From the IMG/VR virus record IMGVR_UViG_3300025086_000013, positions 30,935 to 94,934 of that record: a DNA stretch of 64,000 nucleotides. One strand, given 5' to 3'. A model generated the notes under the pieces. It worked only from the letters and a program-made list of their open reading frames with translations, ran no database searches and was not told the DNA's origin. The translations under genes and the position numbers were made by a program. Source of the stretch: a virus. Positions 1 through 64,000 of the stretch are shown here, one piece after another. Each line of letters opens with the position of its first letter. Positions within the stretch are counted from its first letter, which is position 1.

Positions 1-3000
1 ATCTAGGAATAGGAAGAGATACAAAATCATTTTTTTCTCTAAGTGATATTTTAAAATCTTTTAACCATCCTAAATATACATTTGGTAATACAACTGATCC
101 AATATTTCTTGCGCCTTCTTTTACATTAGTATATGCTATGGTCTGGCCATTCATATTATCTATATCCATACCAGCTTCTCCTGCTTTTGCAGCTAAAGTT
201 GGAAGTCTATCTTTTATTTTTTCCCACATGTCAGCTAAAGGATCAATTACAGCTGGTTCATTTTTAATACCTAATCTACGCCCAGGTAATACTTTAGTCA
301 TACCATTATTACCAAGAAGAGCAAATTTATAATCTAATATATTATTATTGTAACCACCAGCATAAGGTTCAGAATATAAAACTCCTGTTTGTTTTTTTCC
401 TTTAGAATCTTTATATGTATATTCTTTTTTATTTGATTCTCTAAATTCTTTATATTCATTTTTTGTTACAGGTAGTCCTAAAACTTTTAATGCTCCTGCT
501 ATATGTTTATTCTTTCCAAAGAATTCCATGATTTGTGCATCAGTAGCTTTTTCATTTACATCTATTTCATCTTTATATAAAGGATCAAATCCACCTGTTT
601 CATTTTCATTTTTAGTTGGATCATAATCATATCCATTTTCTTTTGCCCATTTAGCTTTTACATTTTTAGGATCTGTTCCAGATAGTAGTCCAGATTTTTT
701 ATCCTTAGTTGCCCATGTTAAGTATTCATCAAATATAACATCAGCAGGTTTTTCAATTTCATACTTGCTATCATATAAAATACCCTTATTACTTCTCCAT
801 TTTTTAACAGCCATTGCCATGGAAGAACCTTTATCATTTTGATATTCTAGTGTTTTATATCTTATATAGTCTGCAAATTGTTCATTTAAAGTAGCACCTT
901 TACCATATTCTTTAAAATTACCTTGAGTATCAGTATAAAATTCTTTGTTTTGAATATATAATTTATCAATATCAAAGTCAGCTCCTGATACTTCAATTAG
1001 TTCTCTAGGAAATACTGCAGTAGATCCTTTAGCAGCTGACATAAAATCAACAATTTTTAAATTTATTGCTGAGTGTTTATCTTGAGAAGGAATACGTACA
1101 CCAAATTGTTTTGCAATAGCATCTGGTATAGGTTTAGTAGGATCTAAGTTTTCCATTATTTCTCTGAAGTGTGGTGGTAATATAAATTCAGCATATACTA
1201 AATCAGTAGGAATTAATTGATTGTTCTCATCTTTCATTAATTTACCATCCTTATTTCTTTTATACTCTTGAACATCATACCTTAATCTATCTATATATAA
1301 ATCACCAACTTCTAATCCTGAAAATTTTCCATCTGTATTTTCAGTAGCTACTGGATTCCCTTCATTATCTAATGCTAATTTAGATTTTTCTGAATCACTC
1401 ATTCTTTTAAAACCTTCTGTACTTACAACAGTCCATGCAATAGGGTTGCCATCTTTATCTTTAGCATCAACTCTTTTAACTACATTTACACCATAGTCAG
1501 ACATAAGAACTACATTATGACCTGGTTGTTTTTCACTTAATACACCCTTACTAAAGAATGTCATAAATAGTTCTGACATTTTTTGTATAGTAATAGGGTT
1601 ATTTAATTCATAATTAGGTTGTCCTGTTATTCTATCATAGGAAAAGAATTCTAAGTATTGTGATTTAGATTGAGAAGATTCTAATGCTGCTATAGCAAAA
1701 TCTAGAAAAGATTTTAAATCTAAAGAAACTTCATTAGCATTAAAAGATTTATCTATTTCACCTAATGCAGTACTAAGATCAAAGATAAGGCTTCTTCTGT
1801 CTAAGTACTTAAGCTCTACTCTATTAGATATAGAATAGTGATATAAGCTTTTAAGTTCTCCTATTGTTATTGTCTTATCACCAATAACAACTTCAACACT
1901 AGGATCCTGTTCATTAAGTATTAAATTTTTAATTTGTCTAGGATCAACAATTTCTGTCTTATTAGAAGGTGTTACTTGTTGAAGTCTCATGTAATCTGCA
2001 TTAAGCACAGATACATTTTTTGAATTTATAAAAGTATTTGATTCAAATAGATCTGCATGTTCTGCAATATTTTTATTAAACATTTTAGAAGCAGATTTAG
2101 GAACAGCCATTATAACTCTATTGTTTTCTTTTTCCCATGTCTCTAATTTTGTTCTTAAATTATATTGTTTTATTCTATGTGGATAAGGAGTTCTTACACC
2201 TGTATTTACATCTATGTAACTATCATCGTCTGGTATAAGATATGTTTCTGACATTTTTATAAATATACTTCCATCTCCATATACCCACTTCTTAGAGTTT
2301 AATTGTGCATCTAATTGTTTATATCCTATACTACTTTTATCAGCAGCACCAAACATTTCTTCACCTGTTATTTGTTCTCCTTTTTCAAGTCTATCTATTA
2401 GATTTGCTTGTTGTTTAGTTAATTCACCAAGACCAAAATACTTATATCTAAAACCTTTTAATGTACCATATACTTGAGCATCTGTTTGAGAAATTGCATC
2501 ACCCGGTTTGTCAGTATAAAATTCACTATCAATTTCAGGATCATTAAACACTATCATATCTATTTCTGTCAAAGTGTGTTTAACACCTAAGCTTGGAGCA
2601 GTAATTATTGACTTAGCACTTTTTCCTGCAGCATTTTGCATTTTTGCTCTTTTAATAGCATCTATAGGATCTTTTATTTTCATTGCTTGATTCCCAAGAA
2701 GTAATTGATTTATAGATTTTGTATTGAGCCAATTGCTAAGAAATATTTGCTTAAGGTTATATTCAAGTTGATTAGCTTTTAAATTTAAAGCTTCCATAGA
2801 AGTTTTAGTTTCTTGATTAACACCTCTATCTGCTTTACCTTCTTTTTTATTTATTGATAATTGTGTTTTAATTCTGTTATCAATAAGTTTTTCTGCTTTT
2901 ATTTTCTTTGCAGTTTTTATAAACTCATCTGATTGAGCTAATAAAGCTTCTTGAATAAATTCTTGTGATGTTATTCCGCTTTCATGTTTAAAGCTTGCCA

Positions 3001-6000
3001 TAGCGTCTTTAAAGCTTTTAGCTTTTCTTGCCTCTTTTTCTAAATGTCTTTTTAAAGAATTATCAAATACATTTCCTTCTTGCTCAAATTCTCCTAGCTC
3101 TGCTCTTTCTATTTGAGCATCTTCAATAGGTTGTATTTTAATTCTATGTAAAATATTATTACCGTTACCTTTAACACCATTAAACCATTCTTGTAATCTT
3201 TTACTTTTTACATAGTATGTATTATTATCATTGTCAATAACTTCAAATTTAAAAACATCATCTGAATCTTTTTGTATTGAGTCACCTAGTTCTTCTATTA
3301 CAGCATCAATATTTACATCCGTTCTTTGCACTATACCTTGATGTGCTACCTGATACTCTATGCCATTTATTATAACTGTAGCACGTGTATTTTCACGCAT
3401 ACCTGTTATACCTCCTTTCTTTAAGAATACTTTTTGAGTAGCTCCTTCTTTTGTAATTAAAGGAAAATCAGCTGATCCTAATCTTTTCTTTACAGCGTCT
3501 TCAGTAACCTCCACTCTTTTATCTGCTGTTCTTCTTATAGTTGTAACTTCTGAAGTTTGTGTTAATTTATAAGCTCTATACTTTTTTTGATTTAAATCAT
3601 TTTTAGTATCATTAATTTCTTCTAGACTATTAGCATCATTAAATCCATCTATAATATCTTCATCTGCTGTTGGGTTTAATAATTTTTCTGTTTCCTCTAG
3701 AATAATATTATATTCTTTTTCAACTTCTGCAATCCAATTATCAAGATAATCTTTTCTTAAACTAACATCTCCTGTTTTTTTATTTGTTTCAACAGCTTTA
3801 TTTACAGGAGCTTCTATCCAGTCTGAAGTATTTGATTCACTTAAAACTCTAATTAATATAGGTGATGTTGAAAAATAATCAATCTTTCCATTTTCATTTG
3901 TATATTCAATTTCATCTATTTTTCCTGTTACAGGATTAAAGTTTAATAAGTACATGTTTATCATGTTAGCTAAAAACTCATTTGGTCTCATTTCACCATA
4001 GCTTACACCTGGCATATTATTAGCATCAAGACCTTTGTTTTCTATAACAGTTCCATCCTTAGTAGTTGTAGTTGTAGTTTCTTTCATACCTATCATTCTG
4101 ATAGCTTTAAGTTTTTTCAACTCTCCAAGTTTTTGCATTCTTTTGTCATTAGCTAGAAAGTTCTGTGCTAAATATCCAGTAGCATCATTATTCATAACTT
4201 CCTCTAGTCCACCTTGTTTATTTATCATTGCAATTTTCTGTAAATGATAAGTAGGTAACTGATGAGCATATATATAATTTCCTTTAGGATCTAAAAATAC
4301 AGTTGTCCCTACAGTTTCATCAAAAGCAGCATTAGCAAGAGCCCATTTACCAAGTCTTTTTTTAATACCTTCTGGTTTTTCTTGTTCAGCTTTACTTTCT
4401 ATATCTTCTTGTAAAGCCTCTAACTCTTCTGCATTTTGATTATCTAGAAATAAATTTTCTCCTCTTACAAGAGACTGTTCTAATTCTGAAAGGTCTTCTA
4501 TTGTAACAGGATTTTCATCAAACAAATCTGTTATAGAAGATTGATAAGGTGTAACAGCATCAGTCTTACCTGTTGATAAAATACTATACTGCACATATGC
4601 TGCACTTAAACTAATACCTGTAAGTTTTTCTAAATCTGCTGCAATTTCTTTTGAAACTTTTTTTAATAAGGAATCAGATATAGTATTTTTTCTCATTTGT
4701 GATCTAAGTCTATCTAACACATCTTGAAGTTGTGTAAAATAAGGAGAATATACATTTACATCTTGCCCCTTTTTATTAGTTTCTATTCTTGGTTTTAATT
4801 TTTGAAATACTTGATCAAATGCTTCTCCCCATAATGCTAGTTGAGAATGTGCATCATCTTTTTTATTTGCAGCAAATAAGCTTGTTTTACCTGAAGCTTT
4901 ATCTCTTAATGCAAATATATAATCAACTCTAAATTGACTAAACCCTTTTATAACTTTTTGGTAAAATATAGGATCTAAAGGTGTAGGTACTACTCCCTCT
5001 TCCATTATTTTAGTCATTGCATCTTGATAACCATTTTGTCCATACAATCTAACAAAAAAGTTTTTAATAACAGCCGCACCATTTACACTTGTTTCACCAA
5101 ATAGTAACATCTTTTTTAACATAGATATTTCATCTACTGCTCCTGCCATTGATTTAAGCATACTATTATATGCTTGTATATAGTCAACACCTGTTCTAAG
5201 TACTAATTGATCTTTAGGAGCTGCTTCTGGATTTATTATTATATCTTTACCATATTTATCTTGTTCTTTGACTGAAGTAGTAGCAATAAATAAACGTAAC
5301 TCAGTACTAAGATTTTTAAATCCTCCTTGTTGATTTGCTTCATCATCCCATTGTTCACCTCCGTTTTCTTCTTTACTTTCTAGTGCATCATGTTCATCCA
5401 CATGAGTTTCAAATTCTTGTTTAGTTTGAAGAAGATCTAAATACTCTCTAGCTCCTTTTCTTATTTGTCTTTTATGATCTTTAAGGGCTTCATATTTTTC
5501 TTCTTGATCTAATATCTCTAAAGCTGAATAATCATTATATTCAGCTCTATCTGGATTTTGTGTTTCTACAATTAAATCAACTGCCTTTCTTAAAAGGTCT
5601 TTTGGTTTAATTCCTTTTTCTTTAGAAATTTTAGCTTGTGAAATCAGATCCCAATATGCTGCTGCAATATTTCTTGTAATTTTATCTGACTCATTTGATG
5701 TAAAATAAATTTTAATAGGTGTATCTATTTCTATAATTTCACCAGCTCTTCTTACTTTCTCTTTTTTAACAATAGTTTTTTTAGGTATGATTGCAAATAC
5801 TGGTGCTGCTATACCTCCGTTTGTTTCTGCTAAAGCTTCAGTAAATCTATTTGTTTGTCTGTTAGCTGTTTTAAATTTTCCTGAATCAATTTTTTCAAAT
5901 AATTTATCTATTTGATTTTCTTTCCACTTTTTAGGAGTAACTTTTGAAAATATACTTATTATCCAGTCTAAAACTTTTCTGAAAAAACTTTTAATTTCTG

Positions 6001-9000
6001 GATCAACTTTTGTTTTTTTAGGGTTTATTTTAAACTCTTCAAATCTATCTGCCATCCATTCTTCAGACATACGTTCTATTGCCTGTTCTTTAGTCATATC
6101 TGTATATACTGGACTTTGTAATTTAAATTCTTCTATGGCTTTATCTAAACTTTTATTTTCAGATTTTAATTGAGCCATTAAACCTTTTTTACCAAGTGAT
6201 AAATATTTAACAATTTCTGTTTCAGTTAACATTAATCTAAATACAGCATGGAATGCTTCATGATATCTATAAGGAGATGTATTACCAGTATATATTTTAC
6301 CAAAAAACTTCTCACCTCCAGCAACTTTTCTTAGTTCCATTAAAAAAGCACCTACAGTAATACCATTGTTTTTAAGTTTTAATTGTAAGTTGTCTATCTC
6401 TTCTATACTAATATAATCAGGAAGATTTTGTTTAACCCAATTTATAAATACATTTATATCTTGTATATCTCTTCCATCCCAATCATCTTTAACCACCTTT
6501 AAAACTGATCCTTCTAACTCATCTATTTTTGCTTTTAATGCAATTATTTGAGGATCCTTTGCTACTTCATCAAGTACCTTACGTCTTAAACCTTTTGTTC
6601 CTTCAGGAAAAGTACTTTTTATTTTTTCAAATTTTTGAACCCATAGATCTTTGTATTCTTTTTTTAATTTATCTAGATCTTTAACGTCTTGCTGATTCAT
6701 TGTTTGAGGTGGTGTAAGACCTTCTTCATTTTCTATTTGTTCAGCTTTAGGATCGTTTTGTTTAAGAGCTGCTACATAATTTAATATTTTACGTCTATTT
6801 GCTCTTGATCTAAATATTATATCTTCTTGTTTTTTAAGTTCTTGTTTTTCATTTACTTTTCTAGCTATATCTTCAAGCACCGCTTCTGGAACTTTTTCAA
6901 AATTATTGTTAAGAGATTTTTCAAAATCTTTCTTGTACCAAGTATCTAAATCAAATACTGTAGTATCATCTTCTCCTTGTTGCTCATTTTCTATATTATC
7001 ATAAGGGTCTGCTGCATTATCTAATATTCTTTGAATACCAGCTGGATCATTAACTACTAAATCCATACGTTGATTATATCTAATCCACGGTTTTATATTA
7101 ACACTTGTATTGTCTTTTAAATCTTTAAAAGTAGCATCTTTAGGAACACTGTTTCTAAAAGCACTAGCATCTAATTTAAAATTTGTTTCATGAAACTTAA
7201 CTTTTCCTTTATGATCTTTTTTTGCTTCTGCTTCTTTTTTATCTAACTTTTCTTGTATTAGTTTAATAAATCCCTCTACATCATTACTTTCTATTTTTTC
7301 TAAATCTTTAGGATATATTGTTGCATCATAATCTAATTTAACTTCTACATTTTTTCCTCCTACAATTGTTTTAAATTTTCTAGAATAATCAACTTGAAGA
7401 TTACCAAATTCTGTTACTTCAAGTTTTATTGTTTCACCAGGTTTACCTGAAATAAATAAACCTTTAGAAAAACCAAATATATCTTTTTCACCACTACCGT
7501 TATCAAGCTCTTCATTAAATTTATAATTAAATTTTTTATCAACTCTTTCAGGTTGAGATCCTTTTTCTTTTTTAAAGTTACCACCTTCATCTACATTTAA
7601 CTTAGTAAGAGAAACTCTGTCTTTAATTTTTTGAATAATGTTAGAAATTTCTGATGTAGATTTAGATTCAGATTTCATTTCTGCAAATGTAATTTCACCA
7701 TCAGGAGTTTTAATAACTAATACATATCTACCAAAATTATTTCTTAAATCAGCTCTATCTGCTGCTTCTTTTACTTCTGCTCTAAATTCTTTATATTTTT
7801 TTTGTTGCCACTTTTCATCTTGTGGAAAATTAGTTATACGGTCAGCTTCAGCTAATCTTTCTTCTGAACCTAGCTCAGATACACGTTGATCTATAATATA
7901 ATATATATCTGTTGGTACACCATCTACTTTCATAGTACCAATAGTATTATATTCTAGTTGATCAAATTTTGTCATTTCTGACTTCTTCTTAGGATATGCA
8001 ACTATTCCTTTATTAATTTTTACACCAATCTTTTGCTCATCCATCAGATCTGTAAGTTTCATTTTTACAGTTCCATCATCAGATTTGTTTATTAAGTCTT
8101 CAAATTTCTCTTCTAATAAATAAGCAGCTGCATATGTTCTTTGTAATTTTTCAGCAGCTTTATCATCTTTATTTGTTCTAAATAATTGATGGGCTTGTTC
8201 AGAAGTTATTTTTAATGGGTTTATTTTGTTATTATTTTTATCTAATAATATTACATCACTAGGACTTTGAAGAACTGCTATTTGTTCTTTTCCTGACCAC
8301 AGAACAACACTGTACTTTGAACCTCCTCTTTTTATTTTTGTATTTACTTCATAACCTTCAAAATTTTCAAACTGATCTAGATCTTTAGTTTCTTTTCCAG
8401 CAACATTAGTTTCATAAGCATCACTCCTTTCAATTCTTATTTCAAAATTAGCTATAGTTTCTGGATCCATTTCCATTATTTGTCTAGCTAATTCTAATCT
8501 AGCATCTTCACTATCACTATATAATTTTCTTCCATTAATTTCTGGATTAAAAGCATAAAACTGTAAAGGTTCTTGCATTCTTAATCTAGTTGTTTTAGTA
8601 GCTGGTAAGTTTATTTCTTTTCTGTCTTCTTTCTTGGCTCCTATTTTACTTCCAACAGTCCAACCACCATCATCAAAATTTTCTTGATCTATGTATTTAA
8701 TTTTACCAGTTCCTTCTGTGCTAACAACTTTTAAATTATTATATTCCTCTACATTGTCTTTTGATGATGCAACTTGCCATGTATTACCATCTTTATCTTC
8801 TACTATATCACCTTTTTTAAAAGTATCTGTTTTATTTTCTGAAGTTTTAAAATCAAACTCTGTAGTTTCTTGAAGCTTTTCTCTTAAATCCTTCATAGCT
8901 TGATCTGCTTCAGATTTATTTGTATAATGATCTTTAAGAAACTTACCTTCTGGATCTAAACCTCTATGCATGTCATGTGCATTATCATTAGCAAAAGTTC

Positions 9001-12000
9001 TTATTTCCCAAAATTTATCTTTTTTATTAGTTTTTTTATTATATGCGTCAGTTCTAACAAGTCTTATTCCAATCTTCATTGCATATTCTTCAACCTCATT
9101 ACTATCAATTTCAGCTTTTACTTTTGTTTTGTTGTTCATTACATTATCATATAATATATCAACAACATCTAAACCTTGAGTATTAACTATTTTTATAATA
9201 GAAGCTAGACCTTGATTAGCACTTAGCCACTGATCAAATGTTTTATCTCTTTTTTTAGCGGCACTTAACTTTTCATATATGGCATATGTTTTTTGTCTAG
9301 ATCTTGCAAAAGGTGCACCATATTCAGATTTTATAAATTTATTAATATCTATTATTAAAGGACCTTTATTTGTTGACTTATCATTTGCCCATCTTATTTT
9401 ATACTCATCATGTAATACATGAAGCATTTCTTTTGTGTTTGGATCTTTATCTAAAAACTTTTGAAGATTATCTAAAGTTGTAACTTGTACTGGTGATTGA
9501 CCAGCACCTTTAGCAATAGCATCAAGGTCTTCTTCAGTAGTGTCATCATCAATAGATCCTTTATCTATATTTTCTTTATCTACTTCAGCTTCTTCACCTA
9601 CTTCTTCTTCTTTAGATTTTTTATCTGCTTCTACAATTAAATTATGATTAGTTTTTTCATCTTGAATAATTTTCCAAGCTGCAGGATTTTCTTTTGCTGT
9701 AACTACATTAATTTTACTATCTTCACTATAATAGTCTGTTGGAAGAACACCGGATTCTAAAAATATTTTTGCTTGATCTGCATCTGCAAAAATTCCTTTT
9801 TTTGCTAATGCTGATAAATATTTTGAACGCTCTTGTTTTTTAATAAATGTATCTAATTTTTTATAGATATTGTATTTCTTTTTATTTTCTTTCCATATTC
9901 TATTCATTGACTCTGACATTCTATCTGCAACTTCAACAAGCATTTCGGAATTGTTTAATACTTGAGAAGCTTTATAATAGTCAATCATTCTACCGCCTAA
10001 AGTCTTATGATCAATAATCATATCAAGAGCTTCATTTAACTTATCTTTATCTGCCCCTCCTCTATTTTTACCACTAGTTAATGCAAGATGATCTATATAA
10101 TTATTAAAAGCTTTTCTAAGTTTTGCAATCTTTCTTCTATCAAATTCTGATGTAGATGTTTCATTTTCTTTGGAATAAAATACATCATAATATTCCTTAA
10201 GAAGTTTTAATTTTTCTTTTTTATTTTCATATTGTTTTTTAAAGTCTTTTGGAGCATTTTTTTCAGGTTCTATTTTTAATTCTTCAGTCAATATACTCAT
10301 TTCTTGAAGCATAGAATTTCTATCTGTTAATGCTGCAATATCATTAGCAGCTAAATTATCTATAACTGGATCTACAGCAAGTTTTTCTAGTATTGATTCC
10401 ATTCTTTGTATAGATCTCTGATATGTATCATTAGAAAACATTAACATCATTTTAGCTTGTTGGTATGCTCTCTCCCTTATTGCTTCTTGAGCCCATGCTA
10501 ATGAGTTTGTCTTAAATTTACTTGCATCATAAGGATTTATAAATTTATCTTTAAATTTATTATAATTATTTTCCATGTCTCCAAGTCTTTCAAGCATTCC
10601 TGAAAGTCTTTTTCTAACATCATCAGCACTAGCTTCTGAATCAGAAAACGCTTCTAATAATTCTGCATTATCCATATTAAGATAAGCTTGGAATTTCTTT
10701 TTAAATTCATTAGCTTTTCCTAGATCAATCATTGTATATAGCTTACTAAATATAGCTTGATCTTTTGCATCTTTAAAGTTCATTATTCTACCTTCATAAG
10801 ATGCTGCTAACATTTCTATATTAAGTTGTTTTTGAGTAAGACCATCTATCTTTGTTGGATCAAAATAGTTTCTTGGATCAGCCCACATTTCATTGAGAGC
10901 ATCTACAGAATTTTTTACATACTTTTCCTTTTGTTTTTGATAGTTATCATATTTTTCTTTATCTGTTACATATGTATATGCTTGAGGCATATGCTCAAAT
11001 AAAATTTTTTGAAAAGGTTGAACCATACCACCCATTAAAAATCCTGACATAAATGTTTCAAATGTTACACCTTCACCATGAATAGCTGCAGCATATGCAT
11101 CTTTAAATTTAACATTACCAGATTTTCTAGCAGATTCTACAGATGCTATATTTAAATCTAATGACGTTGACATAACTTCATTAAACAATCCATCATAATA
11201 ATAACCTGTACCAGCAGCAACTGCTTCTTGTGCTAATTCTTGAAAACCTTCTGCAAAATTAGCTGTAAGATATCTAAGACCTGCAGCACCTGCACCTTTA
11301 GCTCCATTCTTCCAACCTGCATTCCAAACTCCTTTAAGACCAGTTCCTGCATCAAAGAATGCTTTTTCTGACCCAGCTTTAGATCTAAGAATTCTACCAC
11401 CAGCACCTTCCATAGTTTCATCTAGCATTCTACCTATAGGTTTAAATCCTCTTAGTGCACCATCTAAAACAAGCTTATTACTTAACCATATAATTGGAAA
11501 ATTTTTCCATGCCGTACTCCATCCTACACCTTTAGATAAATAGTTAATAGCATCCCATTCTTCTTTTGATAATTCAGCTCCACCATTTTTTTCTAATGCT
11601 TCTATGTAATATTGCTCTCTTTTATCTAATTCTTGTATACCACCTTCTAATTTAGATTCTGACCATGCTAAATTAATCATTCTTAAATCTCTATAAAATC
11701 CACCAAAAGTTTTAGAAGCTTTAGCTAAATTAGAAAGATTCTTAACACCATTTTTTGTAGAGTTTATTTTGCTTAAAGCATACGCTGTTTCTGGTGCTAT
11801 ACCAGACATAACCCATCTTCCTGCTCTTGCTGTATATGTATTACCTTTTGCAAAATTATAAAAATCTCTTGCTTTATCAATAGCACCTAGCTCTTGCATA
11901 AAGTTTTGAGTATAGTTTGTTGCAGTTCTTCCTACATCATTAAGTTTGTCTGCAGCAGTAAATAATCTTTTTAAATTTCCTGCAGTTCTTAATGCAGCTA

Positions 12001-12850
12001 CTTCACTTGCTATACCACCTGTTGCAACTGTTAAACCACCAAGTGCAACTTCTTCTACAAAAATACTACTAATAATACCAGCTGTATAAGAACTATTTAA
12101 AAATAAATCATTAACAAATCCACCAACACCACCTCTAGTAGAAGAGCCAACTCTCATTGCATCTCTCATAGATTCACCACCAACAAGATCTGTTTCAAGA
12201 CCATCACCAGTAAAGTAATCACCTATTGCTCTCCAGCTACTTGTAAATGCAGGACCAAACATATCTCCAAAAGCACCCATTGTTCTGCCCATATCATCCC
12301 ACCATGTACTATTTTGATTATAGTATACTTCATTATCTTGAAAAGGATGAAATCCTATATCTTGAAATTTAGGGTGTCTAAAGTATCTATCTGCATTCAT
12401 TTGCTTTTTACCATAGATAATAGGCTCTCTGTAACCAGCAGGAGTACCAGAAGTACTTTGATTTGCTACTTCATTTTTTCTACTAATAAATGCCTCTCTT
12501 CCTTCAGAAGTAGTTAAGTCAGGTATATTAGATGAATCAGTAAATGGATTTACATTTGGAGAAGAATTTCCTGGATAACCATCTCCTATATCTGGAATTT
12601 TTGGTAATACTGAATTAATATCATAAGAAGCTCTTTCAATTGCTTTTTTAGTATCAGGATCAACATTATAGTTATCAATATCTGTAATTGTAGAAGCCAT
12701 AAGCTTATCATCTATCTCATCCATTTGATATCCAGATAGTGCTTTTTCCTGTGTACTTATAGGCATAGTATTATTTACAGGAGGTTGAGATGTAGGTGTA
12801 GCAGGAATTTGGGTATTTGCTACTTGATTATTTGTATTTTCTTCTGCCAT
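1..12850 (-). CDS. Giant virion cargo protein (>4283 aa, 3'-truncated by the window edge) with an N-terminal hydrophobic/ejection region, a zincin-like metallopeptidase domain and a single-chain two-barrel virion RNA polymerase
   Basis: Not in the ORF track. ATG at 12850 (MAEENTNNQVANTQIP...), just after the upstream stop at 12854. In-frame motifs read by hand: HEAFH at 6248-6262 with downstream EEWMAD (~6047-6064); TDAQ (~2475-2486); KKWVYGDG..FIK (~2255-2293); SASK (~2085-2096); GVRIPSQ and GADFDIDK (DFDID at 965-979, about residue 3958). DFDID is the catalytic motif of the crAss-like virion RNAP (phi14:2 gp66). Continuity is inferred from the shared frame and the absence of any long stop-terminated ORF in the track. 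Confidence 0.92.
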   Translation of the reverse strand, partial: MAEENTNNQVANTQIPATPTSQPPVNNTMPISTQEKALSGYQMDEIDDKLMASTITDIDNYNVDPDTKKAIERASYDINSVLPKIPDIGDGYPGNSSPNVNPFTDSSNIPDLTTSEGREAFISRKNEVANQSTSGTPAGYREPIIYGKKQMNADRYFRHPKFQDIGFHPFQDNEVYYNQNSTWWDDMGRTMGAFGDMFGPAFTSSWRAIGDYFTGDGLETDLVGGESMRDAMRVGSSTRGGVGGFVNDLFLNSSYTAGIISSIFVEEVALGGLTVATGGIASEVAALRTAGNLKRLFTAADKLNDVGRTATNYTQNFMQELGAIDKARDFYNFAKGNTYTARAGRWVMSGIAPETAYALSKINSTKNGVKNLSNLAKASKTFGGFYRDLRMINLAWSESKLEGGIQELDKREQYYIEALEKNGGAELSKEEWDAINYLSKGVGWSTAWKNFPIIWLSNKLVLDGALRGFKPIGRMLDETMEGAGGRILRSKAGSEKAFFDAGTGLKGVWNAGWKNGAKGAGAAGLRYLTANFAEGFQELAQEAVAAGTGYYYDGLFNEVMSTSLDLNIASVESARKSGNVKFKDAYAAAIHGEGVTFETFMSGFLMGGMVQPFQKILFEHMPQAYTYVTDKEKYDNYQKQKEKYVKNSVDALNEMWADPRNYFDPTKIDGLTQKQLNIEMLAASYEGRIMNFKDAKDQAIFSKLYTMIDLGKANEFKKKFQAYLNMDNAELLEAFSDSEASADDVRKRLSGMLERLGDMENNYNKFKDKFINPYDASKFKTNSLAWAQEAIRERAYQQAKMMLMFSNDTYQRSIQRMESILEKLAVDPVIDNLAANDIAALTDRNSMLQEMSILTEELKIEPEKNAPKDFKKQYENKKEKLKLLKEYYDVFYSKENETSTSEFDRRKIAKLRKAFNNYIDHLALTSGKNRGGADKDKLNEALDMIIDHKTLGGRMIDYYKASQVLNNSEMLVEVADRMSESMNRIWKENKKKYNIYKKLDTFIKKQERSKYLSALAKKGIFADADQAKIFLESGVLPTDYYSEDSKINVVTAKENPAAWKIIQDEKTNHNLIVEADKKSKEEEVGEEAEVDKENIDKGSIDDDTTEEDLDAIAKGAGQSPVQVTTLDNLQKFLDKDPNTKEMLHVLHDEYKIRWANDKSTNKGPLIIDINKFIKSEYGAPFARSRQKTYAIYEKLSAAKKRDKTFDQWLSANQGLASIIKIVNTQGLDVVDILYDNVMNNKTKVKAEIDSNEVEEYAMKIGIRLVRTDAYNKKTNKKDKFWEIRTFANDNAHDMHRGLDPEGKFLKDHYTNKSEADQAMKDLREKLQETTEFDFKTSENKTDTFKKGDIVEDKDGNTWQVASSKDNVEEYNNLKVVSTEGTGKIKYIDQENFDDGGWTVGSKIGAKKEDRKEINLPATKTTRLRMQEPLQFYAFNPEINGRKLYSDSEDARLELARQIMEMDPETIANFEIRIERSDAYETNVAGKETKDLDQFENFEGYEVNTKIKRGGSKYSVVLWSGKEQIAVLQSPSDVILLDKNNNKINPLKITSEQAHQLFRTNKDDKAAEKLQRTYAAAYLLEEKFEDLINKSDDGTVKMKLTDLMDEQKIGVKINKGIVAYPKKKSEMTKFDQLEYNTIGTMKVDGVPTDIYYIIDQRVSELGSEERLAEADRITNFPQDEKWQQKKYKEFRAEVKEAADRADLRNNFGRYVLVIKTPDGEITFAEMKSESKSTSEISNIIQKIKDRVSLTKLNVDEGGNFKKEKGSQPERVDKKFNYKFNEELDNGSGEKDIFGFSKGLFISGKPGETIKLEVTEFGNLQVDYSRKFKTIVGGKNVEVKLDYDATIYPKDLEKIESNDVEGFIKLIQEKLDKKEAEAKKDHKGKVKFHETNFKLDASAFRNSVPKDATFKDLKDNTSVNIKPWIRYNQRMDLVVNDPAGIQRILDNAADPYDNIENEQQGEDDTTVFDLDTWYKKDFEKSLNNNFEKVPEAVLEDIARKVNEKQELKKQEDIIFRSRANRRKILNYVAALKQNDPKAEQIENEEGLTPPQTMNQQDVKDLDKLKKEYKDLWVQKFEKIKSTFPEGTKGLRRKVLDEVAKDPQIIALKAKIDELEGSVLKVVKDDWDGRDIQDINVFINWVKQNLPDYISIEEIDNLQLKLKNNGITVGAFLMELRKVAGGEKFFGKIYTGNTSPYRYHEAFHAVFRLMLTETEIVKYLSLGKKGLMAQLKSENKSLDKAIEEFKLQSPVYTDMTKEQAIERMSEEWMADRFEEFKINPKKTKVDPEIKSFFRKVLDWIISIFSKVTPKKWKENQIDKLFEKIDSGKFKTANRQTNRFTEALAETNGGIAAPVFAIIPKKTIVKKEKVRRAGEIIEIDTPIKIYFTSNESDKITRNIAAAYWDLISQAKISKEKGIKPKDLLRKAVDLIVETQNPDRAEYNDYSALEILDQEEKYEALKDHKRQIRKGAREYLDLLQTKQEFETHVDEHDALESKEENGGEQWDDEANQQGGFKNLSTELRLFIATTSVKEQDKYGKDIIINPEAAPKDQLVLRTGVDYIQAYNSMLKSMAGAVDEISMLKKMLLFGETSVNGAAVIKNFFVRLYGQNGYQDAMTKIMEEGVVPTPLDPIFYQKVIKGFSQFRVDYIFALRDKASGKTSLFAANKKDDAHSQLALWGEAFDQVFQKLKPRIETNKKGQDVNVYSPYFTQLQDVLDRLRSQMRKNTISDSLLKKVSKEIAADLEKLTGISLSAAYVQYSILSTGKTDAVTPYQSSITDLFDENPVTIEDLSELEQSLVRGENLFLDNQNAEELEALQEDIESKAEQEKPEGIKKRLGKWALANAAFDETVGTTVFLDPKGNYIYAHQLPTYHLQKIAMINKQGGLEEVMNNDATGYLAQNFLANDKRMQKLGELKKLKAIRMIGMKETTTTTTKDGTVIENKGLDANNMPGVSYGEMRPNEFLANMINMYLLNFNPVTGKIDEIEYTNENGKIDYFSTSPILIRVLSESNTSDWIEAPVNKAVETNKKTGDVSLRKDYLDNWIAEVEKEYNIILEETEKLLNPTADEDIIDGFNDANSLEEINDTKNDLNQKKYRAYKLTQTSEVTTIRRTADKRVEVTEDAVKKRLGSADFPLITKEGATQKVFLKKGGITGMRENTRATVIINGIEYQVAHQGIVQRTDVNIDAVIEELGDSIQKDSDDVFKFEVIDNDNNTYYVKSKRLQEWFNGVKGNGNNILHRIKIQPIEDAQIERAELGEFEQEGNVFDNSLKRHLEKEARKAKSFKDAMASFKHESGITSQEFIQEALLAQSDEFIKTAKKIKAEKLIDNRIKTQLSINKKEGKADRGVNQETKTSMEALNLKANQLEYNLKQIFLSNWLNTKSINQLLLGNQAMKIKDPIDAIKRAKMQNAAGKSAKSIITAPSLGVKHTLTEIDMIVFNDPEIDSEFYTDKPGDAISQTDAQVYGTLKGFRYKYFGLGELTKQQANLIDRLEKGEQITGEEMFGAADKSSIGYKQLDAQLNSKKWVYGDGSIFIKMSETYLIPDDDSYIDVNTGVRTPYPHRIKQYNLRTKLETWEKENNRVIMAVPKSASKMFNKNIAEHADLFESNTFINSKNVSVLNADYMRLQQVTPSNKTEIVDPRQIKNLILNEQDPSVEVVIGDKTITIGELKSLYHYSISNRVELKYLDRRSLIFDLSTALGEIDKSFNANEVSLDLKSFLDFAIAALESSQSKSQYLEFFSYDRITGQPNYELNNPITIQKMSELFMTFFSKGVLSEKQPGHNVVLMSDYGVNVVKRVDAKDKDGNPIAWTVVSTEGFKRMSDSEKSKLALDNEGNPVATENTDGKFSGLEVGDLYIDRLRYDVQEYKRNKDGKLMKDENNQLIPTDLVYAEFILPPHFREIMENLDPTKPIPDAIAKQFGVRIPSQDKHSAINLKIVDFMSAAKGSTAVFPRELIEVSGADFDIDKLYIQNKEFYTDTQGNFKEYGKGATLNEQFADYIRYKTLEYQNDKGSSMAMAVKKWRSNKGILYDSKYEIEKPADVIFDEYLTWATKDKKSGLLSGTDPKNVKAKWAKENGYDYDPTKNENETGGFDPLYKDEIDVNEKATDAQIMEFFGKNKHIAGALKVLGLPVTKNEYKEFRESNKKEYTYKDSKGKKQTGVLYSEPYAGGYNNNILDYKFALLGNNGMTKVLPGRRLGIKNEPAVIDPLADMWEKIKDRLPTLAAKAGEAGMDIDNMNGQTIAYTNVKEGARNIGSVVLPNVYLGWLKDFKISLREKNDFVSLPIPR

Positions 12851-12853
12851 TGG

Positions 12854-15800
12854 TTATTTTTTATCTTCCTCATTAATATCATTATTTCTTGCAGTCCATT
12901 GAACTGCAGCATTTTGTTTAAGGAATTCTTGTGTTGTTGAAAAATGTGCATTTAATTTTCTCACATCAACTACTGACTCTGAATGTCTTCCAGCATCTGG
13001 CTCAAAGTTTCCTGTGTCAGGATTATATCCATACATAGTAATACGTTCCATATATTGTCCATTACCATTAACATAATAAACAACTTCTCCCCCACCTTCT
13101 ATTGGGACCGGTTGATAAGTTTTAGCAGAAGAATTATCTATAATAATTTGTAGTGCATTAGGTCTGTTTCTAGACATATTTTTAGGATTGTTTTGTCTGT
13201 CAAACTCTTCTTTAACTAAAATTGTTATTTGATTGTTTGTTCCTTTCATTAGGTCTTCAATGTTTTTAGCATCACCATCATTATTGTTTAAACTAAGACC
13301 TGCATATTTTTTCATTTCATCTTGTGGAATTGTTAAAACATATCCTGAGTAATAATCATATTCTCCAGTTGCTTCATTATAAACTCTGCTTTCTTGACCA
13401 CCCATCATTTGAGACCATGAAATAGTTGCATTTCTTTCATCTGCTTCAGTATCACCATTTACAAAATCCCTTAACCAATGACTTTGAAGAAATAATTTTG
13501 CAGCTGCATCATCAGTAGTTTCATCTGGAAATTGAGTTTCATAATTTCCAAATTTAATTATAGTTGTAGCATCAGGAGCTTTTAAAGCTTGAGTAAGTCC
13601 ATAGAAATTATCTAAGGCAGCTGGGTTATCTTCAATATTAACACTATTTATATAAGAGAAATTTTTAGGATAAATTATTTGATCTGATCCTAATATTTCA
13701 TCTTGACCATATAAATCATTAAATACATGTGGTGTAGGATATTCTCCATTCTTAGCTTTTTCATGTGTAAATATAGTATTAAGTTGAGTAGTCATATCAT
13801 CATAGTGTGCATCTGCAAGTTCTAAAGCTTTAACTTTATTATATTGCCAACCGTTGTTTCCATCCCAATACCAAAGTTCTCCTCTTAAACTATTCTGTCT
13901 ACTCATAAAATTATTTGCATTAGGATCATCAAATGGTGAATTACCATTTTCATTTTTACCCCCATTACCATAATAACTATTTAAATAATTTGTTAGATCT
14001 CCAAGGCCATCATTATTATGTGTTACACTTCCATCAGTTCCAACTGTAGCAGTACCTCTACCTTGAGTTTGCATTAATATCATATTTCTATATTCATTTT
14101 TAGATAAATGTATTAAATCAGAATTAAAAATTCTACTACGAAAACTTTCTGTTCCCGTGTATCCTTCATCTACTAACCAAGGAACTTGTTCTTCAATCCA
14201 ATCCCAATGATTTTGACCATCTGCTCTTACAGCATCTTCAGGTGCAAATATATCTGCGTCAGTAAATCCATATCTACCTAGGTCATAATATCCTTGTGTT
14301 ACAACTAAATCACTATATCCATTTCTAGCATTTACAGCATATTGAGAATTTGGTTCTTGATTCTTTAATATATTTAAACCTTGTTGTTCTATCTTTTTAA
14401 AGTTTTCGCTAACCTCTGGAAGATAGGCTTCTGCACCTGCAATTTCTACACTAAGTTGTCCTAAATTATCTAATAATTGTTCACCCCATTTACCTCTAAA
14501 ATTAGTTCTTAATGCAACTGCTGGTCCACCACCTTCGGGTTTTATATATTCTACATCTGAATACCACTCATGTGCTTGATTGTATATCCTTTTTAATTGA
14601 TCATAATTTTCAGCTTTTAAAAAATGAGATTTAGCTTCTTGCATACTAACTACATTAGGATTGTTAGGATCTTTTGAAATATCAAATCCACCACCTGCTC
14701 CTCCATTCCATACTGAAGCAGCATCTCCTATATTATCATATATTTGTTCTACAAAACCAAACATATATTTTGTATTATCTTCATATGCATCATTTAAAGC
14801 TCCCCAATTTTCTGCAATTACATCAACATCAATTGCTTCTCCAGTTCTAGCAGCATCTCCTGCATCATTCCATGTAGAAATAATTTGATCCATAATATCA
14901 CCTCTACTTCCTTTTCCTTTTCCTGGATCACCATCTTTACCTTTATTCTTTAATTTCTGAAGCTCCATGTCATTTGCATGTTTAATAGCTTCCATATTCA
15001 TGTCATGAATTTGTTGAGATTCTATTTTTGCTGCTTCAAATATTTGTTTTTTTCTTTGTAGTTCTGCTTTATTTACTTCATATACTTGTTCGTGTGATCT
15101 TGTTGCATATTGTACAGCTGTATTATACATATCTGTTTTTAATGCACCATACATATAAGCTCCATATGCTTTGTTTGCTAATGCTCTTTCATCATCTGTA
15201 GGAGATTTTTGATCTTGAATGTGTGTACTTAATTTATCTCTAGTTTTTCTTTTTAGACTTAATTCAACTTGTTTTTTAAATAAGAAATCATCTTCTACAC
15301 TTCCTGTTTTAATGCCATATGTTTTTTTATATTCTTCCCATTGTTCTACAGTTAAAGCATCACCTTTTAATTCTGTATCTAGTTTAGCTAATTCTATAGT
15401 CTCATCTTTTGTACCTTCTGTTAATTGATCATTTCTCCATTGCCTTTTTGCAGCATTTATGTCTCCCCCGAATTTATCTTTATTTGCTTCTGCCCATTCT
15501 CTTTCTCTTACCTTAGCTTGAACAAAATACCCTTCTTTAATTTTTGGATCATCTTGAAATGCTTGTGCTAAAAACTCCATGGGTACATTTCTATATTTAG
15601 TTTCCCCATTTTCATCTGTATAAGGTTGACTAGTCATACCCATACCATTAACATGCTGCACCATGTAATCACCTTCAAAGGTTGTATACTTTATTGACAT
15701 TGCATCTTTAGTATCACCATCACCGTTTGGATCAGATAATAGTCTTTGCCCTTCTAGAAATAAATTTGGATTTTTTACATACCTTGGCATTGGTGCTGAT

Positions 15801-16282
15801 AAGGCTGCTTCATCAGTTCCATTTATAAAATCTTGCATTTCATAATCCATCCATACATCACCATCTCTCCAATAAAGCTCGCGTCTATCTCTATTATTAG
15901 AGTTCTTATATCTTTCCATTTCTCTTTTTTGACTTTGGTATCCTTTAGTATACATTAAGTCTTTAACTATATTCTTATCTTCATAAAAAGGTCTAAATAA
16001 AGCTTTTGCTGTTTCAACATTTTGTTGTAATGAAAGATCTAAACCACTAACTTGTTTTAATTTACTACTGAGTTGGTTAGCATATTGATCTCTTTTTATT
16101 TTATTATTCTCCCTAGATAAAGGAGCATATACTACTTGTCCATATAAGTCATTAATAGCTTTATGGTTAGTGTCATACCTATCTTGTCTAATTTGTAATA
16201 CATCCTGAAGAAATTTATAGTCAGGAGTAAACGGCTCTAACTGAGGTATGTAAGTTTGAACATTTGGTAAATAACTAGGCAT
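12854..16282 (-). CDS. Putative internal virion (cargo/ejection) protein, 1142 aa
   Basis: Long ORF directly upstream of the RNAP gene with a helical/coiled-coil N-terminal half. The position matches crAss-like cargo genes. No catalytic motif recognised. Confidence 0.6.
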   Translation of the reverse strand: MPSYLPNVQTYIPQLEPFTPDYKFLQDVLQIRQDRYDTNHKAINDLYGQVVYAPLSRENNKIKRDQYANQLSSKLKQVSGLDLSLQQNVETAKALFRPFYEDKNIVKDLMYTKGYQSQKREMERYKNSNNRDRRELYWRDGDVWMDYEMQDFINGTDEAALSAPMPRYVKNPNLFLEGQRLLSDPNGDGDTKDAMSIKYTTFEGDYMVQHVNGMGMTSQPYTDENGETKYRNVPMEFLAQAFQDDPKIKEGYFVQAKVREREWAEANKDKFGGDINAAKRQWRNDQLTEGTKDETIELAKLDTELKGDALTVEQWEEYKKTYGIKTGSVEDDFLFKKQVELSLKRKTRDKLSTHIQDQKSPTDDERALANKAYGAYMYGALKTDMYNTAVQYATRSHEQVYEVNKAELQRKKQIFEAAKIESQQIHDMNMEAIKHANDMELQKLKNKGKDGDPGKGKGSRGDIMDQIISTWNDAGDAARTGEAIDVDVIAENWGALNDAYEDNTKYMFGFVEQIYDNIGDAASVWNGGAGGGFDISKDPNNPNVVSMQEAKSHFLKAENYDQLKRIYNQAHEWYSDVEYIKPEGGGPAVALRTNFRGKWGEQLLDNLGQLSVEIAGAEAYLPEVSENFKKIEQQGLNILKNQEPNSQYAVNARNGYSDLVVTQGYYDLGRYGFTDADIFAPEDAVRADGQNHWDWIEEQVPWLVDEGYTGTESFRSRIFNSDLIHLSKNEYRNMILMQTQGRGTATVGTDGSVTHNNDGLGDLTNYLNSYYGNGGKNENGNSPFDDPNANNFMSRQNSLRGELWYWDGNNGWQYNKVKALELADAHYDDMTTQLNTIFTHEKAKNGEYPTPHVFNDLYGQDEILGSDQIIYPKNFSYINSVNIEDNPAALDNFYGLTQALKAPDATTIIKFGNYETQFPDETTDDAAAKLFLQSHWLRDFVNGDTEADERNATISWSQMMGGQESRVYNEATGEYDYYSGYVLTIPQDEMKKYAGLSLNNNDGDAKNIEDLMKGTNNQITILVKEEFDRQNNPKNMSRNRPNALQIIIDNSSAKTYQPVPIEGGGEVVYYVNGNGQYMERITMYGYNPDTGNFEPDAGRHSESVVDVRKLNAHFSTTQEFLKQNAAVQWTARNNDINEEDKK

Positions 16283-16286
16283 ATAT

Positions 16287-16294
16287 CAAAAATA
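16287..16294 (-). promoter_or_regulatory. Bacteroidota-type -7 promoter element (TAnnTTTG)
   Basis: The minus strand reads TATTTTTG-ATAT-ATG. This is an exact match to TAnnTTTG, 4 nt before the start codon at 16282. Confidence 0.5.
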
Positions 16295-16344
16295 CTAAAA
16301 TTTTTTAAGTTTTTCTATTAATCTTAATACACTTTTAAGGTGTA

Positions 16345-19236
16345 CTAATATGTGTTTCTTTTTACAAGTTTCCTTTTTGGTCTCTCTAATCCAAATCTAA
16401 CAATAGGTAAAAAAGGTGTTTCAGAGCCATATGCTTGTGTAGGCAATGTTTGAGTCAATGGTGTAGTGTTTAAACCACCTGGATACATTGATTCATTTGC
16501 AACTATATTTGCATAAGGACTAACTGATTCTGTTTGTGTACCTGTTGTTTGACTTAATATATCTGATACAACCTTTTCACTAATACCATCATCCATATAA
16601 GGATCAAGTTTTTCTAGAACATCTAATTGATCTTCTAAAAGATCTTTTTGATTTTCTTTATTTGGATAGAATGCTTTAGGATCTGTTATATCAATTATAC
16701 CACCAGTTGATGGGTCAATATCAAACTGAGGATAAGTCATATTTAAATTATGAGTCTTTGCTCTATTAGTATAAGCATTTTGTAATTGAGATGTAATCTT
16801 CTCATTTGCAGCTCTTAATGCATTATCATAATTTTCTTCAACTAACATTGTCTTATCATATAAGTTAGATAATTCTTTTTTGTTAGCTTGCTGAGTTCTC
16901 ATTTTAATTTCTGCATTTTTAGTAGAAACATCATTTGCAATTTTTGCATTTTGATTATCTACATTAGCCATTGCATCTGCAATTTGATCTGCTGCAACAC
17001 CTTGAGCTTTAGCTTGTACAGCAGCAGCTCTTTGTGGACCAGCAAAAGCAGATGCTGTACTTGCAGCAATTGCAGCTTGTTCACCTATCTTAGCAATTTG
17101 TCTTGTAGGATCTAAAAATACTGGATCTATTAAATTCTCTTGATAAGTCATTCCAATAGGATATCTTTTCTTTAAACTAAACTTATTGTCAACAGCATTC
17201 ATTATTCCTAATTGATCTTGTAACCAAAACTCTGGATCTTTTTCTTCTATTTGTTGAACCTCTTCTTCTATATCTTCTCCACATACACAACCTGTTCCTT
17301 CTTCATTATATGGTATCCAAGCCTTTCCTGCTGCAGCACAATCTGCTGCTTTTTGTGCAGCATCTGGACACTCATCTGTTTCATGTAAAGTTGATACACT
17401 TTGACGGTTATATGTATTACCATAATAACCATCATCAGATGAAATATTTTTATTTTCTCCTAGCTTTTCATCACCAACACCGGTTGCTGCAAATGTAGTG
17501 CCCTCTAACATATCACCATAATTATCATCTCTAGACATTTGATCCATTGTTATATAGAAATTTTGCATTTGCTTTATATCATCTTGGCTCATTGGCTCAC
17601 CTTCATAACCATGATTTTCTTTTAAATCTTTAATTGTATCATTATATTTCCAATTAACTTCTTCAACATACTTACCATCATCACCTTTTATTTTTTTACC
17701 ATCAGCATCTCTTCTATATTTTGTATCCCAGCCTTCATCACTTAAATAATCAGAATCATAATGCTCGCCTAAAAGATTTTTTTGTTTTGTATCTTCATAA
17801 AACAATTGATCTACTTGAGCCATTTGTTCTGTAGTTAATGAATCTACTCCTAATTGAGTTGCATACTTTTTATAAAATTCTGTTCTAAAATCTCCCCATT
17901 CATCACTTTCCCAATTTTCTGTAAGATCTGTTCTTTGTTTTTTACTACTAACTTCATTTCCATCTTGATACCTTGGAGTTCCTCCATATATAAATTCTTT
18001 TAAAGGATTTTGCTCAAAAGGATTTCCACCATGTTTTACGTAACTATAGTCTTTATTTGGATCAGGTATTGTTGAATCAGCTAATGCATTTCTTACAGGA
18101 TTACCAGCAAACATATCTGCAGTAGCTGCCATTCCTACTACATCTCCAGGACCAGGAACTGCAGAAACTAAATTAGTTACAGCATCAGTATTATACCTAG
18201 CTTTTAAAGTTGGATCATCTGTTGCCCAAGCTCTACCTTTACTCACTCCCGCATTTACTAAATCAGGAACTGCACCAAGTACAGGAAAATTTCCTGCAAC
18301 TTGTAAACCTCCTTGCAATGCATCTAGCCAACCTCCCTTTTGTGCCATAGGAATTCCAATAGGTGGAGGTGCTCCTTCAATACCACCTTCACCTTGAGGA
18401 TTAGTTGATCCTTGTCTTGTTCCATATGGTGGAATAGGTTGTGGTGGTTTTGGTAACGTAGATTGATAAAAATTATTAAATGTTTGTTTTGTTTCTAAAT
18501 CTGATATAGGTGCTTCTAAACCTTGCTGTGCTTGTTGCAATTGAGCATTTGCTTGATCTATTTTTAAAGCAAATTCTTCAGGGTTTATTCCTTGCATTTT
18601 TAAATAAGGAAATGCTGCTTTTGGAACACCTGAATCAAATCCTTTTTTAGCTTCTTGAACAAAAGCAAGATGAGATAACTTTTTCTTATTTTTGTCTAAC
18701 ATGTATTCTGCAGTATCTACAGAAATTTTATCTGCATGAGGATCATCTAAAACTCCAATGAATTTATTTAAATCATATTTTTTTGAAACTTTTGCAGGAG
18801 TTATTTTTTTCTTAGAATCAATTCCTAGTTCTTTTAACTCTCCTTTATTAAGCTTCATTGATCTTGTATCTGAATAAATAAATGATTGCTCAGGTAGATT
18901 TAAAGGGGTTCCTCCACTGTTATGTCGGTTACCAGCTATGTTATATAATTCAAATGATCCGTCATTATTTAAATCAGTTAAAGCTGTTTCACCTTTTTCT
19001 GCTTCAAGATTTGCTTCATCTCTAGGAACTGGTTTAAGAGTATTATTAATAGTTCCTCCAGATGGAAAAAATGGAATATCACCATTAGAACCTGATGGAG
19101 TATATTGAGGAAATGTATTTAAACTATAATTACGTTGCACACCAGTTTTAAATCCACCGTGTTGCATAGATTTAACAATTTTACCATTTGAAACTGAATA
19201 CCCTGAAGGTAATTTATTTATTTTAACTCTTGCCAT
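16345..19236 (-). CDS. Putative internal virion cargo protein, 963 aa, with xQxGG-delimited segments and a pre-toxin-TG-like hairpin
   Basis: N-terminal EAEKGE...GNRHNSGG...FIYSD domain of the kind seen in crAss-like cargo proteins (recognised from memory); C-terminal coiled coil; motifs MQHGG, AQKGG, VKHGG, FIYGG, YQDG. Confidence 0.6.
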   Translation of the reverse strand: MARVKINKLPSGYSVSNGKIVKSMQHGGFKTGVQRNYSLNTFPQYTPSGSNGDIPFFPSGGTINNTLKPVPRDEANLEAEKGETALTDLNNDGSFELYNIAGNRHNSGGTPLNLPEQSFIYSDTRSMKLNKGELKELGIDSKKKITPAKVSKKYDLNKFIGVLDDPHADKISVDTAEYMLDKNKKKLSHLAFVQEAKKGFDSGVPKAAFPYLKMQGINPEEFALKIDQANAQLQQAQQGLEAPISDLETKQTFNNFYQSTLPKPPQPIPPYGTRQGSTNPQGEGGIEGAPPPIGIPMAQKGGWLDALQGGLQVAGNFPVLGAVPDLVNAGVSKGRAWATDDPTLKARYNTDAVTNLVSAVPGPGDVVGMAATADMFAGNPVRNALADSTIPDPNKDYSYVKHGGNPFEQNPLKEFIYGGTPRYQDGNEVSSKKQRTDLTENWESDEWGDFRTEFYKKYATQLGVDSLTTEQMAQVDQLFYEDTKQKNLLGEHYDSDYLSDEGWDTKYRRDADGKKIKGDDGKYVEEVNWKYNDTIKDLKENHGYEGEPMSQDDIKQMQNFYITMDQMSRDDNYGDMLEGTTFAATGVGDEKLGENKNISSDDGYYGNTYNRQSVSTLHETDECPDAAQKAADCAAAGKAWIPYNEEGTGCVCGEDIEEEVQQIEEKDPEFWLQDQLGIMNAVDNKFSLKKRYPIGMTYQENLIDPVFLDPTRQIAKIGEQAAIAASTASAFAGPQRAAAVQAKAQGVAADQIADAMANVDNQNAKIANDVSTKNAEIKMRTQQANKKELSNLYDKTMLVEENYDNALRAANEKITSQLQNAYTNRAKTHNLNMTYPQFDIDPSTGGIIDITDPKAFYPNKENQKDLLEDQLDVLEKLDPYMDDGISEKVVSDILSQTTGTQTESVSPYANIVANESMYPGGLNTTPLTQTLPTQAYGSETPFLPIVRFGLERPKRKLVKRNTY

Positions 19237-19237
19237 A

Positions 19238-22200
19238 TTATATAAATTCTATTTCTGCACCTGCAGCCATTAATTCTTGTATTGTACTCTCATCTAACTC
19301 TATTGTTGTATCAATATCATCATATTGTCTATTTCTTAATTGTTCTGTTCTTCCCCCATCTTGAAATTTTAAATTTAAACCTGCTCCAATAAATGGTGAT
19401 CCTGTATCAACATTGTATCCACCTTTTATACTAACAGGTCCATAACCTGCTTCTAATCCAAGATTAATTCCTGAATTGCTATCATATTCTCCATAACCAC
19501 CAATGTTAGCTCCTGTATATTGTGCATCATTTATCATAATAGGAGAACCAGTATATCCAGCAGATAACTTCCCTTTATAGAAAGCTTCTGGACTTATGTT
19601 ACCTTCTGTAGCATTCATTAAGTTTGTCTGTGCTCCAGCTTCTCCACTTAAGTTTAAACCTAAACCACTTCTTCCTGTATAGCCAACATGACTTTTAAGA
19701 CCACCTTGTAATAAAGCATTATCTAAATCATTTCCTTCAACTCCAACAAAAGCTGAAGCTCCTGAATCCACATAAGGATTACCAGCACAACCACCACCCT
19801 TACAGCCACCGGCATTTATAAAATTATAATCAGCTTCAAGTCCTCCACCTTGTTGAAATCCTCTAAATCCAAAACCTTGAAATAATTGATTATATCCTTG
19901 CTTTTGTCTATCTGGATCACTAGATTGAAGGTTATCATCCATTTCTCTAAACTTGTCATCTTTTCTTAATGTTTCATAGCCTTTATCTATACCCCATTGT
20001 ACTCCTGGTTCAATAACACCATAATATCCAGCTAACATAGGTAATACTCTACTTCCTACACCACCACTAAAACCTTGTAAATTACGTGGATTTCTTAAAT
20101 ATGCTTTTGCCGCATCTTTAGTCCAACCTAATCCTTTAGTAAGATATTGAAAACCTTTATACCAAGCAGCTCCTTCAACTCCAGCGTTTATAATTGGAAT
20201 TGGACTTCCACTATCTATTGCATCTGCAATTGCCATACCTGCTTCTTCAACTGCATATGCTGGAAATTTAGCAGGGTTGTAACCCCATTCAGCAAAATCT
20301 ACAATCTCATTAAGAATACCATCCCCAAGTATATTCTCAGTTCCAAATCCAAGTATATTATCTTTACTGCTTACACTTACTAAATCTAATAAACCAAAAC
20401 TTCTATCTCTTAACGCATCTGTGCTTAAAGGAGGTCTAGGATTTAATTTGTTTATAAGACTTCTTCTTTCATCATCTATATCATCTTGAACATGTGAATA
20501 ATTCCATTCACCATCTTCACCTTCTCTCCATTTACCTATTTGTTGACAACTGCCATCAGGTAATCTTATATAACCATTAGGACATAATCCTTGATCTTGT
20601 TCTGAATATTCAGGATCTGTAAACATACTAATTACAGGAAGTTGATCCCAATTTCCTATAGGGTCTGTCATCCAGTCATTTAATTGTGGACTTATATCAT
20701 AATGACCTTTAACTTTTGTTTCTTCATCTAATAAGTCATAATAATTTTGGCTAAGAGCATAATCTCCTTCTCCAAGCATCTCTTCTTTGTTAGGTAGAAT
20801 ATTGGTAATTAAATTATTAGATACAACACGTGTGTTGTCCATTTGATTACTATTATCATTATATATAGTACCATCTTCTCCTATATTGTATCCAACAATT
20901 TTAGACTTAAGTTTTTCATTTTCATATTTTTGTATAACTGCTTTATCTTCTGAAGTATGCTGGTTTCTTGGATCAAGTGTAGGTAATAATTTAATTCTTT
21001 CTTCCATTTCATTTTGTTCCTCTTCTGACATATCCCACCAACCTTCTGGGTATTGTTCTAAATACCATTTACTTGCTTCTCCCATTGGATTTTGTTCATA
21101 TACATATCCAGGAAAATCTGGATTAATTACCAAACCTTCAGTTAATGTATCTCCTGGTAAAGCATTTAAGTCTGGATAAGCTATATTTAAAGAATCTAAA
21201 TCTTCTTGACTATGATATTCATAAGGAAAATCTTTCCAATAAACTTCATTTCCATCTTGTATCTCATTAGATCCTCCGCCTTGATATATAAATCTATTTA
21301 ATTCAGTACCAAACTTACCTTGTCTTGATCTAACACGTTTATTTTGAAATCTTCCCCCTGTATTAATATCTGTATCTCCTCTATTATCTTCATCACTAGC
21401 AGCTACAAATTGATTGTCTGCTAGATTCCATCTTTTCATTCCTTTAAGTCTATCTCTTTCTTTTTTCTGCTCTAACATTCTATTAAGAGGTTTAGCAATA
21501 TTAACTATACCTGTAGAAATTTTATCAAATGTTTGTACACCTTTGCTATCCATAAACCTTCTGCCTTTATTATAAGCATCAGTTGCCCATTGTTCTGTTG
21601 TTCTTTTTCCTCCGGGTGTATTATTTACATCTCCATCATTATCAATTGTGTCATCTTCAATATTATTATTATTGTTATTGTTGTTGTTATTATTGTTGTT
21701 ATTATTTCCTGGTCCAGGTTGTATTTGAGGTTCATAATCAAGAGAATGATCAGGATCTCCATAACCCCAGCCTCCCCAAGCTCCTTGTGTATAATCTCTT
21801 TCTTGTAATAAATAAGGTTCTTGTTGATCTGGTGCATTTTGTGTTTGGCTTGTATATAAATTACCTCCACCTGTTTGATAGTGACTTATAGGTTGTTGAA
21901 CATCCATTTGACCTCTTGGATTTCTTCTTTTATATTCATAATTTTTAACTCCATACTCATTAAGATTTTCAGACCCTATTTGAGCTTTAGGAATAAATCT
22001 TCTCAATACATTTTCAGCAGCACCACCTTGTCTTTGTTCTGGAAGATTATAATTACCTTGTTGATCATATTCTGAATATGGAACATTATCTGTACCAGTA
22101 AACATAGGATTATCTAACTCATCTAAACCTTCATATCTTGCACCACTATATCTAGTACCAAAAACATCAATAAGACCATCTTCATCTTTTACCATTTTGT

Positions 22201-23332
22201 CTTCTAACCAATAAGGATCATCTTTAAACTCTTGACTACTTGGGTCAATGTCTTTTACTCTAAATCCCATATAATCTGCATCAGGATTTAAAGCTTCTAT
22301 TAAATCACCTTTTCCTTGTGTTCCTTCGTCAATATCCCACTCCCCTGTTTCTTCATTATAACTTCTTTTACCAAATAATGATGGAGCATTCTCATGTCTT
22401 TGATCTAATATTTGACCAGTATAGTATTGAGTTTTTTCATCTTCAGTCATTAGATTTCCTGTCTCAGGATTAACATACATATCTTCATCTGTAGTATTTG
22501 TCCATGACTTTCTTTCATAACTTGCTGGATCAGTATCAATATAATTTTCTTTTTTAAAACTATCTACTGTACCAGCTACTGCAGCAAATAAATCAAGAAA
22601 CCCTGTATCACCTACACCAGCAAATCTTGATGTATAAGGCTCTGCACGGGGAACTCCTTTTTTTCTTTGAGGTCCCTGATACTGTTCATTAGATACATTT
22701 TTTGCACTACCAAGACCAGGGTATTTTTGATAAAAATCTTCAGTACCCCATACTTCAGATTGATTTTGTTCAGAACCATCTTGATATTCAGGTATAAAAT
22801 CAGTTAAACCTCCATATTGGTATACAGGAGGCATTCCTTCCATCCCTTGAGGAGGAGCAGGTGGCATCATTTGTTGAGGTGGTTGTTGCATAGGTTGGGG
22901 TATATTTCTTGCTCCTTCTGGAGATTGTGGCTCAACACCAGGTATTGGTGCTTCAATTGCATTAGCAGTAGCAACGGGCTCTTCTGTTAAAGCTTCTTCA
23001 ATATATTTTGCTTGTATTGCATAAGAGGCACTATCATCTTCTATGGGACCGCCTTCTTCTACACTATCACAAGTCATTCCCGCTTTACATTTAAAATAAT
23101 TTTTCCAGCAATATCCTACACCTGGTTCTTTGTCATTACAGTTTTGCATTCTTTTAGATACATCAAAAAGAGCACAACTTTGACAACCACCACCACCATC
23201 AGATTCTCTATAATTATTATTTTCTACAGCTGCATTTTCATTAGCTGCTTGTAAATTAGGTATTTCACAAGCAGAAGGACAAGCTTTAGCAGCTCCTCCT
23301 TTTTGATAACTATATGTTGCTTTATTAGCCAT
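19238..23332 (-). CDS. Putative cargo polyprotein, 1364 aa: Cys-cluster N-terminal domain, several unknown domains, C-terminal beta-barrel-like domain
   Basis: ORF track. About 10 xQxGG/xQxG[SN] motifs separate compositionally distinct segments. Confidence 0.55.
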   Translation of the reverse strand: MANKATYSYQKGGAAKACPSACEIPNLQAANENAAVENNNYRESDGGGGCQSCALFDVSKRMQNCNDKEPGVGYCWKNYFKCKAGMTCDSVEEGGPIEDDSASYAIQAKYIEEALTEEPVATANAIEAPIPGVEPQSPEGARNIPQPMQQPPQQMMPPAPPQGMEGMPPVYQYGGLTDFIPEYQDGSEQNQSEVWGTEDFYQKYPGLGSAKNVSNEQYQGPQRKKGVPRAEPYTSRFAGVGDTGFLDLFAAVAGTVDSFKKENYIDTDPASYERKSWTNTTDEDMYVNPETGNLMTEDEKTQYYTGQILDQRHENAPSLFGKRSYNEETGEWDIDEGTQGKGDLIEALNPDADYMGFRVKDIDPSSQEFKDDPYWLEDKMVKDEDGLIDVFGTRYSGARYEGLDELDNPMFTGTDNVPYSEYDQQGNYNLPEQRQGGAAENVLRRFIPKAQIGSENLNEYGVKNYEYKRRNPRGQMDVQQPISHYQTGGGNLYTSQTQNAPDQQEPYLLQERDYTQGAWGGWGYGDPDHSLDYEPQIQPGPGNNNNNNNNNNNNNNNIEDDTIDNDGDVNNTPGGKRTTEQWATDAYNKGRRFMDSKGVQTFDKISTGIVNIAKPLNRMLEQKKERDRLKGMKRWNLADNQFVAASDEDNRGDTDINTGGRFQNKRVRSRQGKFGTELNRFIYQGGGSNEIQDGNEVYWKDFPYEYHSQEDLDSLNIAYPDLNALPGDTLTEGLVINPDFPGYVYEQNPMGEASKWYLEQYPEGWWDMSEEEQNEMEERIKLLPTLDPRNQHTSEDKAVIQKYENEKLKSKIVGYNIGEDGTIYNDNSNQMDNTRVVSNNLITNILPNKEEMLGEGDYALSQNYYDLLDEETKVKGHYDISPQLNDWMTDPIGNWDQLPVISMFTDPEYSEQDQGLCPNGYIRLPDGSCQQIGKWREGEDGEWNYSHVQDDIDDERRSLINKLNPRPPLSTDALRDRSFGLLDLVSVSSKDNILGFGTENILGDGILNEIVDFAEWGYNPAKFPAYAVEEAGMAIADAIDSGSPIPIINAGVEGAAWYKGFQYLTKGLGWTKDAAKAYLRNPRNLQGFSGGVGSRVLPMLAGYYGVIEPGVQWGIDKGYETLRKDDKFREMDDNLQSSDPDRQKQGYNQLFQGFGFRGFQQGGGLEADYNFINAGGCKGGGCAGNPYVDSGASAFVGVEGNDLDNALLQGGLKSHVGYTGRSGLGLNLSGEAGAQTNLMNATEGNISPEAFYKGKLSAGYTGSPIMINDAQYTGANIGGYGEYDSNSGINLGLEAGYGPVSIKGGYNVDTGSPFIGAGLNLKFQDGGRTEQLRNRQYDDIDTTIELDESTIQELMAAGAEIEFI
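21662..21706 (-). repeat. AAT/AAC trinucleotide run encoding 15 consecutive Asn
   Basis: The plus strand shows 15 att/gtt units in frame within the 1364-aa ORF. Confidence 0.9.
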
Positions 23333-23352
23333 TTAAAAAAATCTATTATATA

Positions 23353-23367
23353 TTATAATATACTAAA
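23353..23367 (-). promoter_or_regulatory. Copy of shared promoter-like motif TTTWGTATATTAT
   Basis: The minus strand reads TTTAGTATATTATAA, about 20 nt upstream of the ATG at 23332. Confidence 0.55.
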
Positions 23368-23389
23368 TAATAAGGACATAATCTAATGA

Positions 23390-26300
23390 TTATAACTTTC
23401 TGATATGATCATAAATATGTCTTCCTTTCTTTTTAGCATCTGTATAATATAATCTATTTATTTTATCAATATATTTCTTAACTCCTTTTTCATCAGATGT
23501 ACCATCAAATTTTCCATCTATGTATTCATTGTATATTCTAATTTGTGTATTTAAATCAAAAGCTCCTCCTGGAATATTTTGTTTTATTGCTCCACCTTTT
23601 TTTATTTTTGGAGTTCCAATTCCATATATATTATCTGATCCTATTTTATTTTGTGTTTGATGAACTTCTGGAGGTTTATTATTATTTCCTGCTCCAGGTT
23701 GTAATATATAATTACCAACATCTTTCCAAAATCCTGATGATTCATATTCACCTAGAACATCTACTTTCCCTGGTTGATTTACATCTGCTATATCTAAACT
23801 ATAAACATCAATAAGTGGATAATAATTTGAAACTCTTTTTGAATAATTTTCTCTTTCTGGATTCCATGTTTGAGCTAAATAGTCTCGTACATAATTTTGA
23901 TCAGATTTCTGTTCTGCTGTAAAATTATCTGTTCTGCTATTGTATCTATGTGCAATTATTGCTTGAGTTGCTATTGCGGATTTTTGAGGATCCATAAGAT
24001 CATGCTGACTTGTTATACCTAACTCATTAAGTAATTCTTTTTCTGTATCATCTAAAGCTACATCCCATTTTATTTGTGTCCAACCAACACTATCTCTTGA
24101 ACTTTTTGCACTCAGTTTTTTCTTATTTCCTTTATAATCTATTTCTATATCACCAATCTGACCCCAACTATGATATTTTCTATTAACATCAGGATTTGTA
24201 TTACCAATACCAGATGCTTTAGATATACCAAGACCCATATTAAGAATCTCAGGATTTATATTACCCATACCACTTTCTACACCATATATACCAAAACTAG
24301 TTGGTATAAGCATGTCATATATATCACTAGGAATTCCTGAATTTACTTTTACAAGTGCATCTAAAATTTGTTTTTTATTATTAACTATTGCATTTAAATA
24401 AGGTTCTGTATGTTTTTGAAATTCCATATCTTCATGAGCAGCATAAGAATTATAATCTAAATTGCTTTCTTGAATTTTATTTTTATCTATAGAAATACTT
24501 ACAGGATGATACTTTATACTTTCAGCACTTCTCATAATACCCTGACCTTCTCTCCATACTTGATCTTCTGAATCAAAATACCAACCACCTTGGTTTCTTC
24601 CTATTTCTCCAGTTTCTGGATGTTCTGGATTTTCTACTTCTCCTTTAAATGAAAGTTTTCCATCTTGATAAATAAACGTATTTTGATCTTTAAATTCAGG
24701 AAGGACATATACATTAGTTCCTTTTTTTATTGTGCCAAGTAACTCATTTAAATCACCACACTTCATATTAATGCATCCATATGATTGTCTATTATCATCT
24801 GTAGCATGAGAATATAATCCTTTTTTTCTTTGTTGTTTTTCTTCCCAATTAACAGTATTAGGTATACCATGTAAACTCATTGATATATTTTCACCTTCTC
24901 CCATTCTATCATGTGTAAGATTAAAAGATGGAACATCTCTTCTTTGACCTGTTTCGTCCCAATAACCTGAATCTGGATCTACATTAGAGATAGTAAATAT
25001 TCCAGCTCCTGTTTGCATATTACCTGCACTCCAATCATATGTCCATAACTTCTTACCATTTTTCCATACTTTATCATCGTCATTTATTATACCATCTTTA
25101 TTTATATCTAAAGGTTTTGTAACTGTTTGTTGATCACCAGGATTTTCTCCAATTAATATATTATAACTTCTTGTTGGATCTTTTTGTCCTGGATAATATA
25201 AATGTGTTTTACCAGCTATTTTATCTACAACTAAAAAAGGATCACCAGCAGGCTTCTTAACAATTAAATTTTGACCTGGATAAAGAGTACTGTCTTCACT
25301 TAATCCGTTATCAACTAATAATTGTTTTATGCTTGTTTGATTTTCATTTGCTATTTTTCCTAAGTAGTCTCCGTCTTGTATTGTATATGATAATTCTTCT
25401 ACAGTTTCATCTGGTTTATTTTCTCCTTCATAGAATAAAATCTTTTCTACATTTTGTAATTTATTTATATCTCTATTATTATTTATTTTTCTATCTATAT
25501 TTCTCCATGGCCCTACTGCATCTTCATAGTCAGGAGTATTCTTATCACTATATATTGAATCAACTAATGTATTTTCTATTTCTATTCTATCATTAGTACT
25601 ACCATTATTTAAACCATTATTTTCTAAATCTGCTTCTGTAGGTGTCCATGCTTCTCCTTTAAGATTAGTTCTAAATTTATTTCCTCTATAATCAAATATT
25701 TTATTTGGTCCTAAATTTTCTCTAGCTTTTTCAAATGCTTCACTAAATGTTTTAAAATCATCATAAAGTAATTTTGGTGTTTTTTTATTATTAGATGGTG
25801 ATTCGTTTTTAAGTTTTACAGAATCATCAATTCTAATATGACTTGGATTAGATTTATATTGTGGATTTAATTCAAGAACTTCTTCTAAGGTCATATCATT
25901 TGATCTAGCAATTCTTGTTAAATTATCTCCCTTTTTAACTTTATAAACACTTCCTCCATCTTGAAGTTTTGGTATATCATTATCAATTAGTCCATACTCA
26001 AACAATTCATCTTTTACAATTCCTGATACTTTACCTCCTTCTTTATATTTTTTTAATTGTTGTTGAAGTGTTTTAATTTTTTTATCATTTTTTTCATACT
26101 CTCCTCCTGCTTCAAATTGTTTTTCTTTTACATCTTCTTCTGTATAATCTCCTAATAACTTTTCAACAATTTCTGGAGGTAAATTATTTAAAATATAATC
26201 TTCATAAGAACTTGATTTATCATATTCCTCTATAGATTTTCTAAAATGATTTATATATTGTTCTGGTGTTTTATTTTGTTGATCAGCATTTTCACCATAT

Positions 26301-29300
26301 AAACTTGGAAATACTTCTGATAAAGACTTTCCATCTCTAACAACATATCCAAGATATTCTCTTGTGCCTTGTCTCCCTAAAAAGTTAACTAATGCAGCAA
26401 GTTCAGTTTTATTAAATGGCATATTTATTTGACCAGAGTATTCACTGTATACTTCATCTGCTGCTGCTTTTAAACCTCTTTCACCTTTAAACAAACTTCC
26501 ATCAAATCTTTTTTTGAATGTATTTTCTTGTGCTTCAAAATCTGCTATAAACTCATCTCTTGATCCATCATATAAACTATTGTCTGTTAACTCTGAAAAT
26601 CTTTGACCATATAATCCACTTGCACTAGATTCTGAATTTTTTAATAATTGTCCATTTGCACTTTCAACAGCTATAATACCTGCCTTAAGTTTATTATAAT
26701 CAACATGATAATCATCTATTCTATCTTGAGGTATTCTTACAGGGTTACCATTTTGGTCAACATTATTAGGATCATAGTACATTCTACCATATAATTCAAA
26801 AGGTTTACCAACTATTTTTTCTGCTGGTATAGTATAAGAACCATCTTCTCCTTTTTCTCCAAATAACCAACCTGCTGAAGCAAATGCTCCTTTCATAGGT
26901 ATATCAAAATCAAACTGATCATAATAAGAAACATAAGGGAGTTTGCGTTCTTCATCATAACCCTTTGAAAGTTTATAATTATTCATAGCAAAACCTCCAG
27001 AAGAAGAATCTTTTATATATAGATTATCTTCTTGTTTTGAATTTTCAGTTTTTGGTCTTTTCTTTAAAAACTCATATGATAAAACATCACTCCATATATC
27101 ATCATCCCAATTAAAAGAAAAATATTTTTTAGCTTTTTTTATTGCACCTTTAATAGTTGGTGAAAATTTTGATTCAGATATAGTATTATTTTCTGGTTCA
27201 AAACCTAAATATTTATCCCAAAGATCTTGTGAAGATTGTTTAATATATTCAGATTGTTCTGGTGGTAAATTTAAATTTTCTCCAAAAGTATCCCATGTTT
27301 GAGTTTTTCCATCCCATTCAAATGGTAATTTTTCACCAGCAATTAGTTCTTTAAAAGCATGATCTATATTATATCCAATTGGAGTTACAGAAGATCTCAT
27401 ACGTTGTGCTAGCATTCCTGGTTCTACTTCTCCTTTTTTCTGAAACCTTACAAGTTCTGCTCCATACTTAGCTTTAGGTTTTTCAGATTTTTGTAACATT
27501 TTTTGAAGAACCTCATAATTTTTTTGACCATAAGCATTTTTAAATATATCTAAATCTCTAATTAAATCTTCACTAGTATAATCTTCTCTTTTAGTAGCAT
27601 CTAATATTGCTTGTCCTGATGTATTTATTTTTGAAGATTGTTTAGTATTTTGTAATTCTCCCATAAGTTCTTCAACGGTTTCAGAAATTTTAGGAACGTA
27701 TCTCCATTGATTTTTTCCAAAATAACCAGAATCATCTTTTACTAGATCATAATGTTCTCTTTGGTATTCTGCTCCAGGATCATCTGATTTTAACCAGTCA
27801 AGTTCGTTTTGAAATGAATCATGTTTATCAGATTTTAAAAGCCATCCATCTTTTCCTACAGAAGGTCCATGATATTTATTATCATATGTTTCAGGAATCC
27901 AACCTTCTTCTCCCCAATAATCAGATTTTTTACTTTGATTAAAATCTTTTGGTTTACCCATAGCCTCCCAAAGACCTTCCATATTATAGTTAGGATCTTC
28001 TGTTTTAAGATTTTCTGGCAAAGTGTTTACAAAAGAGTTATAATCATCTCTTTCATTTTGCATATCAGGAGTTAAAACAATTTCTGGAATATCTCCAGTA
28101 AGAGGTGGTGAACCATAAGAAGCACCTGCTGGTTTAGGAACAAATCTAGATCTTTGAGGTAATTGTGTTTTTGGATTAGTTGGCATACCATCTATAGTTA
28201 CCGGATCTAAAGTTATTGTTTGAGAATCTCTCCAATATCTAAAATCAGGATTACTTATATAATCTAGTAAATCATCATGTTTATGATTAAATCCTTCATC
28301 TCTAAAAGCTTGTTTTAATCTTCCAGGATTTTGAAACCACTTCATATCTTTTTGTGAAACTGCAAATCTAATACCTCCTCTATCATTTACAATATCTATT
28401 TCACCAGTTCTAGGATCTAAACGTAAATGGTCCTTTCCTATTAAATTGTATTTTTGTTTTATATCACCAGGAAGCATGTATAAGTCTTCATCTCTAAGTG
28501 TATAACTTAAAGGAGTTTTATCACCATAATAATTCCAACCACTCCATGTTTTACCTTGTTTGTTAACTCTTAAATCTCTTTGATAACCTTGTTGATACCA
28601 TTCTTCACGTCCATATTCTTTTCTTTCTTCTGGTGTTAAATCAAACCAACTACTATATTGACTTATGGAGCCTTTACCTTTTTTCTTTAAATCTGTTACA
28701 TATTCTGGATTAAGATTAGCAAGCCCTGATTGATCATTTCCACGTGCATAAGTTCTCCATCCACTATTACCTTTGTATTCAAGAGTGTATGTTTTCTTAC
28801 CTCTATCATTAATATTTTCTCTAACCCTCATGTTTCCTGTAGTGTTATGGACTAAACTTGGCCAAGCTTGTTGAGAATGTTTTTTTGTATCTTTAAATAA
28901 TGATTTACCTCTATAGCTTAAAAAATTATCTAATTCGTGTCTTTCTATATCAAAGTATCTTCTTTTATATTTTTTATCTTTATAATCATATTCTTCATAA
29001 TCTGTCCAATCATTTGCAGGAACATATTTTTTTTCATTAGCTCCATACTTTTTAATTTCCCACTCTTCTTTTTCATCATCATCCTCTCCTCCTTTCTGAT
29101 ATATGTTTAAATCTAATAATGGTTTTCCTGTATTAAGTTTTTCTTGTACTATATTTTTCATAAAAGGTGCAAAGGGTCCTCTATTGTCTGGCATATTTTC
29201 ATATTTGTTTAACCATTCTTTTAATTCAGGTTTACTATATTCATCAATTCTTCTTTGAAATAATCCTAAATCAGATTTTGTTGGAATGTTATCTAATTGA

Positions 29301-30373
29301 TGAGCTTGTGGAGACCATGCGCCTGACCATACATCATCAAATTTTCTTCTAGAGTGTAATCCAAATTCTGGTGATTCTTGATGAGAATAAGGAGAAGATG
29401 CTGAACTACTTACACCTCTTAAACCATCTTGTCTATATGGATTATATTTTTCCCAACCTAAATAATACTTACGGTCATTCATATTAATAGGATCTAATTT
29501 TAACGAATTAATATATTGATTATGAATTTTTCCATTTTCTAATTTAAGTTGTTTATATTCTGTCATTAAAGCATCTCTTTCAGATTTAGAAATATTTTTA
29601 TCAAATATTTTCATTCTAAGATTTTTAATTTTAGATGCATATTGCATACTTTCTTTACTTAATATAACATCATATTTTGAATCTTTTAATCTGTTATACA
29701 GTTGATAATCTCCTGTAAAAATTTTTGTTTCATTTGGATATTTAAATTGACCATAAAAATATGTATCATTTAATGAATTAGATCTAAGATTACCTGGATT
29801 AAGTTTCATAGCTCCATCCATTGGAAGATGTATAGTAGTTAGTGCATCATCCCAATTTCCTACATGATGATTTATAACTGAACTTCCACTTCCAGAAAAA
29901 TGTGTAGTACGTGCATTATTAATCAAGTTTCCATTTTGATCAAAATCTATATATCTTCCTTTATCTCGTCTTATTAAATTGCCTTCAAAAGGTTTTGTTT
30001 CATCTATAAAGTCAAATCTATTTCTTGAAATATTACCAGGCCCTTGCACATTAGATGTTGGATTTTGTTGCCCAGATGTTCCATAATTAGTAGTGTTTGG
30101 CTTTGGTTTTGGATTCCACCAATCTTTTATTTTAGAAATAATACCTTTTTTCTTTTTAGATCCTCCTCCTTGCATTAAAGGTACTTCAAATACTTCATTA
30201 CCAGGAAATATATAATCAGCACCAGGCATCATAATTTGACTATTACCAAGGTTATCAGTTCCTCTTACAGGAAAGTCTACACCTTTCATAGTTATATTAC
30301 CTGATGGTATTATATTATAGGGATTGTTTTTATCCTTGCTATTTCTTTTATATCCGTTTTTACTATATTTCAT
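23390..30373 (-). CDS. Multidomain virion-associated peptidoglycan-acting polyprotein, 2327 aa (two lysozyme/SLT-like domains, two LysM, YkuD L,D-transpeptidase-like domain, unknown domains)
   Basis: IIAVESANG...SSASGLYGQ (SLT-like); YKVKKGDNLTRIA and YTIQDGDYLGKIA (LysM); FLVVDK...SLHG...SYGCINM (YkuD); GIYGVESG...SVGWTQIKW...LMDPQKS (second SLT-like). Confidence 0.8.
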   Translation of the reverse strand: MKYSKNGYKRNSKDKNNPYNIIPSGNITMKGVDFPVRGTDNLGNSQIMMPGADYIFPGNEVFEVPLMQGGGSKKKKGIISKIKDWWNPKPKPNTTNYGTSGQQNPTSNVQGPGNISRNRFDFIDETKPFEGNLIRRDKGRYIDFDQNGNLINNARTTHFSGSGSSVINHHVGNWDDALTTIHLPMDGAMKLNPGNLRSNSLNDTYFYGQFKYPNETKIFTGDYQLYNRLKDSKYDVILSKESMQYASKIKNLRMKIFDKNISKSERDALMTEYKQLKLENGKIHNQYINSLKLDPINMNDRKYYLGWEKYNPYRQDGLRGVSSSASSPYSHQESPEFGLHSRRKFDDVWSGAWSPQAHQLDNIPTKSDLGLFQRRIDEYSKPELKEWLNKYENMPDNRGPFAPFMKNIVQEKLNTGKPLLDLNIYQKGGEDDDEKEEWEIKKYGANEKKYVPANDWTDYEEYDYKDKKYKRRYFDIERHELDNFLSYRGKSLFKDTKKHSQQAWPSLVHNTTGNMRVRENINDRGKKTYTLEYKGNSGWRTYARGNDQSGLANLNPEYVTDLKKKGKGSISQYSSWFDLTPEERKEYGREEWYQQGYQRDLRVNKQGKTWSGWNYYGDKTPLSYTLRDEDLYMLPGDIKQKYNLIGKDHLRLDPRTGEIDIVNDRGGIRFAVSQKDMKWFQNPGRLKQAFRDEGFNHKHDDLLDYISNPDFRYWRDSQTITLDPVTIDGMPTNPKTQLPQRSRFVPKPAGASYGSPPLTGDIPEIVLTPDMQNERDDYNSFVNTLPENLKTEDPNYNMEGLWEAMGKPKDFNQSKKSDYWGEEGWIPETYDNKYHGPSVGKDGWLLKSDKHDSFQNELDWLKSDDPGAEYQREHYDLVKDDSGYFGKNQWRYVPKISETVEELMGELQNTKQSSKINTSGQAILDATKREDYTSEDLIRDLDIFKNAYGQKNYEVLQKMLQKSEKPKAKYGAELVRFQKKGEVEPGMLAQRMRSSVTPIGYNIDHAFKELIAGEKLPFEWDGKTQTWDTFGENLNLPPEQSEYIKQSSQDLWDKYLGFEPENNTISESKFSPTIKGAIKKAKKYFSFNWDDDIWSDVLSYEFLKKRPKTENSKQEDNLYIKDSSSGGFAMNNYKLSKGYDEERKLPYVSYYDQFDFDIPMKGAFASAGWLFGEKGEDGSYTIPAEKIVGKPFELYGRMYYDPNNVDQNGNPVRIPQDRIDDYHVDYNKLKAGIIAVESANGQLLKNSESSASGLYGQRFSELTDNSLYDGSRDEFIADFEAQENTFKKRFDGSLFKGERGLKAAADEVYSEYSGQINMPFNKTELAALVNFLGRQGTREYLGYVVRDGKSLSEVFPSLYGENADQQNKTPEQYINHFRKSIEEYDKSSSYEDYILNNLPPEIVEKLLGDYTEEDVKEKQFEAGGEYEKNDKKIKTLQQQLKKYKEGGKVSGIVKDELFEYGLIDNDIPKLQDGGSVYKVKKGDNLTRIARSNDMTLEEVLELNPQYKSNPSHIRIDDSVKLKNESPSNNKKTPKLLYDDFKTFSEAFEKARENLGPNKIFDYRGNKFRTNLKGEAWTPTEADLENNGLNNGSTNDRIEIENTLVDSIYSDKNTPDYEDAVGPWRNIDRKINNNRDINKLQNVEKILFYEGENKPDETVEELSYTIQDGDYLGKIANENQTSIKQLLVDNGLSEDSTLYPGQNLIVKKPAGDPFLVVDKIAGKTHLYYPGQKDPTRSYNILIGENPGDQQTVTKPLDINKDGIINDDDKVWKNGKKLWTYDWSAGNMQTGAGIFTISNVDPDSGYWDETGQRRDVPSFNLTHDRMGEGENISMSLHGIPNTVNWEEKQQRKKGLYSHATDDNRQSYGCINMKCGDLNELLGTIKKGTNVYVLPEFKDQNTFIYQDGKLSFKGEVENPEHPETGEIGRNQGGWYFDSEDQVWREGQGIMRSAESIKYHPVSISIDKNKIQESNLDYNSYAAHEDMEFQKHTEPYLNAIVNNKKQILDALVKVNSGIPSDIYDMLIPTSFGIYGVESGMGNINPEILNMGLGISKASGIGNTNPDVNRKYHSWGQIGDIEIDYKGNKKKLSAKSSRDSVGWTQIKWDVALDDTEKELLNELGITSQHDLMDPQKSAIATQAIIAHRYNSRTDNFTAEQKSDQNYVRDYLAQTWNPERENYSKRVSNYYPLIDVYSLDIADVNQPGKVDVLGEYESSGFWKDVGNYILQPGAGNNNKPPEVHQTQNKIGSDNIYGIGTPKIKKGGAIKQNIPGGAFDLNTQIRIYNEYIDGKFDGTSDEKGVKKYIDKINRLYYTDAKKKGRHIYDHIRKL

Positions 30374-33300
30374 TATCTAAAGGATAGGTTAAGTTTTGTA
30401 TTAACTAATTTAAGTAACATTTTTCTTTGATGAAGAATAACTTCTCCAGGTTGGAAATGGAATTCGTCTATCCAAAAACCTTCAGTTTCTTCAACTCTTT
30501 TTCTAAGAATTAAGTTATTTACATAATGTCTAAATTTCTTTCTTTCTAATTGAGGTTTATTATAATCTAAATAAGCATCATTTAGATCTCTAATATAACC
30601 ATTTAATTGAGTTATAAACATTGACTCAGAAACATTTCTGTTTGAAGTTATATCCCAAAATTGATCAAATCTATATTTTTGTTCTACTTTACTATATAGT
30701 ATTTGAATGTCATTTGCACCAATTATTGGATAAGAAATTATATCATTTACATCAGGTGTTTGCTCTACAAGAGTTAACAACCCAGAAACTTGTTCTGTAT
30801 TATAAATAATAGCTTCATCAAAGTTATACATTAAATCATGCCATCTATCATCACATCCATAATTTAATGCACAGCCTTCGTCATCTAATTGTACTTTGTA
30901 TTCAAAAGCTTCCATTTGATATTCAACACTTCTTACTGTATTAACCGCTTGACCTACAGATTCTACAAGTTCAATTTCCCATGGATATTGTATATCATAA
31001 TAATTATTAAATAAATCACAACGTACATTATGTTTCCATAAACTGCTTGATTCAGTTACAGGAAATACTTGTGGTGCAATATTAAATTCATCTTCACAAA
31101 TTCTTATTTTACATTCTACACCTATTGTTGACTCTTGTTCATTAAATATTGTTAAACAATCTATTTCTTCTGCTGGATCCCATGTTCCTATAAAATACAT
31201 ATCATAACCTTCTGGACACTCACATGTTAATGCTGTTAGTTCTATTCCAGTAGTACCACCAGGATCTACTATTTCAGTTATTGGATCATCAGTTGAGCAT
31301 TCTAAACAACCTTCATCAAGAGCATCTTGTAAAGTAGGTTCAAGTCTTTGATCTATAACTACAGGGTGAAATTCCCAAGGAAATTCAAAATCTCCTGTAC
31401 CTATACCCCATTGACCATAACCCATAATTGTTGCATATTGAACATTTGAATAAAAGTTAGCTGTATCAGGTGGTATATTACCTGGGGGATCAAAACATCC
31501 AGGTGCTTCAATTGGATCTTCATTATCATCTAATTCACCAGCATCCCATGCTTCATATGTTTCTATATAAGTATCTTGATATGAATTTAAAGTATCTAAA
31601 GGACCTCCAAAAAATCCAAAATCAGGATCTGGATCATATGCAGTACAAGAATGAGTATGAGATGCACCAAGGTTATGTCCTATCTCATGCATTACAACTT
31701 TAAAAGACCAAGATGAATCAAAATCAGAATTTAAAAATCCTTCAGGATTAAATTCTATATTTTGACTTAAAGGTGCAGCAATACCATAAGCTCCTGGAGT
31801 TGATTCACAATAATCTGGTGATACATCATGGTTACATACTCCACCTATACCCCATGCTTGACCACCTTCAAGAACTTCATCATTCATACTAAATATATAT
31901 ACTAAACTTCTGTCAACTGCAATTAAATCTGGATCTGTTGTCCACTCAGCAATAAGAGTTTGTAAATAACAAGTTCTAATTTTATGAATACTACCATTAT
32001 CACAACCACCACAAGGAAAAGACATTGAAAAATTATCATTTAATGTCCATATACGAAGATAATTAAGTGTCACCTGTGTATCTAATTGATCTTCATATAC
32101 TTCACTAACTCCAGCTATAATCATAGTCACCCAATCTGTAAGTGCATTAATATTATCTGCTTCATCACCATTATTAAATTCTTCATAAGTATACTTATCA
32201 ATTTCAATTGCCATTTTAATACAACCTCCAGTTGAAGATCTAGCTTGTTTTGCAGATGCTTTTCTTGCTGCTTTTGTAATATCATCAGTGGTTGCACAAT
32301 CAAATATTGGAATTCGTTTTGAATCAAATGTATTATATAAAATATATTTAGTTTTATCTTTACTTGCTTTCTTTTTAACATCTGAATCTTCAACAGTAAA
32401 TTCATAAATTTTCTTACCCTTTCTAATTACTCCAAACATTTTAGTTTCCATAAATGTTATAGATCCTTTTAAATCTTTTTCTCCACGAATTTTATATGAA
32501 ACTGCTTTAGATACATATGGATCTTTCACTCTTCCTTTTTCTGTTTCTAAAACTACTTGAAAATCTTTTGAATGTACATTGACAAGTTCTAATGGTAATT
32601 TAAGAGTTTGGTTATCCATAAAAGGAACAGTTATACTAAATCTTTTAGGCTTTGATAATCTAATGTCTTTAAGTATACTATCTTCTATTTCAAAGTAAAT
32701 AGAATTATTTTTATTTTTTGTTACACTTGCATTTTCAATATGTATTCTATTAAATGGTGGCATATCATCACCATCATCTATAATGGCAAAATCAAATGTA
32801 AAATCAGGAGTTCCTTGACCATAATTACCACCATATTCAACTTTACAACATTGTGGAGGATCTAATGTTTCATCAAGTTCATAACCAGGACCACACTCCC
32901 AAGTTGCATCATTTATACACATACCAAATTCATCCATAGTATACCCTGGAGGACATATTGGATCCAATCCTTTTATTGTATTAGTTGTAAGAAAATGATT
33001 ATAACTAGACATAGTAAGTTCAGGATGCCAATCATGAAATGATATCCATCCTTTAATCTTAGGGTCATAACTTACCGTCCAGGATATATCTGTAAAAAAC
33101 TCATTATTTTCTAAATCAACAGGTGTTATAACATCTATATAAGGAGCAGGATCACATATTCTTTCTACACACTCTACACATTCACCTTCACATTCTATAC
33201 AGTCTTGTTCTGTTGCAGGAAAAGGAGTTCCAGTAAAAAATAAATCTCCTTGAGGACAATCACAAGCAAATACTGGATCAGGTACTGGTGGTTGAAAATT

Positions 33301-36300
33301 ATCTACAGAAACATAAGTAGAAGAAGTTAGTGGGTTATTAGGATAATTACTTCTACATCGTATTGTAAGATAAGGCCATGGTCCACCATAAGGCATAAAT
33401 ACATATGGAATTTGTGTACTTCCATTCATGCTAGCCCAAGTATTCCATTCATATGGTTCAGGACCATCTGGTTGTAAATTAACTCTTATAGGAAAGTCCT
33501 CAGATCCTGTTTGTGCTCCTATTGTAGAATCATCATCTATTCCGTGATAATCAGTTATAGTTCCATTTATACCATCTACAGCTGGAGATATCCATAATAA
33601 TTCACCTAGATCACAGGAACTCTGACTTCCCCAAATTTCTATACCCATTTCATGATTTAAATCATAAGTAATATTAGCTATTGTATAATAAGTTTTATGA
33701 CCTTCTTCACTTATAACATAATAACCAACTGTATCTGGAGGACCTCCTAAAGCTATAGTTCCTCGGTAAACAACACCTGGTTGTAAATCTGTAGGATTTC
33801 CAGCAGTATCTAGCATTGGAGTACTAACATGTTCTACCCAACCAGCATGATTTGTAACTAATGAAAGATATGATTGTCCCTGAACTGCTGGCCAATCAGG
33901 ATACTCTGTATCTAATTCTTCATCATAACCACCACCAACTGTCCAGTTACCTGGTTGTATGTCTGGTGTAAGAAAACCACATACTTCCCAATATTGTGCC
34001 ATTGACGTAGACGGATCACCCCAATCATTAAAGTAAGTACTATATTCTTCAGGTTCTTCTCTAAGTCCATAAGCAAGAACGTGTGAACCATTTCCAGTTA
34101 GTGGTCCCATCCAATTAGATGTTGGTGGAGTTCCATCAGTACCACTTGTACCTATACCTGGTTCATATTTCCACATGTCACTTGTAGAACCATATCTTTG
34201 TTCTGATATAGTCCATGGTGGCCATATTAAAGGCCAATTTCCTGGTACACCAAAATCATCCATAGTGTATTCCCATGAAGGATTTTGAACAATTATAGTT
34301 TCTGCTGCTTCAAGATCTTGATAATAATTTGCCTCATAGTAATTAAAAGTACAACACTCATCTGTTTCTGGATCATACTCTGTACCTTCTGGACAATCTG
34401 GAACTTGTGCTACACCATAACATTCTGTTTCATTAATAACTAATCCTAATTCTTCATCAAACTCTATACATTCTGGATTACATGGTTCATAATCTTTTTT
34501 AGAAAAATAAACTATATCATAGTTAGGATCATATACAGATTGAACACCTATACCAAATACAGGATTATCTGCATAATCAGTTCCTTCTAATTCAGGATAT
34601 GCGGCTAATAATCTAGATGGCAAATATTTATTAAACCATTGTTTTAATCCTGCATCTGCAATATTTGTAAGACCTTGTGCATAATTAAATATTTTACCTT
34701 GAGCTTGTGATATATAAAATACACCTGAAGGAGTATTAATAGCACTAAGTGAATCTTCACATGATCCATATTCATGTGGAAGATCAGCTGTAGTTATTTG
34801 TTGCATTGGTTCATTAAATAAACCACCATCTCCAATAGAAAGTTTAGTTTCAAAATCTGTTGTTAGAGTATCAACACCTTGAAATAATTGAGGAGCTAAA
34901 TGAGGAAATAATATAAGAGCTCCAGATTTAGAAACAGGTTTAATTGTGCTTGGTGCATTTTTAAAGTCTTTATAATTATTTGGAAGATATACTCTCCAAA
35001 AATCTTTTTTAGCTTCATTAAATGCTTGTAATGAATATATAACTCTTTTTGGATAATGTTTAAAACAATTATCTGCAACAGAAGGATCATAATCTCTAGG
35101 TTGTATAGTACCATAAGTAATCATTTGACTATTTAAGTTAGACTTACTTAATGAATCATCATACTTATAGAAGTTACCTTCTTTAATTATATCAACATGA
35201 AATAATTGATCAATGTCTGTATAGTTTGTCCAGTCATAATGTTTTTCTTTTCTGTCTCCACCATAATCTCTATATCCCATATTAAGTTCTGATTCTACAA
35301 AGAAATCATTTACACCACTACAATGAGTATACATATATGCTGTTTTATGTATAAAGAAATTAAATTGAGTACCAGCACCAGGAGCTCCAGAACCAAAACT
35401 CCAATCACCAGATCCAATCTCTGTAGTAGCGTCACCTGCATCACTACCTGGTATATCTAAGTTATGTAGAGTTGAAGGTATTCCACCTGCAGTCCAGTTA
35501 AATGAAAAGTTTAAAAGTGGAGATATCATATTAATCATATCAAACTTTGTCATGTCCATCCAGTGTCTTGCATAAGGAACATTTTGATAATTTTGATACT
35601 GAAAAGGAAATTCATCTGGTTCATTATCTTTTAAAAATTGCCAAAAGAATGGCATTATAACTTTTTCATTATATCTGTTTAAATATACATCTCCTCCAAA
35701 TAAACAATCTGATACATACGTATCATCTTCTTGAGGTATAAATAATCCACGTTCATTATAAATTTCTGCACAATCACCTTGATTTGGTGTCCATTCAGTT
35801 CCAGAACCAGTTGCAGGACCAGGTACAAAACCTTCTTCTCCTGGTTGCAAAACTTTAGCATCTTTAAAACATTGTATACATGGAATAGGTAATTGTTTAA
35901 TACCATCTAATTGTCCATATTGATTTTGCATATTAAATTTAAGAGCTACATAATGTGCAGCAATTAAAGAACTATAATGACCTCCAGTAGGATTACCATA
36001 AATCCCATCACCAAATGCACCAGAAAGTGTACTTAATGTTTGTCTTGAAGTATCAAGCCAACCACCAAAAGGATTCACAAGTTCATTCATTGATATAGGA
36101 TTACCAACTTGATTACCTTGTGTTTGTAAAACAACAGTTGATGGTCTAAATAAATTGTTTATTCTCATGTTATCAGCTGTAAACTCAGAACCAAAATCTT
36201 GTATTGTATTACCAACATATCCTGATTTACCTAATCTGTTTCTAAATACTAATCCATTTGCCCTAGGGATTTCAGTACCATAAAGACCATAAGAATTATA

Positions 36301-39036
36301 TTTAAGAGCATGTGGTTTTGGTGAAGAAAGATTTATAACTAAATCTACAACTTCTTGACCACCTACTGCTACATAATTTAAAGTTGAAAATATTGTAGTT
36401 GCAATTGCCATTAAGTTAGGTAAAGCTTTATAGTTAGTTCCTTTAAACTCTACAGTTCTACCTGGACCAATGTGTCCTGGTGTAAGAGCTGCAGCAGCTT
36501 CTTCTGCTACTTGAACACTACCCATGTATTGAACTTCACCACCTCCTGGACCTAAAGGAAGAGGAAGATCAAGTCCAATAGCAGATAAAGTAAAATTAGT
36601 TTCTGAAAGTTGATTTACACCTTCAGCAGTGACTGATGCTGCAGCTCCTGCTACAGAAGCAGCCATTGTATTTGATGCTCCTGGAGAAATTAATGGTAGT
36701 CCTAGTCCACCAGCCCCACCTGTTATTGATGTTGAGGCATCTACAAGAGCAAATGGTGCAGTTGCAGGCGTTAAAGACGTAATACCAGGTGCTCCTGCTA
36801 AAACACCAGGTAATGGAGGTATTACAGGAGTAGTAGTAATTCCACCCCATGAAGGGTTTTTTCCATCATCTGCTTGTCTAGTTTTTTCAATTTTTTCAAT
36901 TCTTTCACCACGCATTTGATTAATAGCATAACCTACACCAATTATAGCTGCAATGATTGCGGTAAAGTCACGTATTATTGTATTCTTTGGATGTTTTTCT
37001 GCTGTAACAAAATGTCCTTGCTGTCTACCAGCATGAACACCATAACTTTTAATTTCATAAGGATTTAAATAAGGTCTTTTAAATGATGTTTCTGGTGAAT
37101 GAAAAGTAAAAAAATTATTACATGTTGCATAATTTGCACCACCATTTCCACAACTTGTAAAACCTAAAGAGTTCCCAGCTCCATTATCACCCCAAGATAG
37201 AGTTCCATTATCAGTTGTTACTAGATATGGATCTACACCAGGAGAATTATAAGGGTAGTTTGGTATAAGACCTGTTGTACCAATTAATGTAGGGTTATCA
37301 GCACCAGAGTTTCCATCAGCAGGAATAGAATAGTTTCTCATACTCCTTACCATACCTTTTGCCATTATAGATTTATTACCTTGTCTTGAACCTACAAGTA
37401 TTTCATATCCTACAATATTTCTTATAAGAGAACCATCAAAATTTCTTGGCCATGTAATGTTATCAAACTCAACACCTAATACACGTATTCTTTGATTGTC
37501 TACATTAGATTTAAAAACACTACCATCTGTTTGTTCATCTGGAAATTTATGATGTCTAATTGGTGTACCACATAATTCACCCCATCTTCCATTTGGATCT
37601 GTACTAGGATATAACTCTGTAGATTCCCAATATCCCATACTACCCTTTGCTATTATTGTACCACCATCATCTGTAACAGGATTAACAAAAGGACCAAAGT
37701 CATCAGCAACAGCTGTATTATGTGTTTGCCAAAATTCAGTTTCTGTTGCGTCTATAACATTATTACCATCTGCTATTGCTGAATCTGTAGCATTTTTATC
37801 TCTACCTGGTATATGATATGATTCAGATTTTTCTCCTGTAGAATAAATAAACCTTATAAAAAATGAATATTGTTCATCTCTCATAAATGTAGGTTTATTA
37901 CCACCTTTTTTATAATAGTCTGCTGGATATTCTACAGAAACCCATCTAGCACCTATGTGGTTTGCTTGAGGTTGATAATTAAAATCATACTGACTTGTTG
38001 GTCCTATTCTAAGAAGATAGTCATTAAGAGCTATCATTTTATCAGATCTTTCAAAAGCAGGATTTCTTAATGATAGTTGTGAAAATGGAACAGAACCTGC
38101 TTTTGCTGTAGCTTCATTTATATAATCAATATTTATTGATGTTTGTCTTGTACTATATAATCCAACTAATCTTCCTTGTATTTGTTGTTGATTATTAGAT
38201 AATATTACTAATTTAAAAAAATCAAAATTTGTATCTAAATTGCTTATTTCTATATCTAGTGAACAAGCAGTATCATCATGTTCCCATAAAGGTTGTATAT
38301 TTGAAACTCCAATATAATCACCTATTTGTTGTTCGTTTACAGTATATGCAATAAAAGCTTGATATGATCCATTCTTTAATAAACCTCCACTTGGAGATTT
38401 AGAAAGTTTTATACATGGAGTTTTCATTAAAGGTGCTAAACGTATAAGATCACAATCAAGTTGTAATGGATCAGCATTTTCATATACCCAACATGGCTCT
38501 CCTTGTCCTCCTTCTTCTTCCGGACCTGCAACTAGTGTTTGTATCCAAGGTACATTAATGTTTTCTGTAATTCTATCAGCAGGACCTAAATTAAGAGTTC
38601 TAGAAGGATTTCTTCCATCATCCCAATATACTTGCCAAGAACAATCAAAATTTTCTTTAGAGGCTCCTGTAATAAGATTAACTTTATTAAAGTCTAAACA
38701 TTGATCATTAATTAAAGTAGTATATTCACATCTGCTATCATCAAAATAACCTATTTCACTACTTTGATTATCTGTAGAATATATTATCCAGCTATCACCA
38801 AATAGATTAATAAAGCCAATTATAGTATAATCAACACTAATACAATTTAAATTTGCAGGTTCATTACCTATTGTACCAGCATCACCTTTTGCAGAATTGT
38901 TTATACAATTTCTGCAATGAACCCAATTTTCTTGCCCCACAAAACTATCATGGGCATCTTTTGTCATACCTTTGACAAACAGATCCGTATCAATACTAGA
39001 AGTATCTTGAGGTTGTGAATTTTGTCCTTTTGCCAT
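30373..39036 (-). CDS. Tail muzzle / stabilisation protein (P22 gp10-like position), 2887 aa, with large insertions including a reprolysin-like (M12B/M84-type) metzincin
   Basis: Core motifs typical of crAss-like stabilisation proteins (F.KGM.KD start, VYWDDGRNPSR, FMRDEQYSF, WTVSYDP...WISFHDW, LWKHN). Located downstream of the IHF-like and ring genes. HEIGHNLGASH at 31657-31689 plus Met-turn ATIMGY. Confidence 0.8.
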   Translation of the reverse strand: MAKGQNSQPQDTSSIDTDLFVKGMTKDAHDSFVGQENWVHCRNCINNSAKGDAGTIGNEPANLNCISVDYTIIGFINLFGDSWIIYSTDNQSSEIGYFDDSRCEYTTLINDQCLDFNKVNLITGASKENFDCSWQVYWDDGRNPSRTLNLGPADRITENINVPWIQTLVAGPEEEGGQGEPCWVYENADPLQLDCDLIRLAPLMKTPCIKLSKSPSGGLLKNGSYQAFIAYTVNEQQIGDYIGVSNIQPLWEHDDTACSLDIEISNLDTNFDFFKLVILSNNQQQIQGRLVGLYSTRQTSINIDYINEATAKAGSVPFSQLSLRNPAFERSDKMIALNDYLLRIGPTSQYDFNYQPQANHIGARWVSVEYPADYYKKGGNKPTFMRDEQYSFFIRFIYSTGEKSESYHIPGRDKNATDSAIADGNNVIDATETEFWQTHNTAVADDFGPFVNPVTDDGGTIIAKGSMGYWESTELYPSTDPNGRWGELCGTPIRHHKFPDEQTDGSVFKSNVDNQRIRVLGVEFDNITWPRNFDGSLIRNIVGYEILVGSRQGNKSIMAKGMVRSMRNYSIPADGNSGADNPTLIGTTGLIPNYPYNSPGVDPYLVTTDNGTLSWGDNGAGNSLGFTSCGNGGANYATCNNFFTFHSPETSFKRPYLNPYEIKSYGVHAGRQQGHFVTAEKHPKNTIIRDFTAIIAAIIGVGYAINQMRGERIEKIEKTRQADDGKNPSWGGITTTPVIPPLPGVLAGAPGITSLTPATAPFALVDASTSITGGAGGLGLPLISPGASNTMAASVAGAAASVTAEGVNQLSETNFTLSAIGLDLPLPLGPGGGEVQYMGSVQVAEEAAAALTPGHIGPGRTVEFKGTNYKALPNLMAIATTIFSTLNYVAVGGQEVVDLVINLSSPKPHALKYNSYGLYGTEIPRANGLVFRNRLGKSGYVGNTIQDFGSEFTADNMRINNLFRPSTVVLQTQGNQVGNPISMNELVNPFGGWLDTSRQTLSTLSGAFGDGIYGNPTGGHYSSLIAAHYVALKFNMQNQYGQLDGIKQLPIPCIQCFKDAKVLQPGEEGFVPGPATGSGTEWTPNQGDCAEIYNERGLFIPQEDDTYVSDCLFGGDVYLNRYNEKVIMPFFWQFLKDNEPDEFPFQYQNYQNVPYARHWMDMTKFDMINMISPLLNFSFNWTAGGIPSTLHNLDIPGSDAGDATTEIGSGDWSFGSGAPGAGTQFNFFIHKTAYMYTHCSGVNDFFVESELNMGYRDYGGDRKEKHYDWTNYTDIDQLFHVDIIKEGNFYKYDDSLSKSNLNSQMITYGTIQPRDYDPSVADNCFKHYPKRVIYSLQAFNEAKKDFWRVYLPNNYKDFKNAPSTIKPVSKSGALILFPHLAPQLFQGVDTLTTDFETKLSIGDGGLFNEPMQQITTADLPHEYGSCEDSLSAINTPSGVFYISQAQGKIFNYAQGLTNIADAGLKQWFNKYLPSRLLAAYPELEGTDYADNPVFGIGVQSVYDPNYDIVYFSKKDYEPCNPECIEFDEELGLVINETECYGVAQVPDCPEGTEYDPETDECCTFNYYEANYYQDLEAAETIIVQNPSWEYTMDDFGVPGNWPLIWPPWTISEQRYGSTSDMWKYEPGIGTSGTDGTPPTSNWMGPLTGNGSHVLAYGLREEPEEYSTYFNDWGDPSTSMAQYWEVCGFLTPDIQPGNWTVGGGYDEELDTEYPDWPAVQGQSYLSLVTNHAGWVEHVSTPMLDTAGNPTDLQPGVVYRGTIALGGPPDTVGYYVISEEGHKTYYTIANITYDLNHEMGIEIWGSQSSCDLGELLWISPAVDGINGTITDYHGIDDDSTIGAQTGSEDFPIRVNLQPDGPEPYEWNTWASMNGSTQIPYVFMPYGGPWPYLTIRCRSNYPNNPLTSSTYVSVDNFQPPVPDPVFACDCPQGDLFFTGTPFPATEQDCIECEGECVECVERICDPAPYIDVITPVDLENNEFFTDISWTVSYDPKIKGWISFHDWHPELTMSSYNHFLTTNTIKGLDPICPPGYTMDEFGMCINDATWECGPGYELDETLDPPQCCKVEYGGNYGQGTPDFTFDFAIIDDGDDMPPFNRIHIENASVTKNKNNSIYFEIEDSILKDIRLSKPKRFSITVPFMDNQTLKLPLELVNVHSKDFQVVLETEKGRVKDPYVSKAVSYKIRGEKDLKGSITFMETKMFGVIRKGKKIYEFTVEDSDVKKKASKDKTKYILYNTFDSKRIPIFDCATTDDITKAARKASAKQARSSTGGCIKMAIEIDKYTYEEFNNGDEADNINALTDWVTMIIAGVSEVYEDQLDTQVTLNYLRIWTLNDNFSMSFPCGGCDNGSIHKIRTCYLQTLIAEWTTDPDLIAVDRSLVYIFSMNDEVLEGGQAWGIGGVCNHDVSPDYCESTPGAYGIAAPLSQNIEFNPEGFLNSDFDSSWSFKVVMHEIGHNLGASHTHSCTAYDPDPDFGFFGGPLDTLNSYQDTYIETYEAWDAGELDDNEDPIEAPGCFDPPGNIPPDTANFYSNVQYATIMGYGQWGIGTGDFEFPWEFHPVVIDQRLEPTLQDALDEGCLECSTDDPITEIVDPGGTTGIELTALTCECPEGYDMYFIGTWDPAEEIDCLTIFNEQESTIGVECKIRICEDEFNIAPQVFPVTESSSLWKHNVRCDLFNNYYDIQYPWEIELVESVGQAVNTVRSVEYQMEAFEYKVQLDDEGCALNYGCDDRWHDLMYNFDEAIIYNTEQVSGLLTLVEQTPDVNDIISYPIIGANDIQILYSKVEQKYRFDQFWDITSNRNVSESMFITQLNGYIRDLNDAYLDYNKPQLERKKFRHYVNNLILRKRVEETEGFWIDEFHFQPGEVILHQRKMLLKLVNTKLNLSFR

Positions 39037-39046
39037 TATACACTAT

Positions 39047-39955
39047 TTATCTAACTGGAAAACTTTTAAACATATCATAGTAATTACTATATTGTGCTTT
39101 TCTATTAACTTCCCATATTTTTTGTACCTCCTTAAAGTCAGGAGTATTAATAAATCCTAAAGCATTATTTCTAGCAGCTCTAAGTTTTTGTTCTATATAA
39201 CTTATTTTTTGTGAAACTTGTTCTCCACTAAATAACATGTTTTCTAATATTCTTTGTTTTAATGCATACTCATAGTATTCATTACAGTATGGATGGTCAA
39301 GCACTAATAATTCTCCATCTTCATTTTCCATGGCTCCTTGATAATTTATATAAACTTTTCCTGATGTAAAATTTGTTAATAAAAATCCATCTTTAATTTC
39401 TGCTACATCCATTGCTTGAATATTAATATTTGGACAATCACATTGCAAAGAACCAGTATTATCTTTTATTCTTAAAGGATAGAATCTACTAGAAGTTCTA
39501 TATTGTTCAGCACCCATATATTGAACAACCATGTATTGATCATATACTGTTTTTCCATTTTCTTCTTTAGGACAAGTTTGAACAACGCAAACATCTTTAC
39601 ATGTAGGATCATCACAAGGACCGGTATCACCACCGTCTGGAGCAGGTACATATTTAGTTTGAGTTGTATCTACATGTGTACCTGAAGGAAATGTATTTCT
39701 TATTTTAAATTCATCACAAACAAAAGCATAATTTAAATACTTAAAATCTGAAGGTAATTTAACTTTATTGTGTTCAACTTCTAAAAGATCTTCCTTAGTT
39801 CTATGTATTCTTAATCCTAAATCATAATTAACACGAGTTGCTACTTTAATTAATTGTTGAGGTTCTATCATTCCTTCTAGAGATTGTCCAGAAAAATCAA
39901 TACTAACATCAGCTAACAATTGATCAAAAGTTCTATATTTATGTGATATTGCCAT
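39047..39955 (-). CDS. Tail ring / tubular protein (crAss-like), 302 aa
   Basis: Position immediately before the muzzle gene; LPSDF...G.VYINY...ENEDGELLV pattern of podovirus adaptor/ring proteins; small Cys-rich loop. Confidence 0.6.
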   Translation of the reverse strand: MAISHKYRTFDQLLADVSIDFSGQSLEGMIEPQQLIKVATRVNYDLGLRIHRTKEDLLEVEHNKVKLPSDFKYLNYAFVCDEFKIRNTFPSGTHVDTTQTKYVPAPDGGDTGPCDDPTCKDVCVVQTCPKEENGKTVYDQYMVVQYMGAEQYRTSSRFYPLRIKDNTGSLQCDCPNINIQAMDVAEIKDGFLLTNFTSGKVYINYQGAMENEDGELLVLDHPYCNEYYEYALKQRILENMLFSGEQVSQKISYIEQKLRAARNNALGFINTPDFKEVQKIWEVNRKAQYSNYYDMFKSFPVR

Positions 39956-40629
39956 TATCTATTTACATTTTGTTTATTATCTCCATCTTCTGCAGGAGCT
40001 TTCATTGTATTAAATGTCTCTTGTAAAACTTGTTGTTCTATTTCAGCATGTAAAAATTCTGGTACAAAAAATCTTTGCATATATCTAGGAGGATCACAAT
40101 TATCAGTAGGATCACAATTAAACTTTGATATATCACCTTCAAAAATGCCTTCTATCTTTATAGCTTCCCATTCTATATTTGGAAGATATAAGTAATCATT
40201 TATCCACCAAAAATATTTTGTTTTATTATATTTAAATGAAGTTGTATTAGCCATTGCAGTAAATGTAGCAGGAGAAGTTGCTTGTACATTTACAGATCCA
40301 TCAATAGAAGAAACACTTCTAATTAATGGTCCCCAATAGCCTTCCATAAATGTTGGAAGTTTTAATCTTGTACGTTTAATTGTGCAATCACTTTTTATTC
40401 CACAACAATTTGATTCTATCTTATCTACATCAACTAAATCAACAAAAGTTAAAGTTTGCCATACACTATTAAACTTCATAAGTTTATTTGCACCATCTTG
40501 TCTTCTCATAAGAAGTGTAGAGTACTTTTTTATTAAGCTATATAAGTATCTATCTGTAACAAAAGCATCTTCAGATTCTGCTTTTATTTGATTTCTAATT
40601 CTAGATACTACATCCCCTATTGTTGTCAT
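39955..40629 (-). CDS. Tail ring protein (crAss-like), 224 aa
   Basis: Size, synteny between the IHF-like gene and the tubular/muzzle genes, and the T..D.V..IR...D..VTDR start. Confidence 0.55.
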   Translation of the reverse strand: MTTIGDVVSRIRNQIKAESEDAFVTDRYLYSLIKKYSTLLMRRQDGANKLMKFNSVWQTLTFVDLVDVDKIESNCCGIKSDCTIKRTRLKLPTFMEGYWGPLIRSVSSIDGSVNVQATSPATFTAMANTTSFKYNKTKYFWWINDYLYLPNIEWEAIKIEGIFEGDISKFNCDPTDNCDPPRYMQRFFVPEFLHAEIEQQVLQETFNTMKAPAEDGDNKQNVNR

Positions 40630-40640
40630 ATTATAATATT

Positions 40641-41156
40641 TTATTTTTTATACATATCAGCAACTCTTTTTTTGCTTTCCATTACAATATACTTTGACCA
40701 TTGTTCTGGATATGTTTTTGCTACAGATCTTTTAAATTGTCTAACAGCTTTAAATTGCCATAACTCTCTATTTTTAAATCTATATTTAGTAGAATAGTTA
40801 GTATAAAATATTTTAGCTATTTTACCATCTGTATTTAAATTCCTATTTTGTAAAACCTTACCATATTCTTTTGATAAAGAATAGTTAGTGTTTACACTTT
40901 TAGCAGCTGGGCATGTTCCTATAAATAAGTAACCTAAAGAATCAGGTAGCTCCACACCTTCTCTATTATTTATTACTTCTTCCCACAGTTTAGTGTTATA
41001 TAATTTAATAATTTTTTTAAGTTTAGTATCATCAATATTTTCATATATAGGATACTTTTCTTTGAATTCTTTAATTAAATCAGAATTCAAAAGTCCTAAA
41101 ACTTTTTCTCTATATCTAGGAGCAGTTAAGTCTGGAGCTTTAAAATTACTTATCAT
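40641..41156 (-). CDS. IHF/HU-like DNA-binding protein of the tail module
   Basis: KIIKLYNTKLWEEVINNREGVELPDSLGYLFI resembles the HU/IHF helix-strand pattern; basic protein; IHF-like genes occupy this position in crAss-like phages. Start moved from TTG 41171 to ATG 41156 because the TTG overlaps the promoter-like motif. Confidence 0.55.
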   Translation of the reverse strand: MISNFKAPDLTAPRYREKVLGLLNSDLIKEFKEKYPIYENIDDTKLKKIIKLYNTKLWEEVINNREGVELPDSLGYLFIGTCPAAKSVNTNYSLSKEYGKVLQNRNLNTDGKIAKIFYTNYSTKYRFKNRELWQFKAVRQFKRSVAKTYPEQWSKYIVMESKKRVADMYKK

Positions 41157-41170
41157 ATTAATACTATACA

Positions 41171-41185
41171 ATATAATTTACAAAA
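41171..41185 (-). promoter_or_regulatory. Copy of shared promoter-like motif (variant)
   Basis: The minus strand reads TTTTGTAAATTATAT. Confidence 0.5.
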
Positions 41186-41219
41186 AAAAGGGGATTAATA
41201 AAAGTTTAAACCCTATAGA

Positions 41220-42428
41220 TTAATCAGGAGAATAAGTTAGTTCACATATATTACCTTTATTATAATCATGTAATTCTATTACACCTGACCTTTTAGAACC
41301 TACAAATTTATTATGATAATGCCAATAATCTGTTCTAGAGAGACTTGGTAATATCTTTAGCATAAACCCTGTACGTTCATTTGTAGTAATATATTCTACT
41401 TTCTTTTTATGATGTAAATGACCTGTAAATAAAGTTCTATTTGTAGTTATACCCCATTGTTGTGGAAACTCTGTAGCATAAAGTAAAAGTGAATTTTTAG
41501 TATTTACATCCCCATGTTCAAAAGCAAAAAAGTTATCACCCCATGTATATACTTTTCTTTCAAGATATGTTACATCCCAAAGTATATTAGGATCATCTAT
41601 AGCTCTAGATAAAGCATGAGTTAAATGAAATGAAGATAATCTATCATGGTTACCAGGAATATAAACAACTTGAAGATCATCACAATATTGTTTTATAAAA
41701 TTAATACTCCAGTATATTGCATCAAATGCTTGAGTATAAGCTTCAGTGGCAGTAGAACAATTATCTAATGGTGTACCAGAAGTTGTAGTACCAGCCCAAC
41801 TATCCATATTCATTAAATCTCCTCCTACTACATAATATATTTTTTTAAGATTATGGCTAGCATGTGCTCTTTCTACAAGATCCATAATAGTTTCCTCAAA
41901 ATCTTTATCTATAGTTTCATTACCTTGTTTACCAAAATGAATATCTTGTAATGACAAAACAGCACATACATCTTTTTTACCTTCACTTTTAATTCTTTTA
42001 ACTGGAGAGAATTTTTTTGGTTTCCAGTTTTCAAGTAATTGCTCTATATGAGCAGTATCATCATTTTTAAGCTTTGTAATTAAAGCTGATATACGCCAGT
42101 GATCTGACATTTGTTTATTCCAATATTGTGACAACTTCCATTGTGTTGTATCAATATTTAATATTTGTATAATTTCTTCAGGAGATTTAGGTTCTGTATT
42201 TGAGATTCCAGTAATCTTTCCTTGGCCGTTTTCCATGTCATATGATGATGTACAATCATCTGTAACATATCCCATATCTTTTTCTTCTTTTCTTTTTTCC
42301 CTTCCTTCTGCATATATTTCTTTTTTTATTTTATCAAATTCTTCTTCTGTTATTCCTAATCTTTCTGCACAATACTCTGAATTCTTTTTCCATTTTAAAG
42401 CGTTTTTTACTTTTTCTTTTAAACTCAT
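41220..42428 (-). CDS. Calcineurin-like metallophosphoesterase with possible N-terminal HTH
   Basis: All five family motifs are present: DIHFG, GGDLMN, PGNHD, EHGD, GHLH. N-terminal CAERLGITEEEF is HTH-like. Confidence 0.85.
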   Translation of the reverse strand: MSLKEKVKNALKWKKNSEYCAERLGITEEEFDKIKKEIYAEGREKRKEEKDMGYVTDDCTSSYDMENGQGKITGISNTEPKSPEEIIQILNIDTTQWKLSQYWNKQMSDHWRISALITKLKNDDTAHIEQLLENWKPKKFSPVKRIKSEGKKDVCAVLSLQDIHFGKQGNETIDKDFEETIMDLVERAHASHNLKKIYYVVGGDLMNMDSWAGTTTSGTPLDNCSTATEAYTQAFDAIYWSINFIKQYCDDLQVVYIPGNHDRLSSFHLTHALSRAIDDPNILWDVTYLERKVYTWGDNFFAFEHGDVNTKNSLLLYATEFPQQWGITTNRTLFTGHLHHKKKVEYITTNERTGFMLKILPSLSRTDYWHYHNKFVGSKRSGVIELHDYNKGNICELTYSPD

Positions 42429-42451
42429 AAGATAGCTATATTAATTAGTGG

Positions 42452-42466
42452 TGCTAATATATAAAA
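42452..42466 (-). promoter_or_regulatory. Degenerate copy of the promoter-like motif
   Basis: The minus strand reads TTTTATATATTAGCA; TATATTAG is one mismatch from TAnnTTTG. It lies just downstream of a terminator. Confidence 0.4.
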
Positions 42467-42477
42467 AAATTATTAAT

Positions 42478-42511
42478 AAAAAAAAGAACCCCAGATGAAT
42501 ATCTAGGGTTC
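42478..42511 (-). terminator. Intrinsic terminator after the fibre genes
   Basis: The minus strand reads GAACCCTAGAT-ATTC-ATCTGGGGTTC followed by T8. Confidence 0.85.
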
Positions 42512-42558
42512 CAGCGTTTCGTGAGAGTTAAAACCAACAAAAAAACCTCCACACTTCG

Positions 42559-43245
42559 CTATTCTGGTATAGTTACATATAATGTTGCTGATCCTGGATC
42601 AACTGTAAAAAGTTCTACTGTATCTTCTTCTTCTATAGAGTACTGTGTAGTTAACTTAAACATATATGTATTTCCTGGTATTAACGGAACCATGGCACCG
42701 GTAACAGTAAATGAATTTGACAATAAAGGATTCATCAATGTATTAAACTGTGGTATTTCTTCCCATATGTTACTTCCTACTGCTGAATAAAATAAATTCA
42801 TAGAACTTAAAGTTTCAGCTTCTAAAGGTTGATAAAGAAAATCATAATAAACTAATTCTACACTATTAGATGTAATACTATTAGCATAGAAATTTTTAAC
42901 TGTATAAGGATAAGCAGATGCATCAGCATGAGCTAAAGCAATTTTTTGTAAAAACTGATCTAATCTTTCTCCTTTACGCATGCATATTTCTACACTTTGT
43001 GCTGCATCTGCATCTGAACCAGTGCCTGGAAAAACACTTCCTGGATCTACTATTTGCATGGTTACACACCAACGGTCTTCTTCATGACAATGTCTTACAC
43101 ATTCTGTACAAGTTACAGTTTCACAAGGCTCTGCAGGAAGATTACAAGTATGACCATCATATGTGCAATTAGCTGGTATATGATAACTAGTATCATTACA
43201 ACCACATGCAGTAGATTTATTTGATTTACATTTTTGACAAGCCAT
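42559..43245 (-). CDS. Cys-rich structural protein with FN3-like C-terminal domain
   Basis: N-terminal CxxC/CxC clusters; C-terminal ITSNSVELVY...LIPGNTYMFKL is FN3-like. Confidence 0.55.
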   Translation of the reverse strand: MACQKCKSNKSTACGCNDTSYHIPANCTYDGHTCNLPAEPCETVTCTECVRHCHEEDRWCVTMQIVDPGSVFPGTGSDADAAQSVEICMRKGERLDQFLQKIALAHADASAYPYTVKNFYANSITSNSVELVYYDFLYQPLEAETLSSMNLFYSAVGSNIWEEIPQFNTLMNPLLSNSFTVTGAMVPLIPGNTYMFKLTTQYSIEEEDTVELFTVDPGSATLYVTIPE

Positions 43246-43263
43246 ATTCTTATTATTTAATTA

Positions 43264-46200
43264 TTAACATGCTGATACAGTTTTTATATCTTCCCAATAA
43301 CCTCCTGATGAAGCATCAGCATCATATTTAGCAACTTTTCTTATTGTATCTAAAGCAGCTGCTCCATGTTGTGCATAATAAGCTCCATCTGTTAACTCAT
43401 CATTACTATCACTTGTGTTAGCACCTTGCACAGATTTATATGCTTTAACGCTTGTATCAAACTCAACACCTGTTGAATTATATATACTTATACATTGAGA
43501 AAGAGTTATAGCATATGTTCCTGCTTTTGAACAATTATTAGGTTGAGATGGATCACTACCGTAAGATGTTACTGCTACATTATTTAAAGTTCCTGTCATA
43601 ACTTTTCCATTATCAACGCCTGACGGACAGTTTATATCAGTTAAAATACCACCACCAGAAGTATCAGCACCCGTTATACGTTTTAATGCTGCTCCTAATT
43701 GTCTTTCATGTTTAGAAGAACTATATTTTTGAGAATCTGCAGTTAAAATAGATTTATCTATAAATGGCATAACTCTAAAACCATATCCATATAATCCTGA
43801 TATAGTATTTGCACCTCCTGCTGTAGTACCAGTATAAGGGACTGGTAATGAAGCACTAGGACTCATATATGGAGATATATCTATTGGATTTTTAACACTA
43901 CCAGAAGCTAATCCTTTGTATCCTGCTGTTGATAATGTTGTTCCTGTTAAAGCTCCAATTGCTTGTAATACAGCAGCAGAACTATTATCTTGAGATCCAG
44001 AAACAGTAGGTATTAAAATTTGTGTTAAATCAAATTGTTTATGTGTAATAGGATTTCCCCCTACAGCTGTTGTTCCCCATGTAGTTCTTAAAGCTTCATT
44101 TACCCATAATATATCTAATAATTCATCATAATGAGTTTGATAAGATGCTGTAGGTTGTGCAGGACTATTCCATCCATTTGAAATACTATTAGATCCATAA
44201 GTACCATTACCATTGACATCGCCTATAAAACAAATTAAATATACTGTACTAGGTACACTGTCTGTTGAAGATGCATCCCAATACGGAGGTAAATTTCTAA
44301 CAGCACTATACCCACTTGCTACACTAATACTACCAGTTCCACCATTTTTCTTGTCAACCATTGCTTTAGTATAGTTTAAATAGTCTCCAGAATTAGATCC
44401 AGTAACAGGTACATAATAAACAGAACCAGTCCAGTCTGAACAATTATCTAATAAAAATTGTTGTAACTCACCAACCTGATCTTTTATAATAACAGCTTCA
44501 TCTTCAGAATATATATTTGTATCTATAAATACTGTAATATCTGTATTTTTATTTGGTATAGCAGCTGCATCTACAATAGGAATAGTTACTGTATTAACTG
44601 TTCTATTTCCTGGATTACCAACAGTACAATCTGTTTTTGCATAAACTTCAATAGAATCTACTCCACCAGTAGGTCTATTTACAATAGGAGTATATATAAG
44701 TTGTACATCACCTTTTAAAGAGGCATCATAATTATTATCTGTAGGTAATAAAAATTCAGTTGAGCCACCAAGTGCTGATGTAGCATTCCATGTTATAGGT
44801 GTAGTTTGTTTTGAATAACCAACTATATTTATTGGTATTCTTAACTGTTTATTACCAACTGTACCCTCATAGGTATTAGGAGCATAAACATACCAAGCAG
44901 TTTTATCAGAACCATAACCTACATGATTAGCTGATTCAGTATCTGGACAATATAGAGGTCTTACATAAGATGGTTTACAATCACAACAGAATACTACTTG
45001 ATCAACACTTTTATTATCAGTATTTATTAAAGCATATACATAATAAGTTTTATTTCCACTAACTACAATTTCTCCTGCATATTGCCAGCCATTTTCTTCT
45101 GGAAGCATTGATGTTTTCATTCCAGTTGCTGCATATGTTACATTTCCACAAGATATACTTGTAGTTGGATTATCACTTATAGCATCTGAATAAACATGAA
45201 ATTGTCCATCTACACCAGCATCAACTGATGAATCTGTTCCTTTATATACAGCAACAGTTGAAGCATCAGATGCACTTAAACCAAACAGCCAAGAAGTAGT
45301 TGTAACCCCATCAGTATATTTTGCTATTTCTACTTTTGTTGTACCTATATCTGCTATTTTTGATTTATAGTCTGTAGAATTTTTAACAACTGTCACACAC
45401 GTTGGAGCTGATGTTTTAAATTCTATTTTATCACATGATGTTACATTACCAGCAAGAGTAGTTGTTTTACAATAAATCTCATATGTTGTACCTGCAACTA
45501 AACCAGTTGATTTACCTGTATTAGTTGCTACTGTAGGTTCTTTTATTGTTTGTTTAGACATTGTACTACCTAAAGAATCTTCAACTATAATTTCATAAGT
45601 GTTTTTTGAATTTGTAGTTAATTCAGTAATTTTATATTCAATAGAAGTTTCACCGGTACTAGTTAATTCAATTTTAGGACATCCTGAACTATTTTCTAAA
45701 GTGTACTCTGCAATTCGTTCACATTGATTAGATCCATCTGTAAAACAGAATTCTATTTTTATTTTAAAATTACTAGTTGTATCTAAAACATTACCAATGT
45801 TTCCTATAACATGACCAACTTTACTATTTTGTAATTCAGATACATTAGCATAATCTATTAGGGTATTTAAAGAAGAATCTTCAACTGTAATTTTAGTACC
45901 TCTAGCTTTATTGCAATCATAAAATCCAGTAGGTATAACCATATTTCTAAAGTCAATAGTAATACTAACAAGATTTCCTCCTGTATCTTTATTTATTCTT
46001 AATTTAGGATCATAAGTAAATCCTACACAACCTGATGGATGAACTGTAGATTGTAAATCAGAAACTGCACTTCTTACATCACATAATACTTTCCAATTAT
46101 TATCAATAGATTGAGATAAAGTAGAAGGAGATACGTGCCAACCTGCCATTGATGAATATTGACCAGCTCCATTTAAACGGTCTGTTGCAGATAAATTAAT

Positions 46201-47235
46201 ACACTGAGATCTAGAAGCTTTAAGAATATCTGCAGTACTTCCAAGAGCTTTTTTTAATTTAGAATAATCTAAATCTAAATCACTAAGTAATTTGTTCATT
46301 GGTACACGTTGACCAATTTTTCCTACAGATCTTGCAATAACAGTTGGTGGAGTATAGATTGCACCAGACTTTCTTTCTACATTTATAAGTTTTTTTTCTA
46401 GATTTTTTATTATAGGTAATTGTCTAACTGCTCTATTAGTAAGGTGTTGTGTATTATCTCTAATACCAGGAGCTCCACCTGCGGAAGGATTAGGACTACA
46501 ATCTACAGCAGTTAATAAACAACATAGTTTAGAACTAACAAATTCTAACCATCCACTATAAAAATATTGCTGATTACCGTCAAATTCCCAATAATATTGA
46601 GAATTTCCGCTATCAAGAAACATTGTATTAGTTATGGAACCATTTACTGTAATTGGAGTATTAGGAGACTCAACTGAATATATTTGAATACCCAAAGAAA
46701 CATTATTGTCTTGTACATATCCTAATGCACTTCTACACGGAAAGTCTACTTTTATACTTCCTGGATCTCCTGGACTACCTGCTGGACCCGGACTACCTGC
46801 TGGTCCTGGGCTACCTGCTGGTCCTGGGCTACCCGCTGGACCTGGATCACCTAGTGGTCCTATTGGTCCTATTGGACCTATTGGGCCTAAAGGTCCACTT
46901 GGTCCTTCTAATCCTTCAATACTATTTATGAAGTTCCATATTCTTGTAAGTTCAGTTACTGTATCACAATCAAACTGAATCATTATGTTTATTAAATCTG
47001 AAATAGTTTCAGGATCTTCTGTTAAACCATAACATGTCCAATCAATTAAACTTAGATCAAAAATTTCACCACCACCATCTAAATGACAAATAAATTCAGC
47101 TATCTTTGCAATAATAATACTAATAGTATCACCATTACAAACATCTATACAATCTAAATCTGGACCTTGCCATACAACACAATTTGAAGATATAGGATTA
47201 CATCCGTTTGTATTTCCAGTAGTAAGTGGTATCAT
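43264..47235 (-). CDS. Tail/head fibre-like protein, 1323 aa, with Cys-rich anchor, collagen-like segment and FN3-like domain
   Basis: [22 protein letters not shown]-terminus; 18 G-x-y triplets; [13 protein letters not shown]3-like motif; Thr/Ser/Gly-rich C-terminal half. Confidence 0.7.
46753..46914 (-). repeat. Collagen-like G-x-y repeat (18 triplets; 9-bp and 18-bp tandem DNA units)
   Basis: GLE GPS GPL (GPI)3 GPL GDP (GPA GSP)4 GDP GSI. Confidence 0.9.
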
Positions 47236-47273
47236 AAGTTATTTTTTTTATAGCTAAAATTATTTACTATATA

Positions 47274-47288
47274 ATATAATATACAAAA
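47274..47288 (-). promoter_or_regulatory. Copy of shared promoter-like motif
   Basis: The minus strand reads TTTTGTATATTATAT, upstream of the ATG at 47235. Confidence 0.6.
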
Positions 47289-47316
47289 GTTTTAATAAAC
47301 AACCAAGTGATCATAT

Positions 47317-49140
47317 CTATTCCTCAGCTTCTTCTATTTCAGTACAACCAGCTTTTTCTATATTACATTCTTTAATTTCATCATCTGTTAAAACTATTTC
47401 TATTTTTTGTTGAGCACATCCTCCTTTAGTTGTAAAACAATAACATACATTTAAAGTATGTTCAGTATTTACTGATGCATTGTTTATGGTAGTTTTAAAT
47501 ATACCAAATTTATCTGTATATCCAGCATTTCCTCCATTTAGTATTATTTCATAATCTTTAACTGGATCTCCATTTTGATTAGTTACTTCTATTCTTATAC
47601 ATTCTGAATCATCTACACATTGAGCATTAAATGATGGAATAGGAGGTTCTATACATCCTGAACACAATTGAGCACCAGTTCCTTCAAATAATGGAAAAGT
47701 TTCACTATATAAATCAATTTGTGTATTTAAAAAACCATTAGGATCATTTTGGTTTACAAAATCACACAAATCACATAAGGTTAAAATATTATCATATGCA
47801 AGTATCTCTTGCCATCCTGGTGGTAATGTATCATTATAAGGCAGTAAATTATTTGTTAAGAAAAACATAAATTGATTCCAGTCTAATTCTGGATAAGGAG
47901 ACCAAGGTATTTCACTTCTTTCCCAACCACAATAATAACAAGGTGTTGTTGATACAACTCGTGGAACTTCATTTTCTTGCAGTGTGTTATCAACATTAGC
48001 AAGATCTGTATTAGTACTAAAAGTTTCTAATATGTTTTCATATACAACTCCCCCATTTGGAAAACTCCATGTGCATGTTACTAGTGGTTCAGGTAATATA
48101 GGCAGGTATTGAAATGAATTACCTGTACCTTGCCAATCTCCAGCTATTGTATTTGCTTCTGGTGTTCCTCCATCTGTCCAAAAAATAGTTGGATCATCAA
48201 AACCTTGTGGAAAAGCTTCATCAAGAACTTTTGTATATGTATTGTAACCATCTACTACAGTCATAATAATTGGAAAATCCCAATTATCAGGATACCATTG
48301 ACCACCATCCATTGTACTCCATGCAGTATAATCAGTTTTAGTATTACCAAAAAATGTCATACCAAATGCACCTGATGCTCCAATCTCAATACTATCATCT
48401 ATAAAACCCCACATTTGATTTCCTTCACTGTCTGTAGTTTCAGTAAAACCACCATTATCAAAACCTGCTGCAAAACTAGATGCTATTGGATCTAAATAAT
48501 AAAAAAATGGAAGTTTTACACCATTAGCATTTGTTCTTAAATTACATTGTGCAATAGGAACTGGATATGGTTGTGGAAAAGGAATTTGATTAAATGGTGG
48601 AACATTTCCATATCCATTTCCAACTCCATTTGGCCACATAATTTGCAGCCATGGATCAAGTCCATATATTTGTTCACCTGCTGCATTAAATCCTATTGCA
48701 TTAATTATTGCATAAAATGTAACTTGAGCATTACCAGAAACATTAGGTATATTTTCAAAAGCATTAATATTACACTTAAGACCTACATTAATACCTCCTG
48801 TTGATTCATAATAATAACCACCTGTATTAGCTAATTGTTGAGCATTAGGTATAAAAGATGCAGGATATGTACAAGGATTTTGACATTGTCCTTCTAACCA
48901 ATTTGGATCTTCACCAGAATTTACACTCCATAATTCTTTTTCATATGTAATTGAAGAGTATGTTTTTATTTTTTCTGGTTGATTACACAACTCTGATTTG
49001 ATGGCGTATTTATTTAATTGATCTATAGAGCAACATGGACTTAAACCAAATCTTTTAGATCTAAAATCTTTATATATGAAATCTGCAAACTTTTGCTGTA
49101 TTTCAATTTTTTTTAATATCTCTTTGTCAAAGTCCGCCAT
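47317..49140 (-). CDS. Putative structural protein, 607 aa, with a large acidic central insert and C-terminal Ig/carboxypeptidase-regulatory-like domain
   Basis: Basic N-terminus (KFADFIYKDFRSKRFGLSPCC); Lys/Arg-poor centre; C-terminal IEVTNQNGDPV...GYTDKFGIF beta-sandwich pattern. Confidence 0.45.
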   Translation of the reverse strand: MADFDKEILKKIEIQQKFADFIYKDFRSKRFGLSPCCSIDQLNKYAIKSELCNQPEKIKTYSSITYEKELWSVNSGEDPNWLEGQCQNPCTYPASFIPNAQQLANTGGYYYESTGGINVGLKCNINAFENIPNVSGNAQVTFYAIINAIGFNAAGEQIYGLDPWLQIMWPNGVGNGYGNVPPFNQIPFPQPYPVPIAQCNLRTNANGVKLPFFYYLDPIASSFAAGFDNGGFTETTDSEGNQMWGFIDDSIEIGASGAFGMTFFGNTKTDYTAWSTMDGGQWYPDNWDFPIIMTVVDGYNTYTKVLDEAFPQGFDDPTIFWTDGGTPEANTIAGDWQGTGNSFQYLPILPEPLVTCTWSFPNGGVVYENILETFSTNTDLANVDNTLQENEVPRVVSTTPCYYCGWERSEIPWSPYPELDWNQFMFFLTNNLLPYNDTLPPGWQEILAYDNILTLCDLCDFVNQNDPNGFLNTQIDLYSETFPLFEGTGAQLCSGCIEPPIPSFNAQCVDDSECIRIEVTNQNGDPVKDYEIILNGGNAGYTDKFGIFKTTINNASVNTEHTLNVCYCFTTKGGCAQQKIEIVLTDDEIKECNIEKAGCTEIEEAEE

Positions 49141-49150
49141 ATCTGTTTAA

Positions 49151-49702
49151 TTAACAGCAAGAAATGTCACATGTTATTTTCTTTAATTTAGATTCTGCAT
49201 ATTTATATAATTCCCAACCTGCTTCTGGGCTACCAGCATATTCTACTTTTGCTTTAGCAGCATCTATCATTGTTTTTATATAATGCATTTCTGCTATAAT
49301 TTTTTTTCTATCACTTGAAGGTTCACATGCTTGAATATCTAAATCACAAAGTTTTCTATAATAAGCTGCCATTATAGTATTAGTTCTTAAATGGTTATAT
49401 TCCACATATACTTTATCATGTGGTTGTACTCTATATTTAATTACATACACACCATCAGGATATGGTGCTGTATTTTCACCACAACCATATGTTTGTAAAC
49501 CTAATGCACAAGCAGTAAGATTTAAATTAAATTGTGGTTGAACATCTACTATATAAGGATTGCTAAAACCAGGAGGTAAGATTAATAATTGAGGGCATTC
49601 TATAGGTACTTCTTCTGCATATTGACTTGTATCTTTAACACTAAAAATATCACAATTTGCAACACAAGGTAGTTCTAGACTTAATATATGTTTTGCTGCC
49701 AT
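49151..49702 (-). CDS. Conserved virion protein (tail hub / fibre-anchoring candidate), 183 aa
   Basis: PDGVY.IKY motif and helical C-terminus; position between the head and fibre genes. Confidence 0.45.
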   Translation of the reverse strand: MAAKHILSLELPCVANCDIFSVKDTSQYAEEVPIECPQLLILPPGFSNPYIVDVQPQFNLNLTACALGLQTYGCGENTAPYPDGVYVIKYRVQPHDKVYVEYNHLRTNTIMAAYYRKLCDLDIQACEPSSDRKKIIAEMHYIKTMIDAAKAKVEYAGSPEAGWELYKYAESKLKKITCDISCC

Positions 49703-49727
49703 AAGATGAATTTAATTGAGTACTCAT

Positions 49728-49742
49728 AAATAATATACAAAA
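49728..49742 (-). promoter_or_regulatory. Copy of shared promoter-like motif
   Basis: The minus strand reads TTTTGTATATTATTT, between a terminator and the ATG at 49702. Confidence 0.6.
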
Positions 49743-49762
49743 AATGCTTCTGATATAAAAAT

Positions 49763-49792
49763 AAAAAGGGCAGGAATAATACCCGCCCTTTT
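49763..49792 (-). terminator. Intrinsic (possibly bidirectional) terminator
   Basis: The plus strand reads AAAAAGGGCAGG-AATAATA-CCCGCCCTTTT, a hairpin flanked by A/T tracts just after the stop at 49814. Confidence 0.85.
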
Positions 49793-49813
49793 AATTAAAA
49801 ACTTAGCAAACTA

Positions 49814-51055
49814 TTAAGTTGCTGAAGTCCAAGAACTAAGATCTTTAACTGTAGTTTGTGCCCAACCAGCTAAGTTAGTCATTACAGTATCTACATCTGT
49901 TTGTCCTGAAGTACCATTTACAACAGCAAATTTCAATATATATTGATCATTGTCAAATGTACCTGATGGGTTATTAAACCTTGGCACATGATGTTGTACG
50001 TAGTAAGCATCATAGTTAGTTGCAGTTCTATCAACAGCAGTAAATAAATCAGCACCTTGCTCTATCTCTCTCATTCTAGAAGCATTTTTACTTCCTACTG
50101 GGAAATGAAATTGTCTATATGATTCAGATAACAAAAGTTCACGTAATACACCTTCACCATGTCCAAGTGCTTGCGTACCAGTAGTGATTGTTTCTGTTCC
50201 ACAAGAAGTACACACATCTCCATCATCATCTAATATTTGCATATTTTGAATTTGAAGTGGTTCCATTTCATGATAATCTCTAGGATCAAATGAACAGTTA
50301 CCAAATGTAGTGCTAGTAAACGCAGCAGTAATTCGTAACATACCTTTATTTAAACCAGTAGGTGACGCATTAAAGAACGCAGAAGCTTCATATTGTGCTT
50401 GAAAAGTTTGAGAAGCTGTAGCAGTAATCTCATTAGCAGGTGTTGCTGCACCAGTATTTGTAGTAAATAACTGTACAGTAACCATTGTGCTCCAGTAATC
50501 ATCTCTTCGTATTTCATCAGCAATAGTAGCTAATACCCATGAAGGATCAATGTAAGGCTCATCTGTTTTACAACAGTAGTTATTACTTTGAAAAATCTTG
50601 TACATGTTGTGAGACATAAATCTTAAAGCTGGAGATCCTTTCATATCAACTCTTAAGTTGTATAAAGAACCACATGGAAAACATGTATGCTCTGCAATAA
50701 ACTCTCCTTTGGAATTACCAGCTGCCTGATGAGCTTGCTTACCAATGAATGAAGTATACTTTGGATTTAAAATTTTACTTTTTATAGTTTCTTGATAACC
50801 ACCCATTGCTGGATTATTACCAACGGTATCAGAACCGTAAGGGCTTGCTTGTGCAAAATAAAAAAGATCAGGATTAGCAGCTAGTGCACCATTTATAGCA
50901 CCAGAATTTAAACTGATATTTCCATCTTTAGTAAACAATCCTAATTGTGCAGTTGCTGTGTTTAACTGCGCTGGTGCAATTGCTACCGCACCTGGATTTT
51001 TATACACATCCCTTGGGACGAACGTTTTTTTAAACGCGTGAGAAAAATAACTCAT
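49814..51055 (-). CDS. Abundant structural protein (auxiliary capsid-type), 413 aa
   Basis: Has its own promoter-like motif and terminator; lies in the head module of a crAss-like gene order. Function inferred. Confidence 0.5.
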   Translation of the reverse strand: MSYFSHAFKKTFVPRDVYKNPGAVAIAPAQLNTATAQLGLFTKDGNISLNSGAINGALAANPDLFYFAQASPYGSDTVGNNPAMGGYQETIKSKILNPKYTSFIGKQAHQAAGNSKGEFIAEHTCFPCGSLYNLRVDMKGSPALRFMSHNMYKIFQSNNYCCKTDEPYIDPSWVLATIADEIRRDDYWSTMVTVQLFTTNTGAATPANEITATASQTFQAQYEASAFFNASPTGLNKGMLRITAAFTSTTFGNCSFDPRDYHEMEPLQIQNMQILDDDGDVCTSCGTETITTGTQALGHGEGVLRELLLSESYRQFHFPVGSKNASRMREIEQGADLFTAVDRTATNYDAYYVQHHVPRFNNPSGTFDNDQYILKFAVVNGTSGQTDVDTVMTNLAGWAQTTVKDLSSWTSAT

Positions 51056-51125
51056 AATTAATAATTTTATAAATAAATAATGTGGAACTCTTTAAAGCTC
51101 CGTTACAAACAAGAAGGTTTTATAT

Positions 51126-51140
51126 ATATAATATACAAAA
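51126..51140 (-). promoter_or_regulatory. Copy of shared promoter-like motif
   Basis: The minus strand reads TTTTGTATATTATAT. Confidence 0.6.
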
Positions 51141-51163
51141 ATTTAAATTAAACTGACTGTATA

Positions 51164-52549
51164 TTAATTATTTTTTTCTGACTCTTGTGATGTCCTTTGT
51201 TGTTGATTCATATCACTTATATCACCGGCAAGTATTGATGCAGCAGAATCTATCATTATTTCTACTATATCATCTTTAAATTCACATTCTATGTCAGCTA
51301 CAACAGCTTGACCAGTGTAAGGATCAATAGAACCTTGTATTTGAATTCTTCTAGGAGTTCTATAATAAACTAATACTGGATTCATTATAAAAAAATCTTT
51401 TCTCCATATTCTTATACCAGCATGTCCACCTGGACCTAAAGTTAAAGGATCAAAATTACTTTCTCCCTCTTGAAAAGTACAAAATGTTTCACCCCATTCC
51501 CAATTTGGATTTTTTAATGGATCTCTTAATATGACATCTATATTAGCAACTTCTGATTGATATACAGTCATTTGTCTTGCATGAGTACAAAAGTTTTCTT
51601 GATCAGCACCAGGAGCACAAAAACATGAAACAGCTTCTTGAGCAGGAACAGCAGGCACTGCAGGAATTGGTGCTATAGGATCTACCCCTGGTACTCCAGG
51701 AATAGGAGGAACATCAATATCAGGTCCAGGAACTAAAACTTCTACATCTGTTGTTACAGTTATATAAACTGTAACTTCCCTACATGTTTTAAATTGATAC
51801 CAACATCCATCACTTCCTTGAGCAATATTACTAGGAAAAGACAAATTCATATCTAAAGCTTCAAGAGCAGCTATATATTCTGCTTGGGATAAACCACAAT
51901 TATCATCAAGTTGAGGATCTATATATTGAAATGCCATCAAATCAGGATTAGTTTGTGCAGCATTATATGCTACAACATCAGCTATAAAGGGAGTATTTCC
52001 CAGTGCAGTATTAGCATAAAAATATTCACATTGTGTTACTAATCTTGGTTCTCTAGTAGTAACTTGTTGTATCTCTATTACATCAGGACCTGGAATAGTA
52101 AATCCTGGAACTCCAGGTATTTCTGGTATTCCAGGAACTCCCGGTACTCCAGGAATTTCTGGTGTTCCTTCAGTAGCAGCTTGATCAGCAAAACATTGCT
52201 GTCCACCACATTCAATTTTTTTAAATTCTAAATAATCTCCTCCTAATTGTGGATCATAAATAACTCCAAAATTACTACTTTCAAAGTATCCAAATGTGCC
52301 ATTATAATTTACATCAACTCCAAATAACCTTTCTCTTTTTAATAAAATTTCTAAATCATCAATTCTTCTTTTAGACATTTCATCTCCTTCTTGACGCATA
52401 TTTGTTCCAGCCAATTGCCTTCTAACCCATTCAATTTGTGCTTTATTAAATGCTTCAGATATCTCCCAAGATTGAATATTGTCATAATCTTGACTATCAA
52501 TCTTATTGAGCCTTTGTTTTAACTTAATCTGGAGTGTTACATTATTCAT
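51164..52549 (-). CDS. Head-tail ring/adaptor protein with a ~190-aa Pro/Gly stalked insertion
   Basis: N-terminal LKQRLNKIDSQDY...EISEAFNKAQ and C-terminal YYRTP...ECEF..DIVEIM match the crAss-like ring protein pattern. The insert spans about 51617-52195. Confidence 0.65.
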   Translation of the reverse strand: MNNVTLQIKLKQRLNKIDSQDYDNIQSWEISEAFNKAQIEWVRRQLAGTNMRQEGDEMSKRRIDDLEILLKRERLFGVDVNYNGTFGYFESSNFGVIYDPQLGGDYLEFKKIECGGQQCFADQAATEGTPEIPGVPGVPGIPEIPGVPGFTIPGPDVIEIQQVTTREPRLVTQCEYFYANTALGNTPFIADVVAYNAAQTNPDLMAFQYIDPQLDDNCGLSQAEYIAALEALDMNLSFPSNIAQGSDGCWYQFKTCREVTVYITVTTDVEVLVPGPDIDVPPIPGVPGVDPIAPIPAVPAVPAQEAVSCFCAPGADQENFCTHARQMTVYQSEVANIDVILRDPLKNPNWEWGETFCTFQEGESNFDPLTLGPGGHAGIRIWRKDFFIMNPVLVYYRTPRRIQIQGSIDPYTGQAVVADIECEFKDDIVEIMIDSAASILAGDISDMNQQQRTSQESEKNN

Positions 52550-53644
52550 TTATATTGCCCATTCACGTTCAACCTTTTCTATAATATACATTAAAACTTC
52601 ATCATTTAGTGGACTTGCAATATAACTTAGAACATCTTCCATAGTTCTTCCAAGCTTTTCATTACGGTCACTATAAATAAATCCATCAGCTTTATCACTT
52701 ATAATTCTATAACTTTTAGCATCTTTTATAATAGCTGCTAATTTTAATTCTTCTAATCCCATTTTAGAAACATTTAAAAATGTTTGAGCAGCTTTTGTTC
52801 TACTTGTTTCTGATCCTTCACCATGAATATATGCATCCATATTTTCATATATTGCATCATTAGGTGTTGAATTTACATAATTTGTACTATTTAAATCAAC
52901 TACTTTTGCAACATACTTTAATTTAGTAGGATTAGAATCATACATATTTTGTAATGCAGCAAGTGCTTTATTTCTAATTTTAGAACTTGAAGTTCTAGTA
53001 GCAACAGTTTCTTTTAAATTATCTAAATAAAACTTACAAGCCGCTCCTTTTCTTTTAGCTGTTTCTAAGTCTTTAGCACATATAGAAAATCCACCAGCTT
53101 CAATTGCAAAGATCTTTATTAAATCATAAGGATCTTTTTTAGGATCTAAATACAAAGGATCATTTCCAACCCTTAAAGTAATTTTTGCCCAAAATGTATC
53201 ATTATTTGGTTTAAGTAATTGAACCTTATTCCAAAATTCTGGATCATCTACAGATACAACATTTTGTGCTAATTCTTTTTCTAATTCAGCAACAGCTGTT
53301 CTTATCTGTCTTATTTTAGCTTCTCTTTTATCAGAAGGTAATTGTTTTATTTCAGGAGCAAATTCATTTAATCCCGTTAAATATCTTCTTACACCATTTA
53401 CATCTAAACATGTAAGTTGTTCTTCATGAAATACATTGTCATATAATGATATTCCATAATTTTCTAATCCCATGTTTTCATTATTTGTAACAAAAGGACG
53501 TATTGCAATACTTTGATTTTTTGATTGTTGATATTTTTCAATCATTGTGAAATCCTCCATTGACACTTTAGGTTCAACAGTAGGTTCCATAGTTGTAGAT
53601 TCTGTCATTTTTTCTTTTTTAGTTGTTTTTTTCTTTGCCATCAT
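52550..53644 (-). CDS. Conserved head-module protein downstream of the MCP, 364 aa
   Basis: ORF track and synteny only; no catalytic motif recognised. Confidence 0.5.
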   Translation of the reverse strand: MMAKKKTTKKEKMTESTTMEPTVEPKVSMEDFTMIEKYQQSKNQSIAIRPFVTNNENMGLENYGISLYDNVFHEEQLTCLDVNGVRRYLTGLNEFAPEIKQLPSDKREAKIRQIRTAVAELEKELAQNVVSVDDPEFWNKVQLLKPNNDTFWAKITLRVGNDPLYLDPKKDPYDLIKIFAIEAGGFSICAKDLETAKRKGAACKFYLDNLKETVATRTSSSKIRNKALAALQNMYDSNPTKLKYVAKVVDLNSTNYVNSTPNDAIYENMDAYIHGEGSETSRTKAAQTFLNVSKMGLEELKLAAIIKDAKSYRIISDKADGFIYSDRNEKLGRTMEDVLSYIASPLNDEVLMYIIEKVEREWAI

Positions 53645-53675
53645 TAAAAGGTTTTTATGTTATTAAATAAAATTT

Positions 53676-53701
53676 AAAAGAGGGACCTATAAGATCCCTC
53701 T
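53676..53701 (-). terminator. Intrinsic terminator/attenuator after the major capsid gene
   Basis: The minus strand reads AGAGGGATCT-TAT-AGGTCCCTCT-TTT, just after the MCP stop; the U-tract is short. Confidence 0.75.
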
Positions 53702-53717
53702 CTTAAATAGAAATATA

Positions 53718-55352
53718 TTAGAATGAACCACCCGTAGTTGGATTCTTCATAACTATTTTCAATACCTTGGTAGGGTCTTTTACCCATATTGCCGGCATGG
53801 TTTGAGTCATATAAACTCTATAGCCATTGAATTGTCCAGATGATTGGAATCCTTGAGTTCTTCCCATATAATCCATAGTTCCATTTTGGTAGAACCATTT
53901 TAATTGATTATCCCAATTTAATTTCAACAAGTGAATGTTGTCATTTCCTTGGTCTGTAACATCAAAGATTATAAATGAATAAGAACTTAAAGGTCTTCCA
54001 TCAATAAGTGGATTCTCAATATCATTAGTATGTAAGTTGTCAAATGCTGGATTCAATACGAATTTTACATTTGCTAAGAATGGAATTACAAAAGATGTAA
54101 ATGAAAATCCATATCCCATATCCATACCTTTACCAGTAACTGCACCAACATTATCAGCATTAATTACCCAAGGATTATTTCCACCACTATTGATCATGCT
54201 AACATCATCTTTAATAGCTTTATTAATCAATTGCATACCACCAATACCTGTTTGTACAATTAAAGATCTTTGTGGATCTGGTCCATCTAACTCAACTTTA
54301 CCTTGATAGAAGTTATAAAGCTCAGCTTTGAACATGTCTAAGTTGAATGAAGACTTATTGTAAACTCTTTTAAATGAGTTATCTAATTGTCTCCAAAGAC
54401 CTACAGATAATCTAATATCATCTGGTCCGTCTTGCTTAACTCTACCTCCACGTCCCCACATTAGGTACGTTTCAATATCAGTTGCTATCTTAGAAAGATG
54501 AGCAGCTTCCATATTAGTAAGGAAAGTTCGTGAAAGATCACCATTGTCAAAAGCACGTCTTACATAGTCAGCACCCATAATATCTACCATTGATTCCAAT
54601 GAAGAAATTGATGGATCCATTCCTTTGTCAAATGATCTCCAAATCTCAGTAACTGGAACAGTACCGTCAGCATTCATTCCTCCTTTAAGCATTAAGTCTG
54701 CTCTAGAAGAAATAGAATAATGAACATGTGCTTCAGCTCCTCCTACAAAGTTGTAGAATTCACGGAAACCTGTAGAAGTTGTTAGATCTGAAAATCTTTC
54801 ACCATACTCACCACGTGCAGAACCTTTCCTAAAGTACTTAGTTCCAGCAGCTAAATAAGTAGTGCTAAAAGTTGCAGCGTTTGAATTGTTTACCATTTGA
54901 ACAGTATAAACCCATCCTTCTCCTGCTTCATAAATGTCATCAGCCGTAATGTAAAGTTCAACACCATTATACTTATCATAAGTAATGATGTCTCCATGAC
55001 CGAATGCTCTTTTACTAAGCATAATCTTGAATGTAGTTCCATCTGCCCCTAAATAATCAGCTGCCGCTTCAATATTTTTGATTATATAAGGTAAATCTTG
55101 TGTAACGGGAGTTTGCCACTTATACTCACCACGAGCATTATCCACCATAATTGTATTCTGACCACCAAAAGATGCTAATTGATATAAAGGCATTTCTACC
55201 TTTTGAGCTTGTGCCCAAATATCAATAGGGCCCATATCCATAGGCTCTGCATCCCCTAACATATTTGTTAAGTGATAAGAATCAACATGTGAACTAGCTT
55301 TATAGTTCGTATCACGTAGGAAAATCCCATTATTTAAAACTGGAGTTGCCAT
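53718..55352 (-). CDS. Major capsid protein (crAss-like HK97 fold), 544 aa
   Basis: Position portal-scaffold-MCP, size, a downstream terminator, and motifs E.YLMWG, GLWRQL, TGIGG, C-terminal IWVKDPTK. Confidence 0.85.
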   Translation of the reverse strand: MATPVLNNGIFLRDTNYKASSHVDSYHLTNMLGDAEPMDMGPIDIWAQAQKVEMPLYQLASFGGQNTIMVDNARGEYKWQTPVTQDLPYIIKNIEAAADYLGADGTTFKIMLSKRAFGHGDIITYDKYNGVELYITADDIYEAGEGWVYTVQMVNNSNAATFSTTYLAAGTKYFRKGSARGEYGERFSDLTTSTGFREFYNFVGGAEAHVHYSISSRADLMLKGGMNADGTVPVTEIWRSFDKGMDPSISSLESMVDIMGADYVRRAFDNGDLSRTFLTNMEAAHLSKIATDIETYLMWGRGGRVKQDGPDDIRLSVGLWRQLDNSFKRVYNKSSFNLDMFKAELYNFYQGKVELDGPDPQRSLIVQTGIGGMQLINKAIKDDVSMINSGGNNPWVINADNVGAVTGKGMDMGYGFSFTSFVIPFLANVKFVLNPAFDNLHTNDIENPLIDGRPLSSYSFIIFDVTDQGNDNIHLLKLNWDNQLKWFYQNGTMDYMGRTQGFQSSGQFNGYRVYMTQTMPAIWVKDPTKVLKIVMKNPTTGGSF

Positions 55353-55393
55353 AATTTAATTCTTTTTTTATTTGTTAAACATTAATTAATATA

Positions 55394-56701
55394 TTAAAAC
55401 CTTTTAAATATATTTTTATTTCTTGGTAGTTTTCTTGAAGTCCTACCTTTACTTTCTTCTTTAACTGCTGCAGCACTATTTCCTTTTTGTGACTGAGCTG
55501 TTTTAAGTTTTCTAACTGTTTTTTCAACAGCTTTAGTTTCTCCTTTTTCCATTATCTTAGCTTTATATCCTTTAGGATCTGCTAGTAACCATAATGCTTC
55601 TGCTATTATGGGATAATTTGGTTCTACAAATTGGTACTTCTCTAAAAGATGTCCCAATAAATTTGTATTCTTACCACTTATTGAAGGGTAAGCTGGATTA
55701 ACAAGTCCATTATATAATAATGATTGAGTCTTTTTATCTATTTTAGTTTCTCCTACTTGTCCTCCTTTTAAAGTCTCATATACATTATTCATGTAATTTT
55801 CTGAAGCTTGTTGTTGTTGTTTCTTTTTCATTTCTTGCTCTTCCAATCTTTTAGCAACAACCTTCTCTTGCATCTTATCTAACTTTGGTTTAAATTTACT
55901 AGCTTGTGTTTCAAGCTTACCTAAATCTTTCCAAATTTCTATTTCTTCTGCAATTTCTTCTGCATTACCATAACCAGTTGCGCCTAAGTATTCTCTAATT
56001 ATACGCTCTTGATCATCTTCTTTTTTTACATCCAGTTCTTTAACTTCTTCTGTTCTTGATAAAGCTCCAAATAAACCTTTTAAATCTTTACCTCCATCTG
56101 CAACATATCTTGCTGCTATCTGTAGTTCTTCTGGTAAACTATTAAAAAACTGTTTAGGAGTTTCGCGTCTAACTGTATTTGCTTGCTCCTCTAAATTAGC
56201 TGCTATTAATTCTTCCCAATCTTTAGCACTATATTCATCCAGTTCTTTTTCATCATCAAAAGGAATTATTTTTTCTTCTTTAATTAGTTTAGAAAATACA
56301 TCACTAATTCCTTCTATTTTTTTTCTACCTCTTTTAGGAGATTCTTCTGTACTTGTTTCTTCTCCATCTCCTTCAACTAAACCTAAAACTTTATCAACAT
56401 CTATTTCATCTTTAGAAGTTTCTTTAGGTTGTTGTTTTTTAGGCTCTTCTACTTTTTCATCAGTAGTTTCTTTTTCAGTTTCTTCTTTTACTTCTTCTTT
56501 TACTTCTTCCTTTTTATTTTCATTATATAGAAAACTTGTATCAACATCTGGTTTTCTACTGAATAAATTTGGTTTCTTTTCAGTTTCTTCTGGAAGAGTT
56601 ATTGATTCCCCACCAGGAGCTGCATTAAATATATCATCAAGATTAACATCTACTTGTTCAACCTTAGTTTCAACTGTTTTGGTTTCTTTACTTTCAGCCA
56701 T
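55394..56701 (-). CDS. Scaffolding-like acidic protein, 435 aa
   Basis: Glu/Lys-rich disordered N-terminus and coiled-coil C-terminus; lies between the portal and the MCP. Confidence 0.6.
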   Translation of the reverse strand: MAESKETKTVETKVEQVDVNLDDIFNAAPGGESITLPEETEKKPNLFSRKPDVDTSFLYNENKKEEVKEEVKEETEKETTDEKVEEPKKQQPKETSKDEIDVDKVLGLVEGDGEETSTEESPKRGRKKIEGISDVFSKLIKEEKIIPFDDEKELDEYSAKDWEELIAANLEEQANTVRRETPKQFFNSLPEELQIAARYVADGGKDLKGLFGALSRTEEVKELDVKKEDDQERIIREYLGATGYGNAEEIAEEIEIWKDLGKLETQASKFKPKLDKMQEKVVAKRLEEQEMKKKQQQQASENYMNNVYETLKGGQVGETKIDKKTQSLLYNGLVNPAYPSISGKNTNLLGHLLEKYQFVEPNYPIIAEALWLLADPKGYKAKIMEKGETKAVEKTVRKLKTAQSQKGNSAAAVKEESKGRTSRKLPRNKNIFKRF

Positions 56702-56728
56702 AATTATTTTGGTTTTTAATGGTTATAT

Positions 56729-56743
56729 ATATAATATACAAAA
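56729..56743 (-). promoter_or_regulatory. Copy of shared promoter-like motif
   Basis: The minus strand reads TTTTGTATATTATAT, upstream of the scaffold/MCP genes. Confidence 0.6.
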
Positions 56744-56807
56744 GTTTTGTCACTAAACCTTAAAAATTTTTTTCAAATTTAAAATTTATGTTAGTATATA
56801 GCTAACA

Positions 56808-59579
56808 CTATTTTTTACTATCCTTTGTATTCTTTTTTGCTTTACTTTGCACATCATATTTGTTTTTATTTTCACGTGCAATTTGTAAATTTTTGTTAGC
56901 AATATCCCTTTGTGTTGCTAGTTTTTCCCTATCAACAGTAAGTTTTGCTTGATCTGTAGCATTTCTTTGAGCAGATTCTTCTCTTTTAAAGTTCATTTGC
57001 TCTCTATACTCATCTCTTTTACGCATATCTTGCATTGCATCTTTAAAATCACCTTGTTGATTTTGATCCATATCAACTTGACCACTAAAGCTTGCACCTC
57101 TTATTTCAGCAACCATAATATCCTTCTGTCTTTCTTTTTCATTTTCTTGTGATTGGAAATCACGTTCAGCTTGTTTTTCTTGAGCTTGTGCTTGAAGTTG
57201 TTGTTGTTGCATGTCTTGCTGTTGCTTCTGTTGTTGCTGCTGTTGCTGTTGTTGTTTAGCTTCAGCTTCTTTAAGTATATCACTTACTTCAGCAATAGAT
57301 TCAGCTTTAACAATATTTCCAAGATCATATATAGTAGCACCTGTAGTATTGTTAGTCATTGCCATTTGTTTAAGTTGATCTAATATAGCTCTGTGATTTG
57401 TTTTAGTTGTACAGAAAACATTAAAGTCTCTTAATAATAGATCAGTACCATTCATTTGAAAATTGACTTTTTCTGCTTCACTAGATATATAGTTTAATCT
57501 AATATTAGGATTAGTACTATGATAGTATTGTGAAAGATCAGTTCTCATTTGATGCACTCTTGGCATAAGATGATCTGAATGTTGAATAAAATACATTTCA
57601 GTTTGAGAAAAAGATTGTTGCATTGCTTGTGTAACACCAGTTGCTGTTTGTTGTGCCACAGGAGCTCCCATTCTTTGTTGATTAATACCAATAGCTTCAA
57701 ATGCTTGTTGTTTAAAATGATTAGCTAATTGTATTCTAGACATTATTCTATTTGTTTGTTCTAAGTTTAATGTTTGATAATGATTAAAATTTGTAGCATT
57801 TTCTGTATTAGTAATAGAAGTATCTAATGGTAACATACCAAAATCCTTCATTGCTACATATGCTTTTGCCATATTATTCTTACCCCAGTCTTCTCCCATT
57901 GAATGACGTGGTAATGCATTTTGATCAAACATGATAACAGTACCAAGTTCATCTACAAGTATATCAGCTATTTGATTATTTACCATATTATAACCAACTT
58001 GATATGCTTTCATAAGATCTACTAATGAAGTTGATTTAGTATTTCTATCTGAAAATACTCTTCCTTCTACTGGTAACTTGCAACCATATAAAGAATTTTC
58101 TCCTTTAAATTGAAATTGTATTCTTCCTGGTTTAGTTTCATTAATACCAATATATATTGGATTTAATTCAGTTGATGATTGTCTCCATGTAGCTGGCATA
58201 TTAGGTCCAATTTTAACTCCTCCCCATACTTCATTAATCCATATCCAATCTACATGTTCTCCAAAAGCAAGATTATCTTTTGTTTTATCTTTAAATAATT
58301 GTGTGTTATAGATTGGTTTATCTGTAAGCTCAAAAGTTTCATCAACAACCTTTTGTACAACATCACCATTTTCTAAAACTCTTGTTAAATGTCCAACTTT
58401 TCTTTGAGTCTTCCAATAAATTGTAGATACTCTAAGCATATTTCGTTCTCCCCATTGATACATATCCTCACCATTGCTTAGTATAAACTTTACAATATCA
58501 TCACCAGCACCAGAATTATTTTGCCAATTACTAACAAATTGTCTGTAACCTAATGAAGGCATATTAGTATTCCATTTATGAGATTTAGTTGGATCATAAA
58601 ATGTACCATCATTTTGATACCCCATTGTAGCATATTTAACATCTTTTGCAGGATATATTTTCTGAAGAGATCTTAATTGTTTTTCTGTCATAAGATATCC
58701 ATAGGCATCTACAACATCTGAAACAGTCATCATTTCACATTTACCTACATAATTAGAATCTGATATATATCTTGAATTAGGAGACTTTTGATAGAATGTT
58801 AATACAGGATTCCATAATTCTACTTCATAATCATCTTCCATCATTCTGAAATGCCAAAATTCTCTGTCACAAATAAGCATATCTTTAAAACCTCTTTCTT
58901 CTAATTCTTGCATTTTAAATCTTTCTTCATCAACAATCATTTGATGTGTTGCCCATTCTTCAACTAAACTTCTATAATCTTTAGTAAAAAAGTCTTCTAT
59001 TTCAGGTAATGTTTTTAATTGTTGAGGATCTAATTTTTGTTGAGCTTCTTCTGAATTAGGATCCATACCCATTTTAATCATTTCTAATAACATCTTTCCT
59101 TTTGCATCAGCTAATAGATTTTCTTCAATCATTTTTCTTTTATGCTCAAGCATTTCATTGTAAGAAAGATCATCAACAGCTCTGAATTGAACTCTAGAAA
59201 ATCTTTTGGAAAATTCTCCTGTAAGAACATTTACAACATTTGGTATAATAGGATAAAATTTAAGTTCTAATGCAGATTCATCTGACTTAGTTAAAACCTC
59301 CATAAGATCTTTATAGTCATTATCTTCTTCAACTATATAATCAGTTTTATCAATAATACCTTTTGCAAGCTTATAGTTTTTGAGAATTTTTCTTGCATTA
59401 TGTTTAAGGTATTCCATTCCTTGTAACTCTAACCAATCCAAATTCCAAGCAGCCCAATCATCATCTTTTTTCTTAGCTGATAAAAATTGTATAGGTTGTG
59501 TAAGACTTGATGAAGCTGGATAGTCACCACTATCAACCTTTGCACCTTTCTTCATTTGTAAAGCATTAAGTACTCTCAT
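56808..59579 (-). CDS. Portal protein, 923 aa
   Basis: Follows the terminase; YPIIPNVVNVLTGE, WINEVW.G.KIG, SLVDLMK.YQ..YN and G.NQQR.G motifs; long Gln-rich C-terminal helical barrel. Confidence 0.88.
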   Translation of the reverse strand: MRVLNALQMKKGAKVDSGDYPASSSLTQPIQFLSAKKKDDDWAAWNLDWLELQGMEYLKHNARKILKNYKLAKGIIDKTDYIVEEDNDYKDLMEVLTKSDESALELKFYPIIPNVVNVLTGEFSKRFSRVQFRAVDDLSYNEMLEHKRKMIEENLLADAKGKMLLEMIKMGMDPNSEEAQQKLDPQQLKTLPEIEDFFTKDYRSLVEEWATHQMIVDEERFKMQELEERGFKDMLICDREFWHFRMMEDDYEVELWNPVLTFYQKSPNSRYISDSNYVGKCEMMTVSDVVDAYGYLMTEKQLRSLQKIYPAKDVKYATMGYQNDGTFYDPTKSHKWNTNMPSLGYRQFVSNWQNNSGAGDDIVKFILSNGEDMYQWGERNMLRVSTIYWKTQRKVGHLTRVLENGDVVQKVVDETFELTDKPIYNTQLFKDKTKDNLAFGEHVDWIWINEVWGGVKIGPNMPATWRQSSTELNPIYIGINETKPGRIQFQFKGENSLYGCKLPVEGRVFSDRNTKSTSLVDLMKAYQVGYNMVNNQIADILVDELGTVIMFDQNALPRHSMGEDWGKNNMAKAYVAMKDFGMLPLDTSITNTENATNFNHYQTLNLEQTNRIMSRIQLANHFKQQAFEAIGINQQRMGAPVAQQTATGVTQAMQQSFSQTEMYFIQHSDHLMPRVHQMRTDLSQYYHSTNPNIRLNYISSEAEKVNFQMNGTDLLLRDFNVFCTTKTNHRAILDQLKQMAMTNNTTGATIYDLGNIVKAESIAEVSDILKEAEAKQQQQQQQQQKQQQDMQQQQLQAQAQEKQAERDFQSQENEKERQKDIMVAEIRGASFSGQVDMDQNQQGDFKDAMQDMRKRDEYREQMNFKREESAQRNATDQAKLTVDREKLATQRDIANKNLQIARENKNKYDVQSKAKKNTKDSKK
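57180..57254 (-). repeat. CAA/CAG poly-Gln tract in the portal C-terminal helix
   Basis: Encodes QQQQQQQQQKQQQDMQQQQLQAQAQ. Confidence 0.85.
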
Positions 59580-59583
59580 ATCA

Positions 59584-59685
59584 TTATTTCTTTATAGTAT
59601 AGGTGATAACAGCATTTTCAAATGTGCTATTAGTTTTCCAAGATGGAATATTTGCGGTTGATGTAGTTGTCCAGTAATTATTCAT
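59584..59685 (-). CDS. Small uncalled ORF, 33 aa (MNNYWTTTSTANIPSWKTNSTFENAVITYTIKK)
   Basis: The ATG directly abuts the terminase stop, and the TAA ends 4 nt before the portal ATG, filling the gap almost exactly. Confidence 0.6.
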   Translation of the reverse strand: MNNYWTTTSTANIPSWKTNSTFENAVITYTIKK

Positions 59686-61875
59686 TTATTTAATATTTTT
59701 AAATGCAGACTTCTTAAATTTAGTAGATCCAAGTCTTTTTTTTCTAGCTAAATTTTTAAAAGGCCTCATAGATAATTTATACAAATTTTGTGATTTTTCC
59801 AAGTTATCTCTTGACATATCTTCTTCTTTATGCTTAATATAGCCTCTATTAGACTGTTGTATCCTAGCAAATGCAATTAATGCAGAAAATGCTACAAGTC
59901 TATCCACGTTTAATCCAGGGAAGTATTGCATCATTTCTGTTAATAACATTTTGTCTGGAATTCTTTCAACTCCTAAATTTGTTTTTAATACATTTCCATG
60001 CTCATCTGTATCTTGATTTATCTCTTCTCTAACAAACTCAATAGCATAAGATATTAGATGACTTTTAAATAGTGTACCAGTATTTTTCCAACCATATTCT
60101 TGAAAAACATTTTGATTAGATCCTAAGTCTTTTAAAAATACTATCTGTTGTTTTGGTACTAAATATTTTTGTTTCTTTTTAGATATCATGTATTGGATAA
60201 AAAGAGATATATTATTCTCAACTAATGTCCAAGCATTATACCATTCAATAATTAATTCTAATTGTTCATGTGTTTTGTTTATATCATCATATCTACCACA
60301 CCAAGATGCTACAATTTTATCACCTTCTATAAATGCTTCAGGTTGATCTTTACTTTGTCTAGTTACTTCAATAGGATTTTTATAAACAAATATACTACAT
60401 AAAGAATCTGATGTAGTTGTTTTACCTTCTGATACAGGGTCAATAGAAGCATAGTACATACCAAATGAAGGATTTTTAACAGGCTTCTCCCAAACTACTA
60501 ATACTCCAGATTTATCTTCTAATTTTTTATTAACAGGGAAATTAAAAATAGGTAGCTTATTAGACTTACTAGCTTTAATACTATTAGATGTTCTTTCTAA
60601 TTTTACAAATTCATATGCATATTCTTTTTCTTCAATTCTTTTAAGTTGTCTTGATATTATAGCTTGTGGAAATATTGCTTCTTTTCTATATGCAAAAGCT
60701 TCTGCAATATCTATTGGTTTTTGTGATATTCTTAATTGATATTGTTCTGGGTTTAAATCTTTTTTCCATTGTGCTCTTTCTTCTTTTATAGCATTGAGAG
60801 CTTGCTCAACTAATGAATTTCCGTACTTATCTATATGAGGAGGCATAGACCATTGTTCAGGAATAAATAAACCTGCTTTACCTATAGTTCCTTTTTCATC
60901 CATTAAGTTTGTTTCTACTGCATATATATCATTTCCTTCTGGATTTAATATCATTTGTTTTAATGGATTACATTGATCAAGATCACCAACAGAACCAGCT
61001 GCAATAAACATACCAGTAGTTATCATACCTGATGTCATTGCAGGTCTAATATACTCAAATGTTTGATCCATTTTAGGAGCAATACCAGCCTCTTCATGAA
61101 AGAAATAAGTACAAGGTCCACCAACACCAGTTGTTGGATTTTTTTCAAAAGAAGCACCTTGAATTTTTGACATTAAACCTTTATGTGTTTTTCTATTGTT
61201 AACTCTAACTTCAATTTTTTGTTCCCATAATAATACTTTAGCTGGATTAGTAGGTCTATACCAAGCAGTATGTTCATTGAGAAATGTTTTATATTCTTCT
61301 AAAAATTTCCAAGATCCTTTATCATTTATGTAATCTTTAAGTGATGCACCTATTTTACATATAGATCCTTCTTCAAACCAAAATTGATTTAATACTTTAG
61401 CCATATGAAAATAAGAAGAAGCTATCTGACGTTTTTTAAGAATAGCTACATGTCTATAATGTAATTCTGCAAGTAATTCATATAAAGCCATATGATACTG
61501 TGCATCCCTTACTTTAGCAAATCCGTACTTTTTTTCTTCTTTATCAAAGATTGGTAAGAAATTTAACCACATATAATAATCTCTTGTAAGATAAAATATA
61601 TTTTTCTCACCATAATATAAAACACCTTCTTGACATTTTTCTTTTTCAGAATTCCAATACTTTATATAATCTTTAGATCTAAAAGGTTTATTACAATAAT
61701 AACCTTGAGTATTAAATATTCTAGCTTGTTCATTAAAAAGAAGGGCAGTTTCATCAAACTGATACTGCCCTGGCTCTTTAAAAAGTGTTAAAATAAAATT
61801 TACAAAGTCTTCTTTTTCTTTAAATTCTTTGTAGTCCCATTCACCATTTTTATATGTAGGAACTTTTTTATACAT
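59686..61875 (-). CDS. terL: Terminase large subunit, 729 aa
   Basis: Walker A-like LKKRQIASSY, Walker B FFHEEAG, nuclease motifs ASIDPV, LVENN and NVDRLVAF; upstream of the portal. Confidence 0.93.
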   Translation of the reverse strand: MYKKVPTYKNGEWDYKEFKEKEDFVNFILTLFKEPGQYQFDETALLFNEQARIFNTQGYYCNKPFRSKDYIKYWNSEKEKCQEGVLYYGEKNIFYLTRDYYMWLNFLPIFDKEEKKYGFAKVRDAQYHMALYELLAELHYRHVAILKKRQIASSYFHMAKVLNQFWFEEGSICKIGASLKDYINDKGSWKFLEEYKTFLNEHTAWYRPTNPAKVLLWEQKIEVRVNNRKTHKGLMSKIQGASFEKNPTTGVGGPCTYFFHEEAGIAPKMDQTFEYIRPAMTSGMITTGMFIAAGSVGDLDQCNPLKQMILNPEGNDIYAVETNLMDEKGTIGKAGLFIPEQWSMPPHIDKYGNSLVEQALNAIKEERAQWKKDLNPEQYQLRISQKPIDIAEAFAYRKEAIFPQAIISRQLKRIEEKEYAYEFVKLERTSNSIKASKSNKLPIFNFPVNKKLEDKSGVLVVWEKPVKNPSFGMYYASIDPVSEGKTTTSDSLCSIFVYKNPIEVTRQSKDQPEAFIEGDKIVASWCGRYDDINKTHEQLELIIEWYNAWTLVENNISLFIQYMISKKKQKYLVPKQQIVFLKDLGSNQNVFQEYGWKNTGTLFKSHLISYAIEFVREEINQDTDEHGNVLKTNLGVERIPDKMLLTEMMQYFPGLNVDRLVAFSALIAFARIQQSNRGYIKHKEEDMSRDNLEKSQNLYKLSMRPFKNLARKKRLGSTKFKKSAFKNIK

Positions 61876-62170
61876 CTTCTAATTTACAAACTATTGCATC
61901 CTGAGTTAATAAAATATGACGTTCTCCATTGTGAATAAATTCTTTATCATCAACTGACATATTAATAATCCATTGTACAAAATCTCCAATTTGAAGATCA
62001 TCAAATACTTCTGGACCTCTTGCAACAATAGTACCTTGAGGTTTTTGTTGAACTTGAGAATCAGGAAGAATAATTCCTGAATTAGTTTGTTCTACCTTTT
62101 CAACTGGTTTTACTAATATTCTTTTACCAATAGGTATTACTTTATAGTTTTTAACATTTTCTTTTATCAT
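61868..62170 (-). CDS. groES: GroES/Cpn10 co-chaperonin
   Basis: VIPIGKRILVK...TNSGIILPDS...GTIVARGP...GDFV is the Cpn10 signature including the mobile loop; 100 aa. Confidence 0.92.
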   Translation of the reverse strand: MIKENVKNYKVIPIGKRILVKPVEKVEQTNSGIILPDSQVQQKPQGTIVARGPEVFDDLQIGDFVQWIINMSVDDKEFIHNGERHILLTQDAIVCKLEDV

Positions 62171-62181
62171 AGTTTTAAAAT

Positions 62182-62700
62182 TTATAATTGATCATAAGCT
62201 AATCCCTGCCCACCGCGGACAGAGCTTTGTTGTTCATTTTTCATGTCAGTATATGCTCCTTTAAAAGATTGTCTAATTTGATCAAACTTAGCAGCAGTGT
62301 TAACTAATGCAGTTAAATTACCATCTCTACCGTGATCAATAGATGTAGTCTCCATATACCTAGCTAATCTATCTAACATACTTTTTATTCCTTTATATGC
62401 TCTATATGTAGGAGTTTCATATAACTCTTTACAAGTATCTATAGCATGTCTTATTGCACCATCTTCACTTGATTCTTCAAATTGTATTTCTTCTATAATC
62501 ATATCTTCTTTTTCATGTTCAGGTAAATTAAAAAAAGGATTTAAATCAGGATCAGGACATGTCATATAAAATACATATTGATATACAGATAAATAAGTAT
62601 CTGGATATTTTTCCATAATTGTTTTTAAAGATTTTAATGTATAGCAATGTTCACTAGGTACAACTTTGTTATTTTGTATATCAAATAATTTTATTAACAT
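62182..62700 (-). CDS. Conserved hypothetical protein (terminase small subunit candidate), 172 aa
   Basis: Helical protein two genes upstream of terL, ending in RGGQGLAYDQL. The function is a positional inference only. Confidence 0.35.
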   Translation of the reverse strand: MLIKLFDIQNNKVVPSEHCYTLKSLKTIMEKYPDTYLSVYQYVFYMTCPDPDLNPFFNLPEHEKEDMIIEEIQFEESSEDGAIRHAIDTCKELYETPTYRAYKGIKSMLDRLARYMETTSIDHGRDGNLTALVNTAAKFDQIRQSFKGAYTDMKNEQQSSVRGGQGLAYDQL

Positions 62701-63524
62701 ATTGGATTATCTTTTAACCACATTATTAAACTTTGTATTTCTTGTTTTAAATATGGTAATTCATAAATAATAATTTCTTTTACAACAGGTTCCCCATTAA
62801 TATATTTACTTATTGGATATCCATATTCATCTTTTCCTTCTTCTTCAAATATTACATGTTGTATTTTTAAATCTCCAATTTTAAGTTTTGGATTATGCTT
62901 TTTAATAATATAAGCATATAAACTTAATTGAAGATTATAATGTTTTAAATTGCAATCATCTAAATGATTTACAGGTTTATACATTTTAGATGTTATTCCT
63001 TCCCAATTAGTAAAACCTTTTTTCTTTATTTCTTTGTTAGTCTTATAATCAAGTATATTTATTTTACCATTTACTATACTAACAAGATCAGCTTGTCCAC
63101 ATAATCCTGCAGATTTTAAATAGACAAAATGTTCTGGATATACACCATTTTTTAATTTTTGTTCTGGTGCAATTTTAATTCCATTTTGATCAGTAATAGG
63201 TTCAATAATTGGAACTTCAACACCATCTCTTTCTATTGTAGAAAATTCTAATAATCTTTTTTCTCTTTCATTATGATACCAATTACCAAGTTCAATAGCT
63301 CTTTCTGATTCTTTATTCCAAATATCTAAAATTTTTTTTGGAGGAATCTTATACCACTTTGATCTTTTATTTTTAGATGATTTTTTAGATTGTGCTTCTG
63401 CATTAAATTTAGGTTTAAACATACCTACAAATGATGTAACACTAGTCCATTTAATCTGATCTTTTTTAAGATCTTCATTAAGACTCTCATATATATGACC
63501 ATCTTCTTTAAATATTACTGCCAT
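62694..63524 (-). CDS. PD-(D/E)xK (RecB/Cas4-like) nuclease
   Basis: SVT...GNWYH...GQADLV...ILDYKT...YNLQLSLYAY. Confidence 0.85.
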   Translation of the reverse strand: MAVIFKEDGHIYESLNEDLKKDQIKWTSVTSFVGMFKPKFNAEAQSKKSSKNKRSKWYKIPPKKILDIWNKESERAIELGNWYHNEREKRLLEFSTIERDGVEVPIIEPITDQNGIKIAPEQKLKNGVYPEHFVYLKSAGLCGQADLVSIVNGKINILDYKTNKEIKKKGFTNWEGITSKMYKPVNHLDDCNLKHYNLQLSLYAYIIKKHNPKLKIGDLKIQHVIFEEEGKDEYGYPISKYINGEPVVKEIIIYELPYLKQEIQSLIMWLKDNPIC

Positions 63525-63843
63525 TTTCTTTTTGTTTTATTTGTTGTTTAATAAGTTTTTCAGATTTAGCATCAACAACAGCAGGCCATTTTCCTTTTGG
63601 ACAACTTGATGACAAGGCTCTAAGTTTTAACCCTAAACTACAACCACAATCTCCACAACATGGTTGAGTTCCATTAACAGCACATTTATCTCCTTTACTA
63701 TCTAATTCAGGACATGTAACACAATATGACCATCTTAAATCTGCAATTTGCTCTACATCTTCTTTTTTAAAGACTTTATTTTTAACTCCTTCTACTATTT
63801 GTTTTATATTACCAAAAGCTCCAATAATTTTATTTATTCTCAT
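63508..63843 (-). CDS. Small Cys-rich putative metal-binding protein
   Basis: R...CxxC...C...CCxxCGC...K.R...CP.GKW. Confidence 0.65.
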   Translation of the reverse strand: MRINKIIGAFGNIKQIVEGVKNKVFKKEDVEQIADLRWSYCVTCPELDSKGDKCAVNGTQPCCGDCGCSLGLKLRALSSSCPKGKWPAVVDAKSEKLIKQQIKQKENGSNI

Positions 63844-64000
63844 TTTTGAACTTTTTTTTATTTTTTATATTTTCATTTAGTTTACCCAAAGCTAATTCCA
63901 TTTGTTCAATCTTACTTTTAACTGGAACATATTTCTCATAACCTTTATAAGTCATTTTTTCAAGATTACCTAATATATCTTTTTGTCTTTTAATAGATTT
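63830..64000 (-). CDS. 3' end of a basic helical hypothetical protein (5'-truncated)
   Basis: Open frame from the window edge (KSIKRQKDILGNLEK...KNENK*) that overlaps the next start codon. Confidence 0.6.
   Translation of the reverse strand, partial: KSIKRQKDILGNLEKMTYKGYEKYVPVKSKIEQMELALGKLNENIKNKKKFKNENK

Follow-up and report, generated by a model that had tools for sequence, protein, structure and literature searches.

A recurrent hydrophobic-Gln-x-Gly-Gly peptide at module junctions and in leaders of candidate cargo proteins of a marine crAss-like phage

Few viruses of the gut or the sea are as abundant as the crAss-like phages. In crAss001, the cargo genes gp45 and gp46 (C1/C2) follow the muzzle gene and precede the RNA-polymerase block (PMC10172136), and the paper describing this cargo reported neither a motif nor any processing (Bayfield et al. 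2023, PMC10172136). Processing of the giant proteins of crAss-like phages has been suspected elsewhere (bioRxiv 10.1101/2020.03.07.982082; PMC5512222). The diverse internal proteins of phage T4 have only a targeting sequence in common (PMC3012670), and in phiKZ-like giant phages (SPN3US) the ejection proteins are cut by a prohead protease (PMC7411985, PMC5694885). The polyvalent proteins of phages and conjugative elements are giant late-gene strings of unrelated effector domains, including cell-wall enzymes (Iyer et al. 2017, PMC5512222); their delivery together with the DNA is presumed, and processing by an embedded zincin-like peptidase has been proposed for some (PMC5512222). No description of the motif reported here turned up in the literature, whether under the peptide strings or under the processing of crAss cargo.

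The DNA analysed belongs to the 95 kb genome of a marine crAss-like phage (IMGVR_UViG_3300025086_000013), and the window, i.e. the whole stretch under study, comprises 64,000 nt of it. Three large ORFs (P0001, P0002 and P0003) sit between the muzzle gene (Pfam crAss_MUZ) and an RNA-polymerase block, and are adjoined by the ring proteins R1/R2 and the crAss capsid and portal genes (Pfam). The gene order, from muzzle to cargo ORFs to virion RNA-polymerase genes, agrees with crAss001 gp44-gp50 and with nine relatives, and it is from this position that a cargo identity is deduced. The ORFs and the two metalloprotease-like motifs are as follows.

nt 2-12850 (-), part within the window of a 5442-aa ORF of the RNA-polymerase block; no motif
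nt 6248-6262 (-), HEAFH in the 5442-aa ORF; HE[AP]FH is retained in G001 and G002; no Pfam peptidase match
nt 16345-19236 (-), P0001, 963 aa, third variable cargo-position ORF, with a KINKLP-type N-terminal header and a conserved domain
nt 19238-23332 (-), P0002, 1364 aa, second variable cargo-position ORF, with most motifs
nt 23390-30373 (-), P0003, 2327 aa, first variable cargo-position ORF, directly downstream of the muzzle gene
nt 30373-39036 (-), muzzle protein, 2887 aa, with an inserted metzincin (Pfam crAss_MUZ and Reprolysin)
nt 31657-31689 (-), HEIGHNLGASH of the muzzle metzincin

Taken jointly with the role proposed below for the peptide, the view that this is a divergent marine crAss-like phage in which the three ORFs are variable internal 'cargo' (ejection) protein genes is put forward tentatively. 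The three large products are probably carried in the particle. None of the three ORFs matches Pfam crAss_CARG1 (PF25725) or crAss_CARGO2 (PF25712) at E <= 0.01, nor do residues 1-300 of P0001 even at E <= 1; crAss001 gp45 and gp46 match their Pfam cargo families at 2e-66 and 6e-219. The portal-binding domain (crAss001 gp45, phi14:2 g070) was considered as a homologue of P0001 and rejected (hhalign E 0.22 and 0.44; no Pfam match). Searches of PDB sequences with the three ORFs returned LysM only, and tblastn of P0001, P0002 and one small basic protein against GenBank phages gave no match. P0003 is a late-gene product that unites several effector domains unrelated to one another, namely two LysM domains and a YkuD domain (Pfam), for which AF2 and Foldseek confirm a LysM/L,D-transpeptidase fold, as well as further folded modules. 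Its C-terminal half is common to 1549 relatives, and its core occurs at varying positions in proteins of 400-2700 aa.

The strict motif is defined here as [FYMLIVW]Q.GG and the wider form as phi[QKE].GG (phi = hydrophobic), and counts within the genome were compared with within-protein shuffles. The strict motif occurs 19 times in the 95 kb genome against about 2 expected. Ten of the 19 copies are in the three ORFs, where the 963-, 1364- and 2327-aa proteins carry 1, 6 and 3 (0.11, 0.32 and 0.21 expected); the corresponding counts for the wider form are 3, 7 and 6 (0.37, 1.08 and 1.06 expected; p <= 0.007 each). There are no strict copies in the 5442-, 2887-, 1917-, 1323-, 1142- and 923-aa ORFs, and none in the capsid, portal, terminase, muzzle or RNA-polymerase block. 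An earlier note on this DNA had listed 22 such items in the three proteins and seen no series in capsid, portal or terminase. All coordinates checked translate as given, on the minus strand, and the absence from those structural genes is borne out, as is enrichment over shuffled controls for both forms. Fifteen of the 22 items fit phi-[QKE]-x-G-G, the remainder (YQDGN, YQDGS, AQIGS, IQDGN, FIYGG, QRQGG and FQKKG) being loose variants. The three proteins are indeed enriched, but the series is not confined to them, as eight further strict copies occur beyond the window, in five small proteins encoded at genome 8861-17638. These carriers are 144-275 aa in length, with a pI of 10.1-10.4 in four and 6.7 in one, and the pairing of motif-bearing cargo ORFs with small basic carriers recurs in G001 and G002.

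Nine related viral contigs show the same enrichment, and across 47 proteins phi..GG was found 268 times against 119.5 +/- 11.8 expected. In 149 independent homologues the strict motif occurs 100 times against 13.1 expected (z 25, 7.6x), with GG alone and the reversed motif each at 1.04x and Ala/Ser variants unenriched. The full peptide approximates [LIVM]-P-x-[FYM]-[QK]-x-G-G-[ES]-hydrophobic; in the sequence logo F, M or Y takes the third place before GG (P5) and Gln or Lys P4, while GG is followed by E/S and then I/L/V. Pro after GG occurs at background frequency, i.e. it is not avoided. Codons within the motif match genome usage, indicating that selection acts on the protein, and a nucleotide recombination or recoding signal was rejected on the same ground. 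The sites and modules in the three ORFs are listed below.

nt 19153-19167 (-), MQHGG, residues 24-28 of P0001, end of the N-terminal header, in a low-pLDDT region
nt 18592-19029 (-), conserved domain of P0001, residues ~70-215, invariant in nine relatives
nt 18025-18345 (-), AQKGG (residue 298, nt 18331-18345) and VKHGG (residue 400) in the variable middle of P0001
nt 23294-23308 (-), YQKGG, residues 9-13 of P0002, N-terminal leader, identical in P0008 and P0011
nt 22808-22822 (-), YQYGG, residues 171-175 of P0002, following a Pro/Gln-rich stretch
nt 21866-21880 (-), YQTGG, residues 485-489 of P0002, conserved, inside an alignable block
nt 21272-21286 (-), YQGGG, residues 683-687 of P0002, ending a conserved '...RQGK[FY]G.EL...' cassette; 10 HSP ends within 12 aa
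nt 19844-19858 (-), FQQGG, residues 1159-1163 of P0002, opening the Gly-rich unit; 12 HSP ends within 12 aa
nt 19367-19843 (-), Gly-rich beta-type unit of P0002, among homologues only in P0010 and P0016
nt 19352-19366 (-), FQDGG, residues 1323-1327 of P0002, junction to the C-terminal tail; 16 HSP ends within 12 aa
nt 19241-19351 (-), conserved C-terminal tail of P0002-type proteins, ending ...ELMAAGAEIEFI
nt 30161-30175 (-), MQGGG, residues 67-71 of P0003, end of a conserved 66-aa N-terminal module
nt 29087-29101 (-), YQKGG, residues 425-429 of P0003; no relative aligns at this site
nt 26033-26116 (-), FEAGG (residue 1420) and YKEGG (residue 1443) of P0003, at helix breaks
nt 25952-25966 (-), LQDGG, residues 1470-1474 of P0003, linker before LysM 1 (AF2 low-pLDDT segment 62-74)
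nt 24704-25951 (-), LysM 1, unknown module, LysM 2 and YkuD catalytic domain of P0003 (Pfam, AF2, Foldseek)
nt 23591-23605 (-), IKKGG, residues 2257-2261 of P0003, long linker before the C-terminal module (AF2 low-pLDDT segment 825-871)
nt 23393-23590 (-), conserved helical C-terminal module (~65 aa) of P0003-type proteins

All three ORFs are mosaic and modular, and BLAST comparison shows relatives swapping modules at the motif points, in agreement with the plug-and-play modularity that had been suggested. BLAST HSP ends fall within 8 aa of a motif in 14.5% of cases against 4.7% expected (about 3x; 0 of 500 shuffles), with hot spots in the 1364-aa ORF at sites 683/691, 1159 and 1323. Aligned blocks account for 37% of residues but hold only 10% of the motifs, and their ends are 2x motif-enriched. 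In the AF2 model of P0003 residues 1400-2327 (mean pLDDT 80), all four GG motifs overlap segments with pLDDT < 50, which make up 8% of the model; a composition-based disorder scale gave a weak, non-significant trend around the motifs. The claim that motifs lie at domain boundaries thus stands for most sites, the exceptions being VEEGG 91, AQIGS 450 and YQTGG 485, which fall inside conserved blocks. Leaders are also favoured: 7 of 14 carrier proteins have a motif in the first 30 aa (2.2 expected, P 0.001), as do 7 of 13 cargo ORFs of L005-L011. In relatives, a WL..Y peptide begins proteins as M-[SG]-W-L-x-x-Y-x-Q-G-G, links modules as Y-G-G-W-L-x-x-Y-Q-x-G-G, and closes proteins without GG as ...YGGWLSKYK-stop. 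Each conserved C-terminal tail begins directly after x-x-x-G-G. These comparisons support the motif as a marker of module junctions and leaders.

The individual sites illustrate this. The GG of MQHGG in P0001 is retained in 6 of 9 relatives, and HG in 8 of 9; in the AF2 model of P0001 residues 1-300 only 116-250 are confident, with no Foldseek match in the PDB. P0002 shows mosaic homology to P0007-P0022 and L003-L008. The '...RQGK[FY]G.EL...' cassette also precedes the motif in L003, L004 and P0010, the FQDGG site has an equivalent x-x-x-G-G in 10 relatives, and the tail beyond it is common to P0007-P0022 and L003-L008, the upstream bodies of which differ among themselves. The 66-aa N-terminal module of P0003 matches L007, L009, L010 and L011, with HSPs ending at residue 66-68. 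FEAGG and YKEGG overlap AF2 low-pLDDT segments 24-28 and 48-50 (model numbering) and are retained as F..GG and Y..GG in L003 and L004. The first LysM strand begins at model residue 76 and is immediately preceded by LQDGG, as the earlier note had remarked, and there is no GG motif inside the LysM-to-YkuD region. Ahead of the same C-terminal module, L005 has MKRGG and L007 has FKPGG. Its occurrence in proteins that are otherwise unrelated is tag-like.

Our tentative preference is that the peptide is an uncut hinge and address on modular internal (cargo) proteins, comparable to the capsid-targeting sequence of T4. Each of the three ORFs would then encode a chain of exchangeable modules, and the peptide would be a short linear motif placed in flexible inter-module linkers, in N-terminal leaders and ahead of conserved terminal tails. 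Gly-Gly could serve as the hinge, allowing each module to fold, unfold and thread through the portal and tail separately. The hydrophobic-Gln/Lys part may be a multivalent recognition element by which giant effectors and small basic proteins, though unrelated, are drawn into the nascent capsid core, as in T4; both classes would then be located in the virion. The small basic carriers suggest a T4-like internal-protein system in phages of quite another order. For capsid loading, the conserved terminal tails beyond the motif are no worse candidates.

An artefact of chance or of Gly- and Gln-rich low-complexity composition is hardly credible, and is refuted for the GG forms. The motif definition in the earlier note was loose, several of its items (G then S, N or K) are at chance level, and the loose form gives 6 against 2.8 in P0003 and 7 against 2.7 in the muzzle; against this stand the excess of the strict form in the independent set, the flat GG, reversed and Ala/Ser controls, and the conservation of orthologous sites. 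A distinctly unlikely view is that the peptide is a passive, convenient domain end (hydrophobic cap, Gly-Gly break, helix or strand start) which nothing recognises and which is kept because a module swap can succeed only where it breaks in a linker of this kind. It fits the position of motifs in low-confidence AF2 linkers, the E/S and I/L/V after GG, which resemble the start of a new secondary-structure element, the variation of site sequences among orthologues, and the fact that no binding partner was found. Ordinary linkers, however, do not retain Gln/Lys at -2 and Pro at -5 across 1500 proteins, and passivity gives no reason for placement 6-12 residues from the N-terminus, for occurrence in small, non-modular basic proteins, or for other multidomain ORFs of the genome (5442, 2887 and 1917 aa) being entirely devoid of the motif.

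The ORFs could instead be polyproteins, and the small basic proteins precursors, cut at or near Gly-Gly by a protease during capsid maturation or after ejection, with leaders removed, modules freed and terminal tails released, as in T4, phiKZ-like phages, adenovirus and herpesvirus scaffolds. This is rather unlikely, and the cutting at the motif proposed in the earlier note is unsupported. Consistent with it are motifs in exposed linkers where modules meet and in short leaders (9-28 residues) at the N-terminus, and small basic carriers that resemble T4 internal proteins and adenovirus core precursors. In L010 and L011, moreover, an upstream module ends in AKYGG or YKYGG and is followed by a Met-Lys-Lys-Lys-Ile header, which is the start of a free-standing P0001-type protein. 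A zincin-like HE[AP]FH.VFR, near residue 2200 of the neighbouring giant ORF, is retained in three genomes, and this conserved motif counts against an uncut peptide; yet zincins of this kind are presumed to occur in crAss-like phages generally, ones without the Gly-Gly motif included, and the giant ORF bearing HEAFH itself has no motif sites. Pfam scans of most called ORFs, including all large ones (E <= 0.01-0.05; a divergent fold could escape Pfam), detected no Gly-Gly-cutting cysteine protease (C5/C39/C48-type) and no prohead protease (S77/S78/U9-type); no peptidase domain was detected in the three ORFs. The muzzle metzincin was rejected as the cognate protease, its insert being absent from the muzzles of G002 and L009, although the cargo ORFs of both are rich in the motif. 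Unlike the adenovirus consensus, which has the hydrophobic residue at P4, the present motif has it at P5, Pro is not avoided after GG, and the ...YGGWLSKYK-stop ends retain the peptide without a scissile GG. In crAss001 gp45, one F-I-N-E-G-G lies inside the resolved continuous domain 425-552 (PMC10172136). An overlooked maturation of the T4/adenovirus kind, in which one code sends giant modular effectors and small basic DNA-condensing proteins inside and a virion-packaged zincin then cuts it, freeing a variable cocktail of injected enzymes, is very doubtful.

The peptide would bear on the way in which crAss-like phages fill their particles with megadaltons of protein and deliver it by injection. 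If over a thousand cargo-type proteins carry one short code, it would help to tell which proteins are packed, and would also inform the acquisition of effector modules and the loading of foreign proteins into such capsids. In crAss001, gp45 opens with a header of the same kind, Lys-rich and followed by P-x-x-F-D-T-G-G at 17-21, and has phi-x-x-G-G 15 aa past a ring-bound helix and 7 aa past a portal-bound domain. The gp45 copies at 260, 370 and 559 fall a little way outside the resolved segments 214-245 and 425-552 (map, PMC10172136), and hence are not seen docked to any symmetric component, which speaks against the preferred reading. There is no detectable sequence or profile similarity to C1/C2, and the modules here are much larger and more numerous. 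Motif enrichment is weak in gp45 (2 vs 0.8) and lacking in gp46, and phi14:2 g068-g070 have no motif by the Q/K/E form; these phages are therefore poor models for the motif, which is not needed by all crassviruses.

Adenovirus protease cuts after the second Gly of (M/I/L)-x-G-G-x, and ASFV polyproteins are cut after G-G. Both share with the present proteins a hydrophobic residue followed by Gly-Gly and carriers that include small basic DNA-associated proteins, but the hydrophobic residue here is one position further out, no clan CE protease gene was found, and the hosts and virus lineages are unrelated. The work on polyvalent proteins (Iyer et al. 2017) defines domains and not a junction peptide, and no peptidase domain of the embedded kind was detected in the three ORFs. 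The phiKZ-like ejection system likewise has numerous large internal proteins, in which a short common site marks the borders of propeptides and domains; that site, however, is of the A/S/G-x-E type and accompanies a gp21-like protease gene, neither of which was found here. The internal proteins of T4 are similarly a diverse set, including small basic ones, with a short near-N-terminal leader, and are packed with the DNA and injected (PMC3012670). The leader of T4, with L/I-x-E at its end, is taken off by the prohead protease gp21, the like of which was not found here; since the T4 tag is itself lost to a protease, tagging and cutting are not exclusive. Unlike the T4 leader, the peptide described here is also repeated inside large proteins and ahead of their C-terminal tails.

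The record is a single viral contig of 94,934 bp, of which the window covers bases 30935–94934, with about 30% G+C, and nearly all large ORFs, which were called mechanically, lie on its minus strand. The phage is a divergent marine crAss-like one; its capsid protein shares just 22–29% identity with those of named phages and has more than 3000 metagenomic relatives, Tara samples being a frequent source. The structural genes recognised in the window are:

30373–39036, crassvirus muzzle protein (Pfam)
39047–40629, ring proteins 1 and 2 (Pfam)
53718–55352, crassvirus major capsid protein (Pfam)
56808–59579, P22-like portal (Pfam)
59686–61875, large terminase (PHROGs)

The three variable ORFs in the cargo position (P0003, P0002 and P0001; 2327, 1364 and 963 aa) are flanked by the muzzle gene on one side and by a block made up of the 1142-, 5442- and 1917-aa ORFs on the other. 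In Bacteroides phage crAss001 the same position is occupied by cargo genes gp45 and gp46 (PMC10172136), and from gene order we infer a virion location for the three proteins. No similarity of P0001–P0003 to gp45 or gp46 was found by sequence or profile. Elsewhere in the window, a phage-encoded Cpn10 (GroES-like) co-chaperonin (61868–62170; Pfam, E = 2e-12) adjoins the terminase gene, and a 435-aa ORF with no family match (55394–56701), acidic and helix-prone with a basic C-terminus, lies between the portal and capsid genes, where a scaffolding protein is usually encoded. The early region of the genome carries a radical SAM gene similar to spore photoproduct lyase (genome nt 7033–7899; Pfam SPL, 1e-27), together with two genes for glycosyltransferases.

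The earlier note described hydrophobic-Gln/Lys/Glu-x-Gly-Gly motifs in these three ORFs, and its coordinates were correct for every motif checked. Against shuffles within each protein, which preserve composition alone, the strict form, [FYMLIVW]-Q-x-G-G, occurs 19 times genome-wide where about 2 copies are expected, and 10 times in P0001–P0003 (0.64 expected); the 5442-, 2887-, 1917-, 1323-, 1142- and 923-aa ORFs have no copy. Enrichment is confirmed for the Q/K/E form as well, with 3, 7 and 6 copies in the 963-, 1364- and 2327-aa ORFs (0.4, 1.1 and 1.1 expected). Frequencies near chance are seen for the variants with a final G-S, G-N or G-K that had also been counted, and two of this kind form beta-hairpin turns within a folded domain of an AlphaFold model. 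Codons within the motif match genome usage, so the constraint acts at the protein level. P0002 also contains a run of 15 consecutive asparagines (residues 543–557; window 21662–21706).

A whole-record scan of two related genomes, G002 (121,758 bp, complete) and G001, found the motif limited to cargo-position ORFs, small proteins and a single, conserved ribonucleotide reductase site. The gene order is kept in nine related IMG/VR loci: the muzzle gene is followed by three variable ORFs, a 1142-like ORF and the giant ORF (5442 aa in this phage). Their variable ORFs are of very different lengths, are similar to P0001–P0003 piecemeal, and carry 2–12 motifs each in five loci and the laxer phi-x-x-G-G (phi, hydrophobic residue) in the remainder; their conserved neighbour ORFs carry no motifs. 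The P0001 homologue of the closest relative (L003, 8455–10946) is divided into two ORFs of 401 and 428 aa, about 60 residues past a motif and not on it, which may represent a frameshift or assembly error. Residues 1400–2327 of P0003, used in a profile-free HMMER search, matched 1549 proteins of 400–2700 aa, which have in common a LysM/YkuD core at very variable positions. In the best 149 of these 1549 (169,000 residues) there are 100 copies of the strict motif versus 13.1 expected (z = 25) and 257 of the Q/K/E form versus 74, and the controls are unenriched (GG alone and the reversed pattern, each 1.04-fold; Ala-Ala and Ser-Ser versions). That the motif is an artefact appears highly improbable.

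Within the same best 149 of 1549 proteins, 10% of motifs fall inside aligned blocks, though these make up 37% of residues, and motifs lie within 10 residues of block ends at twice the expected rate. For the cargo ORFs of ten genomes, 14.5% of BLAST alignment ends, which are mutually dependent data points, are within 8 residues of a motif, compared with 4.7% expected (0 of 500 shuffles). The view that motifs mark boundaries holds for P0002 sites 683/691, 1159 and 1323, which are hot spots of alignment ends, but not for sites 91, 450 and 485, which are within conserved blocks. An AlphaFold model of P0003 residues 1400–2327 (alignment of 64 sequences, mean pLDDT 80) contains LysM and L,D-transpeptidase folds, and segments with pLDDT below 50 make up 8% of its chain. 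All four Gly-Gly motifs in this part (1420, 1443, 1470 and 2257) overlap such segments, for which the estimated chance is about 1 in 7000, so the refuting condition set in the earlier note, motifs within folded domains, does not refute the proposal here. One is immediately ahead of the first LysM strand, and another is in the long linker preceding the C-terminal module.

The motif is not confined to the three adjacent ORFs in which the earlier note saw it; five small proteins encoded outside the window (genome nt 8861–17638) carry 8 additional strict copies. The family to which they belong is:

L001 (whole record) genome 8861–13047 and 17045–17638, minus strand, outside the window: small-protein family, mostly very basic and Gly-rich

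Four of the five carriers are very basic (pI 10.1–10.4, Lys+Arg up to 25%), most have the motif at residue 8–17, and three end in G-G-A-x-G-P-[HN]-G-I-L. The family has common cassettes, K-G-[MT]-[KR]-V-P-G-M-phi-x-[DE]-G-G, and its genes surround a holin gene. Counterparts occur in both G001 and G002, with pI about 10–11 and the same cassettes and tails. These may be internal DNA-associated proteins.

Upstream of Gly-Gly the motif logo has Pro at -5, Phe/Met/Tyr at -3 and Gln/Lys at -2; downstream it has Glu/Ser at +1, where Pro is at background level, and Ile/Leu/Val at +2. An extended cassette, (G)K[YF]G-x(3-6)-phi-Q-x-G-G, is recurrent. The motif is within residues 1–30 in 7 of 14 carriers in this genome (2.2 expected, P = 0.001) and in 7 of 13 cargo ORFs of loci L005–L011. 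One peptide is found in relatives as a protein start (M-[SG]-W-L-x-x-Y-x-Q-G-G), a module joint (Y-G-G-W-L-x-x-Y-Q-x-G-G) and a protein end (...Y-G-G-W-L-S-K-Y-K-stop or G-G-x-G-W-L-x-x-Y-x-stop). In L010 and L011 a module ending AKYGG or YKYGG is followed directly by a Met-Lys-Lys-Lys-Ile header, the start of a free-standing P0001-type protein. Every conserved C-terminal tail directly follows x-x-x-G-G, including the helical module of P0003-type proteins, the G-P-[HN]-G-I-L of the small basic proteins, and:

Window 19241–19351: C-terminal tail of P0002, an acidic amphipathic helix ending AAGAEIEFI

P0002-type proteins keep this tail (...AAGAEIE-hydrophobic) at their extreme end while their upstream bodies differ from one another, which makes it a candidate docking peptide. 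A Gly-rich beta-type unit of P0002 (window 19367–19843), starting C-x-G-G-G-C, is present among homologues in P0010 and P0016 only.

These observations are consistent with a short linear motif, placed in flexible linkers, that marks the borders of modules and the leaders on a defined protein set. That it is found close to protein starts and in small basic proteins of non-modular build, and not in the other giant ORFs, speaks for recognition by some factor; these features also weigh against a passive linker, which we consider unlikely. Cleavage at the motif, one of the two options in the earlier note (polyproteins cut into effectors), comes second and is rather doubtful. Pfam scans covering most called ORFs, every large one included, gave no match to the adenain, Ulp1, C39 or prohead-protease families. 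This lack of a matching protease, the protein ends that have the peptide without Gly-Gly, and the background frequency of +1 Pro are weak arguments against obligatory cleavage after Gly-Gly. Two peptidase-like sequences are present in the window:

31657–31689, within 30373–39036: complete metzincin signature HEIGHNLGASH in a muzzle insert (Pfam Reprolysin)
6248–6262, in the 5442-aa ORF at residue 2197: zincin-like HEAFH.VFR

The metzincin was rejected as cognate protease because the insert is missing from relatives with motif-rich cargo ORFs (muzzles of G002 and L009). The zincin-like sequence, HE[AP]FH.VFR, is conserved near residue 2200 of the giant ORF in three genomes (G001 2174, G002 2207); this ORF has no Pfam peptidase match, DUF7831 alone being detected, further downstream. 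To our knowledge a zincin-like domain is general among crAss-like phages. Little or no motif enrichment is seen in the crAss001 and phi14:2 cargo proteins. Such a domain is on record in crAss-like phages, with processing speculated (bioRxiv 10.1101/2020.03.07.982082; PMC5512222). HExxH motifs (HEAFHEF, HEIGH) also occur in variable cargo ORFs of some relatives (L010 3471–7292, residue 407; L007 4272–9737, residue 1172), so peptidase-like modules may belong to the swappable repertoire of these ORFs.

Given the signs of recognition and the weak arguments against obligatory cutting, we tentatively favour an uncut hinge-plus-address peptide, which would resemble the capsid-targeting sequence of T4 (PMC3012670). 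The crAss001 paper (PMC10172136) describes no motif and no cleavage; its peptide data are compatible with either a cut or an uncut protein. In crAss001 gp45 one F-I-N-E-G-G lies within the resolved, continuous domain 425–552; the Lys-rich header at the protein start closes with F-D-T-G-G, F-A-E-G-G follows 15 residues past the ring-bound helix 214–245, and F-A-Y-G-G follows 7 residues past the portal-bound domain 425–552 (PMC10172136).

What the first reader, a model, noticed from the sequence alone, without database searches (positions are those of the whole stretch)
31096..34395. Duplicated Cys-rich outgoing/return stalk cassette displaying interchangeable domains on the tail muzzle
Seen: two inserts interrupt the conserved muzzle C-terminal core on either side of WTVSYDP...WISFHDW. 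Each starts with an outgoing arm (CPEGTEYDPETDECC, 34351-34395; CPPGY...CGPGYELDETLDPPQCC, 32845-32955). Each ends with a homologous return arm (CDCPQG..FFTGTPFPATEQDC...VECVERIC, 33154-33264; CECPEG..YFIGTWDPAEEIDC...VECKIRIC, 31096-31224). The enclosed payloads are unrelated. Inference: a disulfide-stapled two-stranded stalk that works as a reusable socket for host-derived domains at the tail tip. I know of no description of this.
Basis: partly seen in the sequence, partly recalled or inferred. Interest (0 to 1): 0.85.

Follow-up and report, generated by a model that had tools for sequence, protein, structure and literature searches.

The report
Swappable display cassettes in phage muzzle
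The tail-end "muzzle" protein of this uncultured marine crAss-like phage has two loops where related phages swap whole folded domains in and out (adhesion modules, a protease, unknown domains), each held between small cysteine-rich entry and exit pieces, so this is probably an exchangeable host-contact kit, though neither the disulfide bonds nor any function has been tested.

Summary

- **Insertion sites.** 65 full-length homologues (1677-3089 aa) show two insertion hot spots flanking a conserved 41-aa piece.
- **Site states.** Site A is 30-93 aa with 0-2 Cys, or 364-862 aa and Cys-rich. Site B is 10 aa, an arms-only module of about 140 aa, or 362-728 aa.
- **Arms.** The query's two return arms are homologous (E 2e-8). 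Its payloads are unrelated: an orphan beta-rich domain and a pro-M12 metzincin.
- **Shared return arm.** It brackets at least four unrelated payload families, at either site. It occurs only in this muzzle clade (6 hits in 1.84 billion representatives).
- **Turnover.** Sister phages carry different cassettes, so exchange is fast.

A reusable socket fits. Disulfide pairing is only inferred, from Cys co-loss and high pLDDT of the site-A arms. The sites lie in the C-terminal beta-propeller, not the distal crass domain. "Host-derived" is unsupported. The arms are hairpin modules, not two strands.

The scan noted the same system earlier on other genomes. The searched literature reports only length variation from insertions in the crass and IG2 domains. 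I rate it a new variant of a known kind.

The parts
30373..39036 (-). Muzzle protein gene, 2887 aa (P0001)
   Evidence: Single ORF. Pfam crAss_MUZ PF25731 scores 65.9 bits against a cut-off of 27. A model of the C-terminal region of homologue L054 matches the crAss001 muzzle 7qol_P / 7qok_A.
34486..39036 (-). Conserved N-terminal core, aa 1-1517 (ring-joining, propeller start, IG/crass-type region, propeller blades). Ends with the blade motif YDPNYDIVYFSKKDY.
   Evidence: About 40-58% identical in 65 homologues. hhalign places its end at about gp44 residue 1200.
34420..34485 (-). Site-A entry hairpin, aa 1518-1539 (three Cys, at 1519, 1523 and 1539). Corresponds to a Cys-free hairpin in uninserted homologues.
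   Evidence: pLDDT about 90.
34351..34395 (-). Out-arm A, aa 1548-1562, pattern CPxG-x9-CC (type 1)
   Evidence: pLDDT about 95.
33265..34350 (-). Payload A, aa 1563-1924: orphan beta-rich domain ('beta2')
   Evidence: Homologous payloads occur in L008 and L072 at site A and in L001, L067 and L073 at site B. No Pfam family. No relatives outside muzzle proteins. Not folded confidently (pLDDT about 30).
33154..33264 (-). Return arm A, aa 1925-1961: CxCPxG..PATxxDC..C..CxxxxC, plus one extra Cys pair
   Evidence: pLDDT 89-95.
32977..33099 (-). Conserved middle piece, aa 1980-2020 (SWTVSYDPKIKGWISFHDW...): propeller-blade strands between the two sites
   Evidence: Nearly invariant across the family. 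Repeats the YDP....F.D blade motif of the preceding blade (sequence reading).
32917..32955 (-). Site-B entry hairpin, aa 2028-2040, CPPGY-x7-C. Present in nearly all site-B cassettes of any type.
   Evidence: pLDDT about 90.
32845..32895 (-). Out-arm B, aa 2048-2064, CGPGY-x10-CC (type 1)
32227..32844 (-). Payload B, first half, aa 2065-2270: prodomain-like beta region. Ends with a Cys conserved in all four homologues (IFDC, aa 2244-2247).
   Evidence: Alignment of four M12 cassettes.
31225..32226 (-). Payload B, second half, aa 2271-2604: M12 (reprolysin-like) metallopeptidase. HEIGHNLGASH at 31657-31689; candidate Met-turn TIMGY at 31417-31431.
   Evidence: Pfam Reprolysin_5 at 54.9-57.9 bits against a cut-off of 27. 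The motif is conserved in L008, L072 and L079.
31096..31224 (-). Return arm B, aa 2605-2647: canonical 5-Cys type-1 arm
   Evidence: Low pLDDT, about 35.
30376..31044 (-). Conserved C-terminal core, aa 2665-2887
   Evidence: 48-79% identical in homologues.

Best explanation
This is the muzzle (tail-end nozzle) protein of an uncultured marine crAss-like phage.

**Where the sites are.** Two loops at equivalent positions after two consecutive blades of its C-terminal beta-propeller are insertion hot spots.

**What a cassette is.** Each insert has three parts:
- a small Cys-rich hairpin at the entry (CPxG...C or CC);
- a folded passenger domain;
- a Cys-rich exit module (type 1: CxCPxG..PATxxDC..C..CxxxxC).

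**What this phage carries.** Site A holds an orphan beta-rich domain. Site B holds a pro-form M12 zinc protease.

**What is shown.**
- Relatives leave the sites empty, fill them with arms only, or fill them with vWA (MIDAS) adhesion domains, the beta domain, the protease or other unknown domains.
- The same passenger families occur at either site.
- Sister phages differ in their cassettes.

**What is inferred.**
- After oxidation the arms form a disulfide-knotted pedestal. It brings the passenger's two ends together so the propeller blade can still close.
- The pedestal holds six copies of each passenger around the muzzle. There they would bind or digest host surface structures during adsorption.
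- Recombination in the conserved flanks, and at the CPxGY entry motif, exchanges cassettes and so changes adsorption properties.
For: - **Insertion sites and length classes:**
- **Cys patterns conserved in the arms:**
- **Return arms A and B homologous:** E 2e-8.
- **Payload families and their occurrence at both sites:**. The beta domain is at site A in the query, L008, L072 and L165, and at site B in L001, L067, L073 and L165. M12 is at site A in L079 and at site B in the query, L008 and L072. vWA accounts for 13 site-A and 115 site-B cassettes.
- **Type-1 arms with a further unknown payload (L216_A):**
- **Arms-only cassettes in at least six lineages:**
- **Fast turnover on the core tree:** L008 against L073, L004 against L002, and L054/L011 nested among vWA forms.
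- **Breakpoints:**
- **Propeller location:**
- **Cys co-loss pointing to specific disulfides:** out-arm CC with the fifth return Cys; O3 with R1 and R2 with R4 in vWA cassettes.
- **Fold confidence:** AF2 gives pLDDT 86-95 to the out-arm and 89-95 to the return arm of site A although the payload between them is unmodelled. The arms-only module scores about 80.
- **Precedent:** disulfides occur in the crAss001 tail (PMC10172136).
Against: - No coordinates or contacts were available, so pairing and disulfides are not shown.
- Return arm B has low pLDDT.
- Many cassettes have an odd Cys count, so not every Cys can be paired.
- In vWA cassettes the co-loss data suggest only one inter-arm bond; the rest lie within the return module.
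- The return arm type goes with the payload type, not with the site. The return arm is replaced together with the payload. The socket is therefore less fixed than the word suggests.
- A cultured distant relative, Cellulophaga phage phi17:2 gp043, has a vWA-like insert at site A with no Cys arms. The arms are not required for display.
- No functional data exist.
Confidence: 0.68

Rival explanations
1. The arms are a free-standing Cys-rich surface domain with its own role, structural or receptor-binding. Passengers are later nested insertions into it, and any socket behaviour is a by-product.
For: - Arms-only modules of 131-163 aa with 8-14 Cys persist in several divergent lineages.
- They fold with pLDDT about 80.
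- Passengers can sit at more than one position inside the return module: L220_B carries vWA plus beta2, and L191_B carries two vWA domains.
Against: - Empty forms are a minority (about 9 of about 140 distinct site-B cassettes).
- Some are nested within vWA-bearing clades, which suggests payload loss.
- Type-1 arms have not been seen empty.
- This reading overlaps the main one rather than excluding it.
Confidence: 0.18
2. The Cys clusters bind metal (zinc knuckles) instead of forming disulfides. Phage proteins fold in a reducing cytoplasm.
For: - The query's return arm A has CxxC-x3-CxxC.
- Virion proteins fold in the cytoplasm (general knowledge).
Against: - The CxxC pairs are not conserved in homologous arms.
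- The conserved patterns are CC, CxC and CxxxxC, which are typical of disulfide-rich extracellular modules, with no His (sequence reading).
- Cys are lost in pairs.
- The crAss001 tail has real disulfides.
Confidence: 0.08
3. There is no shared adaptor. Each Cys-rich end is simply part of its own passenger domain, and the likeness of the two return arms is convergence or chance.
For: - The return arm type correlates with the payload class: type 1 goes with beta2, M12 and fam5, and another type goes with vWA.
- The payload and its return arm are replaced together.
Against: - One arm family (E 2e-8 within the query; profile alignment) brackets four payload families with no mutual similarity.
- Arms exist without a payload.
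- The arm profile finds only muzzle proteins.
Confidence: 0.06

Closest known systems
Muzzle protein gp44 of Bacteroides phage crAss001 (PDB 7QOK/7QOL; Pfam PF25731; Bayfield et al. 2023, PMC10172136)
   Same: - Same protein family (Pfam hit).
- Same C-terminal propeller fold.
- A hexameric tail-end gatekeeper, according to the paper.
- The paper already notes length variation from insertions that may change surface properties, and disulfides in the tail.
   Different: - The paper places the insertions in the crass and IG2 domains. Here the two hot spots are in the C-terminal propeller part.
- gp44 (1371 aa) has no Cys-rich cassettes.
- Sequence similarity is so low that phmmer and profile searches of the PDB miss it.
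- Neither the cassette architecture nor payload exchange is described there.
Integrin alpha-subunit I domain (a vWA domain inserted between blades of a seven-bladed beta-propeller) and the integrin beta PSI/hybrid/beta-I nested insertions on a Cys-rich EGF stalk (textbook knowledge)
   Same: - A vWA/MIDAS domain is inserted in a loop of a beta-propeller.
- The profile of the commonest passenger in relatives hits integrin alpha1 and alpha2 I domains (E 2e-5 to 3e-4).
- Cys-rich modules act as supports.
   Different: - No homology of the propeller or the arms is implied.
- This window's protein carries a protease and an orphan domain, not vWA.
- The phage sites are exchangeable between relatives.
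'Evolved' distal tail (Dit) and Tal proteins of lactococcal and other siphophages, with carbohydrate-binding modules inserted in loops (from my own knowledge, not checked here)
   Same: Accessory host-binding domains are inserted into loops of a conserved tail-tip structural protein, and are present or absent between relatives.
   Different: - A different protein fold and phage type.
- No conserved Cys-rich brackets.
- No protease passengers that I know of.
EGF-like, furin-like and other Cys-rich repeat modules, and ADAM/reprolysin proteases with Cys-rich C-terminal domains
   Same: - The local motif CxCPxG[YF], and small disulfide-type hairpins.
- An M12 catalytic domain followed by a Cys-rich module.
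   Different: - Pfam EGF and cEGF scores are below their cut-offs.
- The spacing after CxCPxG is 18-27 residues, not 4-8.
- The arm profile finds no EGF proteins among 1.84 billion representatives.
- The same arm also follows non-protease passengers.

Membership tests
Crassvirus muzzle protein (Pfam PF25731 crAss_MUZ) | Pfam model matched above the gathering score | tested here: met
   65.9 bits against a cut-off of 27, E 2.7e-18. Three stretches; the best covers aa 17-278.
Crassvirus muzzle protein (Pfam PF25731 crAss_MUZ) | C-terminal beta-propeller of the nozzle type, as in gp44 and T7 gp12 | tested here: met
   The model is of homologue L054's C-terminal region. Foldseek: 7qol_P E 5.6e-9. 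VIA: Z 10.8, 272 residues aligned, rmsd 15.9, to gp44 residues 1052-1371. GP4 nozzle: Z 9.6, rmsd 2.4, 135 residues aligned. hhalign: E 6.4e-5, probability 64%.
Crassvirus muzzle protein (Pfam PF25731 crAss_MUZ) | Hexamer closing the end of the tail | not testable with these tools
   Needs virion cryo-EM.
EGF-like domain (Pfam PF00008, PF12662) | Pfam score above the cut-off, and the six-Cys pattern with C-x-C-x2-[GP]-[FYW]-x(4,8)-C | tested here: not met
   EGF scores 14.3 bits against 21.5. cEGF scores 19.2 against 26.6. The spacing to the next Cys is 18-27 residues.
M12 metzincin (Pfam PF13688 Reprolysin_5), for payload B | Pfam score above the cut-off, and the zinc motif HExxHxxGxxH | tested here: met
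   54.9-57.9 bits against 27. HEIGHNLGASH at aa 2450-2460. The motif is kept in three homologous payloads.
M12 metzincin (Pfam PF13688 Reprolysin_5), for payload B | Met-turn, and a latency prodomain with a cysteine switch | tested here: inconclusive
   TIMGY at aa 2536-2540 aligns with TIMSY and TLMSY, but with GILSY in L079. A conserved Cys (aa 2247) ends a region of about 200 aa upstream. No structure was obtained.
vWA / integrin I-type domain (passenger in relatives, not in this window) | Profile match to vWA, and the MIDAS motif DxSxS | tested here: met
   Pfam VWA for L002_A, L001_A, L065_A and L220_B. The profile of 28 site-B cassettes hits integrin alpha1/alpha2 I domains and mussel PTMP1 (E 3e-6 to 3e-4). 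D-x-S-G-S is nearly invariant.
   Indirect evidence only: Cys co-loss and pLDDT 86-95 for the site-A arms. No coordinates or contacts could be read.

The most novel reading that the evidence does not exclude
A clade of marine crAss-like phages has evolved a private Cys-rich adaptor. It makes two propeller loops of the tail nozzle tolerant to insertion of almost any folded domain. This gives a natural domain-display platform on the virion, whose cassettes are traded between phages to retune host contact. Passengers include adhesins, an orphan beta domain and a zymogen-type metzincin, singly, in tandem or absent.
Probability: 0.5. Interest if true: 0.72.

Novelty: new variant of a known kind. 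Interest (0 to 1): 0.6.

Why it matters
**Host contact in crAss-like phages.** The muzzle is the part of a crAss-like virion thought to touch the cell first. How these abundant phages recognise hosts is largely unknown.

**What this adds.** A pair of defined, exchangeable display sites would give:
- a concrete handle on host-range evolution in marine Crassvirales;
- a catalogue of candidate adsorption modules, among them a virion-borne zinc protease and several domains with no relatives anywhere;
- a natural template for inserting foreign domains into a phage tail without breaking assembly.

**Scale.** The family is large: at least 530 stretches in IMG/VR and at least 560 in metagenomes. The pattern can therefore be studied statistically.

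Tried and rejected
- **Complex prediction** of out-arm B (alignment A5) against the type-1 return arm (A6): score 0.25 against a mark of 0.32. No verdict, so it is not used as evidence either way.
- **AF2 of query aa 1505-2700:** mean pLDDT 44.7 and payloads unmodelled. No fold could be assigned to payload A or the prodomain-like region. A VIA wide search on that model gave only weak matches (best Z 5.4; ADAM catalytic domains Z 3.5-3.7) and nothing for the arms.
- **phmmer and profile searches of the PDB** with the whole protein or family gave nothing significant. The profile of beta2 cassettes found only a chance nanobody hit.
- **ESM Atlas:** no usable hit for the arms-only module or for payload A.
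- **Homologue searches for payload A:** none as a single sequence. One hit with the profile, and that is a muzzle fragment matching through the arms.
- **DNA repeats between the two cassettes:** none beyond chance, so this is not a recent duplication.
- **Recent acquisition from a host:** rejected on composition. GC3 is 0.07-0.12 in payloads and core alike.
- **Parity of Cys counts as proof of pairing:** rejected, because many cassettes have odd totals.
- **Single-linkage BLAST clustering of the enlarged set:** it merged families through tandem cassettes. I replaced it with HMM annotation.
- **Literature searches** for a description of Cys-rich brackets or of vWA or protease inserts in crass muzzle proteins found none.
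Full report
**What is in the window.** The finding lies inside a single 2887-aa ORF on the minus strand (30373-39036). Pfam assigns it to the crassvirus muzzle family (crAss_MUZ, 65.9 bits against a cut-off of 27). Pfam also finds an M12 reprolysin-like peptidase at aa 2274-2463. The record is a 94.9-kb virus contig. It has 31% G+C, and all its large genes are on one strand. The nearest cultured relatives are distant: Leptolyngbya phage Lbo-JY46 and Cellulophaga phages phi17:2 and phi4:1, at about 25% identity.

**Check of the observation.** The two return arms align at 43% identity over 46 residues, E 2e-8. The two payloads share nothing (best E 1.7). The arms hold 14% Cys and the conserved core 1.3%. 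No DNA-level repeat links the two cassettes, so the duplication is old.

**Are they insertions?** A scan of IMG/VR gave 79 loci with 65 full-length homologues of 1677-3089 aa. Three blocks are conserved: query aa 1-1520, 1970-2040 and 2660-2887.
- The shortest homologues (about 1680 aa) join the blocks almost directly.
- Site A is either 30-93 aa with 0-2 Cys, or 364-862 aa with 11-33 Cys.
- Site B is 10 aa with no Cys, 138-141 aa with 10 Cys, or 362-728 aa with 11-31 Cys.

**The arms.**
- All site-B cassettes open with the hairpin CPPGY-x(7-8)-C.
- Site-A cassettes open after a hairpin that exists, without Cys, in uninserted relatives.
- The query's type of cassette ('type 1') then has CPxG-x(9-17)-CC. 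It closes with C-x-C-P-x-G ... P-A-T-x-x-D-C ... C-x4-C. Four Cys columns are invariant and a fifth nearly so in 11 arms.
- The commonest cassette in relatives (vWA) has a different exit module of about 90 aa with eight conserved Cys.
- A profile of the type-1 return arm, searched against 1.84 billion representative proteins, found only six proteins. The three short ones were read directly and carry muzzle core motifs; the three long ones match muzzle homologues. The arm is private to this clade. It is not a general EGF-type domain, and the Pfam EGF and cEGF scores are below their cut-offs.

**The passengers.** I clustered and then annotated with HMMs about 170 distinct cassettes from three scans.
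- Site A: vWA 13, the query's beta-rich orphan domain ('beta2') 4, fam4 6, M12 1, fam5 1, unknown 1, and short forms.
- Site B: vWA 115, beta2 4, M12 3, unknown 5, one vWA+beta2 tandem, one vWA+vWA tandem, and 9 arms-only forms.
- The vWA assignment rests on Pfam hits. It also rests on profile hits to integrin alpha1/alpha2 I domains (E 2e-5 to 3e-4) with a nearly invariant DxSGS motif.
- Three families occur at both sites.
- Type-1 arms bracket beta2, M12, fam5 (a four-Cys variant) and the unknown 671-aa L216_A cassette.
- Arms-only modules occur in at least six lineages that are only about 40-60% identical to one another. A hairpin-only form also exists at site A (L190_A).

**The query's own passengers.**
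- Payload A (aa 1563-1924) has conserved motifs shared with five relatives. It has no Pfam family, no PDB relative, no Atlas look-alike and no homologue outside muzzle proteins.
- Payload B has a region of about 200 aa ending in a conserved Cys, followed by a catalytic domain with HEIGHNLGASH and a candidate Met-turn. The zinc motif and the upstream Cys are kept in all four M12 cassettes; the Met is replaced by Leu in L079. This looks like a pro-metzincin, but latency and activity are untested.
- GC3 is 0.07-0.12 in passengers and core alike. Nothing points to recent capture from a host.

**Turnover.** On a tree of the conserved core three patterns stand out.
- The sisters L008 (beta2 | M12) and L073 (fam5 | beta2) differ at both sites.
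- L004 (fam4 | vWA) sits next to L002 (vWA | vWA).
- The arms-only forms L054 and L011 sit among vWA forms.

Pairwise alignments show that identity runs through the entry hairpin up to CPxGY and then collapses. It returns only after the exit module. The swapped unit is therefore usually the passenger plus its return arm. The word 'socket' fits the entry side and the site better than it fits the exit arm.

**Where on the virion.**
- An AF2 model of the C-terminal 647 aa of L054 (mean pLDDT 69.7) matches the crAss001 muzzle best. Foldseek gives E 5.6e-9. VIA gives Z 10.8 over 272 residues at rmsd 15.9, to gp44 residues 1052-1371.
- It also matches podovirus nozzle proteins and generic beta-propellers.
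- hhalign puts the end of the N-terminal core (VYFxKKDY) at about gp44 residue 1200 (E 6.4e-5, probability 64%).
- That motif (YDP....VYF.KD) recurs in the middle piece (YDPKxKAWISFHDW). I therefore read the two sites as equivalent loops following two consecutive blades. This is an inference.
- According to the crAss001 paper, the propeller lies above the IG and crass domains (PMC10172136). 'Tail tip' is thus imprecise.
- The same paper already reports length variation of muzzle proteins through insertions, but in the crass and IG2 domains. It also reports disulfides in the tail.

**Do the arms pair and form disulfides?** This is not shown.
- In favour: both arms of site A get pLDDT 86-95, although the 360 residues between them are unmodelled.
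- In favour: the arms-only module gets about 80.
- In favour: Cys are lost in pairs. The only type-1 cassettes whose out-arm ends in C rather than CC (L073_A, P0002_A) also lack the fifth return Cys. In vWA cassettes, O3 is lost with R1 (L037/L076, L040, L079) and R2 with R4 (four lineages). Arms-only forms lack exactly O3 and R1. This fits a clasp around the vWA domain.
- Against, or limiting: return arm B has low pLDDT. Many cassettes have odd Cys totals. Most bonds suggested by co-loss lie within the exit module. Cellulophaga phage phi17:2 gp043 has a vWA-like insert at site A with no Cys at all.

**Verdict.**
- Well supported: a modular, rapidly exchanged cassette system at two propeller loops, with clade-private Cys-rich brackets.
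- Not established: the disulfide-stapled two-stranded stalk, the tail-tip position and the host origin of the passengers.
- Earlier notes of this scan describe the same system on other genomes.
- The papers I could search do not describe it.

Noticed in passing
L008:9115-11298 and L072:8797-10767 (site-B cassettes): Between the M12 domain and the return arm, these relatives carry one to several copies of a repeat of about 23 aa: GCTDP-x-A-x-NY-x(3)-A-x-DDGSC-x-Y. The query lacks it.
   Followed up: no
window 32296-32307 (aa 2244-2247) and the whole site-B payload: A Cys at the end of the prodomain-like region is conserved in all four M12 cassettes. The query's payload B has an odd number of Cys (11). 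This would fit a cysteine-switch zymogen, which is speculative.
   Followed up: partly
L082:3401-10270 (Cellulophaga phage phi17:2 gp043): A cultured distant relative has an insert of about 290 aa, vWA-like by a DxTxS motif, at the equivalent of site A. It has no Cys-rich arms and no insert at site B.
   Followed up: partly
L220:4745-7000 and L191:4586-7000: These are tandem passengers within one cassette: vWA followed by beta2, and two vWA domains. The second passenger is nested inside the vWA-type return module.
   Followed up: partly
L005, L007, L033, L052: The four homologues with no insert at either site form one clade nested inside vWA-bearing lineages. This suggests secondary loss of the whole site-B cassette, arms included.
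   Followed up: no
window 30373-39036: Third-position G+C is only 0.07-0.12 throughout the gene.
   Followed up: no
window 2-30373: Five further very large ORFs lie downstream on the same strand (2327, 1364, 963, 1142 and at least 4283 aa). They were not examined here.
   Followed up: no

Follow-up and report, generated by a model that had tools for sequence, protein, structure and literature searches.

Could the muzzle of a crAss-like phage carry a protease that is held latent by its own prodomain, and, if so, what might such an enzyme be for? The question is raised by one gene in the window, a 64,000-nucleotide stretch of a virus record from IMG/VR (IMGVR_UViG_3300025086_000013), in which a complete reprolysin-like pro-metzincin had been predicted to lie inside a muzzle protein. 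Phage tails carry sugar- and cell-wall-cutting enzymes: tailspike depolymerases and tail-associated peptidoglycan hydrolases are tail-borne enzymes that clear a host barrier before DNA delivery. The substrates of these enzymes are polysaccharide or peptidoglycan, and none of the enzymes is a zymogen, whereas the module described here, with its inhibitory prodomain intact, is predicted to be a metzincin that cuts proteins.

A crAss muzzle protein with two stalk cassettes

The feature lies on the minus strand, in an uninterrupted open reading frame (30373..39036) that encodes a protein of 2887 aa. The gene, its upstream neighbors and its parts outside the protease module are:

39955-40629 (-): ring protein 2 gene, upstream, next to ring protein 1; Pfam CrAss_Ring_2, E 1.6e-23
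39047-39955 (-): tail ring protein 1 gene, directly upstream of the muzzle gene; Pfam CrAss_Ring_1, E 2.2e-11
30373..39036 (-): muzzle protein gene; uninterrupted ORF, Pfam crAss_MUZ, PHROG virion structural proteins
34357..39036 (-): conserved core of the muzzle (residues 1 to ~1560), with BLASTP blocks to P0004, P0157, P0185, P0292, Lbo-JY46 and phi17:2
33142..34356 (-): cassette 1, with a Cys-rich outgoing stalk, a payload domain (~1620-1905) and return stalk 1 (~1906-1965)
32932..33141 (-): short conserved block between the cassettes, residues ~1966-2035; kept in phi17:2, P0292, P0204 and P0270
32761..32931 (-): outgoing Cys-rich stalk 2, residues ~2036-2092, read from the sequence
31069..31278 (-): return stalk 2, Cys-rich, with homology to return stalk 1; residues 2587-2656
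30376..31068 (-): conserved C-terminal muzzle domain, residues 2657-2887, found in relatives

The phage is an uncultured, marine, crAss-like one, and profile matches and gene order identify the product as its muzzle (tail-end) protein. It matches crAss_MUZ (Pfam PF25731; E 2.7e-18, 65.9 bits, cut-off 27), with a second match of residues 1422-1531 to profile positions 1112-1198, and its PHROG match is to virion structural proteins. Residues 1380-1521 aligned with residues 1083-1205 of crAss001 gp44 (hhalign E 3.5e-4, probability 37%), and a search of the whole protein against the PDB gave no match. The neighborhood is as expected for a crassvirus, with CrAss_Ring_1 and CrAss_Ring_2 upstream and a 2327-aa LysM/YkuD protein downstream; this ring-upstream, cargo-like-downstream order recurs in related viral loci, 13 of 15 of which have a ~305-aa protein upstream of the muzzle gene. 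The order ring 2, ring 1, muzzle and large cargo-like protein is also common to the window and Bacteroides phage crAss001, whose muzzle, gp44 (PF25731; Bayfield et al. 2023, PMC10172136), is alike in its N-terminal and late-propeller regions. However, gp44 is 1371 aa long, and the window muzzle differs from it in two payload-bearing stalk cassettes and a distinct C-terminal domain, for which hhalign found no match in gp44.

The muzzle core is common to all relatives that we compared, and the C-terminal domain is 44-76% identical in P0004, P0157, P0185 and P0292 and occurs in Lbo-JY46 and phi17:2 as well. Between them sit the two cassettes, each with an outgoing and a return stalk, and the protease occupies the second. 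Cassette 1 is missing in the minimal relatives P0292 and Lbo-JY46, and in P0204 it houses a VWA domain. The original prediction had the protease kept attached by a return stalk, and this proved to be a genuine duplicated Cys-rich element: return stalks 1 and 2 align with a local score of 90 against a shuffle mean of 31 (z 8.8). Outgoing stalk 2 resembles outgoing stalk 1 weakly (z 2.0). Muzzle homologues number more than 2,200, and payload domains in these cassettes are often gained and lost among relatives. The protease is present in 3 of 10 complete related muzzle genes in IMG/VR, and the same cassettes in sister phages hold VWA domains or nothing, with a weak, partial match to CBM_14 (chitin-binding) in one sister. 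Such swappable cassettes (protease, VWA, possible chitin-binding, empty) suggest that the crAss muzzle offers a general platform for display, which experiments could exploit.

The protease had also been placed at the tail tip. It is indeed part of the muzzle, a tail-end protein, but the cassettes start just after the position aligned with residue ~1205 of gp44, which falls in the late beta-propeller rather than the distal crass domain; the module may therefore project from the shoulder of the muzzle. An AF2 model of residues 1906-2887 (982 residues, comprising stalks, module and C-terminal domain) was too poor for stalk pairing or module orientation to be read from it (mean pLDDT 52, pTM 0.45).

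Fold and family of the protease module

The predicted span, 31280-32760, corresponds to residues 2093-2586 and divides as follows:

32305..32760 (-): basic, beta-rich prodomain (residues 2093-2244); AF2 strands with pLDDT 85-95, aligned with the ADAM17 prodomain
32290..32304 (-): cysteine-switch-like F-D-C2247-A-T, residues 2245-2249; conserved in homologues, pLDDT about 80
32224..32289 (-): basic linker from prodomain to catalytic domain, residues 2250-2271; pLDDT 59-66
31279..32223 (-): M12B-like catalytic domain, residues 2272-2586; Pfam Reprolysin_5, _3 and _2 over cut-off, fold match
31657..31689 (-): zinc-binding motif H2450-E-I-G-H2454-N-L-G-A-S-H2460 (HExxHxxGxxH), residues 2450-2460, followed by T-H
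31417..31431 (-): Met-turn T-I-M2538-G-Y, residues 2536-2540; conserved in homologues

All of the motifs named in the original prediction were found where it had put them, with HEIGHNLGASH exactly at 31657-31689 on the minus strand, and all parts of a complete reprolysin/ADAM-type pro-metzincin are present: prodomain, conserved Cys, linker, catalytic domain and Met-turn. HExxH occurs only once in the 2887-aa protein. The linker includes KAARKASAKQAR (residues 2255-2266) and runs into SSTGGC (2267-2272); the catalytic domain opens with CIKMAIEID (2272-2280) and contains GQAW (2392-2395). The predicted contrast of a Lys-rich prodomain with its flanks is clear from the K+R density, which is 7-11 per 40 residues over 2101-2260 versus 0-3 in the flanks.

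The module has the extended zinc motif and the Met-turn that together place it, by sequence, among the metzincins (clan MA(M)). In Pfam it matches Reprolysin_5 (E 1.7e-14, 54.9 bits, cut-off 27), Reprolysin_3 (30.3 bits, cut-off 22.4) and Reprolysin_2 (28.7 bits, cut-off 27), and chance is far from explaining the match; the same ORF exceeds the cut-offs of both crAss_MUZ and Reprolysin_5, and the module is embedded in the muzzle. The strict Reprolysin profile (PF01421; ADAMs and snake-venom enzymes) gave 14.8-20.2 bits, below its cut-off of 20.8, and gives sub-threshold or weak matches in 42 of 48 family members. In the strict adamalysin/reprolysin family, by definition, the third zinc His is followed at once by an Asp (HExxHxxGxxHD), whereas the residue after H2460 is Thr2461, a Thr that is invariant across the bacterial and phage family. 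We assign the module to M12B in the broad sense of Pfam Reprolysin_2-5 and not in the strict sense of PF01421. A search of the window copy and 48 family members for Pep_M12B_propep at E<=1 found none, an NCBIfam search gave nothing near cut-off, and no family named M84 was among the Pfam or NCBIfam matches.

Structure comparisons agree with this assignment. A single-sequence search of the PDB with the module brought up nothing but spurious repeats in designed Kelch proteins and was replaced by a profile search. The family profile matched snake-venom metalloproteinases at E 4e-18 and also, at E 5e-4, the ADAM17 propeptide chain 8snm_A; this second match was lost when a prodomain-only profile was built from truncated homologues. 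In the AF2 model of the module (pLDDT 79.8, pTM 0.87), the catalytic domain has a predicted fold of the adamalysin/reprolysin type, matching snake-venom metalloproteinases and ADAMs at Z 19-20 (rmsd 2.7-3.0 A, 193-200 of ~200 residues aligned), and a predicted ADAM-type prodomain is packed on it, with a beta-bridge at C2247 of FDCAT. Across both domains, the model aligns 353 residues with zymogen ADAM17 (9o54_A; model residues 11-492) at Z 24.8, and it matches profragilysin/MPII at Z about 19.

Zymogen ADAM17 (PDB 9O54, 8SNL, 9O58; PMC12184519) resembles the module in its beta-barrel-type prodomain, single conserved Cys, flexible linker of ~25-30 residues and M12B domain. Its cysteine, C184, ligates the zinc, and the segment preceding C184 fills the cleft (PMC12184519); C2247 stands 25 residues ahead of the catalytic domain, as does the ADAM17 cysteine (PMC12184519). 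Identity is 15-16%, and the module differs from ADAM17 in lacking the disintegrin, Cys-rich and membrane parts and a furin RxxR site, in having F-x-C-x-T in place of the ADAM motif and Thr in place of Asp after the third His, and in being an insert within a structural phage protein that is made in the cytoplasm. B. fragilis profragilysin-3 and metalloproteinase II (PDB 3P24, 7PND, 4ON1) are Bacteroidota pro-metzincins with an ADAM-like fold and, like the window module, a large prodomain (287-295 residues aligned with the model across both domains, 10-13% identity), but they are free secreted toxins rather than part of a muzzle. Fragilysin is held latent by an aspartate switch and is activated by an Arg-specific host protease.

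Capture from secreted proteases of marine Flavobacteriales

A library-wide search (E<=1e-3) returned 840 homologues, and conservation was counted in 126 aligned homologues. All 126 have C2247, H2450, E2451, H2454, H2460 and T2461; the Met-turn Met and Tyr are kept in 120 and 118, the Gly of the zinc motif in 112 and the Phe of F-x-C in 109. At least 13 phage muzzle copies keep the switch Cys, the zinc and catalytic residues and the Met-turn at 25-37% identity, and none of the 13 compared has a degraded active site. We take this pattern of residue conservation as a probable sign of selection for catalysis and latency. Near-identical copies of the module were found, at low depth, in marine metagenomes of several studies; the two differences among them, I2362V and K2109E, both come from one run and are too few to infer selection. 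The search of sequencing runs listed no RNA data set.

The layout had been likened to that of secreted Bacteroidota zymogens, and the cellular homologues bear this out. Their module begins about 20-60 residues from the N-terminus, the six N-termini that we read are hydrophobic, signal-peptide-like leaders, and 15 of 48 family members have a T9SS sorting domain. In the phylogeny, phage muzzle copies form one clade (support 0.96) whose sister proteins have signal-peptide-like N-termini and occur in marine Flavobacteriales; the relatives of these sister proteins had 30/30 genome loci in Flavobacteriales/Bacteroidota assemblies. By phylogeny, the donor family is that of the secreted Reprolysin_5-type pro-metallopeptidases of marine Flavobacteriales (for example RPG57662.1 from Flavobacteriales bacterium TMED191, and MGY8980637.1, an ‘M12 family metallo-peptidase’). 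These are colinear with the phage module at 30-37% identity and share its F-x-C, HExxHxxGxxH-T-H and T-I-M-S-Y motifs and conserved Cys positions. They differ in having a signal peptide and often T9SS sorting, TSP3, LRR or SprB domains, whereas the phage copy has no signal peptide and has Cys-rich stalk flanks, a basic prodomain and extra inserts. The module was acquired in a single event, from a secreted protease like those of marine Flavobacteriales; since then, many muzzle lineages have retained it intact, and it has changed places between the two cassettes.

We found no earlier description, as far as we checked, of a virion-borne, protein-cutting metzincin kept as a zymogen, which this module may be. 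A tblastn search with the module against 50,697 deposited phage genomes gave no homologue, a BFVD structure search gave no match at E<=0.001, and an IMG/VR search with P0002 as sole query returned no other record. A literature search for a phage tail or muzzle reprolysin or metzincin yielded no publication; the sole phage-linked metzincin paper found concerns a secreted Listeria prophage-remnant enzyme (PMC8235301), and the crAss001 muzzle paper does not mention a protease (PMC10172136).

Possible roles of the displayed module

What might a protease in this position do? We consider it probable that the ADAM/reprolysin-type zymogen displayed by the muzzle is latent in the cytoplasm and is activated outside to cut host-surface or matrix proteins; the virus particle may thus carry a protease that cuts proteins on or around its Flavobacteria host. 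Because the crAss001 muzzle is hexameric, there would by analogy be six copies per virion. While virions are being assembled in the host cytoplasm, the enzyme would be held off by its prodomain and a putative Cys-zinc bond. This inhibition would be strengthened by a phage-specific charge pairing, as the window prodomain has a net charge of +13 (pI 9.7) and the catalytic domain one of -48 (pI 4.05). Prodomain pI is about 9.5 in phage copies versus a median of 4.9 in cellular homologues, and reaches at least 9 in 10/13 phage copies (8.99 in one more) versus 2/109 cellular ones. Outside the cell, the block could be lifted by cleavage of the linker, where the region around R2266/S2267 is a candidate processing site and cleavage is something we infer, or the Lys/Arg-rich prodomain could be degraded; other routes of release would be oxidation of the thiol or, at an anionic cell surface, displacement by contact. 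Both halves would remain tethered to the virion through their stalks, and the active enzyme, assuming that it has access to the surface, would cut host surface proteins or the protein matrix around them and let the muzzle reach the outer membrane. The same tethering counts against the mechanism, since a prodomain held beside its enzyme could re-inhibit it after cleavage.

A narrower version, which we put forward tentatively and think unlikely, is that the latch is freed only at the host, by an anionic surface or by Arg/Lys-specific surface proteases secreted by Bacteroidota. It draws on two changes in the phage lineage, a prodomain turned strongly basic and an Arg gained in the linker, which lies 5-8 residues before the catalytic-domain Cys in 11/13 phage copies and in 0/5 of the cellular homologues compared with them. 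If true, the virion would turn on its own protease at contact, as a contact-sensing enzymatic tail device, for which we know of no described counterpart in phages. If the displayed zymogen is active by whatever route, some abundant ocean Flavobacteriales phages would use an enzyme to get through a protein barrier, which might consist of surface adhesins, an S-layer or particle matrix; this would be a new host-range determinant, and the module would be a natural example of a cysteine-switch zymogen operating outside the secretory pathway.

The module need not cut anything, however. A folded pro-protease that is never activated could serve as an adhesin or receptor-binding head on its stalk, like the VWA and possible chitin-binding payloads with which it shares swappable cassettes; its prodomain is always kept and tethered at both ends, and, being basic, could bind anionic surfaces. 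Pure binding would not need the switch Cys, the Met-turn or the catalytic Glu and three zinc His of the active site, yet these are kept in 13 phage lineages at 25-37% identity with no active site degraded, and we judge this explanation unlikely. Alternatively, the protease could be directed at the phage itself and process its own muzzle gate or exiting cargo, for example at the hydrophobic-Q/K/E-x-G-G junctions of the neighboring giant proteins. In crAss001 the muzzle is where cargo exits (PMC10172136), and the GG motif occurs 6 and 7 times in the adjacent 2327-aa and 1364-aa proteins versus twice in the muzzle. A co-occurrence test gave no support for cutting at these junctions: the protease-bearing L039, L036 and L046 have 0-2 GG motifs per downstream gene, whereas the protease-less L049 and L040 have 3. 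Moreover, most muzzle homologues lack the protease while cargo genes are universal, the donor family is secreted and extracellular, and adhesion domains use the same display stalks as the module, all of which make a phage-directed target distinctly unlikely.

Still less probable, and in our view highly improbable, is that the module is a recently captured host gene fragment that has no present role and is decaying. The frequent gain and loss of cassette payloads would fit such a passenger, but the phage clade is deep and monophyletic, and every functional residue is retained. Between close relatives the module is no less conserved than the core (90% versus 87.6% between the window and an 88%-identical relative). 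Its GC content matches that of the gene and is not anomalous, the ORF is intact, and near-identical copies recur across several marine metagenome studies.

A zymogen-like metalloprotease module in a crAss-like muzzle protein

The pro-protease module (residues 2093-2586) lies in an uninterrupted minus-strand ORF of 2887 aa (30373..39036) that encloses the coordinates of the original prediction, and every motif quoted there was found in this ORF where it had been placed:

residues 2245-2249, minus strand: FDCAT
residues 2255-2266, minus strand: KAARKASAKQAR
residues 2272-2280, minus strand: CIKMAIEID
residues 2450-2460 (window 31657-31689), minus strand: HEIGHNLGASH
residues 2536-2540, minus strand: TIMGY

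HExxH occurs only once in the whole protein. The Lys-rich segment noticed at the outset is also real: the prodomain (residues 2093-2266) has a net charge of +13 (pI 9.7), the adjoining catalytic domain a net charge of -48, and the whole chain -204. Residues 2274-2463 match Pfam Reprolysin_5, Reprolysin_3 and Reprolysin_2, each over its cut-off.

The carrier is identified by the Pfam muzzle family crAss_MUZ, which matches the N-terminus with 65.9 bits (cut-off 27) and matches again at residues 1422-1531, corresponding to profile positions 1112-1198 of 1224. The two genes upstream encode crAss tail ring proteins 1 and 2, and the gene order (R2, R1, muzzle, cargo) is that of Bacteroides phage crAss001 (PMC10172136). 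The source IMG/VR record is 94.9 kb long and an estimated 81% complete, and near-identical DNA is present in marine metagenomes from several studies. Two nearby genes encode recognizable domains:

23390-30373, minus strand: the next gene downstream of the muzzle, for a 2327-aa protein that combines a YkuD L,D-transpeptidase-type domain with two LysM domains
43264-47235, minus strand: 1323-aa protein bearing collagen triple-helix repeats close to the N-terminus

The former contains six hydrophobic-Q/K/E-x-G-G motifs and probably serves as cargo equipped to act on the cell wall; the latter may be a tail fibre. A giant minus-strand ORF of more than 4283 aa (window 2-12850) continues past the window's start.

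In ADAM17, the prodomain is a beta-barrel whose terminal segment occupies the cleft, where its single cysteine ligates zinc (PMC12184519); C2247 is the cysteine at the corresponding place in the module. An AlphaFold2 model of the module, built from a 48-sequence alignment (mean pLDDT 79.8, pTM 0.87), finds zymogen ADAM17 entries as its top structural matches (Z 24.8, 353 residues aligned). The alignment covers model residues 11-492, and thus extends over prodomain and catalytic domain alike. Next come snake-venom metalloproteinases and the catalytic domains of ADAMs (Z about 19-20, rmsd 2.7-3.0 A), and profragilysin-3 and B. fragilis MPII match over both domains with Z about 19. The family profile matches snake-venom enzymes with E 4e-18 and the isolated ADAM17 propeptide chain with E 5e-4. 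In the model the C2247 segment takes part in a beta-bridge, at pLDDT about 80; this is consistent with, rather than proof of, its docking in the active-site cleft.

Cellular relatives and probable capture by phages

Residues 2093-2586, used as the HMMER query against the whole library, recovered 840 homologues at E<=1e-3. In most, the match starts ~20-60 residues from the N-terminus and covers prodomain-like and catalytic parts; all six N-termini inspected carry hydrophobic, signal-peptide-like leaders, and 15 of 48 homologues scanned have a T9SS sorting domain. For the nearest cellular group, 30/30 genomic loci fell in Flavobacteriales/Bacteroidota assemblies. C2247, H2450, E2451, H2454, H2460 and T2461 are invariant in all 126 aligned homologues, and the Met-turn methionine is kept in 120.

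The same module occurs in muzzle proteins of at least 13 distinct lineages (2836-4217 aa), three of the copies being contig-end fragments. All phage copies retain the Cys motif, three histidines, Glu and Met-turn, at 25-37% identity. A maximum-likelihood tree built on 132 modules places them in one clade (local support 0.96) whose sisters are three signal-peptide proteins, and this topology is best explained by a single capture followed by long retention.

The phage clade also has traits of its own. Its prodomains are basic (median pI 9.5; at or above 9 in 10/13, with one more at 8.99), whereas cellular prodomains are acidic (median pI 4.9; above 9 in 2/109), and its catalytic domains have net charges of -23 to -43 against a cellular median of -12. 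An Arg stands 5-8 residues ahead of the first catalytic-domain Cys in 11 of 13 phage copies, and at that spot is absent from all five cellular homologues aligned beside them. Taken together, these differences in charge and linker suggest that, once the module had been captured, its latency or the release from it was adjusted.

In some phage copies (Arg in P0187 and P0007, Ala in P0157) and some cellular homologues, another residue stands in place of the HExxHxxGxxH Gly, and the Cys following H-T-H is lost in P0187, P0188 and P0007. These changes point to differences among subfamilies in disulfide pattern and in the turn at the zinc site.

Exchangeable payloads on a shared muzzle scaffold

BLAST block maps show that relatives have three parts in common: the core (residues 1 to ~1560), a C-terminal domain (2657-2887) and, between them, a short conserved stretch (~1966-2035). 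Minimal forms, about 1650-1700 aa long, lack a payload, and in P0292 (1676 aa) and Leptolyngbya phage Lbo-JY46 (1654 aa) the three parts are joined almost directly. The window's muzzle has two inserts, each flanked by Cys-rich segments; the return segments are clearly homologous (z 8.8), and the outgoing ones weakly similar (z 2.0). The protease is the payload of cassette 2, and cassette 1 holds another:

residues ~1620-1905 (window about 33322-34177), minus strand: cassette 1 payload, without a Pfam match

Sister phages hold a VWA domain or the protease at this position: the protease is in cassette 1, not 2, in P0157, P0184, P0189, P0190 and P0004, and P0204 has a VWA domain there (residues 1601-1715). 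Among the 120 best muzzle hits, which include the sister proteins P0204 and P0224, about 35 carry VWA domains, and one sister, P0270, shows only a partial and weak match to chitin-binding CBM_14 in its variable region. The protease is present in 3/10 complete related muzzle genes in IMG/VR, although estimates of this share rest on small or biased samples. Since sister muzzles carry VWA, a weak CBM_14 match or no payload, the muzzle looks like a general display platform.

Reported length variation concerns the crass and IG2 regions (PMC10172136). Here, the cassettes begin just past the position aligned to residue about 1205 of 1371 in gp44, the crAss001 muzzle protein (hhalign E 3.5e-4, probability 37%). 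That position belongs to the late beta-propeller and falls outside the distal crass domain.

Possible roles of the module

We favour, with moderate confidence, a tethered protease that would be held latent on the virion, activated extracellularly, and would then cut host-surface or matrix proteins. A pure binding role is unlikely, since the catalytic and switch residues are so strictly kept. Alternatively, the protease could process the phage's own cargo at recurring G-G junctions, a motif in which the window's cargo genes are rich. Yet in a co-occurrence test three protease-bearing relatives showed 0-2 motifs per downstream gene and protease-less relatives also 2-3, and most muzzle homologues lack the protease, making this idea decidedly doubtful. 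That the module is a decaying passenger is very improbable: the single phage clade with its catalytic and Cys-motif residues retained throughout, the shared cassette architecture, an unremarkable GC content, and a module identity of 90% with the nearest relative (overall identity 88%), where the core reaches 87.6%, all argue against it.

No homologue of the module was found in 50,697 deposited phage genomes, nor a structural counterpart in BFVD, and none of the literature searched describes a phage whose tail or muzzle carries a reprolysin or metzincin. As a putative virion-tethered protease, the module is akin to two known kinds, virion-borne envelope-degrading enzymes on one side and Bacteroidota pro-metzincins on the other.

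At low depth, marine metagenome run X8 shows two amino-acid-changing differences in the module, I2362V in the catalytic domain (window 31953) and K2109E in the prodomain (window 32712). The related viral locus L046 (IMGVR_UViG_3300030098_004828, 9950-22600) encodes a protease-bearing muzzle of 4217 aa, the same length as P0004, on a 245.6-kb contig; other relatives are roughly 95-120 kb, and the length of this contig could reflect a larger genome, concatenation or an assembly error.

What the first reader, a model, noticed from the sequence alone, without database searches (positions are those of the whole stretch)
51617..52195. Mirror-image Pro/Gly stalk carrying a head domain, inserted in the ring protein
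Seen: an outgoing arm C-...(PGV/PEI)n-PGPDV-beta-rich-C (C119 to C174), an ~80-aa head with two further Cys, then a return arm in reverse order, C-beta-rich-PGPDI-(PGV/PAV)n-C (C256 to C309). The arms are 55 and 53 residues long. Inference: an antiparallel polyproline-II/beta hairpin pinned by disulfides at both ends, projecting a domain from each neck-ring subunit like a collar of antennae. This is the same design as the muzzle stalks, built from different sequence.
Basis: partly seen in the sequence, partly recalled or inferred. Interest (0 to 1): 0.7.

Follow-up and report, generated by a model that had tools for sequence, protein, structure and literature searches.

The report
Stalked knob on phage tail ring
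A tail-barrel ring protein of an uncultured marine crAss-like phage carries a 198-residue insert that reads as a two-stranded, disulfide-clasped proline/beta stalk topped by a fast-evolving small domain, so the tail is probably ringed by rigid antennae that touch the host, though none of this has been seen experimentally.

Summary
The 461-aa ORF (51164-52549, minus strand) is the sole R3/R4/R5-type tail-barrel ring protein of a marine crAss-like phage. The evidence is its fold (VIA Z 17.9 to crAss001 ring protein 3, PDB 7QOJ chain D) and gene order identical to crAss001. Most relatives are about 233 aa; this one has a 198-aa insert at one fixed loop.

One antiparallel register, i+j=430, aligns four features at once:
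- both candidate cysteine pairs;
- the two PGPD motifs;
- two period-3 stripes of Ile/Val in the proline-rich parts (8 opposed pairs, 0 of 20,000 shuffles);
- every beta-bridge in both AlphaFold models.

A relative has both arms shortened to 43/43. The head is an orphan: 40% identical between phages whose ring cores are 91-96% identical.

Best reading: an outward-projecting rigid stalk (polyproline-II zipper, then beta-ribbon) displaying a variable host-contact knob on each subunit. Stalk pairing is well supported in silico. Disulfides, outward orientation and binding function are inferred. The ring type sits in the distal barrel, not the neck. The scan had already noted display loops in this phage's muzzle. 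New variant of a known kind.

The parts
51164..52549 (-). Whole gene: 461-aa tail-barrel ring protein of R3/R4/R5 type, carrying the insert
   Evidence: ORF. Fold match to 7qoj_D (ring protein 3, gp35): Z 17.9, rmsd 2.8 A, 218 of 226 residues. Gene order matches crAss001 gp31-gp36.
52211..52549 (-). N-terminal core (residues 1-113): conserved helices and first beta strands of the ring fold
   Evidence: pLDDT 84-98. Conserved in all homologues.
52163..52210 (-). Outgoing base (residues 114-129) with C114 and C119 in a C-x4-C-F motif
   Evidence: Motif conserved in the 21-sequence clade. AlphaFold bridges 119-120 to 310-311.
52094..52162 (-). Outgoing Pro-rich segment (residues 130-152): seven P-[G/E]-aliphatic triplets, proposed PPII helix
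   Evidence: A DNA tandem repeat of period 9/18 lies at 52110-52168.
52082..52093 (-). Outgoing PGPD joint (residues 153-156)
   Evidence: Lies exactly opposite the return PGPD under i+j=430. P153 is invariant in the 21-sequence clade.
52028..52081 (-). Outgoing beta strand (residues 157-173) and top clasp Cys C174
   Evidence: Strand 157-181 has pLDDT about 94-95 in the insert-only model.
51785..52027 (-). Head (residues 175-255), with C218 and C249, a predicted helix at 222-231 and a GCW motif
   Evidence: C218 and C249 are invariant in the clade. Head identity to P0002 is 40%, against 91-96% for the cores. No relatives outside the family and no fold match.
51731..51784 (-). Top clasp Cys C256 and return beta strand (residues 257-273)
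   Evidence: Strand 253-273 has pLDDT 83-96. It pairs with 157-177 in register 430.
51719..51730 (-). Return PGPD joint (residues 274-277)
51644..51718 (-). Return Pro-rich segment (residues 278-302): aliphatic residue at every third position from 280 to 301 (eight; I278 also pairs with I152)
   Evidence: A DNA tandem repeat of period 9 lies at 51641-51666.
51587..51643 (-). Return base (residues 303-321) with C309-x-C311 in the C-[FY]-C-APGAD motif, and family-conserved C321
   Evidence: C309, C311 and C321 are invariant in the clade. C321 is at least 90% conserved in the whole family.
51167..51586 (-). C-terminal core (residues 322-461): beta-sandwich strands and two C-terminal helices of the ring fold
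   Evidence: pLDDT mostly 94-98. Conserved in all homologues.

Best explanation
The gene encodes the single R3/R4/R5-type ring protein of the tail barrel of a marine crAss-like podovirus. At one loop of its peripheral beta domain it carries a 198-residue insert that forms a self-contained stalk and knob.

From base to tip the stalk has five parts:
- A four-cysteine base clasp: C119 opposite C311, with C114 and C309 as the likely second pair.
- Two antiparallel amphipathic polyproline-II helices, about 23 residues each. Their Ile/Val stripes repeat every third residue, face each other and zip the arms together.
- A two-fold-symmetric PGPD/PGPD joint.
- A two-stranded beta-ribbon of about 17-21 residues.
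- A top clasp, C174-C256.

On top sits an 81-residue head with one internal Cys pair (C218, C249). If fully extended, the stalk is at most about 17 nm long.

Each subunit of the presumed dodecameric ring would project one such antenna outward from the lower tail barrel, close to the muzzle. The head, which evolves much faster than anything else in the protein, most likely makes reversible contact with a variable host-surface structure during adsorption. Stalk length can change through the 9-nt repeats that encode both arms, provided both arms change together.

Shown in silico: ring identity, the insert at a fixed site, the antiparallel in-register pairing of the arms, and head hypervariability.
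Inferred: PPII conformation, the disulfides, outward orientation, copy number and binding function.
For: Ring identity:
- Foldseek top three hits are crAss001 tail-barrel chains D, E and F, with target-normalised TM-scores of 0.73-0.80.
- VIA gives Z 17.9, rmsd 2.8 A, 218 of 226 residues to 7qoj_D. That chain is ring protein 3, gp35; chain E is ring protein 4/5, gp34.
- Gene order gp31-like, MCP (Pfam Crass_capsid, 2e-31), gp33-like, this gene, AUX-like matches crAss001. It is kept in 80 of 80 related IMG/VR loci.
- Ring 1 and Ring 2 Pfam hits lie next to the muzzle ORF.

Insert at a fixed site:
- Searches show the variable segment between conserved cores.
- Insert-bearing proteins form one nested clade on the core tree (SH-like support 96-97).

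Pairing of the arms:
- One register, i+j=430, fits C119/C311, C174/C256, PGPD/PGPD and 8 aliphatic pairs.
- AlphaFold bridges lie at 119-120/310-311, and at 147/283, 150-152/278-280 and 157-177/253-273 with pLDDT 83-96. All have the same sum.
- P0002 and P0003 keep arms of 55/55 although their heads differ in length. P0005 has 43/43, with both deletions at the base-proximal end.
- C174 and C256 occur together in the 4-sequence subclade and are both absent in the other 17 sequences.

Exposure and disulfides:
- Twelve inserts occupy about 3.2e5 A^3, assuming 133 A^3 per residue. The whole five-ring barrel lumen of crAss001 is 8.15e5 A^3. The 404-aa inserts of relatives would not fit inside.
- The same fold in the SU10 adaptor (Z 10.9) has fibre-dock loops that protrude radially (PMC9509320).
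- The crAss001 tail is disulfide-stabilised.
- In this window the tail proteins are Cys-rich, while the MCP and two of the giant ORFs have none.

Head variability: 40-55% identity against 89-96% for the cores.
Against: - No experimental data exist. The phage is uncultured.
- AlphaFold gives pLDDT below 50-60 for most of the Pro-rich parts and for much of the head. PPII pairing therefore rests on sequence periodicity and register alone.
- The length covariation is a single independent event (55/55 to 43/43).
- Cross-strand co-changes between P0001 and P0003 are only marginal (my estimate about 0.075).
- The separate clade with PGT-rich arms (P0022, P0023, P0033) does not obey a single constant register between its Cys and its repeated YG-x-x-P motif. 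Exact symmetry is therefore not general.
- I could not obtain coordinates, so Cys-Cys distances and the radial position of the insertion loop were not measured.
- The head has no recognisable binding fold or relatives. A binding function is argued only from position and variability.
Confidence: 0.55

Rival explanations
1. Internal strut or docking arm. The stalk lies along or reaches across the tail, and the head binds another part of the same virion, such as the collagen-like fibre (ORF 43264-47235), hub-like proteins or the muzzle. It would act as a built-in extension of the fibre-dock loop rather than as a host adhesin.
For: - In SU10 and T7-type adaptors of the same fold, the peripheral loop docks the phage's own fibres.
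- In crAss001, rings R1 and R2 bind hub proteins through disulfides.
- One face of the beta-ribbon is semi-hydrophobic (V/I on nearly every rung), as if it packs on something.
- The neighbouring tail proteins are Cys-rich.
Against: - Docking interfaces are usually conserved, yet here the head is the fastest-evolving part (40% against 91-96%).
- The head is replaced by quite different, larger elaborations in sister clades.
- Most relatives with the same gene order lack any insert.
Confidence: 0.2
2. Unpaired flexible tethers. The Pro/Gly/Val-rich arms are elastin-like or intrinsically disordered linkers. They simply let the head diffuse around the tail. The two arms do not zip together below the beta-ribbon.
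For: - AlphaFold pLDDT is below 50-60 for 128-148 and 284-300 in both models.
- VPG-type repeats resemble elastin-like sequence (my own knowledge).
- The repeats arise by DNA slippage.
Against: - Arm lengths are exactly equal in two length states.
- The Ile/Val stripes are strictly period 3 on both arms and in phase at exactly the Cys-defined register (8 pairs, 0 of 20,000 shuffles).
- AlphaFold bridges at 147/283 and 150-152/278-280 extend pairing into the Pro-rich part.
- The base Cys cluster is conserved.
Confidence: 0.12
3. Collagen-type parallel triple helices formed between arms of three neighbouring subunits.
For: The outgoing arm reads as (G/E)-aliphatic-P triplets. Five of its seven P-x-aliphatic triplets have Gly at the middle position. 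The same phage does use collagen repeats in its fibre.
Against: - Gly is interrupted by Glu twice in seven triplets on the outgoing arm.
- Gly is present in only two triplets of the return arm, where Ala or Pro take its place.
- There is no Pfam Collagen hit for this protein at E up to 0.1. The fibre ORF hits at 2e-8.
- Outgoing and return arms of one chain are antiparallel. The return arms could not form a triple helix.
Confidence: 0.03
4. The twelve long amphipathic hairpins assemble into a 24-stranded beta-barrel collar or a membrane-inserting barrel, as in beta-pore-forming toxins.
For: - The return strand alternates V/I with T/D/E.
- Weak, non-significant Foldseek rows include aerolysin-like proteins with long hairpins (E above 1).
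Against: - An 81-residue disulfide-clasped head sits at the hairpin tip, which would have to cross the membrane.
- The outgoing strand is not clearly alternating.
- A 24-strand barrel (about 5 nm across, my estimate) is narrower than a tail barrel whose peripheral domains carry the hairpins.
- No fold match is significant.
Confidence: 0.03
5. The insert faces the barrel lumen and is a tethered cargo or plug.
For: The crAss001 barrel stores cargo proteins.
Against: - Volume: 12 x 198 residues is about 3.2e5 A^3 per ring, and up to 6.4e5 A^3 for the 404-aa relatives. The whole five-ring lumen is 8.15e5 A^3.
- A stalk of up to about 17 nm exceeds any lumen radius.
- In this window Cys-rich proteins are mainly the tail proteins, while most of the presumed internal giant ORFs have few or no Cys.
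- The homologous domain in other adaptors is peripheral.
Confidence: 0.02

Closest known systems
Ring proteins R3 (gp35) and R4/R5 (gp34) of Bacteroides phage crAss001 (PDB 7QOJ; Bayfield et al. 2023, PMC10172136)
   Same: - Same fold: Z 17.9, rmsd 2.8 A, 218 of 226 residues to R3; TM-score 0.73-0.80 normalised to the target.
- Same genomic slot between the gp33-like and auxiliary-capsid-like genes.
- Same companion genes: MCP, Ring 1, Ring 2 and muzzle.
   Different: - No significant sequence similarity (hhalign probability about 1%; no Pfam hit).
- This phage has one gene where crAss001 has two.
- It carries a 198-aa stalk-and-head insert that crAss001 proteins (230 and 238 aa) lack.
Head-to-tail adaptors of T7/SU10-type podoviruses, with a helix-bundle domain plus a fibre-dock domain (SU10 gp11, PDB 7Z47; PMC9509320)
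   Same: - Shared fold: Z 9-11 over about 170-180 residues for the SU10, Pa223, A4, GP4, N4 and DEV adaptors.
- A peripheral non-helical domain whose loop protrudes radially and handles fibres.
- Weak Pfam SU10_adaptor hit of the insert-free relative P0067 (E 0.022).
   Different: - In those phages the loop is short and docks a separate trimeric fibre. Here the loop region itself has grown into a monomeric stalk with its own head.
- Residue-level equivalence of the insertion site with the fibre-dock loop was not testable here.
Antigen I/II adhesins of oral streptococci: a stalk made of two antiparallel arms flanking a distal head (my own knowledge, Larson et al. 2010 PNAS; not checked here)
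   Same: Same logic. An outgoing repeat arm and a returning Pro-rich PPII arm associate lengthwise into a long rod. The rod holds a binding domain, encoded between the arms, far from the anchor.
   Different: - There one arm is an alpha-helix and the other PPII. Here no helix is predicted in either arm; both arms are Pro-rich and then beta.
- There is no homology.
- This stalk is about ten times shorter and is disulfide-clasped.
Polyproline-II or polyglycine-II helix bundles: snow-flea antifreeze protein, the PGII sandwich of phage S16 gp38 adhesin (my own knowledge; not checked here)
   Same: Antiparallel packing of left-handed three-residue-per-turn helices built from tripeptide repeats.
   Different: - Those are multi-helix sheets that depend on Gly-rich repeats for backbone-to-backbone contact.
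- Here only two helices are proposed, Gly occupies at most one position in three, and the contact would be an Ile/Val seam.
Display loops in the muzzle protein of this same phage (earlier scan finding e1-6076155)
   Same: A virion tail protein with a conserved scaffold. Variable domains are held out on paired entry and exit pieces rich in Cys, and the payloads differ between related phages.
   Different: - Different protein and different stalk chemistry. The muzzle ORF has no long (P-x-aliphatic)n runs.
- In the ring protein the insert types follow the core phylogeny. Divergence in place is better supported than cassette swapping.

Membership tests
crAss-like tail-barrel ring protein, R3/R4/R5 type | Two-domain fold: three conserved alpha-helices plus a beta-sandwich | tested here: met
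   AlphaFold core pLDDT above 90. VIA gives Z 17.9, rmsd 2.8 A, 218 of 226 residues to 7qoj_D, ring protein 3. Foldseek probability is 1.00 to chains D, E and F.
crAss-like tail-barrel ring protein, R3/R4/R5 type | Genomic position downstream of the MCP and gp33-like gene and upstream of the auxiliary capsid protein gene | tested here: met
   Pfam Crass_capsid hit on the ORF two genes upstream. crAss001 order is gp32-gp33-gp34/35-gp36. The same order is found in 80 of 80 related loci.
crAss-like tail-barrel ring protein, R3/R4/R5 type | Co-occurrence with paralogous Ring 1 and Ring 2 genes and a muzzle gene | tested here: met
   Pfam CrAss_Ring_2 (1.6e-23) at 39955-40629 and CrAss_Ring_1 (2.2e-11) at 39047-39955, adjacent to the 2887-aa ORF. 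An earlier follow-up reads that ORF as the muzzle.
crAss-like tail-barrel ring protein, R3/R4/R5 type | Detectable sequence homology to gp34/gp35 or a curated family model | tested here: inconclusive
   hhalign of the insert-free profile against gp34 and gp35 gives probability about 1%. No Pfam or PHROG family of known function was hit. Even the crAss001 paralogues share only 15-31% identity.
crAss-like tail-barrel ring protein, R3/R4/R5 type | Forms dodecameric rings stacked between R2 and the muzzle in the virion | not testable with these tools
   Only monomer prediction was available, and there is no virion.
Podovirus head-to-tail adaptor (T7 gp11 / SU10 gp11 type) | Helix-bundle domain plus fibre-dock domain fold | tested here: met
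   Z 9-11 over 168-183 aligned residues to the SU10, Pa223, A4, GP4, KHP30, VP1, N4 and DEV adaptors.
Podovirus head-to-tail adaptor (T7 gp11 / SU10 gp11 type) | Pfam SU10_adaptor (PF24175) above the gathering score | tested here: not met
   No hit for the query. The insert-free relative P0067 scores 15.7 bits against a cutoff of 27.
Collagen triple helix | Uninterrupted Gly at every third residue over many triplets, on parallel chains | tested here: not met
   On the outgoing arm Glu replaces Gly in 2 of 7 triplets. The return arm has Gly in only 2 triplets. There is no Pfam Collagen hit, while the fibre ORF of the same window hits at 2.1e-8.
PPII / PGII helix bundles (snow-flea AFP, S16 gp38 type) | Gly-rich tripeptide repeats forming multi-helix sheets | tested here: not met
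   Only two candidate helices are present, and Gly occupies at most one position in three. No fold match was found for the insert, though the Pro-rich parts of the model have low confidence.
Antigen I/II-type alpha-helix/PPII stalk | One arm is a long alpha-helix wound with a PPII arm | tested here: not met
   No helix is predicted in either arm in the two AlphaFold models. This is a functional analogy only.

The most novel reading that the evidence does not exclude
The insert is a new kind of rigid protein spacer. It is a single-chain, two-stranded rod in which two antiparallel polyproline-II helices are zipped by in-phase Ile/Val stripes and continue into a beta-ribbon. It is clasped by disulfides at both ends, and its length is set genetically by matched 9-nt repeat numbers in the two arms. 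In marine crassviruses it would turn the adaptor-type fibre-dock loop into twelve or more built-in monomeric receptor-binding antennae on the tail barrel, an alternative to trimeric fibres.
Probability: 0.3. Interest if true: 0.75.

Novelty: new variant of a known kind. Interest (0 to 1): 0.6.

Why it matters
The structural atlas of crAss001 (PMC10172136) describes ring proteins as plain barrel bricks, and in the text read here reports fibre-hub contacts only for R1 and R2. If the distal ring of marine relatives carries stalked, fast-evolving knobs, the tail barrel itself is a host-interaction surface. Host range in these abundant uncultured phages could then be tuned at a third site, besides the fibres and the muzzle.

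The stalk is also of interest to protein science. A two-stranded PPII zipper held by an aliphatic seam is not among the PPII assemblies I know. It would be a compact, repeat-tunable rigid spacer for display applications.

The register rule found here (one constant i+j for Cys pairs, motif pair, hydrophobic stripes and predicted bridges) makes the model directly testable by disulfide mapping, SAXS and CD on a 200-residue fragment.

Tried and rejected
Searches that gave nothing:
- tblastn of the protein against 50,697 phage records: no match.
- PHROGs and Pfam: only two weak PHROG hits of unknown function and no Pfam hit.
- PDB sequence search with the protein and with an insert-free profile found nothing significant. 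The one weak row was 9hz8_G (E 0.029), the 135-aa decoration protein gp002 of phage 7-7-1. It aligns to the Pro-rich return arm, and I treat it as compositional.
- hhalign of the family profile against crAss001 gp34 and gp35: not significant.
- ESM Atlas with the head: no usable hit.
- A dedicated 5.8-billion-protein search with the head alone returned only the query itself.
- Fold searches with the insert-only model gave a best VIA Z of 2.0 and a best Foldseek E of 1.7. The head model has low confidence, so this says nothing about fold novelty.
- Literature searches for antiparallel PPII stalks in phages and for marine crassvirus tail structures found nothing relevant.
- The scan's own index has no look-alike stretch elsewhere.

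I used IMG/VR loci instead.
Cys-Cys distances, PPII dihedrals and the radial position of the loop could not be measured.

Ideas rejected:
- Collagen trimer.
- Lumen-facing cargo.
- Beta-barrel collar or pore (see the rival explanations for all three).
- Frequent cassette swapping as the source of diversity. Insert types are clade-specific on the core tree.
Full report
**What is there**

The finding lies inside a 461-aa ORF on the minus strand (51164-52549). No competing ORF of 60 aa or more overlaps it on either strand. Its cysteines are at 114, 119, 174, 218, 249, 256, 309, 311, 321, 357 and 422.

- After C119 come a short linker and seven perfect P-[G/E]-aliphatic triplets (130-150). Then follow PGPD (153-156), a 17-residue V/I/T/E/Q/R-rich segment and C174.
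- An 81-residue head follows, with C218 and C249.
- From C256 the same modules return in reverse order: a 17-residue beta-type segment, PGPD (274-277), a Pro-rich run (278-302), a short linker and C309-x-C311.
- Both Pro-rich runs are encoded by 9-nt tandem repeats.

**What the host protein is**

The window is a crAss-like phage.
- The ORF two genes upstream hits Pfam Crass_capsid at 2e-31.
- ORFs at 39955-40629 and 39047-39955 hit CrAss_Ring_2 and CrAss_Ring_1. They sit beside the 2887-aa ORF that an earlier follow-up read as the muzzle.
- The local order is gp31-like, MCP, gp33-like, this gene, then an ORF in the slot of the gp36 auxiliary capsid gene. This is the order of crAss001 gp31-gp36. 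It is kept in all 80 related IMG/VR loci retrieved.

AlphaFold2 on a 122-sequence alignment models the two cores at pLDDT above 90.
- Foldseek's only significant PDB hits are chains D, E and F of the crAss001 tail barrel.
- VIA gives Z 17.9, rmsd 2.8 A, 218 of 226 residues to 7qoj_D, far above the next rows.
- PDB sequence look-ups identify chain D as ring protein 3 (gp35) and chain E as ring protein 4/5 (gp34).
- The next matches are podovirus head-to-tail adaptors at Z 9-11.

Sequence-level homology to gp34 and gp35 is not detectable. This is unsurprising, because the crAss001 paralogues themselves share only 15-31% identity.

The protein is therefore the single R3/R4/R5-type ring protein of this phage. 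In crAss001 that type builds the distal part of the barrel next to the muzzle, not the neck.

**It is an insert at a fixed, variable site**

Homologues keep an N-core of about 113 aa and a C-core of about 135-150 aa. Between them lies anything from 3 to 404 aa.
- In the exhaustive search of 50%-identity representatives, most full-length relatives are 220-242 aa with no insert.
- About 70 of the 80 best IMG/VR loci are the same.
- On a tree of core columns only, insert-bearing proteins form one nested clade (support 96-97). Each insert type is itself a clade.
- This points to one ancient gain followed by divergence in place, rather than frequent cassette exchange.

The query with P0002, P0003 and P0005 is a subclade inside a 21-sequence clade. 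That clade shares a framework: C-x4-C-F at entry, an invariant Pro at the PGPD position, a C-G-x-[ST]-A-x-E-I helix, a G-C-W strand, and C-[FY]-C-A-P-G-A-D at exit.

A different clade (P0022, P0023, P0026, P0033, P0048, P0051) has independently Pro-rich PGT-type arms on both sides of a Cys-rich head. In P0022, P0023 and P0033 a Y-G-x-x-P motif is repeated on both arms. The two-armed Pro-rich design has therefore arisen at least twice at this site.

**Do the arms pair?**

Several independent features agree on a single antiparallel register, i+j=430.
- C119+C311, C174+C256 and the first Pro of one PGPD plus the Asp of the other all sum to 430. The arms are thus 55 and 55 residues, not 55 and 53.
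- The aliphatic residues of the outgoing Pro-rich run (132, 135, 138, 141, 144, 147, 150, 152) lie opposite 298, 295, 292, 289, 286, 283, 280 and 278.
- The count of opposed aliphatic pairs is 8 at sum 430. It is 0-1 at shifts of +/-1 or +/-2, and 6-7 at multiples of 3. None of 20,000 shuffles of the return segment reaches 8.
- The AlphaFold bridges obey the same sum. They are 119-120 with 310-311 in the full model. In the insert-only model they are 147 with 283, 150-152 with 278-280, and 157-177 with 253-273, where the ribbon has pLDDT 83-96.
- Relatives P0002 and P0003 keep 55/55 although their heads differ in length (sums 437 and 433).
- P0005 has 43/43 (sum 408). Both 12-residue deletions lie at the base-proximal end.
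- C174 and C256 are present together in these four sequences and absent together in the other 17 of the clade.

A period of three with Pro on one edge and Ile/Val on another is what a left-handed polyproline-II helix with three residues per turn would need to present a hydrophobic seam. It does not fit a beta strand, which has period two. I therefore read the lower half of the stalk as two antiparallel PPII helices zipped by that seam, and the upper half as a beta-ribbon. The PPII assignment is inference; AlphaFold is not confident there.

**Collagen is excluded**

Gly is not at every third position. Glu interrupts the outgoing arm twice, and the return arm has Gly in only two triplets. The protein has no Pfam Collagen hit. 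The 1323-aa fibre-like ORF of the same window has a strict G-X-Y run and hits Collagen at 2e-8.

**Which way does it point?**

I could not obtain coordinates or a multimer model, so this is inferred from three arguments.
- Volume. Twelve inserts of 198 residues occupy about 3.2e5 A^3, and twelve of the 404-residue relatives about 6.4e5 A^3. The entire five-ring lumen of crAss001 measures 8.15e5 A^3 and stores cargo. A stalk of up to about 17 nm also cannot fit a lumen radius.
- Homology. In SU10 and T7-type adaptors of the same fold, the non-helical domain is peripheral and its fibre-dock loops protrude radially (PMC9509320). The insert sits in that domain, between strands 106-117 and 325-332.
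- Cysteine distribution. In this window the tail proteins are Cys-rich: muzzle 60, fibre-like 33, the 607-aa ORF 21, the 228-aa ORF 12, this protein 11. The MCP and two of the giant ORFs have none. The crAss001 tail is known to be disulfide-stabilised.

**What it probably does**

Between the query and P0002 the cores are 91-96% identical, the stalk 78-100%, and the head 40% with indels. Against P0003 the head is 55%.

The head has no detectable relatives outside the family in 5.8 billion proteins, no Atlas neighbour and no fold match. Its model has low confidence, so fold novelty cannot be claimed.

A rigid spacer holding out a small, rapidly diverging, disulfide-bonded knob from the part of the tail nearest the cell is most simply read as an auxiliary host-contact device used in reversible adsorption.

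The main rival is that the head docks the phage's own fibres or hub. The ancestral role of this domain in other podoviruses favours that reading. The head's variability, and the absence of any insert in most syntenic relatives, argue against it.

**Verdict**

The structural interpretation is well supported computationally, but the disulfides, the PPII state and the orientation remain unproven. The label 'neck ring' should be 'distal barrel ring type'.

The host protein belongs to a known kind. The insert and its proposed PPII-zipper/beta-ribbon stalk are, as far as these searches show, undescribed. I class it as a new variant of a known kind, with moderate to high interest.

Noticed in passing
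whole window, ORFs listed: Cysteine is strongly partitioned. Tail and surface proteins are Cys-rich: muzzle 60, the 1323-aa ORF 33, the 607-aa ORF 21, the 228-aa ORF 12, the 183-aa ORF 10. The MCP, the gp31-like protein and two giant ORFs (2-12850 and 12854-16282) have none. This suggests a disulfide-stabilised exterior, as in crAss001.
   Followed up: partly
43264-47235 (minus strand): The 1323-aa ORF has a strict G-X-Y collagen repeat at residues about 108-162 (Pfam Collagen, 2.1e-8) and 33 Cys. It is a likely tail fibre, and it contrasts with the non-collagen Pro-rich arms of the ring protein.
   Followed up: partly
49814-51055 (minus strand) and loci L002-L031: The ORF in the slot of the crAss001 auxiliary capsid protein is far more divergent between related contigs (28-57% identity) than the adjacent MCP (78-96%). 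This points to a second fast-evolving surface component.
   Followed up: no
protein P0056 (relative with a short insert): A run of 11 consecutive prolines sits at the same insertion site in a 296-aa relative. The loop tolerates, or favours, Pro-rich extensions even without a head.
   Followed up: no
proteins P0022, P0023, P0033, P0048, P0051: A separate clade has PGT-rich arms on both sides of a head with 8-15 Cys. In P0022, P0023 and P0033 a direct-repeat motif Y-G-x-x-P sits at the head-proximal end of each arm. Unlike in the query, the distances from Cys to motif are not symmetric on the two arms.
   Followed up: partly
proteins P0070 and P0073: Two database proteins join a ring-protein part to TPR or glycosyltransferase Pfam domains. 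They are probably chimeric assemblies or gene-calling artefacts rather than real fusions.
   Followed up: no
residues 231-314 of the protein (window about 51608-51859): The return arm gives a weak PDB hit (E 0.029) to the 135-aa capsid decoration protein gp002 of Agrobacterium phage 7-7-1 (9HZ8 chain G). The alignment shares V-P-G-P-x-I-x-V-P and a C-A motif. It is probably compositional.
   Followed up: partly
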